64,000 nt of DNA from Odoribacter sp. Z80 (GTDB lineage: Bacteria; Bacteroidota; Bacteroidia; Bacteroidales; Marinifilaceae). Below are positions 1 through 64,000 of the stretch, piece after piece. Numbering within the stretch: the first letter of the stretch is position 1; each line of letters starts with the position of its first letter. The DNA lies in the NCBI RefSeq assembly GCF_009935865.1, contig NZ_QWEL01000002.1:344426-408425 (forward strand). Direction: 5' to 3'. The position numbers and the translations under genes were made by a program. Below the pieces are notes generated by a model that saw nothing but the letters and a program-made list of their open reading frames with translations, made no database searches and was not told where the DNA came from.

Positions 1-847
1 AAATCACGGCCGTCATTGTGGGCTTCTGCCAGCATCGGAAAAGAAACAGCATTAATCGGAGAAGTCATCGCCTCATAAGTAAAATTATAATAACGATTAG
101 CCTGTCCGTAAAAACCAACCTTCACGATACTGTAAAACTTACCCAGCACCAGAGGCAAAAGATTGCCCACCAGCGTTGCGGAAAGCGTTGCCAACGACAG
201 TTTGATACTGAACTTCAGATAGCGCCGGATAGGCTCCCAGTCGAAATAAAACAAAGGCCGCCAGCTTCCGAAACACCACAGCAAAAGGGCTTTCATAAAA
301 TTCAACGCCACCAGCTGGGCAGCCAATGCCCACACCCCATATCCTCCCACACCTAAGGCCAAAGCGACAATACAAGAAAAAACAACAGAAAAAAAGTTGA
401 TTTTAGTAATCTGTTTAAAATTCATACTTTTCATCAGCTGTACATGCTGTACAATCCCCCAGGCATTGAAAAGAAAGGACAGAAAGATAAAACGGGACAA
501 ATCGGTTAAAATTTCTTTTTCATAAAAAAAGGCAATCCAAGGAGAGCAAAAGAAATAAATAACATAAATAGTGGTACTGACCAGGATATTGAAATAAAAA
601 ACCGCAGCATAATCCTTCTGGGAAACTTCCTTCGCCTGAATCAAAGCCGCAGAAAACCCGCTTTCCTGTACAATATTTGCCACTGCGGTAAAAATAGCCA
701 ATACCGCCACCAGGCCGTAATCCTCAACAGAAAGCAAGCGGGCCAGCACGATTCCCACCACAAAAGCCATACCCTGCTGTCCGGCTTTATCCGCCAGACT
801 CCAGATAAACCCGGAAACTGCTTTCCCTTTCAGAGATTTTTCAGCCA
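1..847 (-). CDS. Wzx-like oligosaccharide flippase / polysaccharide biosynthesis protein. The 5' part of the gene is present and the C-terminus runs off the window edge.
   Basis: Not in the ORF track because it is truncated at the edge. Reverse-complement translation from ATG at 847 reads MAEKSLKGKAVSGFIWSLADKAGQQGMAFVVGIVLARLLSVEDYGLVAVLAIFTAVANIVQESGFSAALIQ..., a typical multi-TM Wzx/MATE-like flippase N-terminus. It ends 20 bp upstream of the yfhO stop. Confidence 0.55.
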
Positions 848-867
848 TGTCCTTGCTATTCTCCGGT

Positions 868-3351
868 TTACGACCATTTCCCCCAGCCCAAACCACGGGC
901 CAGCAAACCGGCAAACACCAGCAAAAGAATGGCAGACGTCACAGTCGAAATAATACGGGCCGTAAAATAGGCATCCGGTTCAAAACGGAACTCCACCCGA
1001 TGTTCCCCGGCAGGCACTTCCATTCCCCGCAAAATCCAGTTTGTCCGGAAATGAGGCACTGGTTTCCCGTCTACAAAAGCTTTCCAGCCATGCGGGTAAT
1101 ACACCTCGGAAAAAACCAAAACCCCCGGTTCCTCCGACCGGTATACGTATTCCAAACTATTCGGCTTGTAGGCAGTCAGGACCACCTCTGCCAACGAATC
1201 GGTCTTCAATGACTTTTCACGGATAACATCTGCAAAACGCCGGTCCACCCAAGCAATATCCTTTCCACCTGTTCCGGCAACCGACATCTCCTCGTCTGCA
1301 TTTTCCACCATTCTCACTTCCTTCACAAACCAGGCATTCCCATACGCATAAGGATTCACAACCGGAGCCTGGGAAGGGTCAAAAACGAGATAACGCATAT
1401 TCAGCATATCCAACACCGGAGCAGATTTAAAACTCTCTTGTATACTCTCCAGCCTGCCACTCTTGAAAGACTGACCGACAGCCTGGATTTCAGGCATGAT
1501 TTTCAAATCAATTAACTCCTGATACCGCCTCAATTTAGCTGCACTATACCCGCCGATTGATTTATGAAAATAAGGAATATGGCTTTCATTAAAAGGATTA
1601 TTCAACGACAGCACCCGGTAAGACAAATCCGGGTCCTTCAAAATTATTTTATCGGCCGGAGTAGCCCGGTAAACCTGAGTATAAGTATTTTTCGCAACAA
1701 AATTATCCTTATTCAGATAACGCCGGTCAACCAGCCACAAGTCAAGCAACACGAAAAATACCAATGTCCACGGCAGATATTTTGCCATTTTACTTTCCCG
1801 GTTTTTCACAAAACCGTAAATACAGGCAACAGCTGCCAGGACGAAGAACAGAGAACGTAAAGCGTCTGCCCGCATCAATCCGGCCCGGTCTTCCCGCAAA
1901 GCACTCAGATACCAATCCGGAACCCCCAGATGAGCGTCACTGGCCGACGAAAAATCAAATGGTGTCAATACCATAAACAGCAAACAAACCCCACCCGTAA
2001 TATAAAGCGAGTACAATAAAGGCCTTCTCAACTTTTCCCAACTGATGCCTTTCTGAAAGATTTCCACCAGTCCCCAGACCGCCAGAATCACAAAAGCCAA
2101 TTGCGGAACCACCAAAGCCATGGACACTGTACGGAACTTATTATAATAAGGCAAATAATGAAACAGGAAAGTATTAAAACCGTCAAAATTCCGCCCCCAA
2201 CTCAGACAAATAAAAAACACAACCGCGCCAAAAATCCACCACTTCAAAGGATTACGCACCAACCAAAGAGCCAGCACAAACAAAAAACAAACAATGGCTC
2301 CGAAATACACCGGCCCGGAAGTAAAAGGCTGGTCGCCCCAATAAGTAGCTGTGCGCAAAGGTGAAGGAGCCTGAAACCCCTGGGCTTGCATAGCCTTAGC
2401 CAAATGAGAATCGCGGTCCAAAGTTCCGCCGCTCGCTCCTCCGTAAAAATCCGGAATCAGCAAAGTAAACGTCTCACCCACTCCGTAACTCCAGGCAAAA
2501 GCATAATCCTTATCCAAACCGCCCGATTTATCCGTTTTCCCGTCCACAGCATGGGAAAGTTCCGACTTCCCCCGTATACTCTCATGCGAACTCTCATAAT
2601 TGGCATACAGATTACCCAGATTACACAACGCCGCCAACACAACAGCTACAAACAGGGTCGAGAAAGTACAAACCAAAGGCCTCCAGGCCCTCTCCCGAAG
2701 ATAAGAAAGCGCATATCCCACAAAAACAATAAAACAAAAAAGTGTAAGATAATAAGTAATCTGCACATGATTGCTTTTTATCTGCAAAGCCAAAGCAAAG
2801 GCAAACAGACTACCTCCCCAGAGATAATTTCTTTTCAATACCAGCCAAAAACCCGCAAACACCAAAGGCATATAGGCCATGGCCCAGGCCTTGGTGATAT
2901 GGCCCGCCTCCAGAATAATTATACTGTAAGAAGAAAAAGAAAAAGCAATCGCCCCCAAGACTGCCACCGGAATCTTTGCCCCCATGAGAAGCAAAAGCAG
3001 ATAACAGCAAAGCATCGCCATGAACACCACACCTATATCCTTACTGCCCAAAGCCTTAAAAGGCCTTTCAACCACATCCAGCAAATTCACTGTTCCACCC
3101 CACACACCGATAGTATAAGCCGGCATACCGGAAAACATCGAACCGGTCCAGGCCGAGGATTTCCCCTCCTTCTGATAATATTCCCTCAGCTCCTGAGACA
3201 TGCCCATAAACTTCTCCACATCTCCCTGATGAATCTCCTTCCCGTCTAATGCCGGAGCAAAATAAACCATCGCAAGCACCAGAAAAAGCAACACGACAAC
3301 AACGTGAGGACGGACCAACTTCCAGAAATCCACGATCGAAAAAGCCTTCAT
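868..3351 (-). CDS. YfhO family integral membrane protein, a large polytopic protein.
   Basis: 827-aa ORF with many hydrophobic segments spread along its whole length. The size and topology are typical of Bacteroidetes YfhO proteins. Confidence 0.65.
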   Translation of the reverse strand: MKAFSIVDFWKLVRPHVVVVLLFLVLAMVYFAPALDGKEIHQGDVEKFMGMSQELREYYQKEGKSSAWTGSMFSGMPAYTIGVWGGTVNLLDVVERPFKALGSKDIGVVFMAMLCCYLLLLLMGAKIPVAVLGAIAFSFSSYSIIILEAGHITKAWAMAYMPLVFAGFWLVLKRNYLWGGSLFAFALALQIKSNHVQITYYLTLFCFIVFVGYALSYLRERAWRPLVCTFSTLFVAVVLAALCNLGNLYANYESSHESIRGKSELSHAVDGKTDKSGGLDKDYAFAWSYGVGETFTLLIPDFYGGASGGTLDRDSHLAKAMQAQGFQAPSPLRTATYWGDQPFTSGPVYFGAIVCFLFVLALWLVRNPLKWWIFGAVVFFICLSWGRNFDGFNTFLFHYLPYYNKFRTVSMALVVPQLAFVILAVWGLVEIFQKGISWEKLRRPLLYSLYITGGVCLLFMVLTPFDFSSASDAHLGVPDWYLSALREDRAGLMRADALRSLFFVLAAVACIYGFVKNRESKMAKYLPWTLVFFVLLDLWLVDRRYLNKDNFVAKNTYTQVYRATPADKIILKDPDLSYRVLSLNNPFNESHIPYFHKSIGGYSAAKLRRYQELIDLKIMPEIQAVGQSFKSGRLESIQESFKSAPVLDMLNMRYLVFDPSQAPVVNPYAYGNAWFVKEVRMVENADEEMSVAGTGGKDIAWVDRRFADVIREKSLKTDSLAEVVLTAYKPNSLEYVYRSEEPGVLVFSEVYYPHGWKAFVDGKPVPHFRTNWILRGMEVPAGEHRVEFRFEPDAYFTARIISTVTSAILLLVFAGLLARGLGWGKWS

Positions 3352-3437
3352 ACCTTATGACAATATAATTTTTAATAAATCAACAATATACACTTCCAGA
3401 CAAAGGTATAACATTCCCCGGAAAAACCATAACCGGT

Positions 3438-4694
3438 CTACTGCATCAAATCCGGAGTCGTATCTACCCATTTGTAAAGTTTATCCCCCCGGCGGATTTT
3501 CTCAGTCACCGGCATAGAAAACAAAGCTCCCTTTTCCACCCGTTGCACAGGCTCCAGGTCCAGACGCAGTTCCCGGACTTTTATCTCAAGCGTTCCGGTG
3601 GTCGGACCCTGAATCAGAATATCTTCGCCCACCTGCAAATCAAAAGACTCTATCTTAAACTCACCCACCTGCAAATTGCTGAAATAATTGGTCACTTTCC
3701 CCAGCAGGACTTTTTTCTTGGTAGCCTTAGAACCATACACCTCACTCCACTCCCCCAACCGCTGGCCCAAATAATAGCCATCCCAGAAACCCCGGTTAAA
3801 AACGGTAGCCAAACGGGCCTTCCAGCCTTCAATTTTATCTGCCGAATAGCTCCCGTCCACATACGCCGTAACCGCCTCATTATAACATTCGCACACTGTC
3901 CTCACATACTCCGCCGACCGGGCACGCCCTTCTATCTTAAAAACCCGGACTCCGGCATCAGCCATCTTATTGATAAACCCAACCGTACAAAGGTCCTTGG
4001 GCGACATAATATACTCATTTTCAATGTCCAGCTCCACCTCATTTTCCCGGTCCTTCACCGTATAAGCCCGGCGGCAAATCTGGTAACAAGCCCCCCGGTT
4101 GGCAGAAGCATTCTTCTCATGCAGGCTCAGATAACACTTACCTGACACCGCCATACACAAAGCTCCATGAGCAAACATTTCAATCTGAACCAATCCCCCC
4201 TTCGGGCCACGCAAATCATGCTCCACAATCTGCCGGTGAATCTCCGACACCTGCTCCAGCGACACCTCCCGGGCCAACACAACCACATCCGCATACCGGG
4301 CAAGAAAACGCAATGCCTCGTAATTTGCAATGTTGCATTGAGTACTGATATGCACCTCCATACCTATCGAATGAGCATAAAGTATGGCAGCCAGGTCCGA
4401 AGCAATCACAGCAGTCAGCCCGGCTTCCTTCGCACACCCTATCACCCGGCGCATCTTCTCCAGCTCATGATTATAAATCACCGTATTGACGGTTAAATAA
4501 GTCTTAACGCCCTTCTCCGAACATATTGCAGCCACACGTTTTAAATCGTCCAATGTAAAATTAGCCGAAGAACGCGCCCGCATATTCAATCCTTCCACAC
4601 CGAAATAAACAGAATCGGCTCCGCCCTGCAAAGCAGCATATAAAGATTCATAAGAACCCACCGGAGCCATTATCTCAAAATCTTTTCTCGTCAT
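3438..4694 (-). CDS. U32 family peptidase (collagenase-like).
   Basis: 418-aa ORF beginning MTRKDFEIMAPVGSYESLYAALQGGADSVYFGVEGLNMRARS..., a U32 peptidase hallmark. Confidence 0.8.
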   Translation of the reverse strand: MTRKDFEIMAPVGSYESLYAALQGGADSVYFGVEGLNMRARSSANFTLDDLKRVAAICSEKGVKTYLTVNTVIYNHELEKMRRVIGCAKEAGLTAVIASDLAAILYAHSIGMEVHISTQCNIANYEALRFLARYADVVVLAREVSLEQVSEIHRQIVEHDLRGPKGGLVQIEMFAHGALCMAVSGKCYLSLHEKNASANRGACYQICRRAYTVKDRENEVELDIENEYIMSPKDLCTVGFINKMADAGVRVFKIEGRARSAEYVRTVCECYNEAVTAYVDGSYSADKIEGWKARLATVFNRGFWDGYYLGQRLGEWSEVYGSKATKKKVLLGKVTNYFSNLQVGEFKIESFDLQVGEDILIQGPTTGTLEIKVRELRLDLEPVQRVEKGALFSMPVTEKIRRGDKLYKWVDTTPDLMQ

Positions 4695-4890
4695 GATTTT
4701 TCATATCAATATTAATCCCCTACGGAACGACAAAGTTAGATTTAATCCTGAAAATCCGAAAACAATCATACATCTAACCTTCATCACAAACCTCAGAACA
4801 TCCGGTGAAGAATTTAAAACAGCCTCCGTTCCGTATCATTTTTTTTTCTATATTTGCTCGGTCAAGGAATTAACAAAACAAAAGAAACCC

Positions 4891-5454
4891 ATGAACGAGG
4901 AAGTAAAAATGTATATGGACGAAGCAAAAGAACTGATGCAAAACGCAATTGTCCATCTTGAAAACGAACTGGCAAAAATCAGGGCCGGAAAAGCCAATCC
5001 CAAAATCCTGAACGATGTATTGGTAGACTATTACGGCACCCCGACCCCCCTCTCCCAGGTCGCTAACATCACAGTTCCCGATCCCCGTACCATCGCCGTC
5101 CAGCCCTGGGAAAAAAGCATGCTGGCTCCCATCCAGAAAGCCATCATGGTAGCCAACCTGGGATTCAACCCGGACAACAATGGGGAAATAGTCCGCATAA
5201 ACGTTCCGCCATTAACCGAAGAACGAAGAAAAGAACTGGTAAAACAATCCAAAGGTGTTGGTGAAAATGCAAAAGTAAGCATCCGTAACGCACGACGCGA
5301 CGCCATTGACGAATTCAAGAAAATGGTAAAAGACGGACTTCCCGAAGATGTATCAAAAGATGCAGAAGCCGAAATTCAGAAAATGACGGACAGCTATAAC
5401 AAAAAAGTAGAAGATATCCTCATCCAGAAAGAAAAAGACATCATGACCATCTGA
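4891..5454 (+). CDS. frr: Ribosome recycling factor.
   Basis: Internal start MNEEVKMYMDEAKELMQNAIVHLENELAKIRAGKANPKILNDVLVDYYGTPTPLSQVANITVPD... at ATG 4891. The longer track ORF (from 4693) is an upstream extension with no RRF-like sequence. Confidence 0.9.
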   Translation: MNEEVKMYMDEAKELMQNAIVHLENELAKIRAGKANPKILNDVLVDYYGTPTPLSQVANITVPDPRTIAVQPWEKSMLAPIQKAIMVANLGFNPDNNGEIVRINVPPLTEERRKELVKQSKGVGENAKVSIRNARRDAIDEFKKMVKDGLPEDVSKDAEAEIQKMTDSYNKKVEDILIQKEKDIMTI

Positions 5455-5503
5455 CACCGTCCGATGATCTGTAAATATAGGATTATCCCGAATGACAAAA
5501 AAA

Positions 5504-5545
5504 CGAGGGCGCCCGATTCATACCGGACGCCCTTATTTCATTCAA
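5504..5545 (+). terminator. Candidate intrinsic terminator between the convergent genes frr and kdsB.
   Basis: GGGCG...CGCCC stem with an inner CCG/CGG extension (gagggcgcccgattcataccggacgccctt), followed by a T-rich tract (ttatttcatt). Confidence 0.4.
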
Positions 5546-5557
5546 ACAAAATTCAAA

Positions 5558-6307
5558 TCACAAACAGTAAAACGCATTCGCACGCTCCAAATCTTCCGGA
5601 GTATCTATCCCGATAGATTCGTGCTCTGTCAATCTCACGGCTATCGTATATCCGTTTTCCAGCCAACGCAACTGCTCCAGCGATTCCGCCTTTTCCAGTA
5701 CGCCCTGCGGCAAAGCCGTAATCTCCTTCAACACCTCCGGACGATAAGCATACATCCCGACATGCTTATAAAAACCGGTTGCAGACAACCAACAATCCGG
5801 TTCTGTTCCCCGGCAATAAGGAATTGCCGAACGGGAAAAATAAAGGGCTGTCTGCCGCGCAGAACACACGACCTTCACCTTATTAGGGTCAAATACATCC
5901 GCACTGCTTTCAAACTGCTTGGCCAGTGTGGCAATCTGAATCCGGGAATCTTCAAAACAAGCAACCAGAGACCTGACCTGCTCCGGCAAAATAAAAGGTT
6001 CATCCCCCTGTATATTCACCACAACATCGTAAGACCTTTTATTCCGGGCCACAACGTGCTGGTAAGCTTCAAAACAACGGTCCGTACCGCTTTTATGATT
6101 CTCGGAAGTCATTACCGCATGCCCGCCGAACGCTTCCACCCGTTCGAAAATACGGGTATCATCCGTCGCAACAAACACATCCTCCGCAACAGAAGATGCC
6201 TTCTCCACCACATGCTGTATCACCGGCCGGCCACCTATTTCTGCCAAAGGCTTCCCCGGGAAACGGGTTGAAGCATAACGAGCCGGAATCAATATCAAAA
6301 CCCTCAT
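5558..6307 (-). CDS. kdsB: 3-deoxy-manno-octulosonate cytidylyltransferase (CMP-Kdo synthetase).
   Basis: MRVLILIPARYASTRFPGKPLAEIGGRPVIQHVVEKA... with a length of about 249 aa. Confidence 0.85.
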   Translation of the reverse strand: MRVLILIPARYASTRFPGKPLAEIGGRPVIQHVVEKASSVAEDVFVATDDTRIFERVEAFGGHAVMTSENHKSGTDRCFEAYQHVVARNKRSYDVVVNIQGDEPFILPEQVRSLVACFEDSRIQIATLAKQFESSADVFDPNKVKVVCSARQTALYFSRSAIPYCRGTEPDCWLSATGFYKHVGMYAYRPEVLKEITALPQGVLEKAESLEQLRWLENGYTIAVRLTEHESIGIDTPEDLERANAFYCL

Positions 6308-6325
6308 ACCCGAACTACGAATAAA

Positions 6326-6697
6326 TCACTCCTTTGCAGGTTCCCGGCTCTCCTTCTTCGACATCTGGCAATTCCCGTTAAATATCACACCCGGCTCAAT
6401 AGAGACAACACCCGATGCGATATTGCCCATCACCCGGGCCGGAGATTTCAGAGCCACAGCCCCCGAAGCCAGAATATCACCAATCACCACACCCTGCACA
6501 TCCACATTAGTACAATCTATATTCCCTTCGATCTTCGCCGTACTACCAACCACCAACCGGCCGGAAGTAATAATCTTCCCCTTAATAATCCCATCAATAC
6601 GAAGATCATTCTTCGTTTTAATATCACCCACAATCATAGTGCCTTCGCACAACAAATTAACGGCATTACCCGGATTCTCTTTGCTCATAATAATCAC
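6326..6697 (-). CDS. Bactofilin family protein.
   Basis: Reads ...IDGIIKGKIITSGRLVVGSTAKIEGNIDCTNVDVQGVVIGDILASGAVALKSPARVMGNIASGVVSIEPGVIFNGNC... The sequence is predicted beta-helix repeat throughout. Confidence 0.6.
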   Translation of the reverse strand: MIIMSKENPGNAVNLLCEGTMIVGDIKTKNDLRIDGIIKGKIITSGRLVVGSTAKIEGNIDCTNVDVQGVVIGDILASGAVALKSPARVMGNIASGVVSIEPGVIFNGNCQMSKKESREPAKE

Positions 6698-6702
6698 CTG
6701 AT

Positions 6703-7053
6703 TTACTTCGATGTATTCTTTAATTTTAATCCTTTCTCAATCCTTGCACCAGGAGTGATTTCAAGGCAAGCTGTAATCAGTCCGCCTTCAATCAACGCAC
6801 TCGCCCCCATTACGGCCCGCCGGATAGCACATACATTGCCCGTAATACGACCGTTCACATACAATTCGCTGCAATTCACCTCCCCTTCAATCACACCCGC
6901 TTTATTAATCACCACCCGTTTTGCTCCGCACACACTGCCACAAATCACCCCCTCCACACAAATATCTTCTTCCGACTCCATACTCCCGTCAATCCTGGCA
7001 TCTGCCATAATACGGTTGCCCTCAAAAGGAATATCAAAACGCTCTTGGTCCAT
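6703..7053 (-). CDS. Bactofilin family protein, a second tandem copy.
   Basis: RIDGSMESEEDICVEGVICGSVCGAKRVVINKAGVIEGEVNCSELYVNGRITGNVCAIRRAVMGASALIEGGLITA... It lies 5 bp upstream of the first bactofilin. Confidence 0.55.
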   Translation of the reverse strand: MDQERFDIPFEGNRIMADARIDGSMESEEDICVEGVICGSVCGAKRVVINKAGVIEGEVNCSELYVNGRITGNVCAIRRAVMGASALIEGGLITACLEITPGARIEKGLKLKNTSK

Positions 7054-7125
7054 AAATTCAAAATTCTTTCCGAAGATATAACAAGAATTTGAAATAAAAA
7101 AATCCCTTATTTACAAATCCCTCTC

Positions 7126-10221
<3,096 letters not shown>

Positions 10222-10271
10222 TTAGTGTGAATGATTTACAAAAATACAACTTCCCTACGACACATACCGCC

Positions 10272-11690
10272 TCATTCCATATAACTGGAATTATCCCAGC
10301 AATGCGTACAAAGGTCCTCTTTCGGCAAACCGATAGCAGCCACCAGATCATCCAAACGCTGAAACTGCAAAGAATCCAACTGCAAATGCTGACACATCAC
10401 CCGAACCATCTCCTTATACTTTTCCGTGTCCGGATCCGAATATGGCTTCAGGATTTCCTCCGTCAACTCCGAAGTTCCCTCCAGATCGCGGATAACCCGG
10501 CGGGCAAATAAATCAAACGTAGAACGGGAAGTCGAAAAATTCAAAAAACAACAGGGATAAACCAACGGCGGACAAGCAATGCGGATATGCACTTCTTTCA
10601 CTCCGCACTCCCTCAGCTTCACTACATTATCTTTCAACTGAGTACCCCGCACAATGGAATCATCCAAAAAAACAATCCGCGCATCCCGGGTAAAGGCTTC
10701 ATTGGGCAACAACTTCATTTTAGCCACCAAATCACGCATATTCTGATTTTGCGGCATAAAACTGCGGGGCCATGTAGGCGTATATTTCACAAAAGGGCGT
10801 TTATAAGGAATCCCTTTGGCATTCGAATAACCAATAGCATGCCCCACTCCCGAATCCGGAATACCGGCAGCAAAATCAGGTGTCAAATCATCCCGGCGGG
10901 CCATCGCCGCTCCGCAACGATAACGCGCATCTTCCACATTGATCCCTTCATAATAAGCAGAAGGATAACCGTAATACACCCACAAAAAAGAACAGATCTG
11001 CTTACGCCTGCCGGCAGCAATAATCGGAGTAATACCGTCCTTCGAAATACGCACAGCCTCATGCGGTCCCAAATCCCGGACAATAGAATACCCCAGATTA
11101 GTAAAAGAAGAGCTCTCACTCGCCACCACATATCCGAACTCATTTTTACCGACAATAATAGGCGTCCGGCCGAATTTATCACGGGCTGCATACACACAAC
11201 TGTCCGTCAGCACCAAAAAAGAACAGGAACCTTTAACCGTGCGGTATACATTCTCAATTCCCTCCTTAAACGTCTCCCCCTTATTAATCAAAATACTGAC
11301 AACTTCCGTAGGATTAATCAAAGAGCCGGACATCTCCGCAAAATGAATTTTCTCATCCAGCAACTGGTCCGTAATTTCCTGCAAATTATCAATCCGCCCG
11401 ACAGTCACCACCGCAAAACGACCCAAATGCGAAGTCACGGTTATCGGCTGCGATTCCATATCACTAATCACCCCGATTCCAAGGTTAGAACCGATAAAAC
11501 GCTCCAGTTCCGGCTCAAACTTATTCCGGAAATAAGCACTTTCTATACTATGGATGGAACGCACAAACTCATTGCCGTTATAAAACGCCATACCTGCCTT
11601 CTTCGTCCCCAGATGTGAATGATAATCGGTGCCATAAAAAACATCAGCAACACATTCCTTGCGCGACACACAGCCAAAAAATCCGCTCAT
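10272..11690 (-). CDS. Amidophosphoribosyltransferase-like protein (class-II glutamine amidotransferase + PRTase), Bacteroidetes type.
   Basis: Starts MSGFFGCVSRKECVADVFYGTDYHSHLGTKKAGMAFY... at ATG 11690. A C-terminal PRTase-type segment (VFLDDSIVRGTQ) is present. The track ORF extends 21 codons further upstream. Confidence 0.7.
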   Translation of the reverse strand: MSGFFGCVSRKECVADVFYGTDYHSHLGTKKAGMAFYNGNEFVRSIHSIESAYFRNKFEPELERFIGSNLGIGVISDMESQPITVTSHLGRFAVVTVGRIDNLQEITDQLLDEKIHFAEMSGSLINPTEVVSILINKGETFKEGIENVYRTVKGSCSFLVLTDSCVYAARDKFGRTPIIVGKNEFGYVVASESSSFTNLGYSIVRDLGPHEAVRISKDGITPIIAAGRRKQICSFLWVYYGYPSAYYEGINVEDARYRCGAAMARRDDLTPDFAAGIPDSGVGHAIGYSNAKGIPYKRPFVKYTPTWPRSFMPQNQNMRDLVAKMKLLPNEAFTRDARIVFLDDSIVRGTQLKDNVVKLRECGVKEVHIRIACPPLVYPCCFLNFSTSRSTFDLFARRVIRDLEGTSELTEEILKPYSDPDTEKYKEMVRVMCQHLQLDSLQFQRLDDLVAAIGLPKEDLCTHCWDNSSYME

Positions 11691-11826
11691 ATTAATTTTT
11701 ACCAATAGATTTAGGCTGACAAAATTATAAAAAAGCACAAAAGGACAAAGCACAAACCCTACAATGTTTCCGAAATATATTTCTCCATTTTAAGATTTTT
11801 TATAATTTTGCAGTTCATTTAAATGT

Positions 11827-13524
11827 GTGCTTACCATGATGCGGATTGACTTTCATCCGGTAATATCGGATACCATCAAAAATTATACGAAAGAAAAATT
11901 TCTGGCAGACCTCATGGCCGGAATCATTGTCGGAATCGTAGCCCTGCCTCTGGCCATTGCCTTCGGTATAGCTTCAGGAGTCAGTCCGGAACAAGGTTTA
12001 ATCACCGCCATCATTGCCGGGTTTCTCATCTCCTTCCTCGGAGGCAGTAGCGTACAGATCGGAGGGCCCACCGGAGCCTTTATCATCATCGTCTACGGAA
12101 TTATCCAGCAATTCGGAATAGAAGGCTTAGCCATCGCAACGGTAATGGCCGGAATCATGCTCGTGCTGATGGGCGTATTCAAACTCGGTACGATCATCCG
12201 GTTTATCCCCTATCCCATTGTAGTCGGATTCACCAGTGGTATCGCACTCACCATTTTTACCACCCAAATCAAAGACCTCTTCGGGCTGACAATGGAAAAA
12301 GTACCGGCAGACTTTATCTCCAAATGGATAGCCTATTTCCAGAGCTTCGGCACAACAAACTGGATTGCTTTAGCCGTAGGAGTGGGAAGTGTACTGCTAA
12401 TCCTGATCACTCCCCGCTTTTCAAAAAAAATACCAGGGTCCCTGATTGCTATTGTTGTCATGACAATTGTCAGCTATTTGCTGCGCCACCATCTGGGAAT
12501 CAGCGGACTGGAGACTATCGGAGACCGCTTTGAAATCAAAGCCAGCCTGCCTCTGCCCAATAGTTTGAATTTCAACATCGAAACCATCAACCAATTACTT
12601 CCGGCAGCCTTTACCATTGCCATTCTGGGAGCCATCGAATCTTTGCTATCTGCTACGGTAGCCGACGGAGTGACCGGTACAAAACACAACTCCAACACCG
12701 AATTGATTGCCCAGGGTGCTGCCAACATCGTCGTGCCGTTCTTCGGAGGAATTCCGGCTACGGGTGCCATTGCCAGAACCATGACCAACATCAACAACGG
12801 AGGGCGTACTCCCATTGCCGGACTAATTCATGCCGTAGTCCTGCTGCTCATCTTATTGTTTCTCGGCCCTCTTACCAAACACATCCCAATGGCCTGCCTT
12901 GCCGGGGTACTCGTCATTGTTTCCTACAATATGAGCGAATGGCGTACTTTTAAATCCCTGATGAAAAACTCCAAATCAGATGTGGCCGTTCTGCTGACCA
13001 CTTTTCTGTTAACGGTGATTTTCGATCTGACTATCGCCATAGAAATCGGATTACTGCTGGCTCTGGTACTCTTCATGAAACGGGTGAGCGAAGTAACCCG
13101 CATTACAGTCTCCAAAGAACAATTAGACCTCTCCCATGAAGGAGAAATCCTCCACGAAGAAGAAAAACTGATTGTTCCTCAGGAAGTCGAGGTATACGAA
13201 ATCGACGGACCGTTTTTCTTCGGGGTCGCCAACAAGTTTGACGAATGCATGAAAACCATCGGTGATAAGCCCCGGGTCCGGATTATCCGCATGCGCAAAG
13301 TTCCCTTTATGGACACCACCGGTCTCCACAATCTCGAAAGCCTTGTCCGGCTTTCTGAAAAAGAAAAAATCAGGATTATCCTCTCCGGCGTCAACGAACG
13401 CGTTCACGAAACGCTCCGGAAATCCGGTTTTGCCCGGATGATAGGAGAAGAAAACATCTGCAGTAACATACACGAAGCCCTGAAACGTAGCGAAACACTG
13501 GTCAGCCAGCATTCCGCCTCCTGA
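11827..13524 (+). CDS. SulP family inorganic anion transporter with a C-terminal STAS domain.
   Basis: 565-aa ORF. Transmembrane core with LADLMAGIIVGIVALPLAIAFGIASGV and a C-terminal STAS-like region. Confidence 0.85.
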   Translation: MLTMMRIDFHPVISDTIKNYTKEKFLADLMAGIIVGIVALPLAIAFGIASGVSPEQGLITAIIAGFLISFLGGSSVQIGGPTGAFIIIVYGIIQQFGIEGLAIATVMAGIMLVLMGVFKLGTIIRFIPYPIVVGFTSGIALTIFTTQIKDLFGLTMEKVPADFISKWIAYFQSFGTTNWIALAVGVGSVLLILITPRFSKKIPGSLIAIVVMTIVSYLLRHHLGISGLETIGDRFEIKASLPLPNSLNFNIETINQLLPAAFTIAILGAIESLLSATVADGVTGTKHNSNTELIAQGAANIVVPFFGGIPATGAIARTMTNINNGGRTPIAGLIHAVVLLLILLFLGPLTKHIPMACLAGVLVIVSYNMSEWRTFKSLMKNSKSDVAVLLTTFLLTVIFDLTIAIEIGLLLALVLFMKRVSEVTRITVSKEQLDLSHEGEILHEEEKLIVPQEVEVYEIDGPFFFGVANKFDECMKTIGDKPRVRIIRMRKVPFMDTTGLHNLESLVRLSEKEKIRIILSGVNERVHETLRKSGFARMIGEENICSNIHEALKRSETLVSQHSAS

Positions 13525-13542
13525 ATTAACTGCCATTAGAAT

Positions 13543-13911
13543 ATGAAAATCATCGGAAATATCATCTGGCTCATCTTCGGAGGAATCTTCGTAGCCCTGC
13601 AATATTTCATCTCCAGCATAGGACTATTCATCACCATCATCGGCATTCCGTTCGGCCTGCAAACCTTGAAACTGGGTGTATTGGCCCTGTGGCCTTTCGG
13701 CAAGGAAATCGTTCATACAGACGCTTCGCACGGTTGCCTCTACACCCTGATGAACATTATCTGGTTCTTCATTGGAGGTGTATGGATTTTTCTTAGCCAT
13801 ATTCTTTGGGGAACCTTATTCTGCATCACCATAATAGGCATTCCGTTCGGATTACAGCATTTCAAACTGGCCGGATTGGCACTGACCCCTTTCGGACATG
13901 CGGTAAAATAA
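13543..13911 (+). CDS. YccF domain inner-membrane protein.
   Basis: Duplicated IIGIPFGLQ(T/H)(L/F)KL motif in a 122-aa membrane protein. Confidence 0.75.
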   Translation: MKIIGNIIWLIFGGIFVALQYFISSIGLFITIIGIPFGLQTLKLGVLALWPFGKEIVHTDASHGCLYTLMNIIWFFIGGVWIFLSHILWGTLFCITIIGIPFGLQHFKLAGLALTPFGHAVK

Positions 13912-14037
13912 TCTTCTGCAAAATACAAATCTCCAATCCGGATTCCGGTAACATTCACCGACAAAACAAATCACAGAGAAAACAACAAAACCTTTCAGGT
14001 TTCCTCAACGTTTTATCTGAAATAAAATTTTACAGCA

Positions 14038-14985
14038 ATGTGGTTAAACATCCTCTTTCTGAGTGCCGGACTGGTGATTCTGATTTATGGAGCCAATTTT
14101 CTGGTGGACGGCGGGGCAGCCCTCGCACACCGTCTGAAAGTATCTTCTATCATCATCGGACTCACGGTAGTCGCTTTCGGCACTTCCACCCCTGAATTGG
14201 TCGTGAATATCGTCTCCTCAGCCCAGGGCAGCTCAGCGTTGGCACTGGGAAACGTTTTAGGCAGCAACATCTTCAACCTGCTGGCCATCATCGGAATCAC
14301 AGCCCTCATTACACCCCTCGGAGTAAAAAAAACAACCACCTGGGTCGAAATTCCCTTGGCCGTATTCGCAGCCATCCTGATTCTTCTCCTGGTCAACGGC
14401 GAACCGGCCGGAACAATCACCCGGGTAGAAGGTATTTGCCTACTCGCCTTCTTCGTACTATTCCTGACCTATACTTTAGTTCTGGCTAAATACGGAACAG
14501 TAAACGAACAAGAAGATTTCACCATAAAAAACTATTCCACAGCGAAATCTGTTTTATTTATCCTGCTGGGACTCGCCGGATTAACAGGAGGAGGACGACT
14601 GCTGGTAACAGGAGCCGTCAACATCGCCCAATCCATGGGTATAACAGAAAGAATCATCGGTCTGACCGTCGTTTCCATCGGCACTTCCCTCCCCGAATTA
14701 GCCACTTCAATCGTAGCAGCCCGCAAAAAAAATGCAGACATAGCTATCGGCAATGTCGTCGGTTCCAACCTGTTCAACACATTCCTCATCCTGGGAACGT
14801 CAGCCACCATCACACCCCTGCAGGCCACAACTGAAAGCAATGTAGACCTGCTCGTGAATGCCCTCGCATCCCTTTTGCTTTTCCTGTTCATTTTCACCGG
14901 GAAAGGCCGGAAAATCAACCGGTGGGAAGGAGCTATATTCGTTTGCCTATACACACTCTATCTCTTTTTCATATTAATTCATTAA
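14038..14985 (+). CDS. Calcium/sodium antiporter (CaCA / YrbG family).
   Basis: Two alpha-repeats, GTSTPELVVNIVSS and GTSLPELATSIVAA, in a 315-aa membrane protein. Confidence 0.8.
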   Translation: MWLNILFLSAGLVILIYGANFLVDGGAALAHRLKVSSIIIGLTVVAFGTSTPELVVNIVSSAQGSSALALGNVLGSNIFNLLAIIGITALITPLGVKKTTTWVEIPLAVFAAILILLLVNGEPAGTITRVEGICLLAFFVLFLTYTLVLAKYGTVNEQEDFTIKNYSTAKSVLFILLGLAGLTGGGRLLVTGAVNIAQSMGITERIIGLTVVSIGTSLPELATSIVAARKKNADIAIGNVVGSNLFNTFLILGTSATITPLQATTESNVDLLVNALASLLLFLFIFTGKGRKINRWEGAIFVCLYTLYLFFILIH

Positions 14986-15017
14986 ATTTGCACATATCAA
15001 AAATAAATTTTTAGAAA

Positions 15018-15608
15018 ATGAAAAAAGGTTACATTGTTCTCATCGCTATTGCTGTTATCATCCTCAGCATCTTTTTCTGGTTCAAAAACACCTACAACAG
15101 CATGGTAGCCAGCCGTGAAAACGTAACGGCTCAATGGTCCAACGTAGAAAATCAATACCAACGCCGACTCGATTTAATTCCCAACCTCGTCAATACCGTA
15201 AAAGGCTACGCTGCCCACGAAGAAAATACCCTGACTGACGTAGTCAATGCCCGGGCCAAAGCCACTCAAATGCAAATCAACATCAATCAGCTTGACGAAA
15301 CCACAATGAAAAAACTAAACCAGGCACAGGGTGAGTTATCATCAGCACTCTCACGCCTGATGGCTATTTCCGAGAACTACCCCAACCTGAAAGCCAACCA
15401 AAACTTTCTGGACTTACAGGCTCAACTGGAAGGTACCGAAAACCGGATTGCCGTAGAAAGACGGAAATTCAACGAAACGGCCCGCCAATACAACGCTTCC
15501 ATCCAGCAATTCCCACGGAACATACTCGCCGGCATGTTCGGATTCACCGCCAAGCCCTATTTCGAGGCAAATGCCGGTGCCGAAAATGCCCCGAAAGTTG
15601 AATTTTAA
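15018..15608 (+). CDS. LemA family protein.
   Basis: N-terminal TM segment followed by ...SRENVTAQWSNVENQYQRRLDLIPNLVNTVKGYAAHEENTL... Confidence 0.85.
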   Translation: MKKGYIVLIAIAVIILSIFFWFKNTYNSMVASRENVTAQWSNVENQYQRRLDLIPNLVNTVKGYAAHEENTLTDVVNARAKATQMQININQLDETTMKKLNQAQGELSSALSRLMAISENYPNLKANQNFLDLQAQLEGTENRIAVERRKFNETARQYNASIQQFPRNILAGMFGFTAKPYFEANAGAENAPKVEF

Positions 15609-15619
15609 CCGGCACATTC

Positions 15620-16057
15620 ATGAAAGCATCGGACTTCTTTACCTCCCAGCAAAAAGCCTCTATGACGGCAGCCATCCAACAAGCCGAGAAAAATACATCC
15701 GGAGAAATCCGGATTCACATAGAAAACCATACTTCCATGGATGTGCTCGACCGGGCTGCCCAGGTATTTGCTGAACTAAAAATGCACAAAACACTCCTTC
15801 GCAACGGTATACTTATCTATATCGCTTTACAAGACCACCGACTGGCCATCCTGGGAGATGCCGGCATCCATAGCAAAGTACCGGAAAACTACTGGAACGA
15901 CATCAAAAACCAAATGGTAGGACAATTCAAAACCGGACAAATTTGCGAAGGCATTTGTGAAGCCGTTCTCGCCGTAGGACAGCAGCTAAAACACTTTTTT
16001 CCATATTCTACGGATGACGTAAACGAACTGTCCGACGAAATATCTTTTAAAGACTAA
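15620..16057 (+). CDS. TPM domain protein (TLP18.3/Psb32/MOLO-1-type phosphatase domain).
   Basis: 145-aa ORF directly following LemA, which is the conserved LemA-TPM arrangement. Confidence 0.7.
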   Translation: MKASDFFTSQQKASMTAAIQQAEKNTSGEIRIHIENHTSMDVLDRAAQVFAELKMHKTLLRNGILIYIALQDHRLAILGDAGIHSKVPENYWNDIKNQMVGQFKTGQICEGICEAVLAVGQQLKHFFPYSTDDVNELSDEISFKD

Positions 16058-16075
16058 AACCGAAGTACCCGACCC

Positions 16076-16840
16076 ATGAAAAAACTGATTTTCTTTACCT
16101 TGCTGCTCATCACATCTCTGGCTGCCCGGACACAGGACTTTCCTACCCCTATGCACCCCCGACGGATAGTCAATGACTTTACGGGCACGTTCACCCCCCA
16201 GCAAACTGCAGCCCTGGAAAAGAAACTCAGAAACTTCAACGACACTTCTTCCACCCAGATTGCCGTAGTAACAGTCCCCTCTCTCTATGGCTACGCTCCC
16301 AACGACTACGCCCAGCAATTGGCCGAAAAATGGGGCATTGGCCAAAAAGGAAAAGATAACGGAATACTCGTACTCCTTAAACCCAAAAAAAACAACGAAA
16401 ACGGACAGGTTGCCATTGCTGTCGGCTACGGGCTCGAAGGTGTGATTCCGGATGCCATAGCTTCACGCATCATCCGCAATGAAATGCTTCCGGCTTTCCG
16501 CCAGAACGACTATTATACTGGTATCAACAAAGCCACAGACATCCTAATGCAACTCAGTGCAGGAGAATTTACTGCCGACCAGTACGCAAAAAAAAATAAT
16601 AATGATACAGGACGCTGGATATTCCTGCCCTTCCTTGTCGTATTCCTCGTCCCTCTGATGTTACGGAAAAAAAGAAGATTTGACTCCAACGACCGTCATC
16701 AGAGCGGAGGAACCGGATTTCCTCCCATCTTTTTCGGAGGAGGAGGAAGCGGATTTGGCTCATTCAGCAGCGGCAGCGGCTCCTTCGGAGGATTCGGAGG
16801 AGGCAGTTTCGGAGGAGGAGGAGCCAGTGGTAGCTGGTAA
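16076..16840 (+). CDS. TPM domain membrane protein (YgcG-like) with a Gly/Ser-rich C-terminal tail.
   Basis: Signal peptide, TPM core, TM segment (WIFLPFLVVFLVPLML) and a FGGGGSGFGSFSSGSGSFGGFGGGSFGGGGASGSW tail. Confidence 0.7.
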   Translation: MKKLIFFTLLLITSLAARTQDFPTPMHPRRIVNDFTGTFTPQQTAALEKKLRNFNDTSSTQIAVVTVPSLYGYAPNDYAQQLAEKWGIGQKGKDNGILVLLKPKKNNENGQVAIAVGYGLEGVIPDAIASRIIRNEMLPAFRQNDYYTGINKATDILMQLSAGEFTADQYAKKNNNDTGRWIFLPFLVVFLVPLMLRKKRRFDSNDRHQSGGTGFPPIFFGGGGSGFGSFSSGSGSFGGFGGGSFGGGGASGSW

Positions 16841-16874
16841 TTCCATACACACACATCTACCAGGCAACTCAAAA

Positions 16875-17441
16875 ATGGACCAGGAAATACCATTCTTAAA
16901 ATCCTTACAACATAAAGAGGAAAAAGCCTATCGTTTCCTCTACCTGAATTACTACGTCCCGCTGGTACTCTTCGCCCGTAAATACGTTACAGATGAAGAA
17001 ATCGCAAAAGACCTGGTACAGGACTTCTTCATATCCATGCTCCAACAAGAAGTAACCTTCAAAAACCTCGTTGCCCTTAAAGTATACCTCTACAATGGTG
17101 TTAAAAACAAAGCCCTGAACCACCTGCGTCACCAGGAAATACAAGCCCAATACGAAACCCGGACCCTCGAATCCGGGGATGAATCCGAAGAATTCTGGGA
17201 CCGGGTAATAGAAGAAGACCTCTACGCCCGATTACTGACTTCCATAGAAAAGCTCCCCACACAATACAGGCGGGTCATGCAACTCACCCTGCAAGGCTTC
17301 AAAATAGCTGAAATAGCCGAAATAATGGGTATATCCGTCGAAACCGCCAAAGAATACAAAAAAACAGGCAAAAAACGACTCTCCGAAAAATTAAGGGGAA
17401 ACAGCTTTTACCCCCTATTTATTGGTATTCTCTTCTCATAA
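16875..17441 (+). CDS. RNA polymerase ECF-type sigma-70 factor.
   Basis: Starts MDQEIPFLKSLQHKEEKAYRFLYLNYYVPLVLFARKYVTDEEIAKDLVQDFFISML..., which reads as sigma-70 region 2. A C-terminal region-4 helix-turn-helix follows (LQGFKIAEIAEIMGISVETAKEYKKTGKKRL). Start chosen at ATG 16875, because the longer ORF overlaps the preceding TPM gene. Confidence 0.8.
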   Translation: MDQEIPFLKSLQHKEEKAYRFLYLNYYVPLVLFARKYVTDEEIAKDLVQDFFISMLQQEVTFKNLVALKVYLYNGVKNKALNHLRHQEIQAQYETRTLESGDESEEFWDRVIEEDLYARLLTSIEKLPTQYRRVMQLTLQGFKIAEIAEIMGISVETAKEYKKTGKKRLSEKLRGNSFYPLFIGILFS

Positions 17442-17593
17442 TACCTGATAAAAGGGATTGAACTTCTTTCACTTTTATTATAAATTTGTGGAAAAATTCA
17501 GAAAATTTTAACACCCATCCCCCCTTTTTCGGGTAAAAGGTGTTTAAATAATAAAGAAAGCTTAAAACTTTCCAAAACCATTTTATCGTAACT

Positions 17594-18760
17594 ATGCCAG
17601 AAAATAACCATTTCAAAATATCGGAAATTATTTCAAGACACCTCGGAGGAGATATTTCACCTTGGGAAAAAGAAGTTCTGGACTCCTGGCTATCAGAATC
17701 CGCCAATCACCGCGAACTCTTCGCAAAATGGACGAATCAGCATACACTCACCGAAAAAAAGAACGCTTACGAACGGATTAAAATAGAGCCCGCCTGGGAA
17801 AAATTCAACGCTATCCGGCAAAAAGTAGTCCGCCGGAAACGGCAAATCCGGAGACTGCGCCTCTCCAGATATGCAGCCATACTCCTGTTTCCTTTGACCG
17901 TATCATGGTTCATTTGGCAGGAAAACCGGACAATCCATCCCCCGGTTAGCAATCCTCCAATACAGGCAGGACAACCACAAGCCCGGCTAACCCTGTCCAA
18001 TGGCCGGCAATTCATATTAGACAACCAAAACCGGCAAATAGAAGACGGAGACAACACCATCCCCGCCGACTCCGGAAAAATAAACTACACATTAGCCAAA
18101 ATCCCTTCCCGGAACCGGGAAATCTATCACACACTGGATATTCCCCGGGGCGGCGAATATTCCATCACACTGGAAGACGGGACAAAAGTATGGCTGAACG
18201 CCGAAAGCCGGTTAAAATTTCCGGTAGAATTCTGCGGAGAAACCAGAGAAGTATACCTCACCGGAGAAGCATTTTTCAAAGTAACCTCCGATACATCCCA
18301 TCCATTTATTGTCATCACCGACCAGGCCAGAATCACCGTCTTAGGCACCTCCTTCAATGTCAGCTCTTATCCGGACGACCAGACAATGCACACAACCCTC
18401 GAAGAAGGGAAAGTTCAGGTAAAAGCCATCCGCAGCGGAGAAAGCATGCAAATGCAGGCCGGAGAACAGATACGCCTGGAAAAAAACGGCAAAATGAGCA
18501 AAGAAAAAACAGACGTCACACATTACACCTCCTGGAAATCAGGACGGTTTGTATTCAAAGACATGCCCCTGGATAAACTTCTCCGCCAGTTAGCCCGATG
18601 GTATGACGTAGAGATTCATTTCCAAAAAGAAAAACGAAAACAAATCACCTTCACCGGCGATTTGAAAAAATACGAGAACCTGAATGAAATTCTCGAAATC
18701 ATTGAACTCACCAGCGAAGCACAGTTCATGACAGAAGGCAGAAAAATTACAGTATATTGA
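17594..18760 (+). CDS. FecR family anti-sigma factor.
   Basis: 388 aa. N-terminal anti-sigma region, one TM segment (AAILLFPLTVSWFIW) and a periplasmic FecR domain. Confidence 0.8.
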   Translation: MPENNHFKISEIISRHLGGDISPWEKEVLDSWLSESANHRELFAKWTNQHTLTEKKNAYERIKIEPAWEKFNAIRQKVVRRKRQIRRLRLSRYAAILLFPLTVSWFIWQENRTIHPPVSNPPIQAGQPQARLTLSNGRQFILDNQNRQIEDGDNTIPADSGKINYTLAKIPSRNREIYHTLDIPRGGEYSITLEDGTKVWLNAESRLKFPVEFCGETREVYLTGEAFFKVTSDTSHPFIVITDQARITVLGTSFNVSSYPDDQTMHTTLEEGKVQVKAIRSGESMQMQAGEQIRLEKNGKMSKEKTDVTHYTSWKSGRFVFKDMPLDKLLRQLARWYDVEIHFQKEKRKQITFTGDLKKYENLNEILEIIELTSEAQFMTEGRKITVY

Positions 18761-18770
18761 TGACAGAACG

Positions 18771-21700
18771 ATGAAAAAACATACACTACTCAGAATAATC
18801 CTGTGGAGCATACTGTTCATATGCTACGCACCGATTGAGCTGACGGCACAACAAAAGAAATTGACCGTACAACTCAAAAACGGAACCTTTCCCCAATTGA
18901 CAGAGCAAATCCGGAAACAATCCGACTACACTTTCTTTTTCAACAACGCAATGATTTTAAACTTGAAAAAAATCAATATAGAAGCAAAAGAAGTGAGCCT
19001 CGATTCCATATTAAACACAGCCCTCAAAGGCTCCGGACTGACCTATACCATCAAAGACAAAACTGTTATCCTCTACTCCCGGGACACCCCGGAAGCCGCC
19101 AACAAAACGGTAAAAATCCAGGGACAGGTAAACGATGAAAAAGGAGTGTCCCTACCGGGTGCCAGTGTATTTATCAAGAACACCTCGGTCGGAACAACCA
19201 CCGACCAAAACGGGAACTATTCCATCCTTGTACCGGAAGTGATGGGCATGACCGTAGTTTTTACCTTTATCGGTAAAAAAAGCGAAGAAATGGTATACAC
19301 CGGCGACCGCTACATGAACGTCATACTTAAAGACACCTACAACGAAATAGGAGAAGTACAGGTGCGGGCACGGGCCAATATCAACGAAATAGATGTCCGT
19401 TCCAGAACCGGCGTAGTCAACGAAGTCGACGTCCGGCGAATGAACAACAAACCGATAATGGATGTAGCCCTGGCCCTCCAGGGAACTGTTCCGGGCTTGA
19501 TTGTCACCAACAAAGGTGACCTGGGAAGCAAACCAGAAATCCGCATTCGGGGCACTTCCTCCCTGCGTCCTGGAGATGCCGCCAATGAGCCTTTATACGT
19601 TCTGGACGGGAAAGTAATCTCATCGGATGCCTTCCTGACCTTAAACCCCAACGACATCAAAGAAATTAAAGTCCTCAAAGATGCCGCCGCCTGCGCTCTT
19701 TATGGAATCAAAGCAGCCAACGGAGTACTGGAAATCACCTCACAACGCGGAACTGCCGGGAAAATGATTTACAACTACAGCTTCAGTGCCGGCGTAACCT
19801 TACGGGGACGCAGAGGTGTACAAATGATGAATTCCGAAGAAAAGCTGGAATTGGAAAGACGTATGAAAAACCCGATAGCCCCCGGCTATCGCTACAGCGA
19901 AGACTACTACCGGAAATATCATGTCTCAGATCCTGAAATAAACCGGCTCATAGCAGAAGGACGCCAGATACTGGATTCCCTCAGCCGTATCAACACCGAC
20001 TGGTTCAAAGAGCTGCTCCGGAATAATTTCTATCAGGAACATAACCTCAGTGTCAAAGGCGGTTCCGAACAGACCAGCTTCTATTCATCCATCAACTATT
20101 CCCAACAGGGCGGACGTATACCCGGAAATGACATCAGACGGGTAACGGCCCGTCTCAGCGTCGACCAGACCATAACCTCCCGGACCTATGCCTCTCTCGG
20201 AGTCAGCGGCGGCTACGCCCTGACCAATTCACCCAACGGAACCACTTATTCTCCAACCGAATTGATTTATCAGCTCAATCCCTACGAATCCAAAAACGGG
20301 AAAGGAGAATTGGTTTCTTTTCCAGGGCGGACCTACAACGACCTCTTTAACCAATTCAGCAATAAATCAACCGATAAACGGGCAGGAATCTCCGGCAGCA
20401 TCAACTGCACAGCAATCAAAGGATTGGAAGTTGCAGCGGTCGCAGGAATCGATTATGTCCTGACAGAAAATCTAAGCATCACACCTCCTACCGCCTACTC
20501 CGAACTAACCAGCGGCGTACCGGAAAATCAGAGGGGAAAACTCACCAAAGACAAAAACACCCTCACCAATATATCCTCCAACATACGGCTCACCTACACC
20601 CGCACTCTGGGGAAACACGACCTGACTTTAGGTACCAACTTCGATTATTATGCCGACCACACCGACAATCTCGGCATCACAGGATACGGACTAAGCAGCA
20701 AAATGCAATCTCCCTCAGGAGTTAACCAATCCATAGAAGGAAACAGAAAACCCTCCTTCACCTCCAAAAACGAAAAAACAGCCCAATTAGGAGTCGGAGT
20801 CCTGATGGGATATTCATGGAATAATATATACGACCTGTTCGGTACCTACAAATGCGATGCTTCCTCCATCCTCCCCAAGGACAAACGCTGGAACTCCGCT
20901 TGGGCCGTCGGTGCCGGATGGGCATTGAAAAACTACGGTTTCCTGAAAAACAGTTTCATCCTCTCCGACCTGAAACTAAAAGCTTCCTACGGCTGCACAG
21001 CCAGCCTCCAGGGCGTGTCCCCCTCCTCTGCCGTAGCAACATTCCAGTACTCCCAAAACACTTACGGAGACCAGCAATTATTGACACTAATGGGCCTATA
21101 CAACTCAGCATTAAAACCGGAACAAACCATAGACATAAATGCCGGATTAACCATCGGCTTCTGCAATCGCGTCACCCTAAACCTCGGCTGGTATAAACGA
21201 CGCACCAAGGATGCCTTGCTGGATGTACCCATCCCCACCTCAAACGGATTCGTTTCCCTGAAACGCAACATCGGCATACTGGACAACAACGGAATAGAAG
21301 GAGAAATCCACGTCAAAATAATGGAAAACGACGAATGGAGAATGTCCGCCCGTCTCAATACGGCCTACAACCGCAACAAAGTCGTCGACCTCTATTATGC
21401 CGACCGCCTTTACACCTCTGAGGACCAATTAGTCCCGGATTTCGAAGTGGGAAAATCTTTCGATATGCTCTATGGTCCCGAATCCTTAGGCATTAACCCC
21501 ATTACCGGACTTCCCGTGTTCAAAGGCGCCGACGGACGGGAAATTGAAGCGACGGAAAACCTCAGCCGGGAAGATATGAAAGCCCTGGGCCACTCCACTC
21601 CCCCCTTCTCCGGCAGTCTTTTTTATTCCGTATCATACGGCAATTTCGACCTCGACATGGATTTCTATTTTGTCCTCGGTGGTAAAAAAGCCTACACATT

Positions 21701-22085
21701 CTCCTACGTCAGAGAACAGGACAACATCAACTACAACGCCATCAAAGGGCAGGTAAAAAACATGTGGTTTGAAAGAGGAGATGAAAACAAACTATACCAT
21801 ACCCCTTTCTACTCCTCCTCGGCTATTTACAACTTGAAAAACTACCCCAACAGCCGAACCGTCGGAAGCAGTGACTACCTCCGCATGTCTATGCTTTCCC
21901 TCAGATACCGGCTTCCTTACCGGCTCATTGAGAAAACCAAAAACGTCATACAATACGCGTCCATAGCCTTTCAGGCCTCTAACCTCTTCACCCTGACCCA
22001 CTACAAAGAGTCAGACCCCGAATCAGGTTCCCTCGTAGGCACACAACAACCCGTTTTCACACTGAATCTGAATTTATCTTTTTAA
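18771..22085 (+). CDS. SusC/RagA family TonB-dependent outer-membrane transporter with an N-terminal signalling (STN-like) extension.
   Basis: 1104 aa. Signal peptide, N-terminal extension, carboxypeptidase-regulatory-like domain (VKIQGQVNDEKGVSLPGASVFIKNTSVGTTTDQNGNYSILV), TonB-box region, and a C-terminal ...LNLNLSF aromatic terminus. Confidence 0.9.
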   Translation: MKKHTLLRIILWSILFICYAPIELTAQQKKLTVQLKNGTFPQLTEQIRKQSDYTFFFNNAMILNLKKINIEAKEVSLDSILNTALKGSGLTYTIKDKTVILYSRDTPEAANKTVKIQGQVNDEKGVSLPGASVFIKNTSVGTTTDQNGNYSILVPEVMGMTVVFTFIGKKSEEMVYTGDRYMNVILKDTYNEIGEVQVRARANINEIDVRSRTGVVNEVDVRRMNNKPIMDVALALQGTVPGLIVTNKGDLGSKPEIRIRGTSSLRPGDAANEPLYVLDGKVISSDAFLTLNPNDIKEIKVLKDAAACALYGIKAANGVLEITSQRGTAGKMIYNYSFSAGVTLRGRRGVQMMNSEEKLELERRMKNPIAPGYRYSEDYYRKYHVSDPEINRLIAEGRQILDSLSRINTDWFKELLRNNFYQEHNLSVKGGSEQTSFYSSINYSQQGGRIPGNDIRRVTARLSVDQTITSRTYASLGVSGGYALTNSPNGTTYSPTELIYQLNPYESKNGKGELVSFPGRTYNDLFNQFSNKSTDKRAGISGSINCTAIKGLEVAAVAGIDYVLTENLSITPPTAYSELTSGVPENQRGKLTKDKNTLTNISSNIRLTYTRTLGKHDLTLGTNFDYYADHTDNLGITGYGLSSKMQSPSGVNQSIEGNRKPSFTSKNEKTAQLGVGVLMGYSWNNIYDLFGTYKCDASSILPKDKRWNSAWAVGAGWALKNYGFLKNSFILSDLKLKASYGCTASLQGVSPSSAVATFQYSQNTYGDQQLLTLMGLYNSALKPEQTIDINAGLTIGFCNRVTLNLGWYKRRTKDALLDVPIPTSNGFVSLKRNIGILDNNGIEGEIHVKIMENDEWRMSARLNTAYNRNKVVDLYYADRLYTSEDQLVPDFEVGKSFDMLYGPESLGINPITGLPVFKGADGREIEATENLSREDMKALGHSTPPFSGSLFYSVSYGNFDLDMDFYFVLGGKKAYTFSYVREQDNINYNAIKGQVKNMWFERGDENKLYHTPFYSSSAIYNLKNYPNSRTVGSSDYLRMSMLSLRYRLPYRLIEKTKNVIQYASIAFQASNLFTLTHYKESDPESGSLVGTQQPVFTLNLNLSF

Positions 22086-22089
22086 ACTT

Positions 22090-23475
22090 ATGATTATGAA
22101 AACCAGTCGTTTATTATACATCGGATACATCTTACTCTGCGGATGCTCACTGAACATCCCACTGGAAGATCAATTCTCCGACCCGGACGCCATCACAGAC
22201 GTATCATCCGCACGCTCCCTGCTCGCTACCGCATACAACGACCTCCCCCAGCATATTTTTGAGTTTGCCGTTCTCTCGGACGACTTCTATCCTTCTTCCA
22301 AACTCATAAAAGATGCAGGTCTCCAAAACCTTTATCGCTGGAGAGAAGTGGAGCTGACCGAACTGGCAGACAACCTGTGGACAGAATACTATGCAGTCAT
22401 CTCCACCATCAACGCTTTACAAAACCGGTTGGATGCTGTCACAACCATCAGTCCGGAAGAAGAGAGCGAAAAAAACATCATCACCTGCGAAGCCAAGGCA
22501 CTAAAGGCAAAATGCTATTTCGACCTCCTGCGTTTGTTTGCCCCATCCTATCCGGGAAACGAAGAAAAAGAAGGCATCATCCTCAAAGATCAGGTGGAAC
22601 TGGATTACCTGCCCCGTTCCTCCGTCAAAAAATGCGTTACGGAAATCCGGCAGCTACTAAAAGAAGCCCGGCATCCGGACAACACCCCGGATAAAATCTA
22701 CTGGCTCTCCGACTACGCCGTAACCTACCTTCAGGCCGAAGTCGAATTATACACAGGCAACTACCCTGAAGTCCTCAACCTCACAAACGAACTGATTACT
22801 CTGTTCCCGGAAGAAACTCTGGGAAACAATCCTTACACTGCCTTGTGGAGCAACGAAACCAGCAAAGCACGGATTTTCGCCAAATATCAGTCCGACCAAA
22901 TCTACCAGGATATCCGGTATGACACCTACGCCTCAGGCGACTATCTCGTAATGAATGACGAAATCACATACTCCCCGCAAGACAAAAGAAAAACCTGGTC
23001 CGAAATAGAATTCGTCATGGACAACACACAACCGGTCCGGCTCTTCGGAAAATACAACAAAATGAACCGCGAAGAAATCCCCAGTATGTACGTCAACATC
23101 TGGCGGGCAGCAGGTATATGGCTCATGCGCGCCGAAGCGCTTGCCCGCACCTCAAAACCCGATGCCGCCACTGAACTGATGAACCGCTTCCTCACCCAAC
23201 GCGGAGCTGAACCCCTTGAAACCTTCACAAATCCGGAGAAACTGCTCGAACAGATTCTGGAAGAACGGCGCAAAGAATTTGTCGGAGAAGGCGAACGCTA
23301 TTTCGACCTCAAACGATGCCATAAAACCCTCAATAAATACAAAGAATACGGGAACGGCATACTTCTTACCCTACAACCCGGAGACTACCGTTGGACCCTG
23401 CCCATCCCCGCCTCCGAATACCGTTACAACGAAAAAATAAACCAAAACGAAGGTTGGCCAAAAATAAAAATTTAG
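22090..23475 (+). CDS. SusD/RagB family nutrient-binding outer-membrane lipoprotein.
   Basis: Lipoprotein signal (LLCGCSLN). Length of about 460 aa, placed directly after SusC. Carries the C-terminal ...GEGERYFDLKR motif characteristic of SusD. Confidence 0.8.
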   Translation: MIMKTSRLLYIGYILLCGCSLNIPLEDQFSDPDAITDVSSARSLLATAYNDLPQHIFEFAVLSDDFYPSSKLIKDAGLQNLYRWREVELTELADNLWTEYYAVISTINALQNRLDAVTTISPEEESEKNIITCEAKALKAKCYFDLLRLFAPSYPGNEEKEGIILKDQVELDYLPRSSVKKCVTEIRQLLKEARHPDNTPDKIYWLSDYAVTYLQAEVELYTGNYPEVLNLTNELITLFPEETLGNNPYTALWSNETSKARIFAKYQSDQIYQDIRYDTYASGDYLVMNDEITYSPQDKRKTWSEIEFVMDNTQPVRLFGKYNKMNREEIPSMYVNIWRAAGIWLMRAEALARTSKPDAATELMNRFLTQRGAEPLETFTNPEKLLEQILEERRKEFVGEGERYFDLKRCHKTLNKYKEYGNGILLTLQPGDYRWTLPIPASEYRYNEKINQNEGWPKIKI

Positions 23476-23497
23476 TTAAACATTTAAATTTAATACC

Positions 23498-24703
23498 ATG
23501 ATGAAAGCAATGAAAAACCTATCTTTAAGCCTGTTTCTGCTCATATATTGCGCAGGAATATTCAGTTGTTCCGATTCCGATGATGACGGATACTCCGGAA
23601 AAAACAAATTATACATCACAACCGACCAGGATCCCGTCATGATAGAATCCGACACAACTCCCCTACGGGCCAGCCTCATCATGACACGGGCTTACGCAAA
23701 AGACCAGACCTTTGAAATCTCCGTGACAAACACTACAAACGAAATGGACAACCTGGTGACGGTAAAACCCTCATCAGTAACCATTCCCTCAGGGGCAAAA
23801 GCGGTAAACTTTGACATCATCTCCAATGGTAGGGAAATCCTGAAAAACGAAGTCTACCTCGAAATCAGTGTGAAAGCCTTGCCCGAAACAGATATGGAAG
23901 TACACCAAATCCTTAAAATCAGATTAAAACCCGGCTTACGCAACCCCGAACTAAGCGAAGAACAAAAAGCCCTGTTAGAAAGTTACAAACAAAACGGACT
24001 CGACCTCAGCCAATGGATTGGAGTAATCCCCGTAAAAGTCAAAATAAACAGTCCGGCAGACGGCTTTTATGAACCTTTTATCACCGAATTTACGAAAGAA
24101 TACACCGGAAAAACCGTTATTACCCTAAGCGAACAGTCCACCGCAAACGCTCCCGTATTGAAAATGACGGAAAACCCGATGGGTCTGACAGAATACTTCT
24201 ACTTCATACTCCGTAAAGTCACCGTTGAAAACACCGAATACTGGACTCCGCAACCCGACATACCGGCCATGATGGAGCTGATCAATTTCTCGGCCGACAG
24301 CAAAGAAACATTTGATATGACATTAGACAATATCCGTCTCGGAATGCCTCAAAACGGAAAATCCGCCATCACCTTTACAGGTGAGAAATCCGAAGATGAC
24401 CCCATTACTATCGTCCCTTTCCATTACGACTATTCAGCCTGGAATCGCCTGAAAGAATTGGCAGATGCCGGCAATGAAATAGCACTCGCCTGTTCTGGCA
24501 ACTCTCAGACCCTGGATCCCCTCTTCCACCTGTTCACCACAGACATCAGCGAAGACGGATGGGAAAACGAACCCTCGGACTTCGTAGCCCCGGAAGGCAG
24601 CCTGAACATAAACGAAGGCAAAATGACCTTTATCTTCTCCTTCGATCACAGCGATGCCGGCGGTTATTCCCAGATAACCATTGAATATACCCTACCTGAA
24701 TAA
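23498..24703 (+). CDS. PUL-associated surface lipoprotein in the SusE/F position. Function unknown.
   Basis: Lipoprotein signal ...GIFSCSDSDDDG. 401 aa with no recognisable catalytic motif. Confidence 0.45.
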   Translation: MMKAMKNLSLSLFLLIYCAGIFSCSDSDDDGYSGKNKLYITTDQDPVMIESDTTPLRASLIMTRAYAKDQTFEISVTNTTNEMDNLVTVKPSSVTIPSGAKAVNFDIISNGREILKNEVYLEISVKALPETDMEVHQILKIRLKPGLRNPELSEEQKALLESYKQNGLDLSQWIGVIPVKVKINSPADGFYEPFITEFTKEYTGKTVITLSEQSTANAPVLKMTENPMGLTEYFYFILRKVTVENTEYWTPQPDIPAMMELINFSADSKETFDMTLDNIRLGMPQNGKSAITFTGEKSEDDPITIVPFHYDYSAWNRLKELADAGNEIALACSGNSQTLDPLFHLFTTDISEDGWENEPSDFVAPEGSLNINEGKMTFIFSFDHSDAGGYSQITIEYTLPE

Positions 24704-24711
24704 ATACAACA

Positions 24712-27534
24712 ATGCATATAGATAAAATCATTTCCATACTCTGTATCCTGATGCTGTCCTGCTGGACAGCACAGGGACAGCAGTACCCGAAAAGCGAAGC
24801 AATTGCCTTGCCCCAGGGAACCCTCTTCAAAAGTCTCCCCAACGGATTACGCTACATCCTCAAAGCAAACGACTTGCCCGGACATAAGATAGAATTCCGC
24901 TTAGTAATTCCGTCCGGGTCCCTTCGGCAAACCCGGCACGAAGGAGGAGTAGCCCATTTCCTGGAACACATGGCTTTCAACGGAACAACCCACTTTCCGG
25001 AAAAAGGCATCGTCAACTACCTCGAATCCCTGGGCGTCAAATATGGTTTCGGGATTAACGCTTTTACCGGATTTGACCGCACCATCTATATGTTCTCTAT
25101 TCCAACTGATCATCCGGAAGGCCTGGACCAGGCTCTGCTTATACTGAAAGACTGGCTGTGCGGCATCACCATTGCCCCCGAGGAAGTGGAAGGGGAAAAA
25201 GGCATTATCCTCGAAGAAGAACGGGGCTACGACACCGGTGACGTCTTCTACGACCTGAAAGTAAAAAACACCCGCTACAGCCGGCGGATGCCTCTGGGAA
25301 CACCAGAAGAGATACAAAACATGACAGCCCGGAAACTAAAAAAATTCTACCACAAATGGTATACCCCGGCATCAGCCGCATTAATCATCGTAGGCGACAT
25401 AGATACCACCCTTACCGAAAAAAAAATACAAGAACTGTTTGCCGGAATACCGGCCCATAAAACAACCGCCCGGGCCTATTCCCTGAACTATCCCCAAAAA
25501 ATCATTTATCAGGACATAGCAGATACCCTGCTCAGCCGCTCCTCTTTAGAACTGATTTTACCTAAACCAACCATCACCCAGCACACCTACGGAGACAAAC
25601 TGGAAAAAGCCAAAGAGACATTACTCGTTTCAGCCATTAACGAGCGTTTCAAAGCCCTGCAACTCAATGTCTCTCTCTCCAAACAATGGTACTTAGGTGA
25701 CAAAGACCACCTCGTACTCAGTTTCGAAGGGAAAAACGACACAGCCATACAAACTCAAATCAGCCAAGCCGTTAACGCCTTAAAAAATATCCGGCAAACA
25801 GGATTTTGTTCTGCCGAACTACAACATCTGAAAGAAAACATCATCCGCAAATCCGCTCATTTATCCACCGTAAAAAACTCGGACGAATGGTGTGAAGACT
25901 TCATCGACCTGCTCCTCAGCGGAGAACGTTATCTCCAGGATACCCTTCACCAAAACGGATTGGCACAGCACATTCGCAATGTTCAAAGCCGGGAACTCCA
26001 GACCCTGGCCCGGCAGTGGTTTTCAAACCCCGGAACAATCCTGGCAGCCTATCGCTATCATCCGGAAAAAGGTATAAGCTTAGATAAAAAAATGATCAAA
26101 GCAGCCTGGAAATCCGGCGAAAAAAGCCCTTGCCAGCCTTACGAATACATTGTCCGCGAGCAAGAAGAACAACAAACCGTACCACTACCCGCATTCCTTA
26201 CCCGCGAAATAACGCCTGCTCCGGCCTGCATAGCCGCAGAACGATGGATAGAAACACTGGGAATCAAGGAACTCCAACTCACAAACGGAGTACGGCTCAT
26301 CCTAAAACCGACCAAAGACGAAACCAAACAAATCACCATCCATACCTTTGCCCCCGGAGGTACCTCCTTGCTGACTCCCGACAATTATGCATTGTTAGAA
26401 GGCACAGCCGGCTATATGGAAATGGGAGGCATCGAAAAAATGGACTACGACACCTACGGAATGATGCTCGCCCAGGAAAATATGGCCTTCACAGTACTGT
26501 TGGAAACATACTGGCACGGTTGGATGGCCATGGCTCCCGCAGATAAAAGTACAGAACTGTGCCATCTCATTTACGAAAAATGCTTCTATCCTGAAAAAAG
26601 ATATGAAGACTTTGAAGAAATACGCCGGGACATGCTTGCTGCCCCGGAAAAAGAAACAGTACTCAGCAAAATGCTACGCAACGCTCCGGACCGTCAGCTA
26701 TCCAAACGGATGGACGAACTGATGGGAAACATCGTCCCATTCGGCAATAGTCCCGAAAATAAACAACAAATCGAAGCCCTCAACCTCGACAGCATTGCGG
26801 ACTTCTACCGGCAACTCTATACTAATCCCGACGGTATGACCTGCGTCGTATGCGGAAATTTTGACCTCCGGGAGGTTGAAAAAAAACTCGTCGCAACCCT
26901 TGGAGCCTTTCCCCGCCACCACAAACCCAATCAATGGGTGGACCCGCAATTCCAATTACCGGCTGCTTCCTACCAGGAAGAATTTCCAAACCAACATCCG
27001 AATCAAACCGTCTTCGACTATTTATTCTACGGACATCATAAAAACGGCCTACGCCACTCCCTGACATTAAAACTGGTCCGGGATGTCGTACGCAACCGCC
27101 TGCTTTCCATACTCAGGGAAAAAGAGTCCCTGCTTTACTCTCCCTACATTTCCCTGTTTTACAAAGGCTATCCGCAACCCACCTACTACTTTGACATCAA
27201 CGCCTCGGTCGATACCAAATACACCGCCAAAGTAGACAAATTACTCAGGGAAATTATCCGGGACATCCAGGAAAAACCGGTTACACCCGAAGAACTGTCG
27301 GCATTACAACGCTCATTTATAGTTACCCGACGCGAATCCATAAACGACTACGCCACGGCAGAGTGGAAAAAATACCTGAGCGGAGCCCTGAAAGACGGAG
27401 AGGACCTCGACGAACTGGCACGCTACGAAGAAATACTGTACTCTATCACCCCTGAGGATATCCGGAACGCCTGCCGGCAATATTTCAACCTGAACAACTA
27501 CGTTCTCCTGCACATGGGACCTTTTGAAAAATAA
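24712..27534 (+). CDS. Secreted M16 family zinc peptidase (insulinase/pitrilysin-like, two-halves architecture).
   Basis: Signal peptide. Inverted zinc motif HFLEHMAF (HxxEH) near the N-terminus. 940 aa. Confidence 0.85.
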   Translation: MHIDKIISILCILMLSCWTAQGQQYPKSEAIALPQGTLFKSLPNGLRYILKANDLPGHKIEFRLVIPSGSLRQTRHEGGVAHFLEHMAFNGTTHFPEKGIVNYLESLGVKYGFGINAFTGFDRTIYMFSIPTDHPEGLDQALLILKDWLCGITIAPEEVEGEKGIILEEERGYDTGDVFYDLKVKNTRYSRRMPLGTPEEIQNMTARKLKKFYHKWYTPASAALIIVGDIDTTLTEKKIQELFAGIPAHKTTARAYSLNYPQKIIYQDIADTLLSRSSLELILPKPTITQHTYGDKLEKAKETLLVSAINERFKALQLNVSLSKQWYLGDKDHLVLSFEGKNDTAIQTQISQAVNALKNIRQTGFCSAELQHLKENIIRKSAHLSTVKNSDEWCEDFIDLLLSGERYLQDTLHQNGLAQHIRNVQSRELQTLARQWFSNPGTILAAYRYHPEKGISLDKKMIKAAWKSGEKSPCQPYEYIVREQEEQQTVPLPAFLTREITPAPACIAAERWIETLGIKELQLTNGVRLILKPTKDETKQITIHTFAPGGTSLLTPDNYALLEGTAGYMEMGGIEKMDYDTYGMMLAQENMAFTVLLETYWHGWMAMAPADKSTELCHLIYEKCFYPEKRYEDFEEIRRDMLAAPEKETVLSKMLRNAPDRQLSKRMDELMGNIVPFGNSPENKQQIEALNLDSIADFYRQLYTNPDGMTCVVCGNFDLREVEKKLVATLGAFPRHHKPNQWVDPQFQLPAASYQEEFPNQHPNQTVFDYLFYGHHKNGLRHSLTLKLVRDVVRNRLLSILREKESLLYSPYISLFYKGYPQPTYYFDINASVDTKYTAKVDKLLREIIRDIQEKPVTPEELSALQRSFIVTRRESINDYATAEWKKYLSGALKDGEDLDELARYEEILYSITPEDIRNACRQYFNLNNYVLLHMGPFEK

Positions 27535-27550
27535 ATAAAAACACATTGAT

Positions 27551-28417
27551 ATGAAATACATCCTTACCCTACTCTGCACTCTCCTCCTTTTTATTCAAAC
27601 CAAAAGCCAGGAAAAAAAAGCCTACAACCTCTTCGACGCCTCAGGCAAACAAATCAGTTACCAGGAAATGATGAAAACCCTGAAAACACAAGATGTTGTA
27701 TTCATCGGCGAAATCCATAATTGTCCGATAGCCCACTGGCTCGAATATGAAATCATCAAAGACCTCTATCGGAAGCACGGTGACAAACTGACCATCGGAG
27801 CTGAAATGCTGGAAGCCGACAACCAGCTCATCCTCAACGAGTACCTCGACGGACTTATCAGCTCCGACCGGTTCGAAGAAGAAGCCCGACTCTGGCCCAA
27901 TTACACCACCGACTACGCCAACGTAATCGGATTAGGACGCGAACACCATTTACCCGTTATCGCAACCAACGTCCCACGCCGCTACGCCAATATGGTCAAA
28001 AACGGAGGATTCGAAGCCCTGGAGAAACTATCTCCCGAAGCTCTCCAATACATAGCTCCGCTTCCCATAGAATATACTCCCGACGAAGAAGCAAGCGCAA
28101 TGTTCGGACTCATGCTGATGACATCTGCCAAAAAGACTAATCCGGAGAATATAGCAAAAGCACAAGCTATCAAAGACGCTACCATGGGATGGCTCATTTC
28201 AAAAAACCTCAGATCAAAATTCGTACACCTCAACGGGAACTACCATTCCGACTTCAAAAAAGGCATTATCACCTATCTCAACCTATATCGCCCAGGCCTC
28301 AAAATCGCCAACATCTGCTCTGTACGCCAGGACGAAATAGATAAACTGGGAGAAGAAAACCAGGGACGGGCAGACTTTTATATCTGTGTTCCCACCGACA
28401 TGACCATGACCTACTGA
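27551..28417 (+). CDS. ChaN family (Tiki/TraB/ChaN superfamily) lipoprotein, a putative haem-binding protein.
   Basis: Signal peptide. ...QDVVFIGEIHNCPIAHWLEYEIIKDLYRKHGDKLTIGAEMLEADNQ... typical of ChaN/GumN-like proteins. Sits 16 bp after the M16 gene. Confidence 0.65.
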   Translation: MKYILTLLCTLLLFIQTKSQEKKAYNLFDASGKQISYQEMMKTLKTQDVVFIGEIHNCPIAHWLEYEIIKDLYRKHGDKLTIGAEMLEADNQLILNEYLDGLISSDRFEEEARLWPNYTTDYANVIGLGREHHLPVIATNVPRRYANMVKNGGFEALEKLSPEALQYIAPLPIEYTPDEEASAMFGLMLMTSAKKTNPENIAKAQAIKDATMGWLISKNLRSKFVHLNGNYHSDFKKGIITYLNLYRPGLKIANICSVRQDEIDKLGEENQGRADFYICVPTDMTMTY

Positions 28418-28485
28418 AAAATCCTTTCTTCCATAACCTTAAACCGGCAAAAAGAGTATAACAGGATAAACCCCAACACCCTGTT

Positions 28486-29226
28486 ATGGAAGAAAAAAAA
28501 CGGCTTACCGAACCCAACATCCCCCAGCCCGACCCCCGATACAAAATCAAGGTCATGGCGAAGGGTCCCTATTTAGTATACGGAAACCCACCGTTATCTC
28601 AGGAAATTTTAGTGGAAAACAACGAACACACGATATGGAAATACGAATCCGGACAAACGTTCTCTGCCGCCAACCAGCCGACCCCGCTGTGCCGCTGCGG
28701 ACATTCCCATAACCATCCCTACTGCGACGGAGCACATGCACACGCAGAATGGGAGTCCGCACTCACCGCCGACAATATTCCTCTGTTGGAAGATGCAGAA
28801 CTATATGACGGGGAGACCGTATCATTAGCCGACAATATCAAATATTGTTCCCATGCCCGGATATGCCTGGCAAAAGGTACCGTATGGGAACTCATCAAAA
28901 CTTCCGGCAATCCGGAAGACCGGGACAACGCAATCCACGAAAGCACCCTCTGCCCCTCCGGACGCCTCAAACTTTGGGATAAACAAACGGAAAACTTCAT
29001 CGAGCCTCCTTTGAAACCGGCAATCAGCCTCATCGAAGACCCGCAAATGAAATGTAGCGGCCCGCTATGGGTCAAAGGCGGTATACCCATAAACGGACCC
29101 GACGGAACAAAATACGAACAACGCAACCGGGTCAACCTCTGCCGCTGCGGCGCATCTTCCAACAAACCTTTCTGCGACGGAACACACGTCCGGATCCGGT
29201 TTAACGACAAACTACCCCTCAGCTAA
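28486..29226 (+). CDS. CDGSH iron-sulfur domain protein (two CDGSH motifs).
   Basis: CRCGHSHNHPYCDGAH and CRCGASSNKPFCDGTH. Confidence 0.8.
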   Translation: MEEKKRLTEPNIPQPDPRYKIKVMAKGPYLVYGNPPLSQEILVENNEHTIWKYESGQTFSAANQPTPLCRCGHSHNHPYCDGAHAHAEWESALTADNIPLLEDAELYDGETVSLADNIKYCSHARICLAKGTVWELIKTSGNPEDRDNAIHESTLCPSGRLKLWDKQTENFIEPPLKPAISLIEDPQMKCSGPLWVKGGIPINGPDGTKYEQRNRVNLCRCGASSNKPFCDGTHVRIRFNDKLPLS

Positions 29227-29691
29227 CCATCGTTTATACGGACATTTACTTAACATCCCGTTATAATAACGCAAATCTCCGGTAACTTCCGGACCCAGCC
29301 ATTCAGGCCGTTCAAAAGCCTCGTCCCGATTTTTCAATTCCACTTCCGCCACCACCAAACCCTCATTCTCCCCATAAAACTCATCCACCTCAAAAACATG
29401 CTTTCCCACCCGGACAAAATAACGGACCTTATCTATCACTCCCGGTTCACACAACTGCAACAACTCCCGGGCTTCCTCCACGGCAATCTGCTTCTCCCAT
29501 TCATAACGGCTCAATCCCTCCGAATCACTTTTACCTTTTATCGTAATAAATCCCTGGTCACCCCGGACCCGGACCCGGACCGTGCGTTCCGGAACAGAAC
29601 ACAGATACCCCTGGACAATCCGAACCGATTGATAGGCCAGGGACTTGAATTCTCCGGCCACCAGAAACTTCCTTTCAATTTCCTGCGCCAT
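29212..29691 (-). CDS. CYTH domain protein (triphosphate tunnel metalloenzyme; CyaB-like class-IV adenylyl cyclase / triphosphatase fold).
   Basis: N-terminal EIERKFLV motif plus the alternating acidic and basic beta-strand residues of the CYTH tunnel. 159 aa. Confidence 0.8.
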   Translation of the reverse strand: MAQEIERKFLVAGEFKSLAYQSVRIVQGYLCSVPERTVRVRVRGDQGFITIKGKSDSEGLSRYEWEKQIAVEEARELLQLCEPGVIDKVRYFVRVGKHVFEVDEFYGENEGLVVAEVELKNRDEAFERPEWLGPEVTGDLRYYNGMLSKCPYKRWLAEG

Positions 29692-29702
29692 CTCTGAAAA
29701 AC

Positions 29703-32700
29703 TTACTTCTTATTCCTTTTAGGCTTTCTCTCCGGCACTTTAACCTCCGCCGGCATCTTCCTGCCTTCCAAAAATTTCACCACAGCATATTTGGCAGCAG
29801 CTATCGTTTCCCGGTTCACCTTCTCAATCACACTTCCCCGGGCCACATCTTCCGTAGTCACATACCCTTCCATCAACAACAACTGTACAATCATATTATT
29901 AACGTTCGTTTCCTCACTATACCCTTCAGCAATATACAACCGGTCCATATGTTCGGAAAACTCACGCGCAAACTCCGGGTAATTGGGTAAACTCATCAAC
30001 TCCTCGAAAGTCTCGCTAAAACTGCTCAACTCAATATTCAAATTCGGATTGACCAGCAAAGGACTGAATTCTTTTTTCGGATCCACCGGTTTAAAATCCA
30101 CCAGATTACCCATATCCACCTTCCGGCTGATATCATCCATCCGGCGATAATCCGCTTTCTTCATATTCTCTAACTGATAAATAAAGAAATTATAACGCCA
30201 CAATTCCGAGCTATTCATTTCCCCTCCGAAAATAGGACGGTACTTCTCATTCAACAGACGCTTCACCCGGATTTTACCTTCATTGATTTCAGGCCGGGTC
30301 ACCCGCACTTCCTGAATCATCCGCTTCAACTCCATAGCCGCTTTTTGCGGTCCGGTTATCTCACGGCCCTTCTTGCCGATTTCTGTGGAAAGCATTCCGC
30401 ACTGAATATTCCGGGCTTTGCCTTCTCCCTTCTCTCCACCCCGCATCACACGCACCAAATTCAATACAGAATCCAGCTGTCCCTCCTCTGCTATAAAAGG
30501 CTGTCCGCCCGGTGTGCTGGCCAACGAATCGAAAATACTGCTGAACATCTTCCGGTCAATCTTCATCTCCCGGCTTTCTCCCTCCCCATAAGATACAGTT
30601 GCCATAAAACGGTTTTGTATCATATCAAAAGAAACCGTCTCAATAGTATAACATACACCGTCACGGCGGAACTGCTTCCCGTCAAAAATCAGATTCACCA
30701 CCTCCGTCACATCGATTTTATCCAGAAGTTTATAAGAAGAAGCCAGATAATACTGCTTCTCTCCTTCCACATAATCCCAGTCCAGAATCACATCCAGATA
30801 ATTCCCGTGACGGGCAATCACATCCACGATATTCTTATCCGCCGTATAACGCTTCAGCGTACGCTGAAAATTCGGGCCGTCCTGGCTGGTAGCCTTCTCC
30901 TTTCGCTCGCCGTGAGCATCCATATACAACAGGAAATTCTCCGGATTATCCACCCGCGTAATCCCGGCCTCCTCCTTCGAATAATTACCCGCACTCAGCA
31001 TAATGTCAATCTTATAAGGCATGGTAATATCACACATACCGCTCACCGTACTCCGTGAATTCAAATCTTCCACATTACTGTCGGCACTGCTCTCAAATAA
31101 ATACTTATAATATTTGATATAATCCGGATCAAAATCCGTCGTCCGGGAAAAATCACCCACTTCCGTTCCGATACCATAAAGATTACCCTCCGCATCCTGA
31201 AACTCATGGAACATATCTCCCGCAATCAATTTCACAGAACGCACGCCTTCCAGGTTATTCCGCAACCATTTCAAAATAAAGGCAGCTATCATCTCCGACT
31301 TGCCCACTCCACTGTCTCCGTTAATCTCCACCACAAAAATACTGCCGTCATTCTCCTCCACGGCAAACAACGAACCGTGACGCGGATTACCGCCAATCTC
31401 CTTTATCTTCTCATTAATCACCGTCAGACGGGGCTTCTTCACATCCCCGAAATAATCCACCTTCTGCTTCAACGGAGTAACAATAGTCTTGATATTTCCG
31501 TTCGGTCCCGGAATATCAAAATAACCGATCTGAGGGAAAGAAATCAACTTCTCCGGGGCACCCAGAAAACTGATCACATCCGGTACAAAATTCGTAATAT
31601 CGGTAAGAGCTATATCCTCCGTATAATTCAACCGGTAATTATCCGTCAGATACTTCATATACCCCTTCTGGAAAATCACCAACTCCTTCACCATCCCATG
31701 TTTCACTACCTTACAACGGTAGTCATCAGAATCCATATTCGCAATAAACCGGGCCAGACGATTCGTAAAGAAAGAAGAATCCGGACGCAAATCCAACAAC
31801 TTCAGATAATCATTCGGTCCGGCCTCCTCCATCTGCACCTTCGACCGGGCATCCAAACGATCCACTTTATGGAAAGGATATTCCCGCTTCTTTGCATCCG
31901 TCACAATACGGGTATGCTCCTGTACCGGCTGCTCGGAAGAAATCACCCCGCACTTCCGCATCAACTCATTGATCCAGCTAATCCGCCCCCCCTGGAAAGT
32001 CTCCAAAGCCTTATTCTCCATCTCAAAGCCTTTATAAATTGAAATACCATGCTGAACCATTTCATTCACACTTGAATTCTGTTTCATAAAAGCCGTCTCC
32101 ACCAAACGTACCAGCGTATGCGTATAACGCTTATAATAATCCGTTCCTTTCGTCCGCTTAATCATACTGATATAAAACAGCACCACCTTACGGCTCACCC
32201 GGTGAATCTCCCCCTCCGCCACCTTAATGTCACGGCGCCGCATAATATAATCATTAATCTCCTTCAATTGCGAAGGCATAATCTCCGTGATAAATTCCTC
32301 GGTAAACATTTTCACCTCTCCATCCTCACAAGCTCCGATCTTATCACTGAAATATTTCAGCTTCGCCGAAACCAACCGGTAAAAAGAATGGTCATTATTC
32401 AGCAAATAAAGGAAAAGAATCTTGTCCGTCACCGACATACCGTCCCGGTTCATTCCCGAAGCAATAGAATCCATGACATAACCCATGCACTTCTGAGCCA
32501 GCAGAGTTTCCTTAAACTCAGGCAACGCCCGCAACCGGTTGATAAACTCATCCACCCAAATCTGTAAATTCAGGTCCCCCAGCTGAATACCGATAATCTC
32601 TTCAAAAGTCTCTCCGGCCACCCGTACAATCTCCTTTCGGCTGGGTTCCAGGCTTTCTTTCTCAAACGGCAGGTTAAAATGCAACAAAATCTCCCGGATA

Positions 32701-35700
32701 TATTTCTTAATAATCACATTAATCCCTTCCAGTTTCGATTTATCCAATCCCGGACTTCCGGTAGCATCAATAGCCAGAATCTTCACCTTACTGTCAGAAA
32801 ACAAAATGTGCTCCATCTCAATCAGAATCTCCCGCATGACATTCTTCTCCATCGGATCATCAAGCACATTAAAATTAGGCTGGAAAGTCTTCTTATTCGT
32901 GATATACTTCAAAATAACCGCCTTACTGTACTTCGAACTCACCGTATTAAAATCCAGGTCAGCAATTGCCGGCACCTGCTTATAAATCTGAGCCAGCAAA
33001 TTCTCATACACCTTCGTAAAAGCTGCACTGCGGATAAATTCAAAAACATCCCGGCACGAACCAATCTTATCCCCATGCAACTCAATCACTGAATTTACCG
33101 AACGGTCAATCGTAGTGATACTCACCCCGCTACGCTCAGGCGAAGCATGATAAAGTGTCCGTATATCGCGGATTTGCAAAGAAGGAGCCTTATCCTTCTT
33201 AAATCCGGCAGACAAAGGAAAATCCCCGATAACCGCTTCGATCAAATCCTGCGTCCTCCCATAAGCAAATATCTCCTCTAAAATAGTATGGCTTTCCACC
33301 TCCTTATATTCCGGAGCTAAACGCTTCCCTGCAAACATTGTCCAATACTTCACGAAAATCGTGAAAGCATCTTCCAATTCATACTTAAACACCTGCTTAC
33401 TCTCTTCCGTATCAGACAAAAAACCGCCAATGGCAAAACGGACCAATCCCGTAGGATACGGCACCGCAGCAATACCCCGGTTCAGCGCCAGATACTGGCA
33501 GAAACACAACAAGTCCGCATAAGAAAATCCTTCACCCACCCGGAAATTAAACAAATAAGAACCATCCGAAGGCAACCAGGTCACGTTCGTCCCCTCAAAC
33601 CGGGCAACCACCCGCTGAGCCACATCCTTCGCCCAATTCATACGCTGCAGTGACTCACTGCGGAAATTCTTATTCACACGGAAACGGTTTAAATTTTCTA
33701 CCAACCGTTTCTGATAATAAACAAAAAACGGTTCATTCTCATACTTAAAATCATCCGGTAAGGCCAGAATATCCAACTTATCCAAAGCCACCAATTCATC
33801 CAACAGAAAAATATACAACGGACTACCCTCAAAACCAGCTGTCTTATGCAATTGCCGGTTAACAACACTATTTGCATTCGACTTCTCAATCCGTCCGATC
33901 TGTTCATTGATAAAACGCACCAACGTCTCCTTAATCTTATAGCGGGAAGCATTTTTCGGCAATTCGCCCTCAAGCGTATCTTTAATCTTCTTCGCTACCT
34001 GAGCTATTTCCAACAGATTATTCAACATCAGCAAAGAATTGTTATTTCCGTGAGCGCTCGAATTCTGCTGCCGCACAAAAGCAGCCACAGAAGCAGCCTG
34101 GGGAGTAACCGCCAAAGCCCCTAAACGATCGCCCGTAGCCGATAAATTCTTCGTTGTAGACAAAGAAGAAACCGCCCGTATATTAGCCTGAGCATTGATA
34201 TTATTAATAATATAACGCGATATAGTGCGCCATTTCGGCATATTCTTATCCGTAACCTTCACACTGTCCGCATAAGCCTCATCTAAAAACAAGGTAATCT
34301 TGCTCGTATTCATCAGTTTCAGAAACGAATTCAGCGCTTCCGTATTAAAATCCGTATATCCGGTCGGATTATTCGGATCATTAATCAAAATAGTCGTATT
34401 TTCACAAAACAAATCCCACAGACTTCCACTATCATCAAACAAAGACAAAGTAGATTTAATCCGAAGCAACTTATCCGTCAAACGCTCATAAGCCAAACGC
34501 CCGTCAGGTAAATTCTCAATCTCTATATCAAACGGATTAATATCAAAACTGTCATCCGGCAACAAATCCTTATACTCCCACGCCTGCATCGCATTATAAA
34601 TAACATAAGGCTTCGGACGGCCATGGGGATGAAACAACAAATCCCGGATAATCATCTGCACCGAATCAGATACAGAGGTCTGCTCCAGATTTCCCAATGC
34701 CGACAAAAACTCCTTCACCACCTCCTGCTCCTCCGGAGACAAAGCCCGGTACTTCTCCCGGATACCCAAGTCATTCAGGAAATTATCATACCGGCCCTTA
34801 TTATTCGCATCGTTATCCACCTTCGTAATATAAGCCTGATACTTCTCCAGGAACAGGTTAATCCCGAAATTCTTATGGAAATGATTCTTTAAAGTCCGTT
34901 CATAATTACTCGGAATAATACTCAGAATCAACTCACAAGCCCGGTATACCTTCTCATCCAACCGATGCAAAGGCTTCTGTAACAAATATTGGCCATAAGT
35001 GCGTATCTGATTCCGACCGCCTCCCTCCAATACACTCAACACCTGAATCTGCGGACTGTCGGAATAAAAATACTGCCGTATACGGCTTTCAAATTCCTCT
35101 ATCAGCTCCCGTGTCTGTACTTGCCGCTTATCCTCCTTGTGGCAATTCTCCAGGAAATAAATAAAATCCCGTAGCTTCTCCAACGAATACTTATCCTGAA
35201 CAATCTTCCGGGAGAACACATCTAACTTAAACACATTCAGGCGTTTCACTGCATCGGTAGCCGTTCCGAGCTGTTCTTGCAGGATATGATTGATTTCCTT
35301 CTCATACTCCCGTATCTGAATCTCAATTTTTTCACGGAATTCAGCCAAAAAAGAAAGATTGACATTCTCCAGAATCAACCGCAGATTCAACTGCGTATTA
35401 GCCGGCGAACCCAATTTCTTGGTATGCACCTTATTCAGCGTATTGATGATTCCATTGTGAAAACAGAACACCAAAGAAGTATTGGAGCTGCGGGACTCCT
35501 TCGAATCGTCTACAATCACTAAACGCGTCAGCAAAGGAAACCACTTCTCTCCCGAAAAAGGATTCACCCGCATATGGCGTGCTTTCACCACAAAAACAGA
35601 AGTCGTATCCACACACATCTGCTCGAAAAGCTCCTCAGCAGAAGGATTCTCCAACACCTGCACACTATTACGGCTGAAAACATCCCCCCGAATCAAACCA

Positions 35701-36392
35701 ACGGCTTTATCCGCATTTCCGGAGACCACCGTAGTAATCATCCCGTTCAATCCCTTAAAATTGACAGCCCAGCGCATCCGGTTCAGGAAATCGGCTTTCT
35801 CCGCCCCGGTTGTATAATGCGTACTCTGACTAATCATTTGCTCCAGGGTATCCATTAAGTAATTCCAGTGAGCCTCATTCAAATCACCGGTCACCCCGAT
35901 AACATCCCGGTATTTTCGCAAATCCCTGACCTGACCGCCCAACTGCACCTGTGAAATAAACTCTACGTGGCTGCTTCGCACCGGAGGTGTCCCCACCGAA
36001 AAATCATGCGTATCTTTAATATTCCTCAAAAGGGCCCGCGCATCCGGATTCACCATCTCCGTATCTAAAAACTCGTTAATCCTCTTTACAAACTCTCCCC
36101 GCCGTCCGCTCAGCTCAAAAGCTTTCGAATGATTATGAGGACAAAGCATCAAAGACACATCCGTATACCCCGGAATATCTTCCCTGAATTTCAGCAGATA
36201 ACGGTTAATCTCCGATTGCTGTGCCGTAGGGTCGTCCGGTTCCTCAAAACAAAGTTTCACAAAACTCGTCAGATTATCATAAATATGACGCGGCAGAAAA
36301 ATTTCCGCCCGCTCCCCTAACGATTCATACAGATTCAATAATTGCCGGGCTTCATTACTCAGAAACGCCCTGGGTTCTCCTTTGATTTTCAT
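29703..36392 (-). CDS. Giant (2229 aa) cytoplasmic multidomain protein of unknown function. The only recognisable parts are a class-I aminotransferase-fold (PLP) domain at about aa 560-960 and an HprK-like P-loop kinase domain at about aa 1670-1740.
   Basis: Single uninterrupted ORF with no signal peptide or TM segment. Aminotransferase motifs: INDPNNPTG (aa 670-678), LFLDEAYAD (aa 701-709), SLSTTKNLSATGDRLG (K748). HprK-like beta-strand plus Walker A: RHGSLFAVEENDGSIFVVEINGDSGVGKSE (aa 1671-1700), followed by VKLIAGD (HprK has LVADD). Confidence 0.6.
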   Translation of the reverse strand: MKIKGEPRAFLSNEARQLLNLYESLGERAEIFLPRHIYDNLTSFVKLCFEEPDDPTAQQSEINRYLLKFREDIPGYTDVSLMLCPHNHSKAFELSGRRGEFVKRINEFLDTEMVNPDARALLRNIKDTHDFSVGTPPVRSSHVEFISQVQLGGQVRDLRKYRDVIGVTGDLNEAHWNYLMDTLEQMISQSTHYTTGAEKADFLNRMRWAVNFKGLNGMITTVVSGNADKAVGLIRGDVFSRNSVQVLENPSAEELFEQMCVDTTSVFVVKARHMRVNPFSGEKWFPLLTRLVIVDDSKESRSSNTSLVFCFHNGIINTLNKVHTKKLGSPANTQLNLRLILENVNLSFLAEFREKIEIQIREYEKEINHILQEQLGTATDAVKRLNVFKLDVFSRKIVQDKYSLEKLRDFIYFLENCHKEDKRQVQTRELIEEFESRIRQYFYSDSPQIQVLSVLEGGGRNQIRTYGQYLLQKPLHRLDEKVYRACELILSIIPSNYERTLKNHFHKNFGINLFLEKYQAYITKVDNDANNKGRYDNFLNDLGIREKYRALSPEEQEVVKEFLSALGNLEQTSVSDSVQMIIRDLLFHPHGRPKPYVIYNAMQAWEYKDLLPDDSFDINPFDIEIENLPDGRLAYERLTDKLLRIKSTLSLFDDSGSLWDLFCENTTILINDPNNPTGYTDFNTEALNSFLKLMNTSKITLFLDEAYADSVKVTDKNMPKWRTISRYIINNINAQANIRAVSSLSTTKNLSATGDRLGALAVTPQAASVAAFVRQQNSSAHGNNNSLLMLNNLLEIAQVAKKIKDTLEGELPKNASRYKIKETLVRFINEQIGRIEKSNANSVVNRQLHKTAGFEGSPLYIFLLDELVALDKLDILALPDDFKYENEPFFVYYQKRLVENLNRFRVNKNFRSESLQRMNWAKDVAQRVVARFEGTNVTWLPSDGSYLFNFRVGEGFSYADLLCFCQYLALNRGIAAVPYPTGLVRFAIGGFLSDTEESKQVFKYELEDAFTIFVKYWTMFAGKRLAPEYKEVESHTILEEIFAYGRTQDLIEAVIGDFPLSAGFKKDKAPSLQIRDIRTLYHASPERSGVSITTIDRSVNSVIELHGDKIGSCRDVFEFIRSAAFTKVYENLLAQIYKQVPAIADLDFNTVSSKYSKAVILKYITNKKTFQPNFNVLDDPMEKNVMREILIEMEHILFSDSKVKILAIDATGSPGLDKSKLEGINVIIKKYIREILLHFNLPFEKESLEPSRKEIVRVAGETFEEIIGIQLGDLNLQIWVDEFINRLRALPEFKETLLAQKCMGYVMDSIASGMNRDGMSVTDKILFLYLLNNDHSFYRLVSAKLKYFSDKIGACEDGEVKMFTEEFITEIMPSQLKEINDYIMRRRDIKVAEGEIHRVSRKVVLFYISMIKRTKGTDYYKRYTHTLVRLVETAFMKQNSSVNEMVQHGISIYKGFEMENKALETFQGGRISWINELMRKCGVISSEQPVQEHTRIVTDAKKREYPFHKVDRLDARSKVQMEEAGPNDYLKLLDLRPDSSFFTNRLARFIANMDSDDYRCKVVKHGMVKELVIFQKGYMKYLTDNYRLNYTEDIALTDITNFVPDVISFLGAPEKLISFPQIGYFDIPGPNGNIKTIVTPLKQKVDYFGDVKKPRLTVINEKIKEIGGNPRHGSLFAVEENDGSIFVVEINGDSGVGKSEMIAAFILKWLRNNLEGVRSVKLIAGDMFHEFQDAEGNLYGIGTEVGDFSRTTDFDPDYIKYYKYLFESSADSNVEDLNSRSTVSGMCDITMPYKIDIMLSAGNYSKEEAGITRVDNPENFLLYMDAHGERKEKATSQDGPNFQRTLKRYTADKNIVDVIARHGNYLDVILDWDYVEGEKQYYLASSYKLLDKIDVTEVVNLIFDGKQFRRDGVCYTIETVSFDMIQNRFMATVSYGEGESREMKIDRKMFSSIFDSLASTPGGQPFIAEEGQLDSVLNLVRVMRGGEKGEGKARNIQCGMLSTEIGKKGREITGPQKAAMELKRMIQEVRVTRPEINEGKIRVKRLLNEKYRPIFGGEMNSSELWRYNFFIYQLENMKKADYRRMDDISRKVDMGNLVDFKPVDPKKEFSPLLVNPNLNIELSSFSETFEELMSLPNYPEFAREFSEHMDRLYIAEGYSEETNVNNMIVQLLLMEGYVTTEDVARGSVIEKVNRETIAAAKYAVVKFLEGRKMPAEVKVPERKPKRNKK

Positions 36393-36424
36393 TGTATTCT
36401 TATAGCGTGTATTTCTTCATTTCC

Positions 36425-36452
36425 AAAAAAAAGCCCGCCTTTCAGCGAGCTT
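36425..36452 (-). terminator. Strand-specific intrinsic-terminator-like hairpin plus U8 tract, 33 nt upstream of the giant gene's ATG. Either an attenuator or a leader-RNA 3' end.
   Basis: Minus-strand RNA AAGCUCGC-UGAAAG-GCGGGCUU followed by UUUUUU. The stem is 8 bp with one G-U wobble. On the plus strand that pair would be a C-A mismatch and the run would be A's. Confidence 0.5.
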
Positions 36453-36870
36453 CCTTTTCCATTATCTCTTCCTTATGCCAATAGAAGCCCGTAACGTAAC
36501 CTTACGTTTAAAATTATTATCCATAAGCTTCATTCCCTTTGACATCGTTTTATCGGATTCCTATGATTTTGCTACAATATTAAGAATTAATCTCTTAAAA
36601 TCCTCCCGTTTGTTAAAGAAACCTCAAAAAAATCAGAAAAAACCTTGAAATATAACACTTCCTTTCTTTACCCTGTAACTCCGACACGCCCCCCCTGCAA
36701 AACAAACAGAGAAACCAAACGACCGCTAAAACTTCAAAAGTCAGGATGGCACAAACTGTTAATTTTATGAAATTAATTGGCATAATGGCAGACGAATACG
36801 TAAAACAAAACAGTTTGGCTTGATTTTTGTGCTCAGACAAACTATAAATTAAGATTTACAATTTAAAACT

Positions 36871-37578
36871 ATGGAACACACTACAATGCTCGGAGGAAAC
36901 CTGTGGATCTGGGTAATCTTTATCGGGTTCACCATCATCAGCTGGCTCATCAGCAACCAATTGAAGAACCGCTTTCAAAAATATTCCAAGATACCGACAG
37001 CCAACGGAATGACAGGTCGTGACGTCGTCGAAAAAATGTTGCGGGACAACGGCATCAGCGGAGTAAAAATCGGAACCGTTGAAGGCCAGCTGACAGACCA
37101 TTACAACCCCGCCAATAAAACCATCAACCTAAGCAAAGACGTCTATTACGGAAACAGCATTGCGGCCGCTGCCGTGGCAGCCCACGAAACAGGACATGCC
37201 CTCCAGCATGCCAAAGCATACAGCATGCTGAAACTACGTTCCGCCCTCGTCCCGGCAGTCGAATTTGCCTCTCATTGGGTGCAATGGATTCTGTTGGCAG
37301 GCATCATATTAGTCAACACTTTTCCCGGATTACTGCTGGCCGGTATAGGATTGTTCGCCATCATGACCCTCTTTAGTTTCATCACCCTGCCGGTAGAAAT
37401 AGATGCCAGCCACCGGGCTTTAGCCTGGCTGCGCACCTCCGGGATTACAAGCCAGCAAACCCAAGGATACGCCTTTGATGCCCTGAAATGGGCGGCCTAC
37501 ACCTACGTCATTGCAGCCCTGGCCTCCCTCGCCACCCTCCTCTATTACATCATGATTTACATGAACCGGAGGAATTGA
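36871..37578 (+). CDS. YugP-like putative neutral zinc metallopeptidase (membrane-associated).
   Basis: HETGHALQH zinc motif and TM segments. 235 aa. Confidence 0.75.
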   Translation: MEHTTMLGGNLWIWVIFIGFTIISWLISNQLKNRFQKYSKIPTANGMTGRDVVEKMLRDNGISGVKIGTVEGQLTDHYNPANKTINLSKDVYYGNSIAAAAVAAHETGHALQHAKAYSMLKLRSALVPAVEFASHWVQWILLAGIILVNTFPGLLLAGIGLFAIMTLFSFITLPVEIDASHRALAWLRTSGITSQQTQGYAFDALKWAAYTYVIAALASLATLLYYIMIYMNRRN

Positions 37579-37633
37579 AAAAAAAACTTTACATGTTTCC
37601 CTGTTTTTATCAAGGACATAATTTCTCATAAAA

Positions 37634-37672
37634 ATAAACCGACCGAAAATTTTACTTTTCGGTCGGTTTATT
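37634..37672. terminator. Bidirectional intrinsic terminator between the convergent YugP-like gene and metK.
   Basis: Perfect hairpin aaaccgaccgaaaa-tttta-cttttcggtcggttt flanked by A- and T-runs on both sides. Confidence 0.75.
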
Positions 37673-37674
37673 TT

Positions 37675-38982
37675 TCATTGCCGGGAAGTCTTGAACTCCT
37701 TGAACACCTTTTTAACCTCATCCACATAATCCAGCTTCTCCCAGGTAAACAGTTCCACCTCTTTTTCCACGGTAGGCCAGTAATTAGAAGTAAACACCTT
37801 CTTTACCACCTGCGGGTTGCGGCCCATATGTCCGTAACTGGCTGTCTCCTGATAAATCGGATTGCTCAATTTCAGGCGTTCGACAATCGCCCGTGGACGC
37901 AAGTCAAATATTTCATTTACCTTCTCCGCAATCTCAGCATCTGTCAGTGCCACTTTCGCAGTACCATACGTATTCACATACACACCCACCGGTCTGGCAA
38001 CACCGATAGCATACGAAATCTGAATCAACATTTCATCGGCAACACCGGCTGCCACCATATTCTTCGCAATATGCCGGGCTGCATAAGCAGCAGAACGGTC
38101 CACCTTTGAAGGGTCTTTTCCGGAGAAAGCCCCGCCACCGTGCGCACCTTTACCTCCATACGTATCTACGATAATTTTCCGTCCCGTCAATCCCGTATCT
38201 CCGTGAGGTCCCCCGATTACAAACTTACCGGTAGGATTCACAAACAAAATCAGATTCTTGTCAAACAGATTTTGTACCCGCCGGGGCAACAAAGCCTTCA
38301 CCCGGGGCAATAAAATATCAATAATATCTTTTTTAATCCATTCCACCATCGCCTCATCCGCTTTCAGGCAAGCTTCCGGAGTCTCGTTTGCCGGCTGAAT
38401 AAACTCATCGTGCTGGGTGGAAATAACAATGGTATGAATACGGGCCGGCTTTCCGTCATCTCCATATTCAATCGTCACCTGCGATTTTGAGTCGGGACGC
38501 AGATATTGCATCAACTGTCCCTCCTTCCGGATCTTCGCCAGTTCGATCAACAGCAGGTGAGCCAACTCCAAAGAAAGCGGCATGTAATTATCGGTTTCAT
38601 TCGATGCATATCCGAACATCATACCCTGGTCGCCGGCTCCCTGTTCCATCGGGTCTTCCCGGACCACACCCCGGTTAATATCCGGCGATTGTTCGTGGAT
38701 AGCCGAAAACACTCCGCAGCTGTTCCCGTCAAACATATATTCGCTCTTCGTATAACCGATTTCATTGATGACCTCACGGGCCACCTGCTGAACATCCACA
38801 TAAGTTTTAGTCTTAATCTCTCCGGCAATCACCGTTTGCCCGGTAGTAACCAACGTCTCGCAAGCCACTTTTGCTTCCGGATCAAAAGCAATGATACGGT
38901 CGAGCACAGCGTCTGAAATCTGATCGGCAACCTTATCAGGATGTCCTTCCGATACGGATTCTGAAGTAAATAAATATCCCAT
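37675..38982 (-). CDS. metK: S-adenosylmethionine synthetase.
   Basis: [28 protein letters not shown]... plus the GGGAFSGKD signature. Confidence 0.95.
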
Positions 38983-39178
38983 AATTTAATTTTAGACCTT
39001 TGATTGTAGACTGCGGATTACAACTCCCGAAACAATTGCAGATCACACATCTAAAATCATAAATTAATACTACGGGAAAGGCAATGGATGGTTGAATTCA
39101 GAAGTAATGCATTTTAGCAATTTTTTTCTGTGGTTGCAATCAGCCAAATCTTTCCACAATGACGTCGCAAAGGTACAA

Positions 39179-39215
39179 CGAAAAGCGAAAAGCGAAAAGC
39201 GAAAAGCGAAAAAAA
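39179..39215. repeat. Heptanucleotide tandem repeat (AAAAGCG)x4 plus an A7 run, in the metK/waaA divergent intergenic region.
   Basis: cg-aaaagcg-aaaagcg-aaaagcg-aaaagcg-aaaaaaa read directly. Four perfect copies. Confidence 0.9.
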
Positions 39216-39269
39216 TTCATAAAAGGTACATCCGGTTAGTCAAAGAACAAAAAAATGCGGTTTTATTTC

Positions 39270-39277
39270 TAATTTTG
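39270..39277 (+). promoter_or_regulatory. Candidate Bacteroidetes -7 promoter box (TAnnTTTG) for waaA.
   Basis: TAATTTTG sits about 33 nt upstream of the MPLLYD start codon at 39310. No clear -33 TTTG element was seen. Confidence 0.4.
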
Positions 39278-39309
39278 TGCCATTAACACTGATTAGCACA
39301 TATCCTACT

Positions 39310-40563
39310 ATGCCATTACTTTACGATACCGGAATCCGGGCTTACCATTTAGCTGTCCGATTGGCCGCACCTTTTCATGAGAAAGCCGCCTTACTGTGCA
39401 AAGGCAGGAAAGCCACCCGCCTCCGTCTCCGTGACTTTCAACGAGGCAAGGAACGGTTGGTCTGGTTTCATGCCGCCTCACTCGGAGAATTTGAACAAGG
39501 AAGACCCGTTATGGAAAAACTCAGGGAAATGGAACCGGACACCAAAATTCTGCTGACCTTTTTTTCTCCCTCAGGCTATGAAGTCAGAAAAAACTATACC
39601 GGTGCCGATTATATATACTATCTTCCGGCCGACACCCGGAAGAATGCCCGGCGCTTCCTCGCCACTGTCCGGCCCGACGCCGCCATATTCATCAAATACG
39701 AATTCTGGTATCATTTTCTCCATGAACTGCACCAACGGCAAATTCCCACCTACCTCATATCGGCAATCTTCCGGCCGGGACAACCATTTTTCAAAAGATG
39801 GGGAAGTCTGCACCGGAAAATGCTGGGTTTCTTCGACTGCCTGTATGTACAGGACGAAGCATCAGTCCGGTTGTTGAATTCCGTCGGCATCACCCGGAGC
39901 AAACAGACCGGCGATACCCGTTTCGACCGGGTAAAGCAAATAGCCTCTTCCGCCCGAAACATCGAGGCCGTAGAACGTTTCTGTGCTGGCCGGCCGGCCG
40001 TTGTATGCGGCAGTACCTGGCCTCCCGACGAAACAATCCTGACAGAATACATCAACCGGTATACCGGAGCATATAAATGGATATTGGTTCCCCACGAAAT
40101 AGGCGAAAACCACATCAAATCACTCATGGCAAAATGCCGGAAAAAAATCACCCGTTACAGTCAGCCGGAAATTCCGTTAGAAGACTGCGAAGTATTGGTC
40201 ATTGATTGTATCGGGTTACTGTCCTCCATTTACCGTTATGCCAAAATAGCCTATATCGGCGGAGGTTTCGGAGTAGGCATACACAACACACTGGAAGCTG
40301 CCGTTTACGGTATTCCGGTCATTTTCGGGCCAAACCATCAGAAATTCAATGAAGCAGTGAGCCTTCTGCGTGAAGGAGGAGCTTTTGCCATTCACAACGG
40401 CACAGAGTTGGGAGAAGTCTTAGACCGATTGCTCACCACTCCGGCCATTGCCGAAGCAGCCGGACGTCAGGCACTGGCTTATGTAGACAGCCAACTGGGA
40501 GCCACCGACATCATCAGCAAAAAACTGACAGCCAAAGGAGACAGAGAAACAAACCCATCCTAA
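39310..40563 (+). CDS. waaA: 3-deoxy-D-manno-octulosonic acid (Kdo) transferase.
   Basis: ...RLVWFHAASLGEFEQGRPVMEKL..., which is the WaaA/KdtA N-terminal signature. Start chosen at the second Met (MPLLYD), consistent with the -7 box. Confidence 0.8.
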   Translation: MPLLYDTGIRAYHLAVRLAAPFHEKAALLCKGRKATRLRLRDFQRGKERLVWFHAASLGEFEQGRPVMEKLREMEPDTKILLTFFSPSGYEVRKNYTGADYIYYLPADTRKNARRFLATVRPDAAIFIKYEFWYHFLHELHQRQIPTYLISAIFRPGQPFFKRWGSLHRKMLGFFDCLYVQDEASVRLLNSVGITRSKQTGDTRFDRVKQIASSARNIEAVERFCAGRPAVVCGSTWPPDETILTEYINRYTGAYKWILVPHEIGENHIKSLMAKCRKKITRYSQPEIPLEDCEVLVIDCIGLLSSIYRYAKIAYIGGGFGVGIHNTLEAAVYGIPVIFGPNHQKFNEAVSLLREGGAFAIHNGTELGEVLDRLLTTPAIAEAAGRQALAYVDSQLGATDIISKKLTAKGDRETNPS

Positions 40564-41900
40564 GGCTTTACCGCAAGCCACTCCTTCAACGTCTCTATCA
40601 AATCTTCCCGCGAAACCGGGTCAATATCCTTGATCCGGCAGATATGGCTCATGTCTCCCCTTACATACTTCCGGCATTTATCATTTTTTTTCAAATCCAC
40701 GGCAGTAGCATACCAAGGGTCACTTCCCCCGTAAACAAACAAAATCCTTTCGGCCTTGGTCTGCAACCAGGTATTTATTTCCTCCATCTGCCGGGTATTA
40801 AAGGGTTTTCTTACTATCCCTTCCGGCCAGGTAAAAGAAAAATCTATATTCCCCTTATCTTTCAAAAACTTCCGGAAAGGCTTAACATTATAATCATACA
40901 TGCCTGTTTCCGTCAAAGCCGCATAGAAAAAAGGCTGCATACGTTTGATATACTCATCTTCAAAAAAATCGGGAGAAGAAATCTTCACCAGGTAATCAAA
41001 AACCTCCTGCCAATCCCCTGCATCTTCCGTGTCCGGAATCTCCTCACAACTATTGCCCCATTGCCAAAAAGCAAACGGATATTCCAATATAATCAACTCC
41101 AAAGCCCTTCGCATTCCTCCCACTTTTTCATACGTGTAACCTCTTTCCGCCGCAACTTTTTCCAAACAAGGCAATAAATCATCCAGATGTTTAAAACAAA
41201 GCAATTGAAAATCCCGGATATTATAACGACAATCCTCCGGTACACTTCCCACGCCGAAAAACATCCCAACCCCTTCTTTCACAACTCCCAGTTTATTCAG
41301 GAATTTATCTAAACGCGGGTCCACATACTCCAGATTCAAAGGAGCCACATAAGGAACACTGACATCCACATCATCCGGATAAAAATAACGATGGAAAACC
41401 GTAGTCTGTCCTCCCTTGCTGATTCCCGTACTCACCCATTTGGAAGAAGGGTAAAGATGTTGTTTGATAGCCTGAATCACAGCATGGTGATCGGCGGCAG
41501 CCTGCTTTATAGTCAGATATTCCCAGGGAATACCGTCCTCCGGCACACTACTGTCAAAAAAGCGGTGTTCTATCGTCAACTGATTACCTTTCAGCAAACC
41601 AGCCAGTTCATTCTCCCTCACAGCTCCAATGGCATATCCCTCCAGCTCTGCAATGACGGGAGCCTCCGCAGCCCGATGTCCCAACAACACTTTTTGTTTA
41701 AAACTGCCGGACTCCGGACGGGTATGGTCCACCGGCTGTTCAAACCGGAATTCATAATATTCCAAAAAAGGACTTACTTCCCATTTTTTTATATCGCTCA
41801 CCTGAGGTATCTGCTGCAACCTCTCCAGAATTCCGTTTTCAGCAAACAGAACGGCTGAACAAATTACAAGAACAAACCATGTACATACAATTTTCTTCAT
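40560..41900 (-). CDS. Secreted alpha/beta-hydrolase-fold serine peptidase (S28/S37-like).
   Basis: Signal peptide from MKKIVCTWFVLVICSAVLFA (start at 41900, not the longer track ORF). Nucleophile elbow GISKGG. Length about 446 aa. Confidence 0.5.
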   Translation of the reverse strand: MKKIVCTWFVLVICSAVLFAENGILERLQQIPQVSDIKKWEVSPFLEYYEFRFEQPVDHTRPESGSFKQKVLLGHRAAEAPVIAELEGYAIGAVRENELAGLLKGNQLTIEHRFFDSSVPEDGIPWEYLTIKQAAADHHAVIQAIKQHLYPSSKWVSTGISKGGQTTVFHRYFYPDDVDVSVPYVAPLNLEYVDPRLDKFLNKLGVVKEGVGMFFGVGSVPEDCRYNIRDFQLLCFKHLDDLLPCLEKVAAERGYTYEKVGGMRRALELIILEYPFAFWQWGNSCEEIPDTEDAGDWQEVFDYLVKISSPDFFEDEYIKRMQPFFYAALTETGMYDYNVKPFRKFLKDKGNIDFSFTWPEGIVRKPFNTRQMEEINTWLQTKAERILFVYGGSDPWYATAVDLKKNDKCRKYVRGDMSHICRIKDIDPVSREDLIETLKEWLAVKP

Positions 41901-42040
41901 AACTTCACAATCCGGTATTAATTCTTTATCCGAACCCGCTCTTCTTTCTCCCCCTCTGTTTACGTCTGCAAGGTAAGAAAAAAAGGTGAAACGGGACGAA
42001 ACCGTTTCAATTTTATATCTTTGCAAAGTCTATTTTACCT

Positions 42041-43390
42041 ATGAACTACTTCCATTCCTACAAAGAACATTACCGGTCTCTGATACGTCTGGGAATTCCG
42101 ATTGTCATCGGACAAATAGGTATTGTTGTCGTCGGGCTTGCCGACAACATCATGATAGGCCAATTCGACACCCTGCACCTGGCTGCTGCTTCCTTTGTCA
42201 ACAGTGCTTTCAATATTCCTATCCTTTTCGGGCTGGGATTCTCCTACGGACTGACCCCTCTCATCGGACAATACTTCGGCAGAAGGGATAAATTCCACGT
42301 AGGGCAACTACTGCGTAACAGCCTGCTGGTCAACTTTTGCATAGGACTACTGCTGACCCTTATCATGGGAGTAGTATGGCTGAACATAGACCAATTAGGA
42401 CAACCGGAAGAACTTTTACCCTTAATCCGGCCTTATTTCTCACTGCAACTGGCTTCCCTCGTCTTTGTCATGTTGTTCAACTCTTTCAAACAATTTGCCG
42501 ACGGCATCACGGACACCCGAACGCCGATGTACATCATGCTCTCTGCCAATGTACTCAACATCGCAGGAAATTATATCCTGATTTACGGGAAATTCGGACT
42601 GCCCGCCTTAGGAATCGTGGGAGCCGGCATTTCCACCTTAGCCGCCCGCATCGTCATGCTGGCAGCCTTTGCCATACTTTTTTACAGGAGCGTCCGCTAT
42701 CGCCGTTACCTTGCCGGATATAAAAAAAGCCGCTACAATCTTCCGGACATTCTTTCGCTCAACAAAATGGGATGGATGGTGGGAATACAGATGGGACTGG
42801 AAACGGCTCTCTTCGGGCTCACCGGTATTATGATCGGCTGGCTGGGAAGTATAGCTCTGGCAGCCCACCAGATTATGATTGCCATCTCCACGCTGGGATT
42901 TATGATTTATTACGGCATAGGGGCCGCCATTTCTGTACGGATAAGCCATTTTTTCGGACAAGGAGACCTTGTCAACGTCCGCCGCACCACCGCAGCCGGT
43001 TTTCATCTGATTCTGGTGTTGGCCCTGACAGCTTCCGTTCTTTTCCTCTCTTCCCAAAATTTTATCGGGTATCTCTTCACCACTTCACCGGAAGTCACTC
43101 ATCTTGTCTCAACACTGATAATCATCTTAGTAGCCTACCAATTCGGCGACGCCCTGCAAATCACCTATGCCAACTCCCTGCGGGGCATCGGAGACGTGGT
43201 CTCTATGGCAGTGATTTCCTTCGTCGGCTACCTGCTCATTGCACTGCCTGTTTGTTATCTCTGCGGCTTCATTCTGAAAGGAGGAATCACCGGCATCTGG
43301 ATCGGCTACCCGGTAGGGCTAACCTTAACAGGCGCATTATTATGCATCAGGTACTACCGCCGGACCCGGAACGGGGCTCCGCTTCGTTAA
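42041..43390 (+). CDS. MATE family efflux transporter.
   Basis: 12-TM architecture beginning ...LIRLGIPIVIGQIGIVVVGLADNIMIGQF... Confidence 0.85.
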   Translation: MNYFHSYKEHYRSLIRLGIPIVIGQIGIVVVGLADNIMIGQFDTLHLAAASFVNSAFNIPILFGLGFSYGLTPLIGQYFGRRDKFHVGQLLRNSLLVNFCIGLLLTLIMGVVWLNIDQLGQPEELLPLIRPYFSLQLASLVFVMLFNSFKQFADGITDTRTPMYIMLSANVLNIAGNYILIYGKFGLPALGIVGAGISTLAARIVMLAAFAILFYRSVRYRRYLAGYKKSRYNLPDILSLNKMGWMVGIQMGLETALFGLTGIMIGWLGSIALAAHQIMIAISTLGFMIYYGIGAAISVRISHFFGQGDLVNVRRTTAAGFHLILVLALTASVLFLSSQNFIGYLFTTSPEVTHLVSTLIIILVAYQFGDALQITYANSLRGIGDVVSMAVISFVGYLLIALPVCYLCGFILKGGITGIWIGYPVGLTLTGALLCIRYYRRTRNGAPLR

Positions 43391-43983
43391 CAATCCAACA
43401 AATTCCTCAATTGGCGCATTCCTTTCTCCTTATCGGCAAAATGCACGGTATGGAAGCCCAATTCCGCAGCAGTCCGGATATTCTGTTCCAAATCATCAAT
43501 AAAAACGGATTCTCCGGAATTCACCCCATAACGCTCCATCAAAATCTCAAAAATCTTTTTCTCCGGTTTGATTGTTTTTTCTAAAGCCGAAATAATTTGT
43601 CCTTCGAAAAACTGAAATACCTCCCGGTCCTTCAGATAATCATAAAAATCCAGCGACATATTGGAAAGGCAGAACAAACGAAATCCTCTCGCAGATAACT
43701 CTTTAATCAACTGCTGAGTTTCCGGAATATCCCGCAAAGAATGTTTCACAAATTCCATAAAATCCCAACACTCGTCATAATGCCGGCCGGAAAAATCGCT
43801 CATCCTGCGGACCGTTTCCCGCTGATCTGCCGTTCCCCGGTCAAAATCCTGCCAATGGCTGGTAAAAAAACCTTTCTTAAAAAGCATCAAAGGCATCTCC
43901 GGGTCTCCCGGATATTCCTGCATCAAGCGTTCGGGATTCCAGTCTACAACCACTCCTCCCAAATCAAATACAATATTTTTCAT
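43387..43983 (-). CDS. HAD family hydrolase (HAD-IA-like).
   Basis: MKNIVFDLGGVVVDW..., which is HAD motif I (DxG). Confidence 0.75.
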   Translation of the reverse strand: MKNIVFDLGGVVVDWNPERLMQEYPGDPEMPLMLFKKGFFTSHWQDFDRGTADQRETVRRMSDFSGRHYDECWDFMEFVKHSLRDIPETQQLIKELSARGFRLFCLSNMSLDFYDYLKDREVFQFFEGQIISALEKTIKPEKKIFEILMERYGVNSGESVFIDDLEQNIRTAAELGFHTVHFADKEKGMRQLRNLLDC

Positions 43984-44018
43984 CCTTACTCTATATGAGA
44001 CAAACCTATCATTTCATA

Positions 44019-46268
44019 CTACCATATCACTATTTCATCCAAAAACTGAAAACCGGCATGTTTCTTCGCAAACAACCTTACATAACGTCCCCGCGCCCGG
44101 AAACGCGCCGTAAAATCACGGATAACCAATCTCTTTTCCCGGATTGAAACCTCATTCTTTATACGGGCCACTTCCTGAAAAGTGTTGCCATCTTCCGAGA
44201 CACTTACAGTCACATACTCCGGCATATACACCCCCGGACCCGTCAACTGCATAAAACCAGCCGATACGAAACTCAGGTCACAAACTGCTTCCAAATCGAC
44301 AACAACATCCACATGGGTCAGGAAACCCTGCCAGCGTCCGTCCCCATAAGTCAGACCACCGCGATACCCGTCTGTCAATGTCATCCCACCCGCAGCAGGA
44401 TACGAACCACTATAACGCGTCCTGTACTCCACTTTCCGGCCTACGGCCTTATGATAATCCAGCCGGGCCCGGGCGATTTCCCCTTTCCTTCCGCCGGAAT
44501 CAAGGATAAAAGCTTCTATTTTCGCCGAATCCGTCACATAAAACGGCTCCCGGTAGACTAACTCGGGTCCTCCGTTTACCGAATAACGAATCTGCGGCCG
44601 GTATTTCTCCGCATCAAACCACACCTTCATTTTCTTTCCGGCAGTATCTACCTCAGACCGAACCTCCAGCCGGCTGCTGAGGGGAAAAGCATTCACCCCC
44701 ATCCGCCTCAACCAGCCGGTATGCTTTCCGATCCGCCGTTTGAAATCCTCCGGCTCCCGCCGTTCTTGGGGTGTCCACACCACTTCTGCCAAGGCCAGCA
44801 AACGGGGAAAAATCATATATTCCGCATGTGCCGTATCGGAAATATATTCCGTCCACAAATTAGCCTGAGCTCCCAAAATATGTCTTGCTTCTTCCGGAGT
44901 TAACCCCTCCGGTACCGGATGGTAAGAATACACTTTCAGATAAGGCAAAAAACCGCCGATTGCAGCAGGCTCGGTACGCGGGTCTGCCTGATAACTATCG
45001 AAATAACAATACCCTCCCGGAGTCATAACAACGTCATGTCCCATGCGGGCCGCTTTTATTCCTCCCGTCTCCCCCCTCCACGACATAACCGTTGCCCCGG
45101 GAGCTACTCCTCCTTCCAAAATCTCATCCCAACCAATGAGTTTACGTCCCCGTTTCCTCAAAAAACATTCTACCCGACGAATCATATATCCCTGCAACTC
45201 CCTCTCCGATTTCAAGCCTTCGCGTTTCATTCTTCTCTGGCACGCCGGACACTTCTTCCACGCAGCAACCGAAGCTTCATCCCCTCCGACATGAATATAT
45301 TCCGACGGAAACAAATCCGTTATTTCCGTTAACACTCCCTCCACAAATTCAAAAGTCTTTTCATTGCCGATGCAAAATTCCCCGGTACGGTACGGTTCGT
45401 TATAACATCCCAGATGAGGATAGACACTGACAACCTCCTCCGAATGCCCTGGCATCTCAATCTCCGGGATGACCGTAATGTGCTTTCGCGCCGCATAAGC
45501 CACCACTTCCCGAATCTCTTCCCGGGTATAATATCCCCCGTAGGCACCCGCAGAATCACAGGTCACGTACTGTCTGTCCCCTTTCCACCAGGCCATATAA
45601 CCGGATTCCGACCGCCAGGCCGCCCGTCTCGTCAGTTCCGGATACTTTCTGATCTCCACCCGCCATCCCGCAGCGTCCGTCAAATGCCAATGGAAACGGT
45701 TCAACTTATAGACCGCCATCCAATCCAGGCATTTCATCACAAACTCTTTTGAGAAAAAATGCCGGGAAACATCCAGGTGCAATCCCCGGTAAGAAAAAGC
45801 CGGATAATCAGAAATACGCAATGCCGGTAAACGCCAACTCTGCCGACCGGAATTATAAAACCGCTCATCACCCAATAACTGTCCGAAAGTCTGTATTCCA
45901 TAGAAAAGTCCCGCAGCACTTCCCGCGGCAATCCTCACCTGCTCCGGCGTAATATCCAATTGATATGCTTCCCGCTCCATTCCGGCAAGCGTATCGAGAG
46001 TCAAAACAACCTGTCCCCGGGTCACTTCCTTCAGGCCATTCCCGGTATATTGCCTCATCAGTTCCTGTAATACCATCAGGCTTTCCTCAGCCCCCGGACC
46101 GGCCGATACCGTAACCTCTCCATCCAACCGGAAAAAACCGGATTCCATCATCACCGACACCGGCCGAGGAATAAGATTCAATTCTCCATCAAAATCCTTT
46201 TCTGTCCTGCAACTGCTCCACATCCCGGCAAGCAAAAGCAATAAATAGCAACGCACCTTCATATCCAA
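44019..46268 (-). CDS. GH20 beta-N-acetylhexosaminidase with a C-terminal F5/8-type-C-like domain, secreted.
   Basis: Signal peptide. ...RFHWHLTDAAGWRVEI... and ...HVGGDEA... catalytic motifs. Confidence 0.85.
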   Translation of the reverse strand: MDMKVRCYLLLLLAGMWSSCRTEKDFDGELNLIPRPVSVMMESGFFRLDGEVTVSAGPGAEESLMVLQELMRQYTGNGLKEVTRGQVVLTLDTLAGMEREAYQLDITPEQVRIAAGSAAGLFYGIQTFGQLLGDERFYNSGRQSWRLPALRISDYPAFSYRGLHLDVSRHFFSKEFVMKCLDWMAVYKLNRFHWHLTDAAGWRVEIRKYPELTRRAAWRSESGYMAWWKGDRQYVTCDSAGAYGGYYTREEIREVVAYAARKHITVIPEIEMPGHSEEVVSVYPHLGCYNEPYRTGEFCIGNEKTFEFVEGVLTEITDLFPSEYIHVGGDEASVAAWKKCPACQRRMKREGLKSERELQGYMIRRVECFLRKRGRKLIGWDEILEGGVAPGATVMSWRGETGGIKAARMGHDVVMTPGGYCYFDSYQADPRTEPAAIGGFLPYLKVYSYHPVPEGLTPEEARHILGAQANLWTEYISDTAHAEYMIFPRLLALAEVVWTPQERREPEDFKRRIGKHTGWLRRMGVNAFPLSSRLEVRSEVDTAGKKMKVWFDAEKYRPQIRYSVNGGPELVYREPFYVTDSAKIEAFILDSGGRKGEIARARLDYHKAVGRKVEYRTRYSGSYPAAGGMTLTDGYRGGLTYGDGRWQGFLTHVDVVVDLEAVCDLSFVSAGFMQLTGPGVYMPEYVTVSVSEDGNTFQEVARIKNEVSIREKRLVIRDFTARFRARGRYVRLFAKKHAGFQFLDEIVIW

Positions 46269-46566
46269 AATAATTCCGATTAATCCACAAAAATAAACAA
46301 AGTCCGCGATTTCACCTCCCTACATCGGCCTTTACACAAAAATTCCCCATAACCATCCGGTTCATGGGGAAAATCAGAAAATATAAGTATTGAACATTAA
46401 GAATACCCTTTATATACGAAACACTAAAAAAAAAGATTTAAAAACAAGAATATTTAAAATGACCTCTTCCACGACCAAGTTTCGGATTTAACACATTTGG
46501 GAATCAAACTGTTACAAAATAAAAAAGTGAATAAATCCAGAGAATCTCCGTCTTTATTCACTCCAG

Positions 46567-46651
46567 TACCCAGGGCGGGAATCGAACCCGCACGTCTGTT
46601 GAGGACACTGGATTTTGAGTCCAGCGCGTCTACCAATTCCGCCACCTGGGC
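46567..46651 (-). tRNA. tRNA-Leu (anticodon CAA).
   Basis: Minus-strand read GCCCAGGTGGCGGAATTGGTAGACGCGCTGGACTCAAAATCCAGTGTCCTCAACAGACGTGCGGGTTCGATTCCCGCCCTGGGTA. Has the type-II long variable arm and a CUCAAAA anticodon loop. CCA is not encoded. Confidence 0.85.
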
Positions 46652-46883
46652 AAAGAACTCGGGTGCAAAGGTAGAGATTTTAGTATAAACTCCAAAAATT
46701 TGGACTGTTTTTTTCAACCTTTTTCTGCATCGGGAATTTCTCTTCGGAAAAACAAAGCAGAAAAAGCCGGAAAACCTTTGTCCATATTTAAATAAAGTTT
46801 TTGATTAACATAGAATGTCTAAAAAAAATCCCATCTTTGTAGAAGTGTGTAATAAACGGGTATTAACTTAAACTTTTAAAGTT

Positions 46884-47459
46884 ATGCAAGAATGGTGGGC
46901 CTCATTGGATCTCTATATGCAAATCTTGTGGATGATTACTTTAAGTGCAAGTTTGATTTTTATCATTCAAACCATACTGACTTTTACGGGTATGGATACG
47001 GACAGCGGACTGGATGTGCCCGATGGGGGATTTGATTCGTCAACAGATGTGGGAACCTTCCCATTCCAATTATTCACATTCCGGAATTTCATTAATTTTT
47101 TTCTGGGATTCGGTTGGACTGCCATAGCCTTAGAAGGAAAAGTAAGTACTGTGGCCAGTATTATTCTTTCCGTTTTGGTAGGATTGGCTTTAGTTGCTGC
47201 CATCATGTACCTTTTTTTCCTGATGAGTAAAATGGAGCAATCCGGCAACATAGAAACAGCCAGTGCCGTAGGCTGCAAGGGGAACGTCTACCTTACCATT
47301 CCGGGCCACCGCCAGGGAGAGGGGAAGGTACAGCTTTCCATTCAGGGTGCCATCCGCGAATTTGACGCCACAACGGAAGGAGATACCCTCCCTAACGGCA
47401 CTCCCATCCAGGTCGTTGCCGTATTAAACGAAAATATGCTCCTTGTTGCTAAAATATAA
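46884..47459 (+). CDS. YqiJ-like (DUF1449 / NfeD-like) membrane protein.
   Basis: Several TM segments followed by a C-terminal soluble beta-rich domain. Immediately upstream of the flotillin gene, as in E. coli yqiJK. Confidence 0.5.
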   Translation: MQEWWASLDLYMQILWMITLSASLIFIIQTILTFTGMDTDSGLDVPDGGFDSSTDVGTFPFQLFTFRNFINFFLGFGWTAIALEGKVSTVASIILSVLVGLALVAAIMYLFFLMSKMEQSGNIETASAVGCKGNVYLTIPGHRQGEGKVQLSIQGAIREFDATTEGDTLPNGTPIQVVAVLNENMLLVAKI

Positions 47460-47482
47460 AGCTAAACCAAATTCATAAATCA

Positions 47483-48922
47483 ATGGAAACAAGTCTCTAT
47501 TTAATCATGGTGATAGTTGCAGTTATCTTCGTCACATTTGCAGCCATCTTATCCCGTTATAAACGTTGTCCGTCCGACAAAATCTTGGTAGTTTACGGAA
47601 AAACAGGAAAAAACAAAACCGGAGGAGTAAGCTCAGCCCGGTGTATTCACGGAGGAGCCGCCTTTATCTGGCCGGTATTTCAAAGCTATGCCTTTCTGGA
47701 CCTCACACCGATTTCCATCGAATGTAATCTGACAAATGCATTAAGTAAACAAAACATCCGGGTGGACGTTCCGTGTCGCTTCACTGTCGGTATTTCCACC
47801 GAGCCGGAAAGCATGACCAATGCAGCAGAACGTCTTTTAGGCCAACGCTTGGAAAATATCCAGGATTTGGCAAAAGATATTCTTTTCGGGCAATTGCGTT
47901 TAGTCATTGCCACCATGGATATAGAAGAAATCAACTCCGACCGGGACAAATTCCTGGCCAATGTAAGTGCCAACGTAGAAGCAGAGTTGCGTAAAATCGG
48001 GCTGAAACTCATCAACGTCAATGTAACCGACTTACGGGACGAATCGGGTTACATTGAAGCTTTAGGAAAAGAAGCGGCAGCCAAGGCTATTAATGATGCC
48101 AAAAAAAGTGTTGCCGAACAAAACCGTTTTGGTGAAATCGGTAAAGCAGAAGCAGACCGGGATAAAGACATCCGCATTGCCGAGACTGTCCGGGACACCC
48201 GAATCCGTACTTCCGAGGCCAATGCCTCGGCTGTGGAGGGAGAAAACAACGCCAAAATCCACATTGCCGACTCCGATGCCACCCGTCGTGAACGCGAGGC
48301 AGAAGCGGGACGGAAAGCTACGGCGGCCGAAAAAGTACAGGCTGCCAAAGCCTTAGAGGAAGCCTACCAGGCTGAAAAAGAGGCCGAAATTGCACGTGCC
48401 GAACGCGAAAAAGCAACCCAGACGGCCAATATCGTTATCCCTGCCCAAATAGCCAAAGAAAAAGCAATTATAGAAGCAGAAGCAGAAGCAGAACGCTTGC
48501 GCCGCCAGGCCCAAGGAGAAGCCGATGCCATTTTCGCCAAGATGGAAGCAGAGGCCCGCGGTTTATACGAAGTTCTGACCAAGCAGGCCGAAGGCTATGA
48601 CCGTATTGTCAAAGCTGCCGCAGGCGATCCGGACAAGGCAGTGACAATGCTGATTACAGATAAACTGCCGGAACTGGTAAAAACACAGGTGGAAGCAGTG
48701 AAGAACATCAAGATAGACAAGGTAACCGTATGGGATGGCAACAACGCAACCAACGGCAACACTGCCACAGCAAACTTTATTTCAGGCATGATGAAATCCG
48801 TTCCTCCGTTAAACGACCTGTTTAACATGGCAGGACTGAATCTGCCCACCTATCTGAAAGGTAAAACGGAAACCGAAACCGGGAAGGAAGAAGAAAAATC
48901 CGAAACCAATACGGAAGTCTGA
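47483..48922 (+). CDS. Flotillin family (SPFH/band-7) protein.
   Basis: N-terminal TM segment, SPFH domain, and a long E/A/K-rich coiled-coil region (...EAEAGRKATAAEKVQAAKALEEAYQAEKEAEIARAEREKA...). Confidence 0.85.
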   Translation: METSLYLIMVIVAVIFVTFAAILSRYKRCPSDKILVVYGKTGKNKTGGVSSARCIHGGAAFIWPVFQSYAFLDLTPISIECNLTNALSKQNIRVDVPCRFTVGISTEPESMTNAAERLLGQRLENIQDLAKDILFGQLRLVIATMDIEEINSDRDKFLANVSANVEAELRKIGLKLINVNVTDLRDESGYIEALGKEAAAKAINDAKKSVAEQNRFGEIGKAEADRDKDIRIAETVRDTRIRTSEANASAVEGENNAKIHIADSDATRREREAEAGRKATAAEKVQAAKALEEAYQAEKEAEIARAEREKATQTANIVIPAQIAKEKAIIEAEAEAERLRRQAQGEADAIFAKMEAEARGLYEVLTKQAEGYDRIVKAAAGDPDKAVTMLITDKLPELVKTQVEAVKNIKIDKVTVWDGNNATNGNTATANFISGMMKSVPPLNDLFNMAGLNLPTYLKGKTETETGKEEEKSETNTEV

Positions 48923-48947
48923 AGCGGTTAAAATTTCTCCTGTCAAT

Positions 48948-48990
48948 AAAGAGGCCGGCCGAAAAGTAATATTTCGGCCGGCCTCTTTTC
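48948..48990 (+). terminator. Intrinsic terminator after the flotillin gene.
   Basis: aagaggccggccgaaa-agtaatat-tttcggccggcctctttt is a GC-rich perfect stem followed by a T-run. Confidence 0.75.
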
Positions 48991-49238
48991 CTGCTCTAAA
49001 CAATCTCAATCAGACGCTCCCTTTCTCATATTGCCTAAAACAACTTTACTTTCTTTTTGCCGTTAAACAAGGGAAAATGCATGAAACTATTCCGCGCCCC
49101 GTACCGTTGTTCATGCAAAATAAATCAGATACGGCATTGAAATCAATATAACCTCAAAAAACAAATACGATAAATTTAAAACGGAAGATTTTTCCGAAGT
49201 TAATACTATTTAATTAAATTTGTAATATCAGAACAGTA

Positions 49239-50360
49239 ATGGCACATATGAGAAAACTTTTCCTCTTTTTGTTTCTGCTGGCTTTCGTGCGGGAAACTGC
49301 CGGTCAGGAACTCGGCGGCAAAGGGCCGGATGGATTTCGCTGGCGGCTAATAGGACGGGCATTCTTCGATGGAGGAGTTTTTTTGAAAGACACCGCCCGG
49401 GAAAACAGTTTTCAGATAAATGACCTCCGTGTAGGGACAATCATTCACTTCCTGGATGCCTGGGAAGCTAAAATCGAATTGGGTTACGGCGACAGTAAAA
49501 TTTCTTTGAAAGACGTCTATCTGAATTACGAATACAAGAATAGTTCTTTCCGTTTAGGCTACCATTTCGAACCTTTCGGAAACGCGCGGGTAGGGACAAG
49601 CAACTATCGTTTCATTACCAACGCTGTTTCGGACAAAGCTTTGGGCAACAGCCGTAAATTAGGATTCAGTTACAGCTATAACCACAAATGGTTCAATTTT
49701 ATCGGAGGAGTATTCAGCGATGGGGACATTCAAAAATCAAAACCGGTAAACCAAGGCTATTCTTTGGCCGCAAAGGTAGTCGGGCGTCCCTTGATGGAGG
49801 ACAAAAAGCTGATTCATATCGGAGTGGCTCCCCGGTTCAACAGCAGCCATAAAGAAGTGTCTTTTTCGGCCGGAGCTCCAACGGATTTATTGGCAAAAGC
49901 CGACAATACCTTTTTGGACGCCCACATTTCCCAGGTGATTAATCAGTGGAAACTGGATTTGGAAACTATTCTGTTGTACAACAAATGGTACTTTCAGGGC
50001 CAGTATTTCCTGGCCAGTCTGAACCGTTTCGCGGCTGAAAACTACAAAGCCAAAGGAGGGTACGCCCAATGTGGTTATATGGTTCTGGGTGCCAAACACA
50101 ATTACAATGCCAAGACGGGTATGATTGTAAATCCTGCACCCCGGAGCCTGGAAATCCTGTTGCGTTACGACAATATGAATCTGAACGATGCAGGAATCCG
50201 GGGAGGACGTTTGTCCGATATTTCTGTGGGAGTAAATTATTTCATTAATAAATACGTCGCAGCAAAAGTGAATTATACCCGCATGATGATCGGGCATTCT
50301 TCCCCTCAGGGAAAAGATGATTTTGATTTATTGCAGGGAAGAGTGCAAATCAGTTTCTAA
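49239..50360 (+). CDS. Phosphate-selective porin O/P-like outer-membrane beta-barrel.
   Basis: Signal peptide. Alternating amphipathic beta-strand pattern and a C-terminal ...QGRVQISF aromatic terminus. Confidence 0.65.
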   Translation: MAHMRKLFLFLFLLAFVRETAGQELGGKGPDGFRWRLIGRAFFDGGVFLKDTARENSFQINDLRVGTIIHFLDAWEAKIELGYGDSKISLKDVYLNYEYKNSSFRLGYHFEPFGNARVGTSNYRFITNAVSDKALGNSRKLGFSYSYNHKWFNFIGGVFSDGDIQKSKPVNQGYSLAAKVVGRPLMEDKKLIHIGVAPRFNSSHKEVSFSAGAPTDLLAKADNTFLDAHISQVINQWKLDLETILLYNKWYFQGQYFLASLNRFAAENYKAKGGYAQCGYMVLGAKHNYNAKTGMIVNPAPRSLEILLRYDNMNLNDAGIRGGRLSDISVGVNYFINKYVAAKVNYTRMMIGHSSPQGKDDFDLLQGRVQISF

Positions 50361-50361
50361 G

Positions 50362-52479
50362 TTACGACGGATTGATTTTATCCACGGCAATCTGATAGTT
50401 ATCCCCTATGCGAAGGTTCGCGCTAAAGGAATTTCCGGATTCATCCTTAAAACCGGCAAGAGTTCCTGTTTTTCCTTTCAGGACCAAAGATTCGACTTGT
50501 TTCTGAGTCAGTTTTTTCCCGTGAATCTCCATCGGAATTAAAAAATCGCAAGACTTCCGGTAGAGGGAACATCCCCAGGCCGTTTTTCCATGAATGATAT
50601 TTCCTTCCCCGCATTTGGGACACTTCAATGATGCCTCCGGTTTCTTTATTCCGGTTTCATCCGTTCTGCTTTTCTTCCCGGATTTCTCCTTTTCACCGGA
50701 TTCTTCTATTGTAATTGTCTTGGAAGAAGAATATTTGACGTAATGGACTATTTCGTTTACCATTACTTTCAGTTCTTCCATAAAATCGGCTACCTGATAT
50801 GTGCCGTCTTCTATCATGCGGAGTTTTTTCTCCCATTGTCCGGTAAGCTCTGCCGATTTCAGCAAGTCATTCTGGATAGTATCTATCAATTCTATACCGG
50901 TTGCCGTTGCCAGAATGCGTTTTTTATCCTTCCGTATATACTGGCGTTTGAATAAAGTTTCAATAATATTAGCACGGGTGGAAGGTCTTCCTATTCCGTT
51001 CTCCTTCATTAAATCCCTCAATTCCTCATCTTCCACTTGTTTTCCTGCTGTTTCCATTGCCCTCAGCAAATCGGCTTCCGTATAATATTTTGGGGGCTGG
51101 GTCTGCTTTTCCTGCAATTCTGGAGTATGGGGGCCATGCTCTCCTTTTTCATAAACCGGCAATACATTCTCTTCATTCTGTTTGTCGGTATTGGTTCCGA
51201 ACACCACCCGCCAGGCAGGCTCAATGATTTGTTTTCCCGTTGCCTTAAAATCCTCATCACCAATTTTAGCCATCACAGTGGTATTCGCCACTTCACAGTC
51301 CGGATAAAAAACGGCAATAAAACGCCGGACAACCAAATCATACACCCGTTTTTCTTCCGGCGACATATCATAACTGAACACTCCGGTAGGAATAATGGCA
51401 TGGTGGTCCGTAATTTTCTTATCATTAAAAACTTTAGGGGATTTACGGATTTTTCCGCCTTCCAGGACAGGTTTGGTGAGCGCCTCATAAGGTTTTAATC
51501 CTTTCAGGATTTTAGGTACCTTGGCATATTGGTCATTGGGCAGGAAGTTAGTATCAACCCTGGGATAAGTAGTCAGTTTCTTTTCATACAGGGACTGAAT
51601 GATTTTCAAAGTATTCTCGGCAGTAAACGCAAATTTCCGGTTACATTCCACCTGTAAAAGGGTCAAATCAAAAAGTTTAGGCGGGTGTTCCATTGCTTTT
51701 TTCCGTTCGACGCTGATAATTTCCAACTCTAACGGTGTAATTTTCTCCATGAAAGCCTCTGCTTCTTCCTTTTTGTTGAAACGTCCTCTTTGGGAAGAAA
51801 AAATTCCATCCCGGTAGTTCGTACGGATTTCCCAATAGGTTTCCGGTTTAAAATTTTCTATGGCTTTTTGACGTTCCACCACCAAGGCCAGGGTTGGTGT
51901 CTGCACCCTTCCGATAGAGAGGACATTTTTCCCTGTTCCGTATTTCAACGTATAAGCACGGGTGGCATTCATCCCCAACAACCAATCTCCGATTGCCCTG
52001 GCAGAGCCGGCTGCATAGAGCGTATCGAAATCCTTTGCTTCCATCAGTTTATCGAATCCTTCGCGGATGGCTTCCTCCGTCAAGGAAGAAATCCACAGGC
52101 GTTTGACCGGCACCCCGCATCTGGCCTTGGTCAGCACCCAACGTTGTATCAACTCACCTTCTTGCCCGGCATCCCCGCAATTAATCACCATTTCGGCCTT
52201 CCCCACCAACTCTTCTATAACGGCAAACTGTTTTTTTATTCCTTCATCTTCAATCAGGCGAATGCGGAATCTGGAAGGAATCATCGGCAGCACCCCCAGG
52301 TTCCATTTTTGCCATTTCTCCATATATTCCCCCGGTTCCTGCAACGTGCATAAATGCCCGAAGGTCCAGGTAACACAATACCCGTTTCCCTCGAGATAGC
52401 CATTTCTCCGGACAGTAGCCCCCAGAATATTGGCTATTTCCTTTGCAACACTCGGCTTTTCGGCAATACACATCTTCAT
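50362..52479 (-). CDS. topB: DNA topoisomerase III.
   Basis: MKMCIAEKPSVAKEIANILG... (TOPRIM domain) and a C-terminal Cys-rich zinc ribbon (CPKCGEG...CDF). Start chosen at ATG 52479. Confidence 0.9.
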   Translation of the reverse strand: MKMCIAEKPSVAKEIANILGATVRRNGYLEGNGYCVTWTFGHLCTLQEPGEYMEKWQKWNLGVLPMIPSRFRIRLIEDEGIKKQFAVIEELVGKAEMVINCGDAGQEGELIQRWVLTKARCGVPVKRLWISSLTEEAIREGFDKLMEAKDFDTLYAAGSARAIGDWLLGMNATRAYTLKYGTGKNVLSIGRVQTPTLALVVERQKAIENFKPETYWEIRTNYRDGIFSSQRGRFNKKEEAEAFMEKITPLELEIISVERKKAMEHPPKLFDLTLLQVECNRKFAFTAENTLKIIQSLYEKKLTTYPRVDTNFLPNDQYAKVPKILKGLKPYEALTKPVLEGGKIRKSPKVFNDKKITDHHAIIPTGVFSYDMSPEEKRVYDLVVRRFIAVFYPDCEVANTTVMAKIGDEDFKATGKQIIEPAWRVVFGTNTDKQNEENVLPVYEKGEHGPHTPELQEKQTQPPKYYTEADLLRAMETAGKQVEDEELRDLMKENGIGRPSTRANIIETLFKRQYIRKDKKRILATATGIELIDTIQNDLLKSAELTGQWEKKLRMIEDGTYQVADFMEELKVMVNEIVHYVKYSSSKTITIEESGEKEKSGKKSRTDETGIKKPEASLKCPKCGEGNIIHGKTAWGCSLYRKSCDFLIPMEIHGKKLTQKQVESLVLKGKTGTLAGFKDESGNSFSANLRIGDNYQIAVDKINPS

Positions 52480-52652
52480 AATTCCGCACAACTTGATTTG
52501 GATGCAAAGATACGACAAAATCAAATAAAGGTAAAAGAGTACCGAAAAAGCACTCCGCAACCAGAAAAACTACCCCTGAAAGGGATAAAAATCCCCAAGA
52601 CCGCTTAACAGACTTGGGGAATTTTCATTGTAAAATGAATAAATTTACGTAT

Positions 52653-53357
52653 TTATATCTTGTTTCTGACCAACAACCATAAAAACCGAAAGAGATGAAC
52701 TTGCCGCTTCATGCGTGAAGGCTGTCTGAACAGGCGGTAAGCCCATTCCAGGTTGTTCTCTATCCACCAACGGGGAGCCCGGTTCACCTTGCCGGTATAA
52801 ACATCAAAACTCCCTCCCAATCCCTGATAGATGGCTGTATGTTGCCGTTGCATTTCCTCCATCAGTTCTTCTTGTACCGGAGAGCCCATGGCAACAAATA
52901 CAACATCGGGCTTCCGGTTTGAAATGTCTTTAACAAGAGCAGACCTCTCCTCCTTCGAGAAATATCCGTTGCGGTAACCCACAATTTTAATCCCCGGATA
53001 TTCGTTGTTCAATTTATCAACCGTATTCTTAATCACCTCCTGTTTGCCCCCAACTAAATAAAAGGTTCTCTCATTCTTATAACGGTTAATGATTTTCAGC
53101 CACAGTTCGCATCCGGGAATCCGTGCAATCCGGTCGGCTGCCTTTTTCTTTTTAAGCGCCATAACCGCTCCTATCCCATCGGCATAACCCAGGTTACGGT
53201 TTATCATCTCCCTGACTTTATCCGGGGCATGCAAAATCTTTTCCGCATTTACAGCAACCAAAATACAGGGATTGTTGTCGATATATTCCAACAGTTCCTC
53301 ATCCGAAGCGAACGGATAAACATTAATTCTCCGCAGGGATACGGGCTGAATATCCAT
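52653..53357 (-). CDS. WecB/TagA/CpsF family glycosyltransferase (ManNAc/ManNAcA-transferase type).
   Basis: ...ILVAVNAEKI...LGYADGIGAVMA... signature. Start chosen at the MDIQP Met (53357), which avoids overlap with the upstream GT gene. Confidence 0.75.
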   Translation of the reverse strand: MDIQPVSLRRINVYPFASDEELLEYIDNNPCILVAVNAEKILHAPDKVREMINRNLGYADGIGAVMALKKKKAADRIARIPGCELWLKIINRYKNERTFYLVGGKQEVIKNTVDKLNNEYPGIKIVGYRNGYFSKEERSALVKDISNRKPDVVFVAMGSPVQEELMEEMQRQHTAIYQGLGGSFDVYTGKVNRAPRWWIENNLEWAYRLFRQPSRMKRQVHLFRFLWLLVRNKI

Positions 53358-53379
53358 ATTAAAAGTAAAATTTAAATTT

Positions 53380-54435
53380 TTAAAAGATATATTTCTCAAA
53401 ATCCATTTCCAATTGCCTGGCGACTTTTGAAGCTAAAAAACGATGCTGGGCATAATTGTAATTATAAGAGGAAATACTCTCATATAATTTTTCATTCCGC
53501 ATCAGTTGAACTATTTTTTCTATATATTCATTTGTATCAAAATCTTCTATCAGATACCCCATTTTTCCATCTTCAAAAAAGTCTTTCAATCCCCCCACCG
53601 GGCGAGTAATAACCGGCAGCCCGAAAGCCATGGCTTCCAGAACAGAGGTTGGCATCCCCTCGCCGTGAGTCGTAGGCAATAGATATATATCGGAATCTTT
53701 ATAACAATTGGCCAGTTCCTCTCCGAATTTTGCTCCCAGAAGTTTAATACCATTCATAGACCGGGTGAGAGTTTCAACCGCCCTCAGTTCTTTTCCGCTT
53801 CCGACAACATACATGCATGCCTCCGGATACATTTGCTTAAATCGTTTAAACACTTCGATAGCAAAATAGATTCCCTTATTCTTCTCAATTCTTGCTAAAA
53901 ACAACAATTTACCTGTACATTTCGGGGAGGGGTCAATACTAAAGTTTTTTAAAAGTTTATCATCCACTTTAGTTGTTGTGAGCAATACAGGAACTTTTAG
54001 ACCGCAATCCATCAATTTCTGCCGGAATTCGGTGCAAAGGACATAAATTATTTCAGAGTGCCCATAAACCGTTTGAAAGAAAAAAGGTTTCCGAATGAGC
54101 TTTTCTATGTATTTTTCATCCCATCCATGTATAAAGGTAACAACCTTTTTTCTGAAAATTTTAGCTGTGAGCAAATATAATCCGTCCCGGAACAACTGAT
54201 ATTTTCTGAGAGACGGATTAACAATTATCAAATCATATTTTCCAAAGAGTATCCGGAAGCTAAATAGCAACAAATCGTATGGAAACAAAAAGAAAGGATG
54301 TATTTTCAAACTATTTCGCCGGCCATAATAAATGTATTCTATTGTATGAGACCAATAGTCATTTAACCCGAGGTAATGGTTAGCCACCCCGCCAACCCGT
54401 TTTAAATCCGGGCATACAATCAGTATTTTTTTCAT
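53380..54435 (-). CDS. Glycosyltransferase, GT4-like.
   Basis: C-terminal GEGMPTSVLEAMAFGLPVI motif. Confidence 0.75.
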   Translation of the reverse strand: MKKILIVCPDLKRVGGVANHYLGLNDYWSHTIEYIYYGRRNSLKIHPFFLFPYDLLLFSFRILFGKYDLIIVNPSLRKYQLFRDGLYLLTAKIFRKKVVTFIHGWDEKYIEKLIRKPFFFQTVYGHSEIIYVLCTEFRQKLMDCGLKVPVLLTTTKVDDKLLKNFSIDPSPKCTGKLLFLARIEKNKGIYFAIEVFKRFKQMYPEACMYVVGSGKELRAVETLTRSMNGIKLLGAKFGEELANCYKDSDIYLLPTTHGEGMPTSVLEAMAFGLPVITRPVGGLKDFFEDGKMGYLIEDFDTNEYIEKIVQLMRNEKLYESISSYNYNYAQHRFLASKVARQLEMDFEKYIF

Positions 54436-55778
54436 CTTATATTATAAAAAAGAATTAGAATAAGCATTGAAGCCGTATAAACGAATGACAGCAGTTTCCG
54501 GTATTTGTATTCCCGTAGTTTTTGATACCCGTACACCGATAGAATAAAGAATAAAGGAATCATCGTATAAGAAAATCTGTAATCAAAAGAAAAGACAGTG
54601 ATGATAACGAGTATGATATTCAGAAATATAAAAAAGGTAATCGGATATAATGCGGTTATCCCGTTTTTAATCACATAAAACATTCCGTACAATCCAAATA
54701 AGGAAATCAACGTTTTCAGCAGAGAATAAGGATTATAGAGTAAAGCTTCTTTGGTATTTGACAAAAGAAAATTAGGATATGGTCCGACAAAACCGGCAAA
54801 AGAATTCATGATTATCCTGAATAAACTCCCTCCGCCGCCTTCCGGATTTTCTGCCTGCTTATGAATAATGATAGCCAACAAAGGGTATTCGGTAGATATT
54901 AGATAAGAAGTGAAAGTAGCTAAAACCCATACTCCTGCTACCAGCAGGAAAAGCAGTTTGGAAGACAGCCTTTTATATACCGGATGACAAAAGAGGAGAA
55001 TAAGGAGAAACAGGGTTATATAATGCCTGAAAAAAAGAGTAGATAAAATAAATGCAAATGTCAGAATTAAATATTTAAAATTCTTCCGGTAAAACCAGCA
55101 ATACATGTAATACATGGCTGCGGTGATCAGAGTGATGAATACAGATTCTTTCATTCCACAGCTGTTACTCCATATCGCACAAGAATTTAATCCCCATAAA
55201 AGCATGGCTACTTTGGCCTCCTTGCTCTGAAGGAAAAAACGTCCCAACTTATAAGTAAATATTGAACAAAGGGCAAATGATAAACTATTTAACAGGATAA
55301 GCAGTATTCTGGCCTGATTGTCTGATGAGGTATATCTGAAAACAAGTCTTAAAAGAAGAGGAAAACCATAATCTGAGATTTCGGCATCCTGGCTCTGCAA
55401 ATAGGCAACAGCCCCGCTGAGGGAAGGAATATCTTTCAGAGCAGAAGCATAATTGTAATAGGTAATGGCATCTACCGGATTATAACCATAGGGACTTTCC
55501 GTATAATGAAGAAAAAAATAATACATCCCTAAGGACAGGATAACATTATAGATAAATATAACTACAATGCCCGACCGGACATTTAAGATTATACCAAGAG
55601 CAAAGGAACTGATAAAAAATAAGAATAAAATAAACGGAACAACAAATAATTCCGTTGGCGTAGGTTTGGAAGAATTAAAAAAGATTATAAAAAATAACAG
55701 GAGGAGCAGATAGATAAAGGTATATCCTATTATCCTGTTTATGATATTGGAAGTACTGTAAACCGAACCTGGTATCAT
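54432..55778 (-). CDS. Polytopic membrane protein, probably a Wzy-type O-antigen/EPS polymerase.
   Basis: About 11 hydrophobic segments with one larger loop, embedded in a glycosyltransferase operon. Confidence 0.45.
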   Translation of the reverse strand: MIPGSVYSTSNIINRIIGYTFIYLLLLLFFIIFFNSSKPTPTELFVVPFILFLFFISSFALGIILNVRSGIVVIFIYNVILSLGMYYFFLHYTESPYGYNPVDAITYYNYASALKDIPSLSGAVAYLQSQDAEISDYGFPLLLRLVFRYTSSDNQARILLILLNSLSFALCSIFTYKLGRFFLQSKEAKVAMLLWGLNSCAIWSNSCGMKESVFITLITAAMYYMYCWFYRKNFKYLILTFAFILSTLFFRHYITLFLLILLFCHPVYKRLSSKLLFLLVAGVWVLATFTSYLISTEYPLLAIIIHKQAENPEGGGGSLFRIIMNSFAGFVGPYPNFLLSNTKEALLYNPYSLLKTLISLFGLYGMFYVIKNGITALYPITFFIFLNIILVIITVFSFDYRFSYTMIPLFFILSVYGYQKLREYKYRKLLSFVYTASMLILILFYNIR

Positions 55779-56953
55779 CAGATTAGTTCTTCTATTTTTT
55801 TCAACAGTCGCATGGAAAATTTACTCCATGTCCTGTCCTGCACAGAATTTTGGCAAGTAGTTTTAATTGTTGCGCGGTTATTCTTTACATTACAAATAAA
55901 TTGGAAGATACGGTCTATCTGTTCGCCGGATATTTCAACATCGGGCAAAATCAGACCGTTTTCTCCCGATTTCACCGTTTCCTTTATATCTCCGGCATAC
56001 TGCGTCGCTATAACCGGAACTCCTGCAGCCAAATATTCCAGAATTTTAGTGGGGGAAGAAACCTGGTTTAATAACCGTTGGTCTCGAATTAAAAAACCGG
56101 CATCCATCAAGGGAAGATATTCAGGTATTTGTCTGCCTGTCAATGAGTAAACCGCATAATGTCCTGCCCCCAATCTGTCTAATTCCGGTTTGATGCTCTC
56201 CGTGGGAAAGTTGGTAAACAATAAAAAGAAGATCCGCGCGTCCTTTTTGCGGAGTTCTGAAACAATGTGTAAAATAGAATGGATATTTTGCCATTTTTGC
56301 AAACCTCCGCAATATCCCAATAAAATCCGGTCAGCATATTTTTCAGAGAGAGTTGCAAGTGGTTGCCGTTGAAATCTTTCATAATCTACACAGCAAGGCA
56401 TGACAAAATAATTATTTATTTTTTGCGAGCTTATTTTCTCAAGAGCTGTTTTTAAATTTTCTGAAACGACAATAATGAAATCAGCCAACCGAACAGCCCG
56501 GATTGTTGAATTTTTTATGGATTTCAATTTGGGATGAGTCTCCGGAAGAGCCGGATGTAAAAAATGATATTCGTCTGCACTCTCTCCATGAAAATCTACA
56601 ATAAGAGGAGTATTCCTCCTTTTGAAACGGGCAATTTGTCCTCCATAATTATGCTCAGCCTGAATAAAAACGTACTTATTCCATAGATTAAGAAAAAACA
56701 AACATACCTGCCCTGTAAAAATAGTCAATGCTTTCAGAAAAAGTCCTCTGCTAAATCCAAAACAAGGCATTAATATCCAACCGACATCTTCCCTCAGGTA
56801 GTTTTTATATTTAAACAGGTATTTTAAACTGGGGTAAGAAAATAACAACAGCACAGTGATTTGGTAACCAGCTCCGATGTAAGTATCTATAAATGAATAC
56901 AACCGATGTTTCGCCCCTTCATCTATATGAAACTTCAGTCCGGGAATAATCAT
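55778..56953 (-). CDS. Glycosyltransferase (GT-B fold; the family assignment is tentative).
   Basis: Operon context and GT-B-like length. No canonical motif could be read. Start probably at the second Met (MIIPG). Confidence 0.45.
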   Translation of the reverse strand: MIIPGLKFHIDEGAKHRLYSFIDTYIGAGYQITVLLLFSYPSLKYLFKYKNYLREDVGWILMPCFGFSRGLFLKALTIFTGQVCLFFLNLWNKYVFIQAEHNYGGQIARFKRRNTPLIVDFHGESADEYHFLHPALPETHPKLKSIKNSTIRAVRLADFIIVVSENLKTALEKISSQKINNYFVMPCCVDYERFQRQPLATLSEKYADRILLGYCGGLQKWQNIHSILHIVSELRKKDARIFFLLFTNFPTESIKPELDRLGAGHYAVYSLTGRQIPEYLPLMDAGFLIRDQRLLNQVSSPTKILEYLAAGVPVIATQYAGDIKETVKSGENGLILPDVEISGEQIDRIFQFICNVKNNRATIKTTCQNSVQDRTWSKFSMRLLKKIEELI

Positions 56954-56963
56954 TAAAATTTTC

Positions 56964-58181
56964 TTATTGGACTTTTGTCTTTTCATTCAGATAAATATTG
57001 ATAAGTTTGTCCGTCAATAAGTCGATGTCAAATTTTTGCCACCACTCTTCATAAGACAGATATGAAGTTCCGGAATGCGAGGAAAGAGGATGCTGTAAAG
57101 AATTTTTCCCAAGATAAACCTTCCGGATAAGTTTCTGCAGCTTCTCAGCCAATTGCTCCGCATCCTCTTTTTCTATCAAATAGCAATCTTCAAGTCCCTC
57201 CACAATCTCCGGCATCCCACCGGTATTCGTACATATAACAGGAAGCCGGTAAGCACATGCTTCTATAATAGCCATGCCTAACCCTTCACTACGTGAAGGA
57301 TGAACATAAATATCAAAAGCGGGCAATATTTCCATAATGTCCTCCCTTTTGCCAAGCAGGTGAAAGACTTGTTCCAACCGATATTCTTTTTGTAAAAGAA
57401 GAATACGTTGCAGAAATGCAAGGTCCGTTTCTGCGGGTTGGCTGCGCAAACCTCCTATATGACAGAACTGAAAGGGAGGTAAATCCGGTATTCCTTGTAA
57501 AATATTCAGGGCCTTAACTATAACGTCCAACCCTTTCAGGTATTCGATTGCCCCAATGTTACAAATCCTTATCGTCGCATCCTGTGGGTTAAAACCCAAC
57601 TTTTTACAAGCCCCGGAATAAGTTCCATGCGGTCGTTCTATTCCCAAATGGAGATTCGCAATATTAGGCCTGTCAACAAAGGCTTTGTATTGTTTTTGTG
57701 TTGCCTCAGATACGCAAAATACTTTTTCAGAAGCTACCGCCAACAAGTATAAATAGGTCTTGAAAAAGAAATATCTGATACGTCCCTTTCGAGTCTTATA
57801 TTCCTCCATTGTCCCCTCCCAAATTTTGGAATGAAAAGAGACAAAAAGCTGAAAACGGAAGAAAGGCCGGAGACAAGCCAGCAGAAGTTTTATCTGGTTT
57901 ATAAAATGTACGTGAACAATTTCGGGTTTGTACTGCTTTAATAATTTTATAATTGCAATTGTACGGGCCAGTATATTCTGACCGGATTTTAAAAAGATAA
58001 TGTCCGCCTGGCTTCTGACAATAGCTTCTTTTAATTCCGGAGCCTCGTCCAAAGTATCAAAAAAAACAAAAAAAAGATTATGGCCCTGTGACCTCAATTT
58101 TTGGGCAACCAGTACATTGAATTTGTCAAAACCGGAATAAACAACCGGCTTGTAATTGATAAACTGAAAGATCGTAGCCAT
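56964..58181 (-). CDS. Glycosyltransferase family 4.
   Basis: ...HPSRSEGLGMAIIEACAYRLPVICTNTGGMPEIVE... is the canonical GT4 EX7E region. Confidence 0.8.
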   Translation of the reverse strand: MATIFQFINYKPVVYSGFDKFNVLVAQKLRSQGHNLFFVFFDTLDEAPELKEAIVRSQADIIFLKSGQNILARTIAIIKLLKQYKPEIVHVHFINQIKLLLACLRPFFRFQLFVSFHSKIWEGTMEEYKTRKGRIRYFFFKTYLYLLAVASEKVFCVSEATQKQYKAFVDRPNIANLHLGIERPHGTYSGACKKLGFNPQDATIRICNIGAIEYLKGLDVIVKALNILQGIPDLPPFQFCHIGGLRSQPAETDLAFLQRILLLQKEYRLEQVFHLLGKREDIMEILPAFDIYVHPSRSEGLGMAIIEACAYRLPVICTNTGGMPEIVEGLEDCYLIEKEDAEQLAEKLQKLIRKVYLGKNSLQHPLSSHSGTSYLSYEEWWQKFDIDLLTDKLINIYLNEKTKVQ

Positions 58182-58210
58182 TCGGGGAAGGGATATGTTT
58201 TATAAATAAC

Positions 58211-59722
58211 TTATTCCGCTTGCTTTACTTGTGATGAATGTTTTTCCAGAATGTTATATTTTATATTAGAATTCAACATGGACTTAAAAGTCAGAATAAC
58301 AACAAAACAGCCCAGAAGGTAAATGGGAATTCTGATTATCCAAGACACGGAAATAAATGATAAACCGATTAAAGCGCTTATCATACTCCATACAATCAGA
58401 ACGTTTTTTGATACAACAAATTCCAAAGGCATCCATCTCTTTTTAATGTATACAGGATACATCACCATGGTCACCATTATATAAGCCAGGCAATAACTAA
58501 TCGCTAACCCTACGGAAGCATAGCATTTTAAATAATAAAAACTGCTTAACAGAAAAACGCCCCAAAGCACATTGTCCAATAAATTGACCCACTGCATATT
58601 TTGCGTAACAAAGATTCTGCTCATTCCTTGTTTATACATGATAATCACCATAAACAATATGACAAAGACAAGCGTTCTGTCAAATATTTCTCCCTCGTAT
58701 TCTTTGCCAAAAAGATAACTCCCAATTTCCGGGAAGCATAGAAACGGCAATCCAATCATGACTCCCAGAAACCAGGGCATTAACACATTCAATTTTTCAA
58801 TAAGATTGTCATGAGTCTTGCTGTTCGACATAAAAGCAATGAAAGGCGCGTTTAGTGTATTGGCTGCAACTACCACTATGGTATTGACAATCAAGGCTGC
58901 CGAATAAATTCCCATCGCAGAAAAACCGGCAGTATTTACCAACATAACGTCCGAGCACCATTTTACCGGCATGATAATCAATCCGGATAAAGCAGCCGGC
59001 AGACTAAATATATAGAGTAAACGCCATTCTTTTAACCCTTCTCTCAGATTCAGGGAAATCACTTTTCTTTGAACCAAAGACTTTATGGCCATTTGGTATT
59101 GGACGCAAAGGGTGAAATTGGTAATGGTATAAGCTATTATACTGCCTCTTACCCCATAAAAGTATGCTCCGGTAACAAATACCGGAAAAGAAATCAATGC
59201 ATTTATGATATTAATTTTCGCATCTGTTTTGAATTGTTTAAGTCCGAACAATATACCGGTTTGTGCACCGTTTAAAGCACTCATCAGCAATATAAACGAG
59301 GCAATCCGGAAATCGTTGACCAGATAAGGGGATTTCAGGGTTTTGTCTGCAATCAGGTCCGAAAACGTAAAAGATACAATGGTCACGATTATTCCCATAA
59401 AAGCAGCAAAAGACATCGTTAGCGAAGCTATTCTGCTTGCTTTCAAGGAATCCGATTCAAGGTATTGGGCAATAAATTTTGTTCCTGTAATCCCCAGGCC
59501 GAAGCTGGCAAAAGCAGAAAACATCATGACAGTGTTCCGGATAAGCCCATATTCCCCGTATCCGTCTTTACCCAGGATTCTTGCAATCAGAATCCAAGCT
59601 ATAAAATTCAGGACTTTAGAGGAAACCGAACCAAAAACCGACCAAAAAATGTCTTTAGCTAATCCTTTTACTTCTGAGGTCTGATTGGAATACAGTTCCC
59701 GGAATTTATGAATCATCGCCAC
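58211..59722 (-). CDS. Wzx-type oligosaccharide flippase.
   Basis: 503 aa with about 12-14 TM segments and the typical N-terminus. Confidence 0.75.
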   Translation of the reverse strand: MAMIHKFRELYSNQTSEVKGLAKDIFWSVFGSVSSKVLNFIAWILIARILGKDGYGEYGLIRNTVMMFSAFASFGLGITGTKFIAQYLESDSLKASRIASLTMSFAAFMGIIVTIVSFTFSDLIADKTLKSPYLVNDFRIASFILLMSALNGAQTGILFGLKQFKTDAKINIINALISFPVFVTGAYFYGVRGSIIAYTITNFTLCVQYQMAIKSLVQRKVISLNLREGLKEWRLLYIFSLPAALSGLIIMPVKWCSDVMLVNTAGFSAMGIYSAALIVNTIVVVAANTLNAPFIAFMSNSKTHDNLIEKLNVLMPWFLGVMIGLPFLCFPEIGSYLFGKEYEGEIFDRTLVFVILFMVIIMYKQGMSRIFVTQNMQWVNLLDNVLWGVFLLSSFYYLKCYASVGLAISYCLAYIMVTMVMYPVYIKKRWMPLEFVVSKNVLIVWSMISALIGLSFISVSWIIRIPIYLLGCFVVILTFKSMLNSNIKYNILEKHSSQVKQAE

Positions 59723-59731
59723 AATATCGGA

Positions 59732-60886
59732 TTATCTTATCTTTATCAGACTCCGGACTATCCTTTCGCACGCTTTTCCATCCCCATAGGGATTGACAGC
59801 CAGACTCATCTGATTGTAATATTCGCTGTTATCCAATAAGGCAGACACTTCTTCCCTGATTTTGCCGTAATCGGTTCCGACTAATTTTACGGTACCGGCT
59901 TCCAGCGCTTCCGGCCGCTCGGTGGTATTCCTCATGACCAGAACGGGTTTACCCAAACCGGGAGCTTCTTCCTGAATCCCACCGCTATCTGTCAGGACAA
60001 TAGTGCTCTTTTCCATGAGGTATACAAAAGAGAGGTATTCCAGGGGTTCAATAAAAAATATATTCGATAATGAGGATGATCCGAAGATTTCGGTAATCGG
60101 TTGCCGGACATTAGGATTCAAGTGCATGGGGTAAACGAAATCCACTTCCGGATATTTTTCCGTAAGTGATTTTATGGCCTGACACATGGAAATAAAACCA
60201 TCCCCAAAGTTTTCACGGCGATGTCCGGTGATAAGGACAAGTTTTCTACCCTGCCCCAGGCGGCTAACGGCATAACCGGCCTTCGCAAGGATGTCCTCCA
60301 ATTCCCGGGCAAGCGATTTGTTTTCTTTGATTTTCCGAACAACCCAATAAAGGGCATCGATTACGGTATTTCCGGTAACAATGATTTTCTCGTCAGCGAT
60401 GTTTTCCTGCAACAGATTTTGCCGGCTTAATAAAGTCGGTGCAAAATGATAAGCCGCTATCCGTGCAGTAATCTGCCGGTTCATCTCCTCCGGCCAGGGG
60501 CTGTAAATATCATGAGTACGCAATCCGGCTTCGACATGCCCCACCGCTATTTGTTGATAAAAAGCCGCTAAAGCGGCAGCCGTTGATGTCGTCGTATCTC
60601 CGTGCACCAGTACGACATCCGGATGGGTTTCTTTCAGGACTTCCCGCATACCCGTCAGGACCCTTGCAGTAACATCATAGAGATCCTGTCCCTGCTTCAT
60701 GATATTCAAATCATAATCCGGCCGGATATCGAAGATATGAAGTACCTGATCCAGCATTTCGCGATGCTGGCCCGTAACACATACTATGGTTTGGAACTCT
60801 TCCGGATATTTTTGAAATTCTTTTACCAGAGGAGCCATTTTTATGGCTTCAGGACGAGTCCCGAAAGCCAGCATAATCTTTTTCAT
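59732..60886 (-). CDS. wecB: UDP-N-acetylglucosamine 2-epimerase (non-hydrolysing).
   Basis: MKKIMLAFGTRPEAIKMAPLVKEF...HVEAGLRT... Confidence 0.9.
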   Translation of the reverse strand: MKKIMLAFGTRPEAIKMAPLVKEFQKYPEEFQTIVCVTGQHREMLDQVLHIFDIRPDYDLNIMKQGQDLYDVTARVLTGMREVLKETHPDVVLVHGDTTTSTAAALAAFYQQIAVGHVEAGLRTHDIYSPWPEEMNRQITARIAAYHFAPTLLSRQNLLQENIADEKIIVTGNTVIDALYWVVRKIKENKSLARELEDILAKAGYAVSRLGQGRKLVLITGHRRENFGDGFISMCQAIKSLTEKYPEVDFVYPMHLNPNVRQPITEIFGSSSLSNIFFIEPLEYLSFVYLMEKSTIVLTDSGGIQEEAPGLGKPVLVMRNTTERPEALEAGTVKLVGTDYGKIREEVSALLDNSEYYNQMSLAVNPYGDGKACERIVRSLIKIR

Positions 60887-60904
60887 TGGAAAATCAGTTC
60901 TTTT

Positions 60905-62464
60905 TTAATCCCATTTATAATCTTCCTTTACCCCGCTCTTCAAGGCTGGTCCGAATTCGAATCCCATTTGCCCGAACCATTGTTCCCGTTGAAGGATATT
61001 CTGATAAAACCGGGTAAAGTCAAGCACCTCCCCCTGATGCCACATTTGTTCTGCCAATGCAAGAATACGGGGGAACAAACGCCGGTCTATCATCCGTTCT
61101 GTAACTCCGTCATCGGTCCACAACGCACAAGTCATACCGAGAACCAGGGGATTCTTTTCATCGATTACTTTGTCTGAAGGATTATTGTAATATACATCTT
61201 TCAGGTCAAAAGTACGCTCTTTCGCATATCCTTTCCAAGGAATAAGCGGAAAATTCAGATATGTATAATAATTGGAACTGCAAATGACCGGATACCGTAA
61301 CCTGAGTGCATTCCGAAGTGCCAGGTCTTTATGGCCCCGGAAGTTCCACCACTGAATTACTGTATTATCCGGTAGCGGATACCCGTCATGATAGACCACA
61401 TCGCCCCAAAATATGGCCTGACGCCCCTTCAATTTCAGGTAAGCGGCCATCTGTGCCGAGAACCATAATTGCAGGTCGTGACTGTTTTTCAAATTCATTG
61501 CAGTAATCCTCTGTTGACAATCCGGACACTTGTTCCAGTTATCTTTCGGTGCTTCGTCACCTCCCAGATGGATATAAGGGGAAGGGAAAAGAGTACATAC
61601 TTCGTCCAACACATTTTTCAAAAAATGCAAAACTTCTTCTTTGCCCGCACAAAATATATTAGGGGTAAATCCGTATTCCGGTACTTCAACAGGCAGGCCA
61701 AAGCAACTGAGTTCCGGATAAGCGGAGAGTGCAGCTTCAGCATGTCCCGGCATATCTATCTCAGGCACAACAGTAATGTTCCGCTGAGCAGCATATTCAA
61801 CAATTTCCCGTATTTCTGCCTGTGTATAAAATCCCTGTTGTTCTTCACCTTTTCCTACTGTTCCCCCTATCTGTGCGAGACGCGGATACCGTTTGATTTC
61901 GATCCGCCAGCCTAATCCTTCGGTCAAATGCCAATGAAAATAATTCATTTTAAGTAATGAAGCCATATCAATGTATTTTTTGATAGTGGCTATTTTCTGG
62001 TATTGCCGTCCGGAATCCAGCAGAAAACAACGCCATGGCACACGGGGGGAATCGGAAATAACAACAGAAGCAAAAATAAGGTTCCCTGCTGAATCAGCCA
62101 CCCATTGGCGTAAGGTCTGTACGGCATGAGTAAATCCTTCTTTCCCGGAAGCGGCGATCACCATTTGTCGCGGATTTATACTTATTTTATAAGCTTCCGA
62201 AGACAATGAGGAATCGGTCACCCAGTAAATCTCAGCTTTGGATGCTTTTTTCGTCCATTTGACGGGAATATTACGGAGTACTTCCGTACGAAAAAAACTT
62301 AAATAGAAAGTTGTAGTGTCTTCTGCGTATATAGAAACATTTTTTCCTATGTTCAAATTGCCTTTTTGTATTTTCACCTGATTCGGGGAAGGAAATACAA
62401 TCTGCCCACAAGCAATAACAACGAATGATACAAGAAAGAAAACAGTCAGCAATAGGTATCTCAT
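60905..62464 (-). CDS. Secreted GH20 family beta-N-acetylhexosaminidase-like protein, encoded inside the polysaccharide biosynthesis operon.
   Basis: Signal peptide. ...YFHWHLTEGLGWRIEIKRYP... and ...HLGGDEAP... GH20 catalytic motifs. Confidence 0.8.
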   Translation of the reverse strand: MRYLLLTVFFLVSFVVIACGQIVFPSPNQVKIQKGNLNIGKNVSIYAEDTTTFYLSFFRTEVLRNIPVKWTKKASKAEIYWVTDSSLSSEAYKISINPRQMVIAASGKEGFTHAVQTLRQWVADSAGNLIFASVVISDSPRVPWRCFLLDSGRQYQKIATIKKYIDMASLLKMNYFHWHLTEGLGWRIEIKRYPRLAQIGGTVGKGEEQQGFYTQAEIREIVEYAAQRNITVVPEIDMPGHAEAALSAYPELSCFGLPVEVPEYGFTPNIFCAGKEEVLHFLKNVLDEVCTLFPSPYIHLGGDEAPKDNWNKCPDCQQRITAMNLKNSHDLQLWFSAQMAAYLKLKGRQAIFWGDVVYHDGYPLPDNTVIQWWNFRGHKDLALRNALRLRYPVICSSNYYTYLNFPLIPWKGYAKERTFDLKDVYYNNPSDKVIDEKNPLVLGMTCALWTDDGVTERMIDRRLFPRILALAEQMWHQGEVLDFTRFYQNILQREQWFGQMGFEFGPALKSGVKEDYKWD

Positions 62465-62687
62465 GGAATAATATTATTTTGATTGTAATTAACAAAGAAT
62501 AATCCGCACTCACTCACGTTTTAAAAGTACAAATATATCCTGAAAACAATCATTATTTTGAGATAATCTACAAAATTCGAAAAAGACCTGTCTATTCTTT
62601 ATCTGTCTCTCGACCGTTCCGGAGCAAAACTCAGGAAGTGACGGGAAAGAATGTTTGAATTAACAAGACATTGTAAACAAAAGAGAA

Positions 62688-63896
62688 TCAATTCTTTTTA
62701 TAAATCCCGCAAAAATCCAGAATTACTTTATCGTCGCGGAAAGGTAAAGTTTTGAACTCCTTATGTGCTACGAGGAAGACTACGATATCGGCTTTCTCGT
62801 AAGCTTCGGCATAAGGCGTCAGTTTAAAGACTTTATGGTCCGCAATGTTAGGTTCAACCACAAGAATATCAGCATTATTACAACTTTGCATCACCTCCGT
62901 CGTAATATGTTTGGCCGGAGCTTCCCGCAAATCATCGATATCCGGTTTAAAGGCAAGGCCCATCATGGCAAGCACCGGTTTCCGATGGTGTTCCAGTTCA
63001 AATTGAAGCATAGCATTTTTTACTTTTTCCGCACACCAGAAAGCTTTGTAATTGTTGACTTCCCTGGCTTTTGAAATAACCTGCGATTCCATCGGAAAAT
63101 CTGCAATAATGAAATACGGGTCAACAGCTATGCAATGTCCCCCGACACCACAACCAGGCTGAAGAATATTTACACGGGGATGTTTATTGGCCAGATCGAT
63201 TAATTCCCAGACATTGATTCCGGCTTTGTCGCAAATAAGTGACAATTCATTGGCAAAAGCAATCTGAACATCACGGGAAGAATTTTCCGTCAGTTTACAC
63301 ATTTCTGCCGTTTTCGCATTCGTCCGGTGTAAAGTGCCCTGCACAAACTGGCTGTAGAAACAGACCGCCTTCTCGGTTGATTCCGGATTGATACCCCCAA
63401 TTACCCGGTCATTATTCCTCAACTCGTAAATAACATTTCCCGGCAACACCCGTTCCGGACAATAAGCAATGTAAATTTTATCTTTTAACTCGGGACGTTC
63501 ATCGAATATAATTTCGGTCATCATTTCGGTTGTTCCCACCGGAGAGGTAGACTCTATGACAAACAAATCCCCCTCTTTCAAATAAGGAATCACACTCCGG
63601 GTAGCCGCTTCAACATAGGCAATGTCCGGTTGATAGTCTCCCTTAAAAGGAGTCGGTACGACAATGAAATAAGCCTCACTGGTTTCCGGCTGTGTAGAAG
63701 CATGCAGTTTATTGTTTCTAACTACTTCCTGCAGACAATCTTCCAGCCCCGGTTCGACAATATGCAGTTTTCCCTGGTTTGTCAGTTCTACTACCTGAGG
63801 ATTTATATCTACACCGACAACGTCAATACCTTGCTTTGCCGCAATGATTGCAGTCGGAAGCCCTATGTAGCCTAAGCCCATAAAACACGCTTTCAT
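62688..63896 (-). CDS. wecC: UDP-N-acetyl-D-mannosamine dehydrogenase-like nucleotide-sugar dehydrogenase.
   Basis: N-terminal Rossmann GLGYIGLP motif. Length about 400 aa. Paired with wecB. Confidence 0.8.
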   Translation of the reverse strand: MKACFMGLGYIGLPTAIIAAKQGIDVVGVDINPQVVELTNQGKLHIVEPGLEDCLQEVVRNNKLHASTQPETSEAYFIVVPTPFKGDYQPDIAYVEAATRSVIPYLKEGDLFVIESTSPVGTTEMMTEIIFDERPELKDKIYIAYCPERVLPGNVIYELRNNDRVIGGINPESTEKAVCFYSQFVQGTLHRTNAKTAEMCKLTENSSRDVQIAFANELSLICDKAGINVWELIDLANKHPRVNILQPGCGVGGHCIAVDPYFIIADFPMESQVISKAREVNNYKAFWCAEKVKNAMLQFELEHHRKPVLAMMGLAFKPDIDDLREAPAKHITTEVMQSCNNADILVVEPNIADHKVFKLTPYAEAYEKADIVVFLVAHKEFKTLPFRDDKVILDFCGIYKKN

Positions 63897-63972
63897 CTGT
63901 ATATAATTTATGTTATAACTTATTGATTTTTCAATGAAAAAAAGAAGAGGCGCAACACCATATCCCTTTGAA

Positions 63973-64000
63973 GTCCAATTAAATTAGGATTTAATTGGAC
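63973..64000. repeat. Perfect 12-bp inverted repeat with a 4-nt spacer at the window edge, upstream of wecC.
   Basis: GTCCAATTAAAT-tagg-ATTTAATTGGAC. Confidence 0.85.

Follow-up and report, generated by a model that had tools for sequence, protein, structure and literature searches.

The small CYTH gene that follows a giant gene in Odoribacter sp. Z80 likely encodes a tri- or polyphosphatase of the NeuTTM/CthTTM type. The gene was placed behind the giant gene recently and within a restricted lineage and is probably transcribed by read-through from it, but nothing indicates that their two products act jointly. Judged from the sequence comparisons presented here, the two genes are neighbours by local chance and do not form a conserved two-gene unit. 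The CYTH gene is an ordinary, already annotated gene, and its tight spacing is normal for this compact genome. The term window is used below for the whole stretch of 64,000 nucleotides that was analysed.

The CYTH gene, which encodes a stand-alone triphosphate tunnel metalloenzyme (TTM) of the NeuTTM type, is located at positions 29212-29691 of the minus strand and specifies a protein of 159 amino acids starting from an ATG at 29691, as given in the ORF list. The giant gene occupies positions 29703-36392 of the same strand. It encodes an uncharacterised PLP and PEPCK-like P-loop protein of 2229 amino acids and terminates in a TAA stop codon at 29703-29705. The minus-strand spacer between this stop codon and the CYTH start (29692-29702) measures 11 bp and reads GTTTTTCAGAG, and the junction, read directly from the sequence, is TAA-GTTTTTCAGAG-ATG. 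Hence, the sequence-only reading, in which the CYTH gene follows the giant gene after 11 bp with the same orientation, was right in all its coordinates. The start codon is also correct, as the orthologues have the same N-terminus, MAQEIERKFLV, in the alignment. At its 3' end, the CYTH gene overlaps by 15 bp (29212-29226) with a convergent CDGSH gene at 28486-29226 of the plus strand, which encodes a protein of 246 amino acids with two zf-CDGSH domains (E 2.2e-34 over two stretches) and a Fer4_19 domain (E 5e-10) according to Pfam. Just before the CDGSH gene ends a co-directional series of plus-strand genes (18771-28417) for a SusC-like TonB receptor, a SusD-like protein, a DUF4929 protein, an M16 peptidase and a ChaN/Cofac_haem_bdg protein.

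Both the 11-bp gap and the convergent 3' overlap are ordinary for the window. The median gap between same-strand neighbours is ~18 bp, and it is 11 bp or less in 10 of the 27 pairs, while overlaps, one of 15 bp and two of 4 bp, are present in three of the six convergent pairs. The overlap between the CYTH and CDGSH genes codes for no more than the four C-terminal residues on either side (LAEG and LPLS, each followed by the stop codon), and both tails fall outside the conserved domains. In the alignments, the LAEG tail of the CYTH protein runs past the end of most orthologues, and that of the CDGSH protein varies. In relatives, 115-270 bp lie between the two genes. Thus, the overlap is real, but the earlier suggestion that it is unusual and may couple the expression of the two genes is not supported, because the overlap is not conserved, the tails it encodes vary, and such overlaps are found in half of the convergent pairs.

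In Bacteroidetes, the -7 promoter consensus is TAnnTTTG. The minus strand lacks this motif from the CYTH start up to position 31334, i.e., over 1.6 kb of upstream sequence. This absence is weak evidence, because the motif is not enriched in the window as a whole, where 47 copies were found and 55 expected. Since the motif is lacking and the 11-bp gap offers no space for a promoter, read-through from the giant gene is the simplest expectation, and the CYTH gene is probably transcribed in this way in Odoribacter sp. Z80. Co-transcription of the two genes is plausible in view of their arrangement. A scan for sigma-70 promoters and terminators was discarded, as the counts were not clearly above those in shuffled sequences and the consensus is unsuited to Bacteroidota. 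An Rfam scan of the 26-40 kb region detected no RNA element where the giant gene meets the CYTH gene. A SAM-II long-loop riboswitch (RF01726, 64.8 bits, E 7e-11) is located at 39104-39163 of the minus strand, upstream of a gene for S-adenosylmethionine synthetase (37675-38982, minus strand).

The identification of the small ORF product as a CYTH protein was borne out by a match to PF01928 over residues 3-135 (E 2.5e-12, 47.4 bits), well above the gathering score of 23.2 bits. The protein is 100% identical to the NCBI entry 'CYTH domain-containing protein [Odoribacter sp. Z80]', and no NCBIfam model matches it. Its closest solved relative is NeuTTM, NE1496 (structures 2FBL/3TYP), with 39% identity over 150 amino acids (E 3e-18), from which an eight-stranded β-barrel tunnel fold can be predicted. 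The ExExK hallmark, as defined in PMC8233210, is present as E4-I-E6-R-K8 and is invariant across 11 orthologues. The xRxR region reads T37-V38-R39-V40-R41, in which both arginines are kept and invariant and a small residue, Thr37, occupies the W/Y position. The ExE motif, of which the second glutamate binds metal 2 (PMC8233210), is found in A115-E116-V117-E118-L119, and both glutamates are invariant in the alignment of the orthologues. Furthermore, Y29 and K52, also invariant among the 11 orthologues, align with Tyr-28 and Lys-52 of NeuTTM, the proposed catalytic dyad of that enzyme (PMC3440374).

The sequence-only reading had considered a signalling-nucleotide role for the CYTH protein. One reading of this kind is that it is a class IV (CyaB-type) adenylyl cyclase (AC-IV) that makes cAMP. 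This agrees with its membership of the CYTH superfamily, in which bacterial proteins often carry an adenylyl cyclase annotation, but the motifs make it extremely improbable. AC-IVs are recognised by HFxxxxExExK, by a small residue replacing the first arginine of xRxR and by the change of ExE to ExA (PMC8233210), and the protein fails on all three. Ahead of EIERK there is MAQ alone, i.e., three residues with neither H nor F, so that the HF motif is absent and there is no space for one. The gate-keeper arginine R39 and the second glutamate of ExE, E118, which are both replaced in all AC-IVs (PMC8233210), are retained. In addition, NeuTTM, the closest characterised relative, is described as acting on inorganic triphosphate with high specificity and as having no significant cyclase activity (PMC3440374). 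The rule for thiamine triphosphatases (ThTPases) is W/YxRxR, with the aromatic residue being needed for stacking of the thiamine (PMC8233210). This aromatic residue is absent from the CYTH protein, which has Thr37 at this position, or Arg39 in an alternative BLAST register. As the protein fails both the AC-IV and the ThTPase rules and keeps R39, R41 and E118, it falls in the class of TTM phosphatases. NeuTTM and CthTTM both belong to sequence-similarity cluster 2 (PMC8233210). By its sequence, the CYTH protein is a NeuTTM-type TTM, a known kind of protein already annotated as a CYTH protein in NCBI. A place for it in a defence system was also considered. The PADLOC models gave one marginal match (REase_II, E 8e-4, 16 bits), which was judged to be noise, and the idea was abandoned.

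From these conserved residues, we infer both the substrate and the metal mechanism of the enzyme. The triphosphate moiety would be bound in the basic β-barrel tunnel by R39, R41, K52 and R90, while two divalent metals (Mg2+/Mn2+) would be held by E4/E6 and E116/E118. Hydrolysis of the tunnel-bound triphosphate would then proceed by a two-metal mechanism that uses the Tyr29/Lys52 pair. The substrate is most probably PPPi or short-chain polyphosphate, and no cAMP would be formed.

The genomic context of the orthologues bears on this substrate assignment. There are at least 8000 homologues of the CYTH protein, the best 120 of which are 71-100% identical to it and include proteins from Bacteroides sp. 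519 (75%) and a Balneolaceae MAG (72%). In Bacteroides sp. 519, the CYTH gene stands alone between nrdD/nrdG and ribH. A metagenome scan yielded 80 CYTH loci (L091-L170) that encode proteins 59-71% identical to the query. Across families of the Bacteroidota, identity within the orthologue group is 59-77%, and the group is highly conserved and widespread in this phylum. Two contexts recur among the 80 metagenome loci. In the first, represented by 20 loci, a protein of 214 amino acids is encoded ahead of the CYTH gene (at a median distance of 5 bp) and/or a DASS-type (Na_sulph_symp) transporter after it, with genes for a Porin_O_P protein and a lamin-tail-domain protein upstream of the CYTH gene. 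In the annotated loci L082 and L088-L090, this cluster is completed by PhoU_div, PHO4 and alkaline phosphatase. The phosphate-scavenging cluster, seen at 2920-5785 of L082, at 4570-15222 of L088 and in about 20 of the loci L091-L170, comprises genes for PhoU_div, PHO4, Porin_O_P, the lamin-tail-domain protein, the 214-amino-acid protein, CYTH, the DASS transporter, a protein of ~500 amino acids and alkaline phosphatase. Its composition suggests the uptake and hydrolysis of short polyphosphates.

The 214-amino-acid proteins encoded directly ahead of the CYTH gene form a family (L098, 1434-2078, and 15 homologues) with 59-82% identity and without a Pfam or PDB match. The idea that they are degenerate CYTH paralogues was rejected, as hhalign gave a probability of 0.1, which is not significant. 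The window also contains a gene for a Porin_O_P homologue (49239-50360, plus strand), which lies ~20 kb off and is unlinked to the CYTH gene. The second recurrent context, found in 28 of the 80 loci, consists of a gene for a release-factor-like protein (PCRF/RF-1) before and/or a gene for an MgtC/DUF4010 membrane protein ~50 bp downstream of the CYTH gene (e.g., L105, 10544-11875, and L127, 6330-7496). In some of these loci, a gene for a TonB-dependent OMP_b-brl_3 protein lies beyond it.

The phosphate-acquisition context of the orthologues fits hydrolysis of PPPi or short-chain polyphosphate by the CYTH protein. Alternatively, the enzyme could act mainly on an organic triphosphate, such as NTPs, thiamine triphosphate or 5'-triphosphate RNA. 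TTM enzymes are promiscuous, with CthTTM being less specific than NeuTTM (PMC3440374), and sequence cannot fix the preference. Yet, a mainly organic substrate is unlikely, as the aromatic residue for thiamine stacking is missing, the orthologues are found within inorganic-phosphate clusters with a member of the phosphate/polyphosphate porin family, PHO4, PhoU_div and alkaline phosphatase, and NeuTTM, the closest solved relative, is described as specific for PPPi (PMC3440374). The cellular role of specific triphosphatases has been called unclear (PMC3440374), and the presence of CYTH genes in phosphate-scavenging clusters offers a testable physiological context for them.

The giant protein has an Aminotran_1_2 match in Pfam at residues 665-798. 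AlphaFold2 models were made of its two halves from an alignment of 32 sequences each, with mean pLDDT values of 73 and 69. In Foldseek searches of the PDB, the model of the N-terminal half resembled fold-type-I aminotransferases, with KAT II (2xh1) as the best match (E 3e-6 over ~450-500 columns), whereas that of the C-terminal half resembled GTP-dependent PEP carboxykinases (9e35 and 4ywb; E 3.5e-5 to 1e-4 over ~350-380 columns). The motifs NPTG, DEAY and SxSTTK(747) are invariant, as is a Walker-A-like sequence, GDSGVGKSE, at residues 1691-1699. To judge from the models, the giant protein is a fusion of a fold-type-I PLP domain (~residues 450-1030) with a PEPCK-like P-loop domain (~residues 1550-2000), and its earlier description as a PLP and P-loop protein holds at the level of the fold. 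Large helical regions are also present. Fold comparison was needed to identify the P-loop domain, because a search of PDB sequences with a profile of the giant protein gave weak matches to ACC synthase and aminotransferases alone, at residues 667-794. The matches to NCBIfam models were likewise weak and partial ones to aminotransferases, far below the cutoffs. The PADLOC defence models gave no match, and a literature search on the giant protein returned nothing relevant. The protein is strongly conserved across Bacteroidota, Ignavibacteria and Calditrichia-type lineages and merits a study of its own, apart from the CYTH protein.

The sequence-only reading had further proposed that the CYTH and giant genes constitute a coherent two-gene module, and it had named in advance, as the finding that would speak against such a module, a lack of conserved linkage in the two directions. 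Linkage was judged within 10-kb flanks, starting from either gene. At least 346 homologues of the giant protein exist, of which the best 120 are of full length (~2200 amino acids) and 56-93% identical to it. When each GTDB species was scanned with one genome, 241 relatives of the giant gene were obtained, at 51-93% identity over the full length, of which the best 80 loci were taken with up to 10 kb of flanking sequence. These loci were from Odoribacter, Rikenellaceae/Alistipes, Mucinivorans, Marinilabiliaceae, Ignavibacteriales, Calditrichaceae and one Acidobacteriota MAG, and 65 of them had the 600 bp or more of downstream sequence that made them judgeable. In tblastn searches with the CYTH protein of the window, a CYTH gene was detected within 10 kb of the giant gene at three of the 80 loci (L001, L004 and L017), and a single one of the 65 judgeable genomes (L001) has it directly downstream. 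In L004 and L017, it is located 1.45 kb past the giant gene, behind a gene for a protein of ~400 amino acids. An unfiltered search with a CYTH profile HMM found no further CYTH protein among the 962 flanking ORFs. The first gene downstream of the giant gene varies widely in size and strand across the loci, and all-against-all clustering of the flanking ORFs of the best 80 loci revealed no conserved neighbour of the giant gene. The largest cluster of shared neighbours covered 13 of the 80 loci, and its members lay on either side of the giant gene, a median of 4.5 kb away.

The reverse search gave a similar picture. By tblastn, the giant gene was found in none of the 80 metagenome CYTH loci, 51 of which had at least 2 kb and 33 at least 7 kb of upstream sequence, and it is also absent from the CYTH loci L081, L082 and L088-L090. 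Thus, no conserved linkage was seen in either direction within the flanks covered, i.e., CYTH genes occur apart from the giant gene, which in turn occurs without CYTH, and the proposed two-gene module did not survive this comparison.

Linkage was seen within one subclade of Odoribacter. In every sampled relative with a giant protein at least 88% identical to that of the window, the CYTH gene is found downstream on the same strand, with variable spacing. The gap is 6 bp in L001, as compared to 11 bp in the window and 205 bp in L084. In seven other loci (L004, L017, L085-L087, L171 and L172), one DUF418 gene is inserted between the giant gene and the CYTH gene, and in L173 (1-10483) the two are separated by 6.5 kb with six genes, encoding a DUF5690 protein, an unknown protein, a HAD hydrolase, an Aminotran_5 protein, a CDGSH protein and an unknown protein of 256 amino acids. 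The stretch that follows the giant gene is prone to rearrangement. The 205-bp gap in L084 contains the sequence TATCTTTG at 9952-9959, 41 bp before the CYTH ATG, which matches the Bacteroidetes -7 consensus, and this promoter-like motif makes it probable that the CYTH gene has its own promoter there. Where the giant protein is 81-86% identical, the CYTH gene is absent from the site (L002, L003, L068, L048 of Odoribacter laneus, L049, L005 and L024), and in L068 the CDGSH gene directly follows the giant gene. This variable spacing, together with the absence of the CYTH gene at 86% identity or less, shows that the adjacency is young, confined to one subclade and not kept as a tight pair. Thus, the CYTH gene came to lie behind the giant gene recently and in a restricted lineage, within a region that is plastic in some Odoribacter genomes.

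These observations also weigh on the possibility that the CYTH and giant proteins form a functional module, in which the CYTH protein makes or removes a nucleotide or triphosphate signal or a by-product of the giant enzyme. The shared strand, the 11-bp gap without a promoter-like motif nearby, the presence of CYTH downstream in all sampled relatives with a giant protein at least 88% identical, and the nucleotide-binding P-loop domain of the giant protein are all in line with such a module. However, it is very unlikely, given that the adjacency is seen in one of 65 judgeable genomes, that all 80 CYTH loci lack the giant gene, that close relatives have one to six unrelated genes or a promoter-bearing gap of 205 bp between the pair, that relatives at 81-86% identity lack CYTH at the site, and that no partner of any kind is conserved next to the giant gene. 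The persistence of CYTH on the same strand near the giant gene in the subclade leaves a small chance of a lineage-specific coupling. One form that this could take is that, in the Odoribacter subclade, CYTH was recruited as a 'metabolite-proofreading' triphosphatase that disposes of a product of the giant enzyme, either inorganic triphosphate or a triphosphorylated side product. This form is very unlikely; if it were true, the pair would be a young, lineage-specific functional unit. The preferred reading remains that of a tri- or polyphosphatase of a known type, recently placed behind the giant gene.

Among the known TTM systems, NeuTTM of Nitrosomonas europaea (2FBL/3TYP) is much like the Odoribacter CYTH protein. 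The two are similar in size, with a solved chain of 153-155 amino acids vs. 159 amino acids, and both consist of a single CYTH domain. The ExExK motif, the RxR arginines, Lys52, the equivalent of Tyr28 and the ExE motif are all conserved in the Odoribacter protein. The two differ in that they are from different phyla and that the activity of the Odoribacter protein is predicted from its sequence. CthTTM of Clostridium thermocellum is likewise a short, stand-alone bacterial TTM, the likeness in this case being drawn from its published description and its cluster. Its PPPase activity is high, it lacks significant adenylyl cyclase activity, and it is reported to be less substrate-specific than NeuTTM (PMC3440374). 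With CyaB and YpAC-IV, the Odoribacter protein has the CYTH superfamily and the ExExK motif in common, but their HF motif, the change of arginine to a small residue and the ExA motif are all absent from it. Finally, YgiF of E. coli also has a CYTH catalytic domain with PPPase activity, but this is part of a two-domain CYTH-CHAD protein (PMC3440374), whereas the Odoribacter CYTH protein is a single-domain protein and has Lys52.
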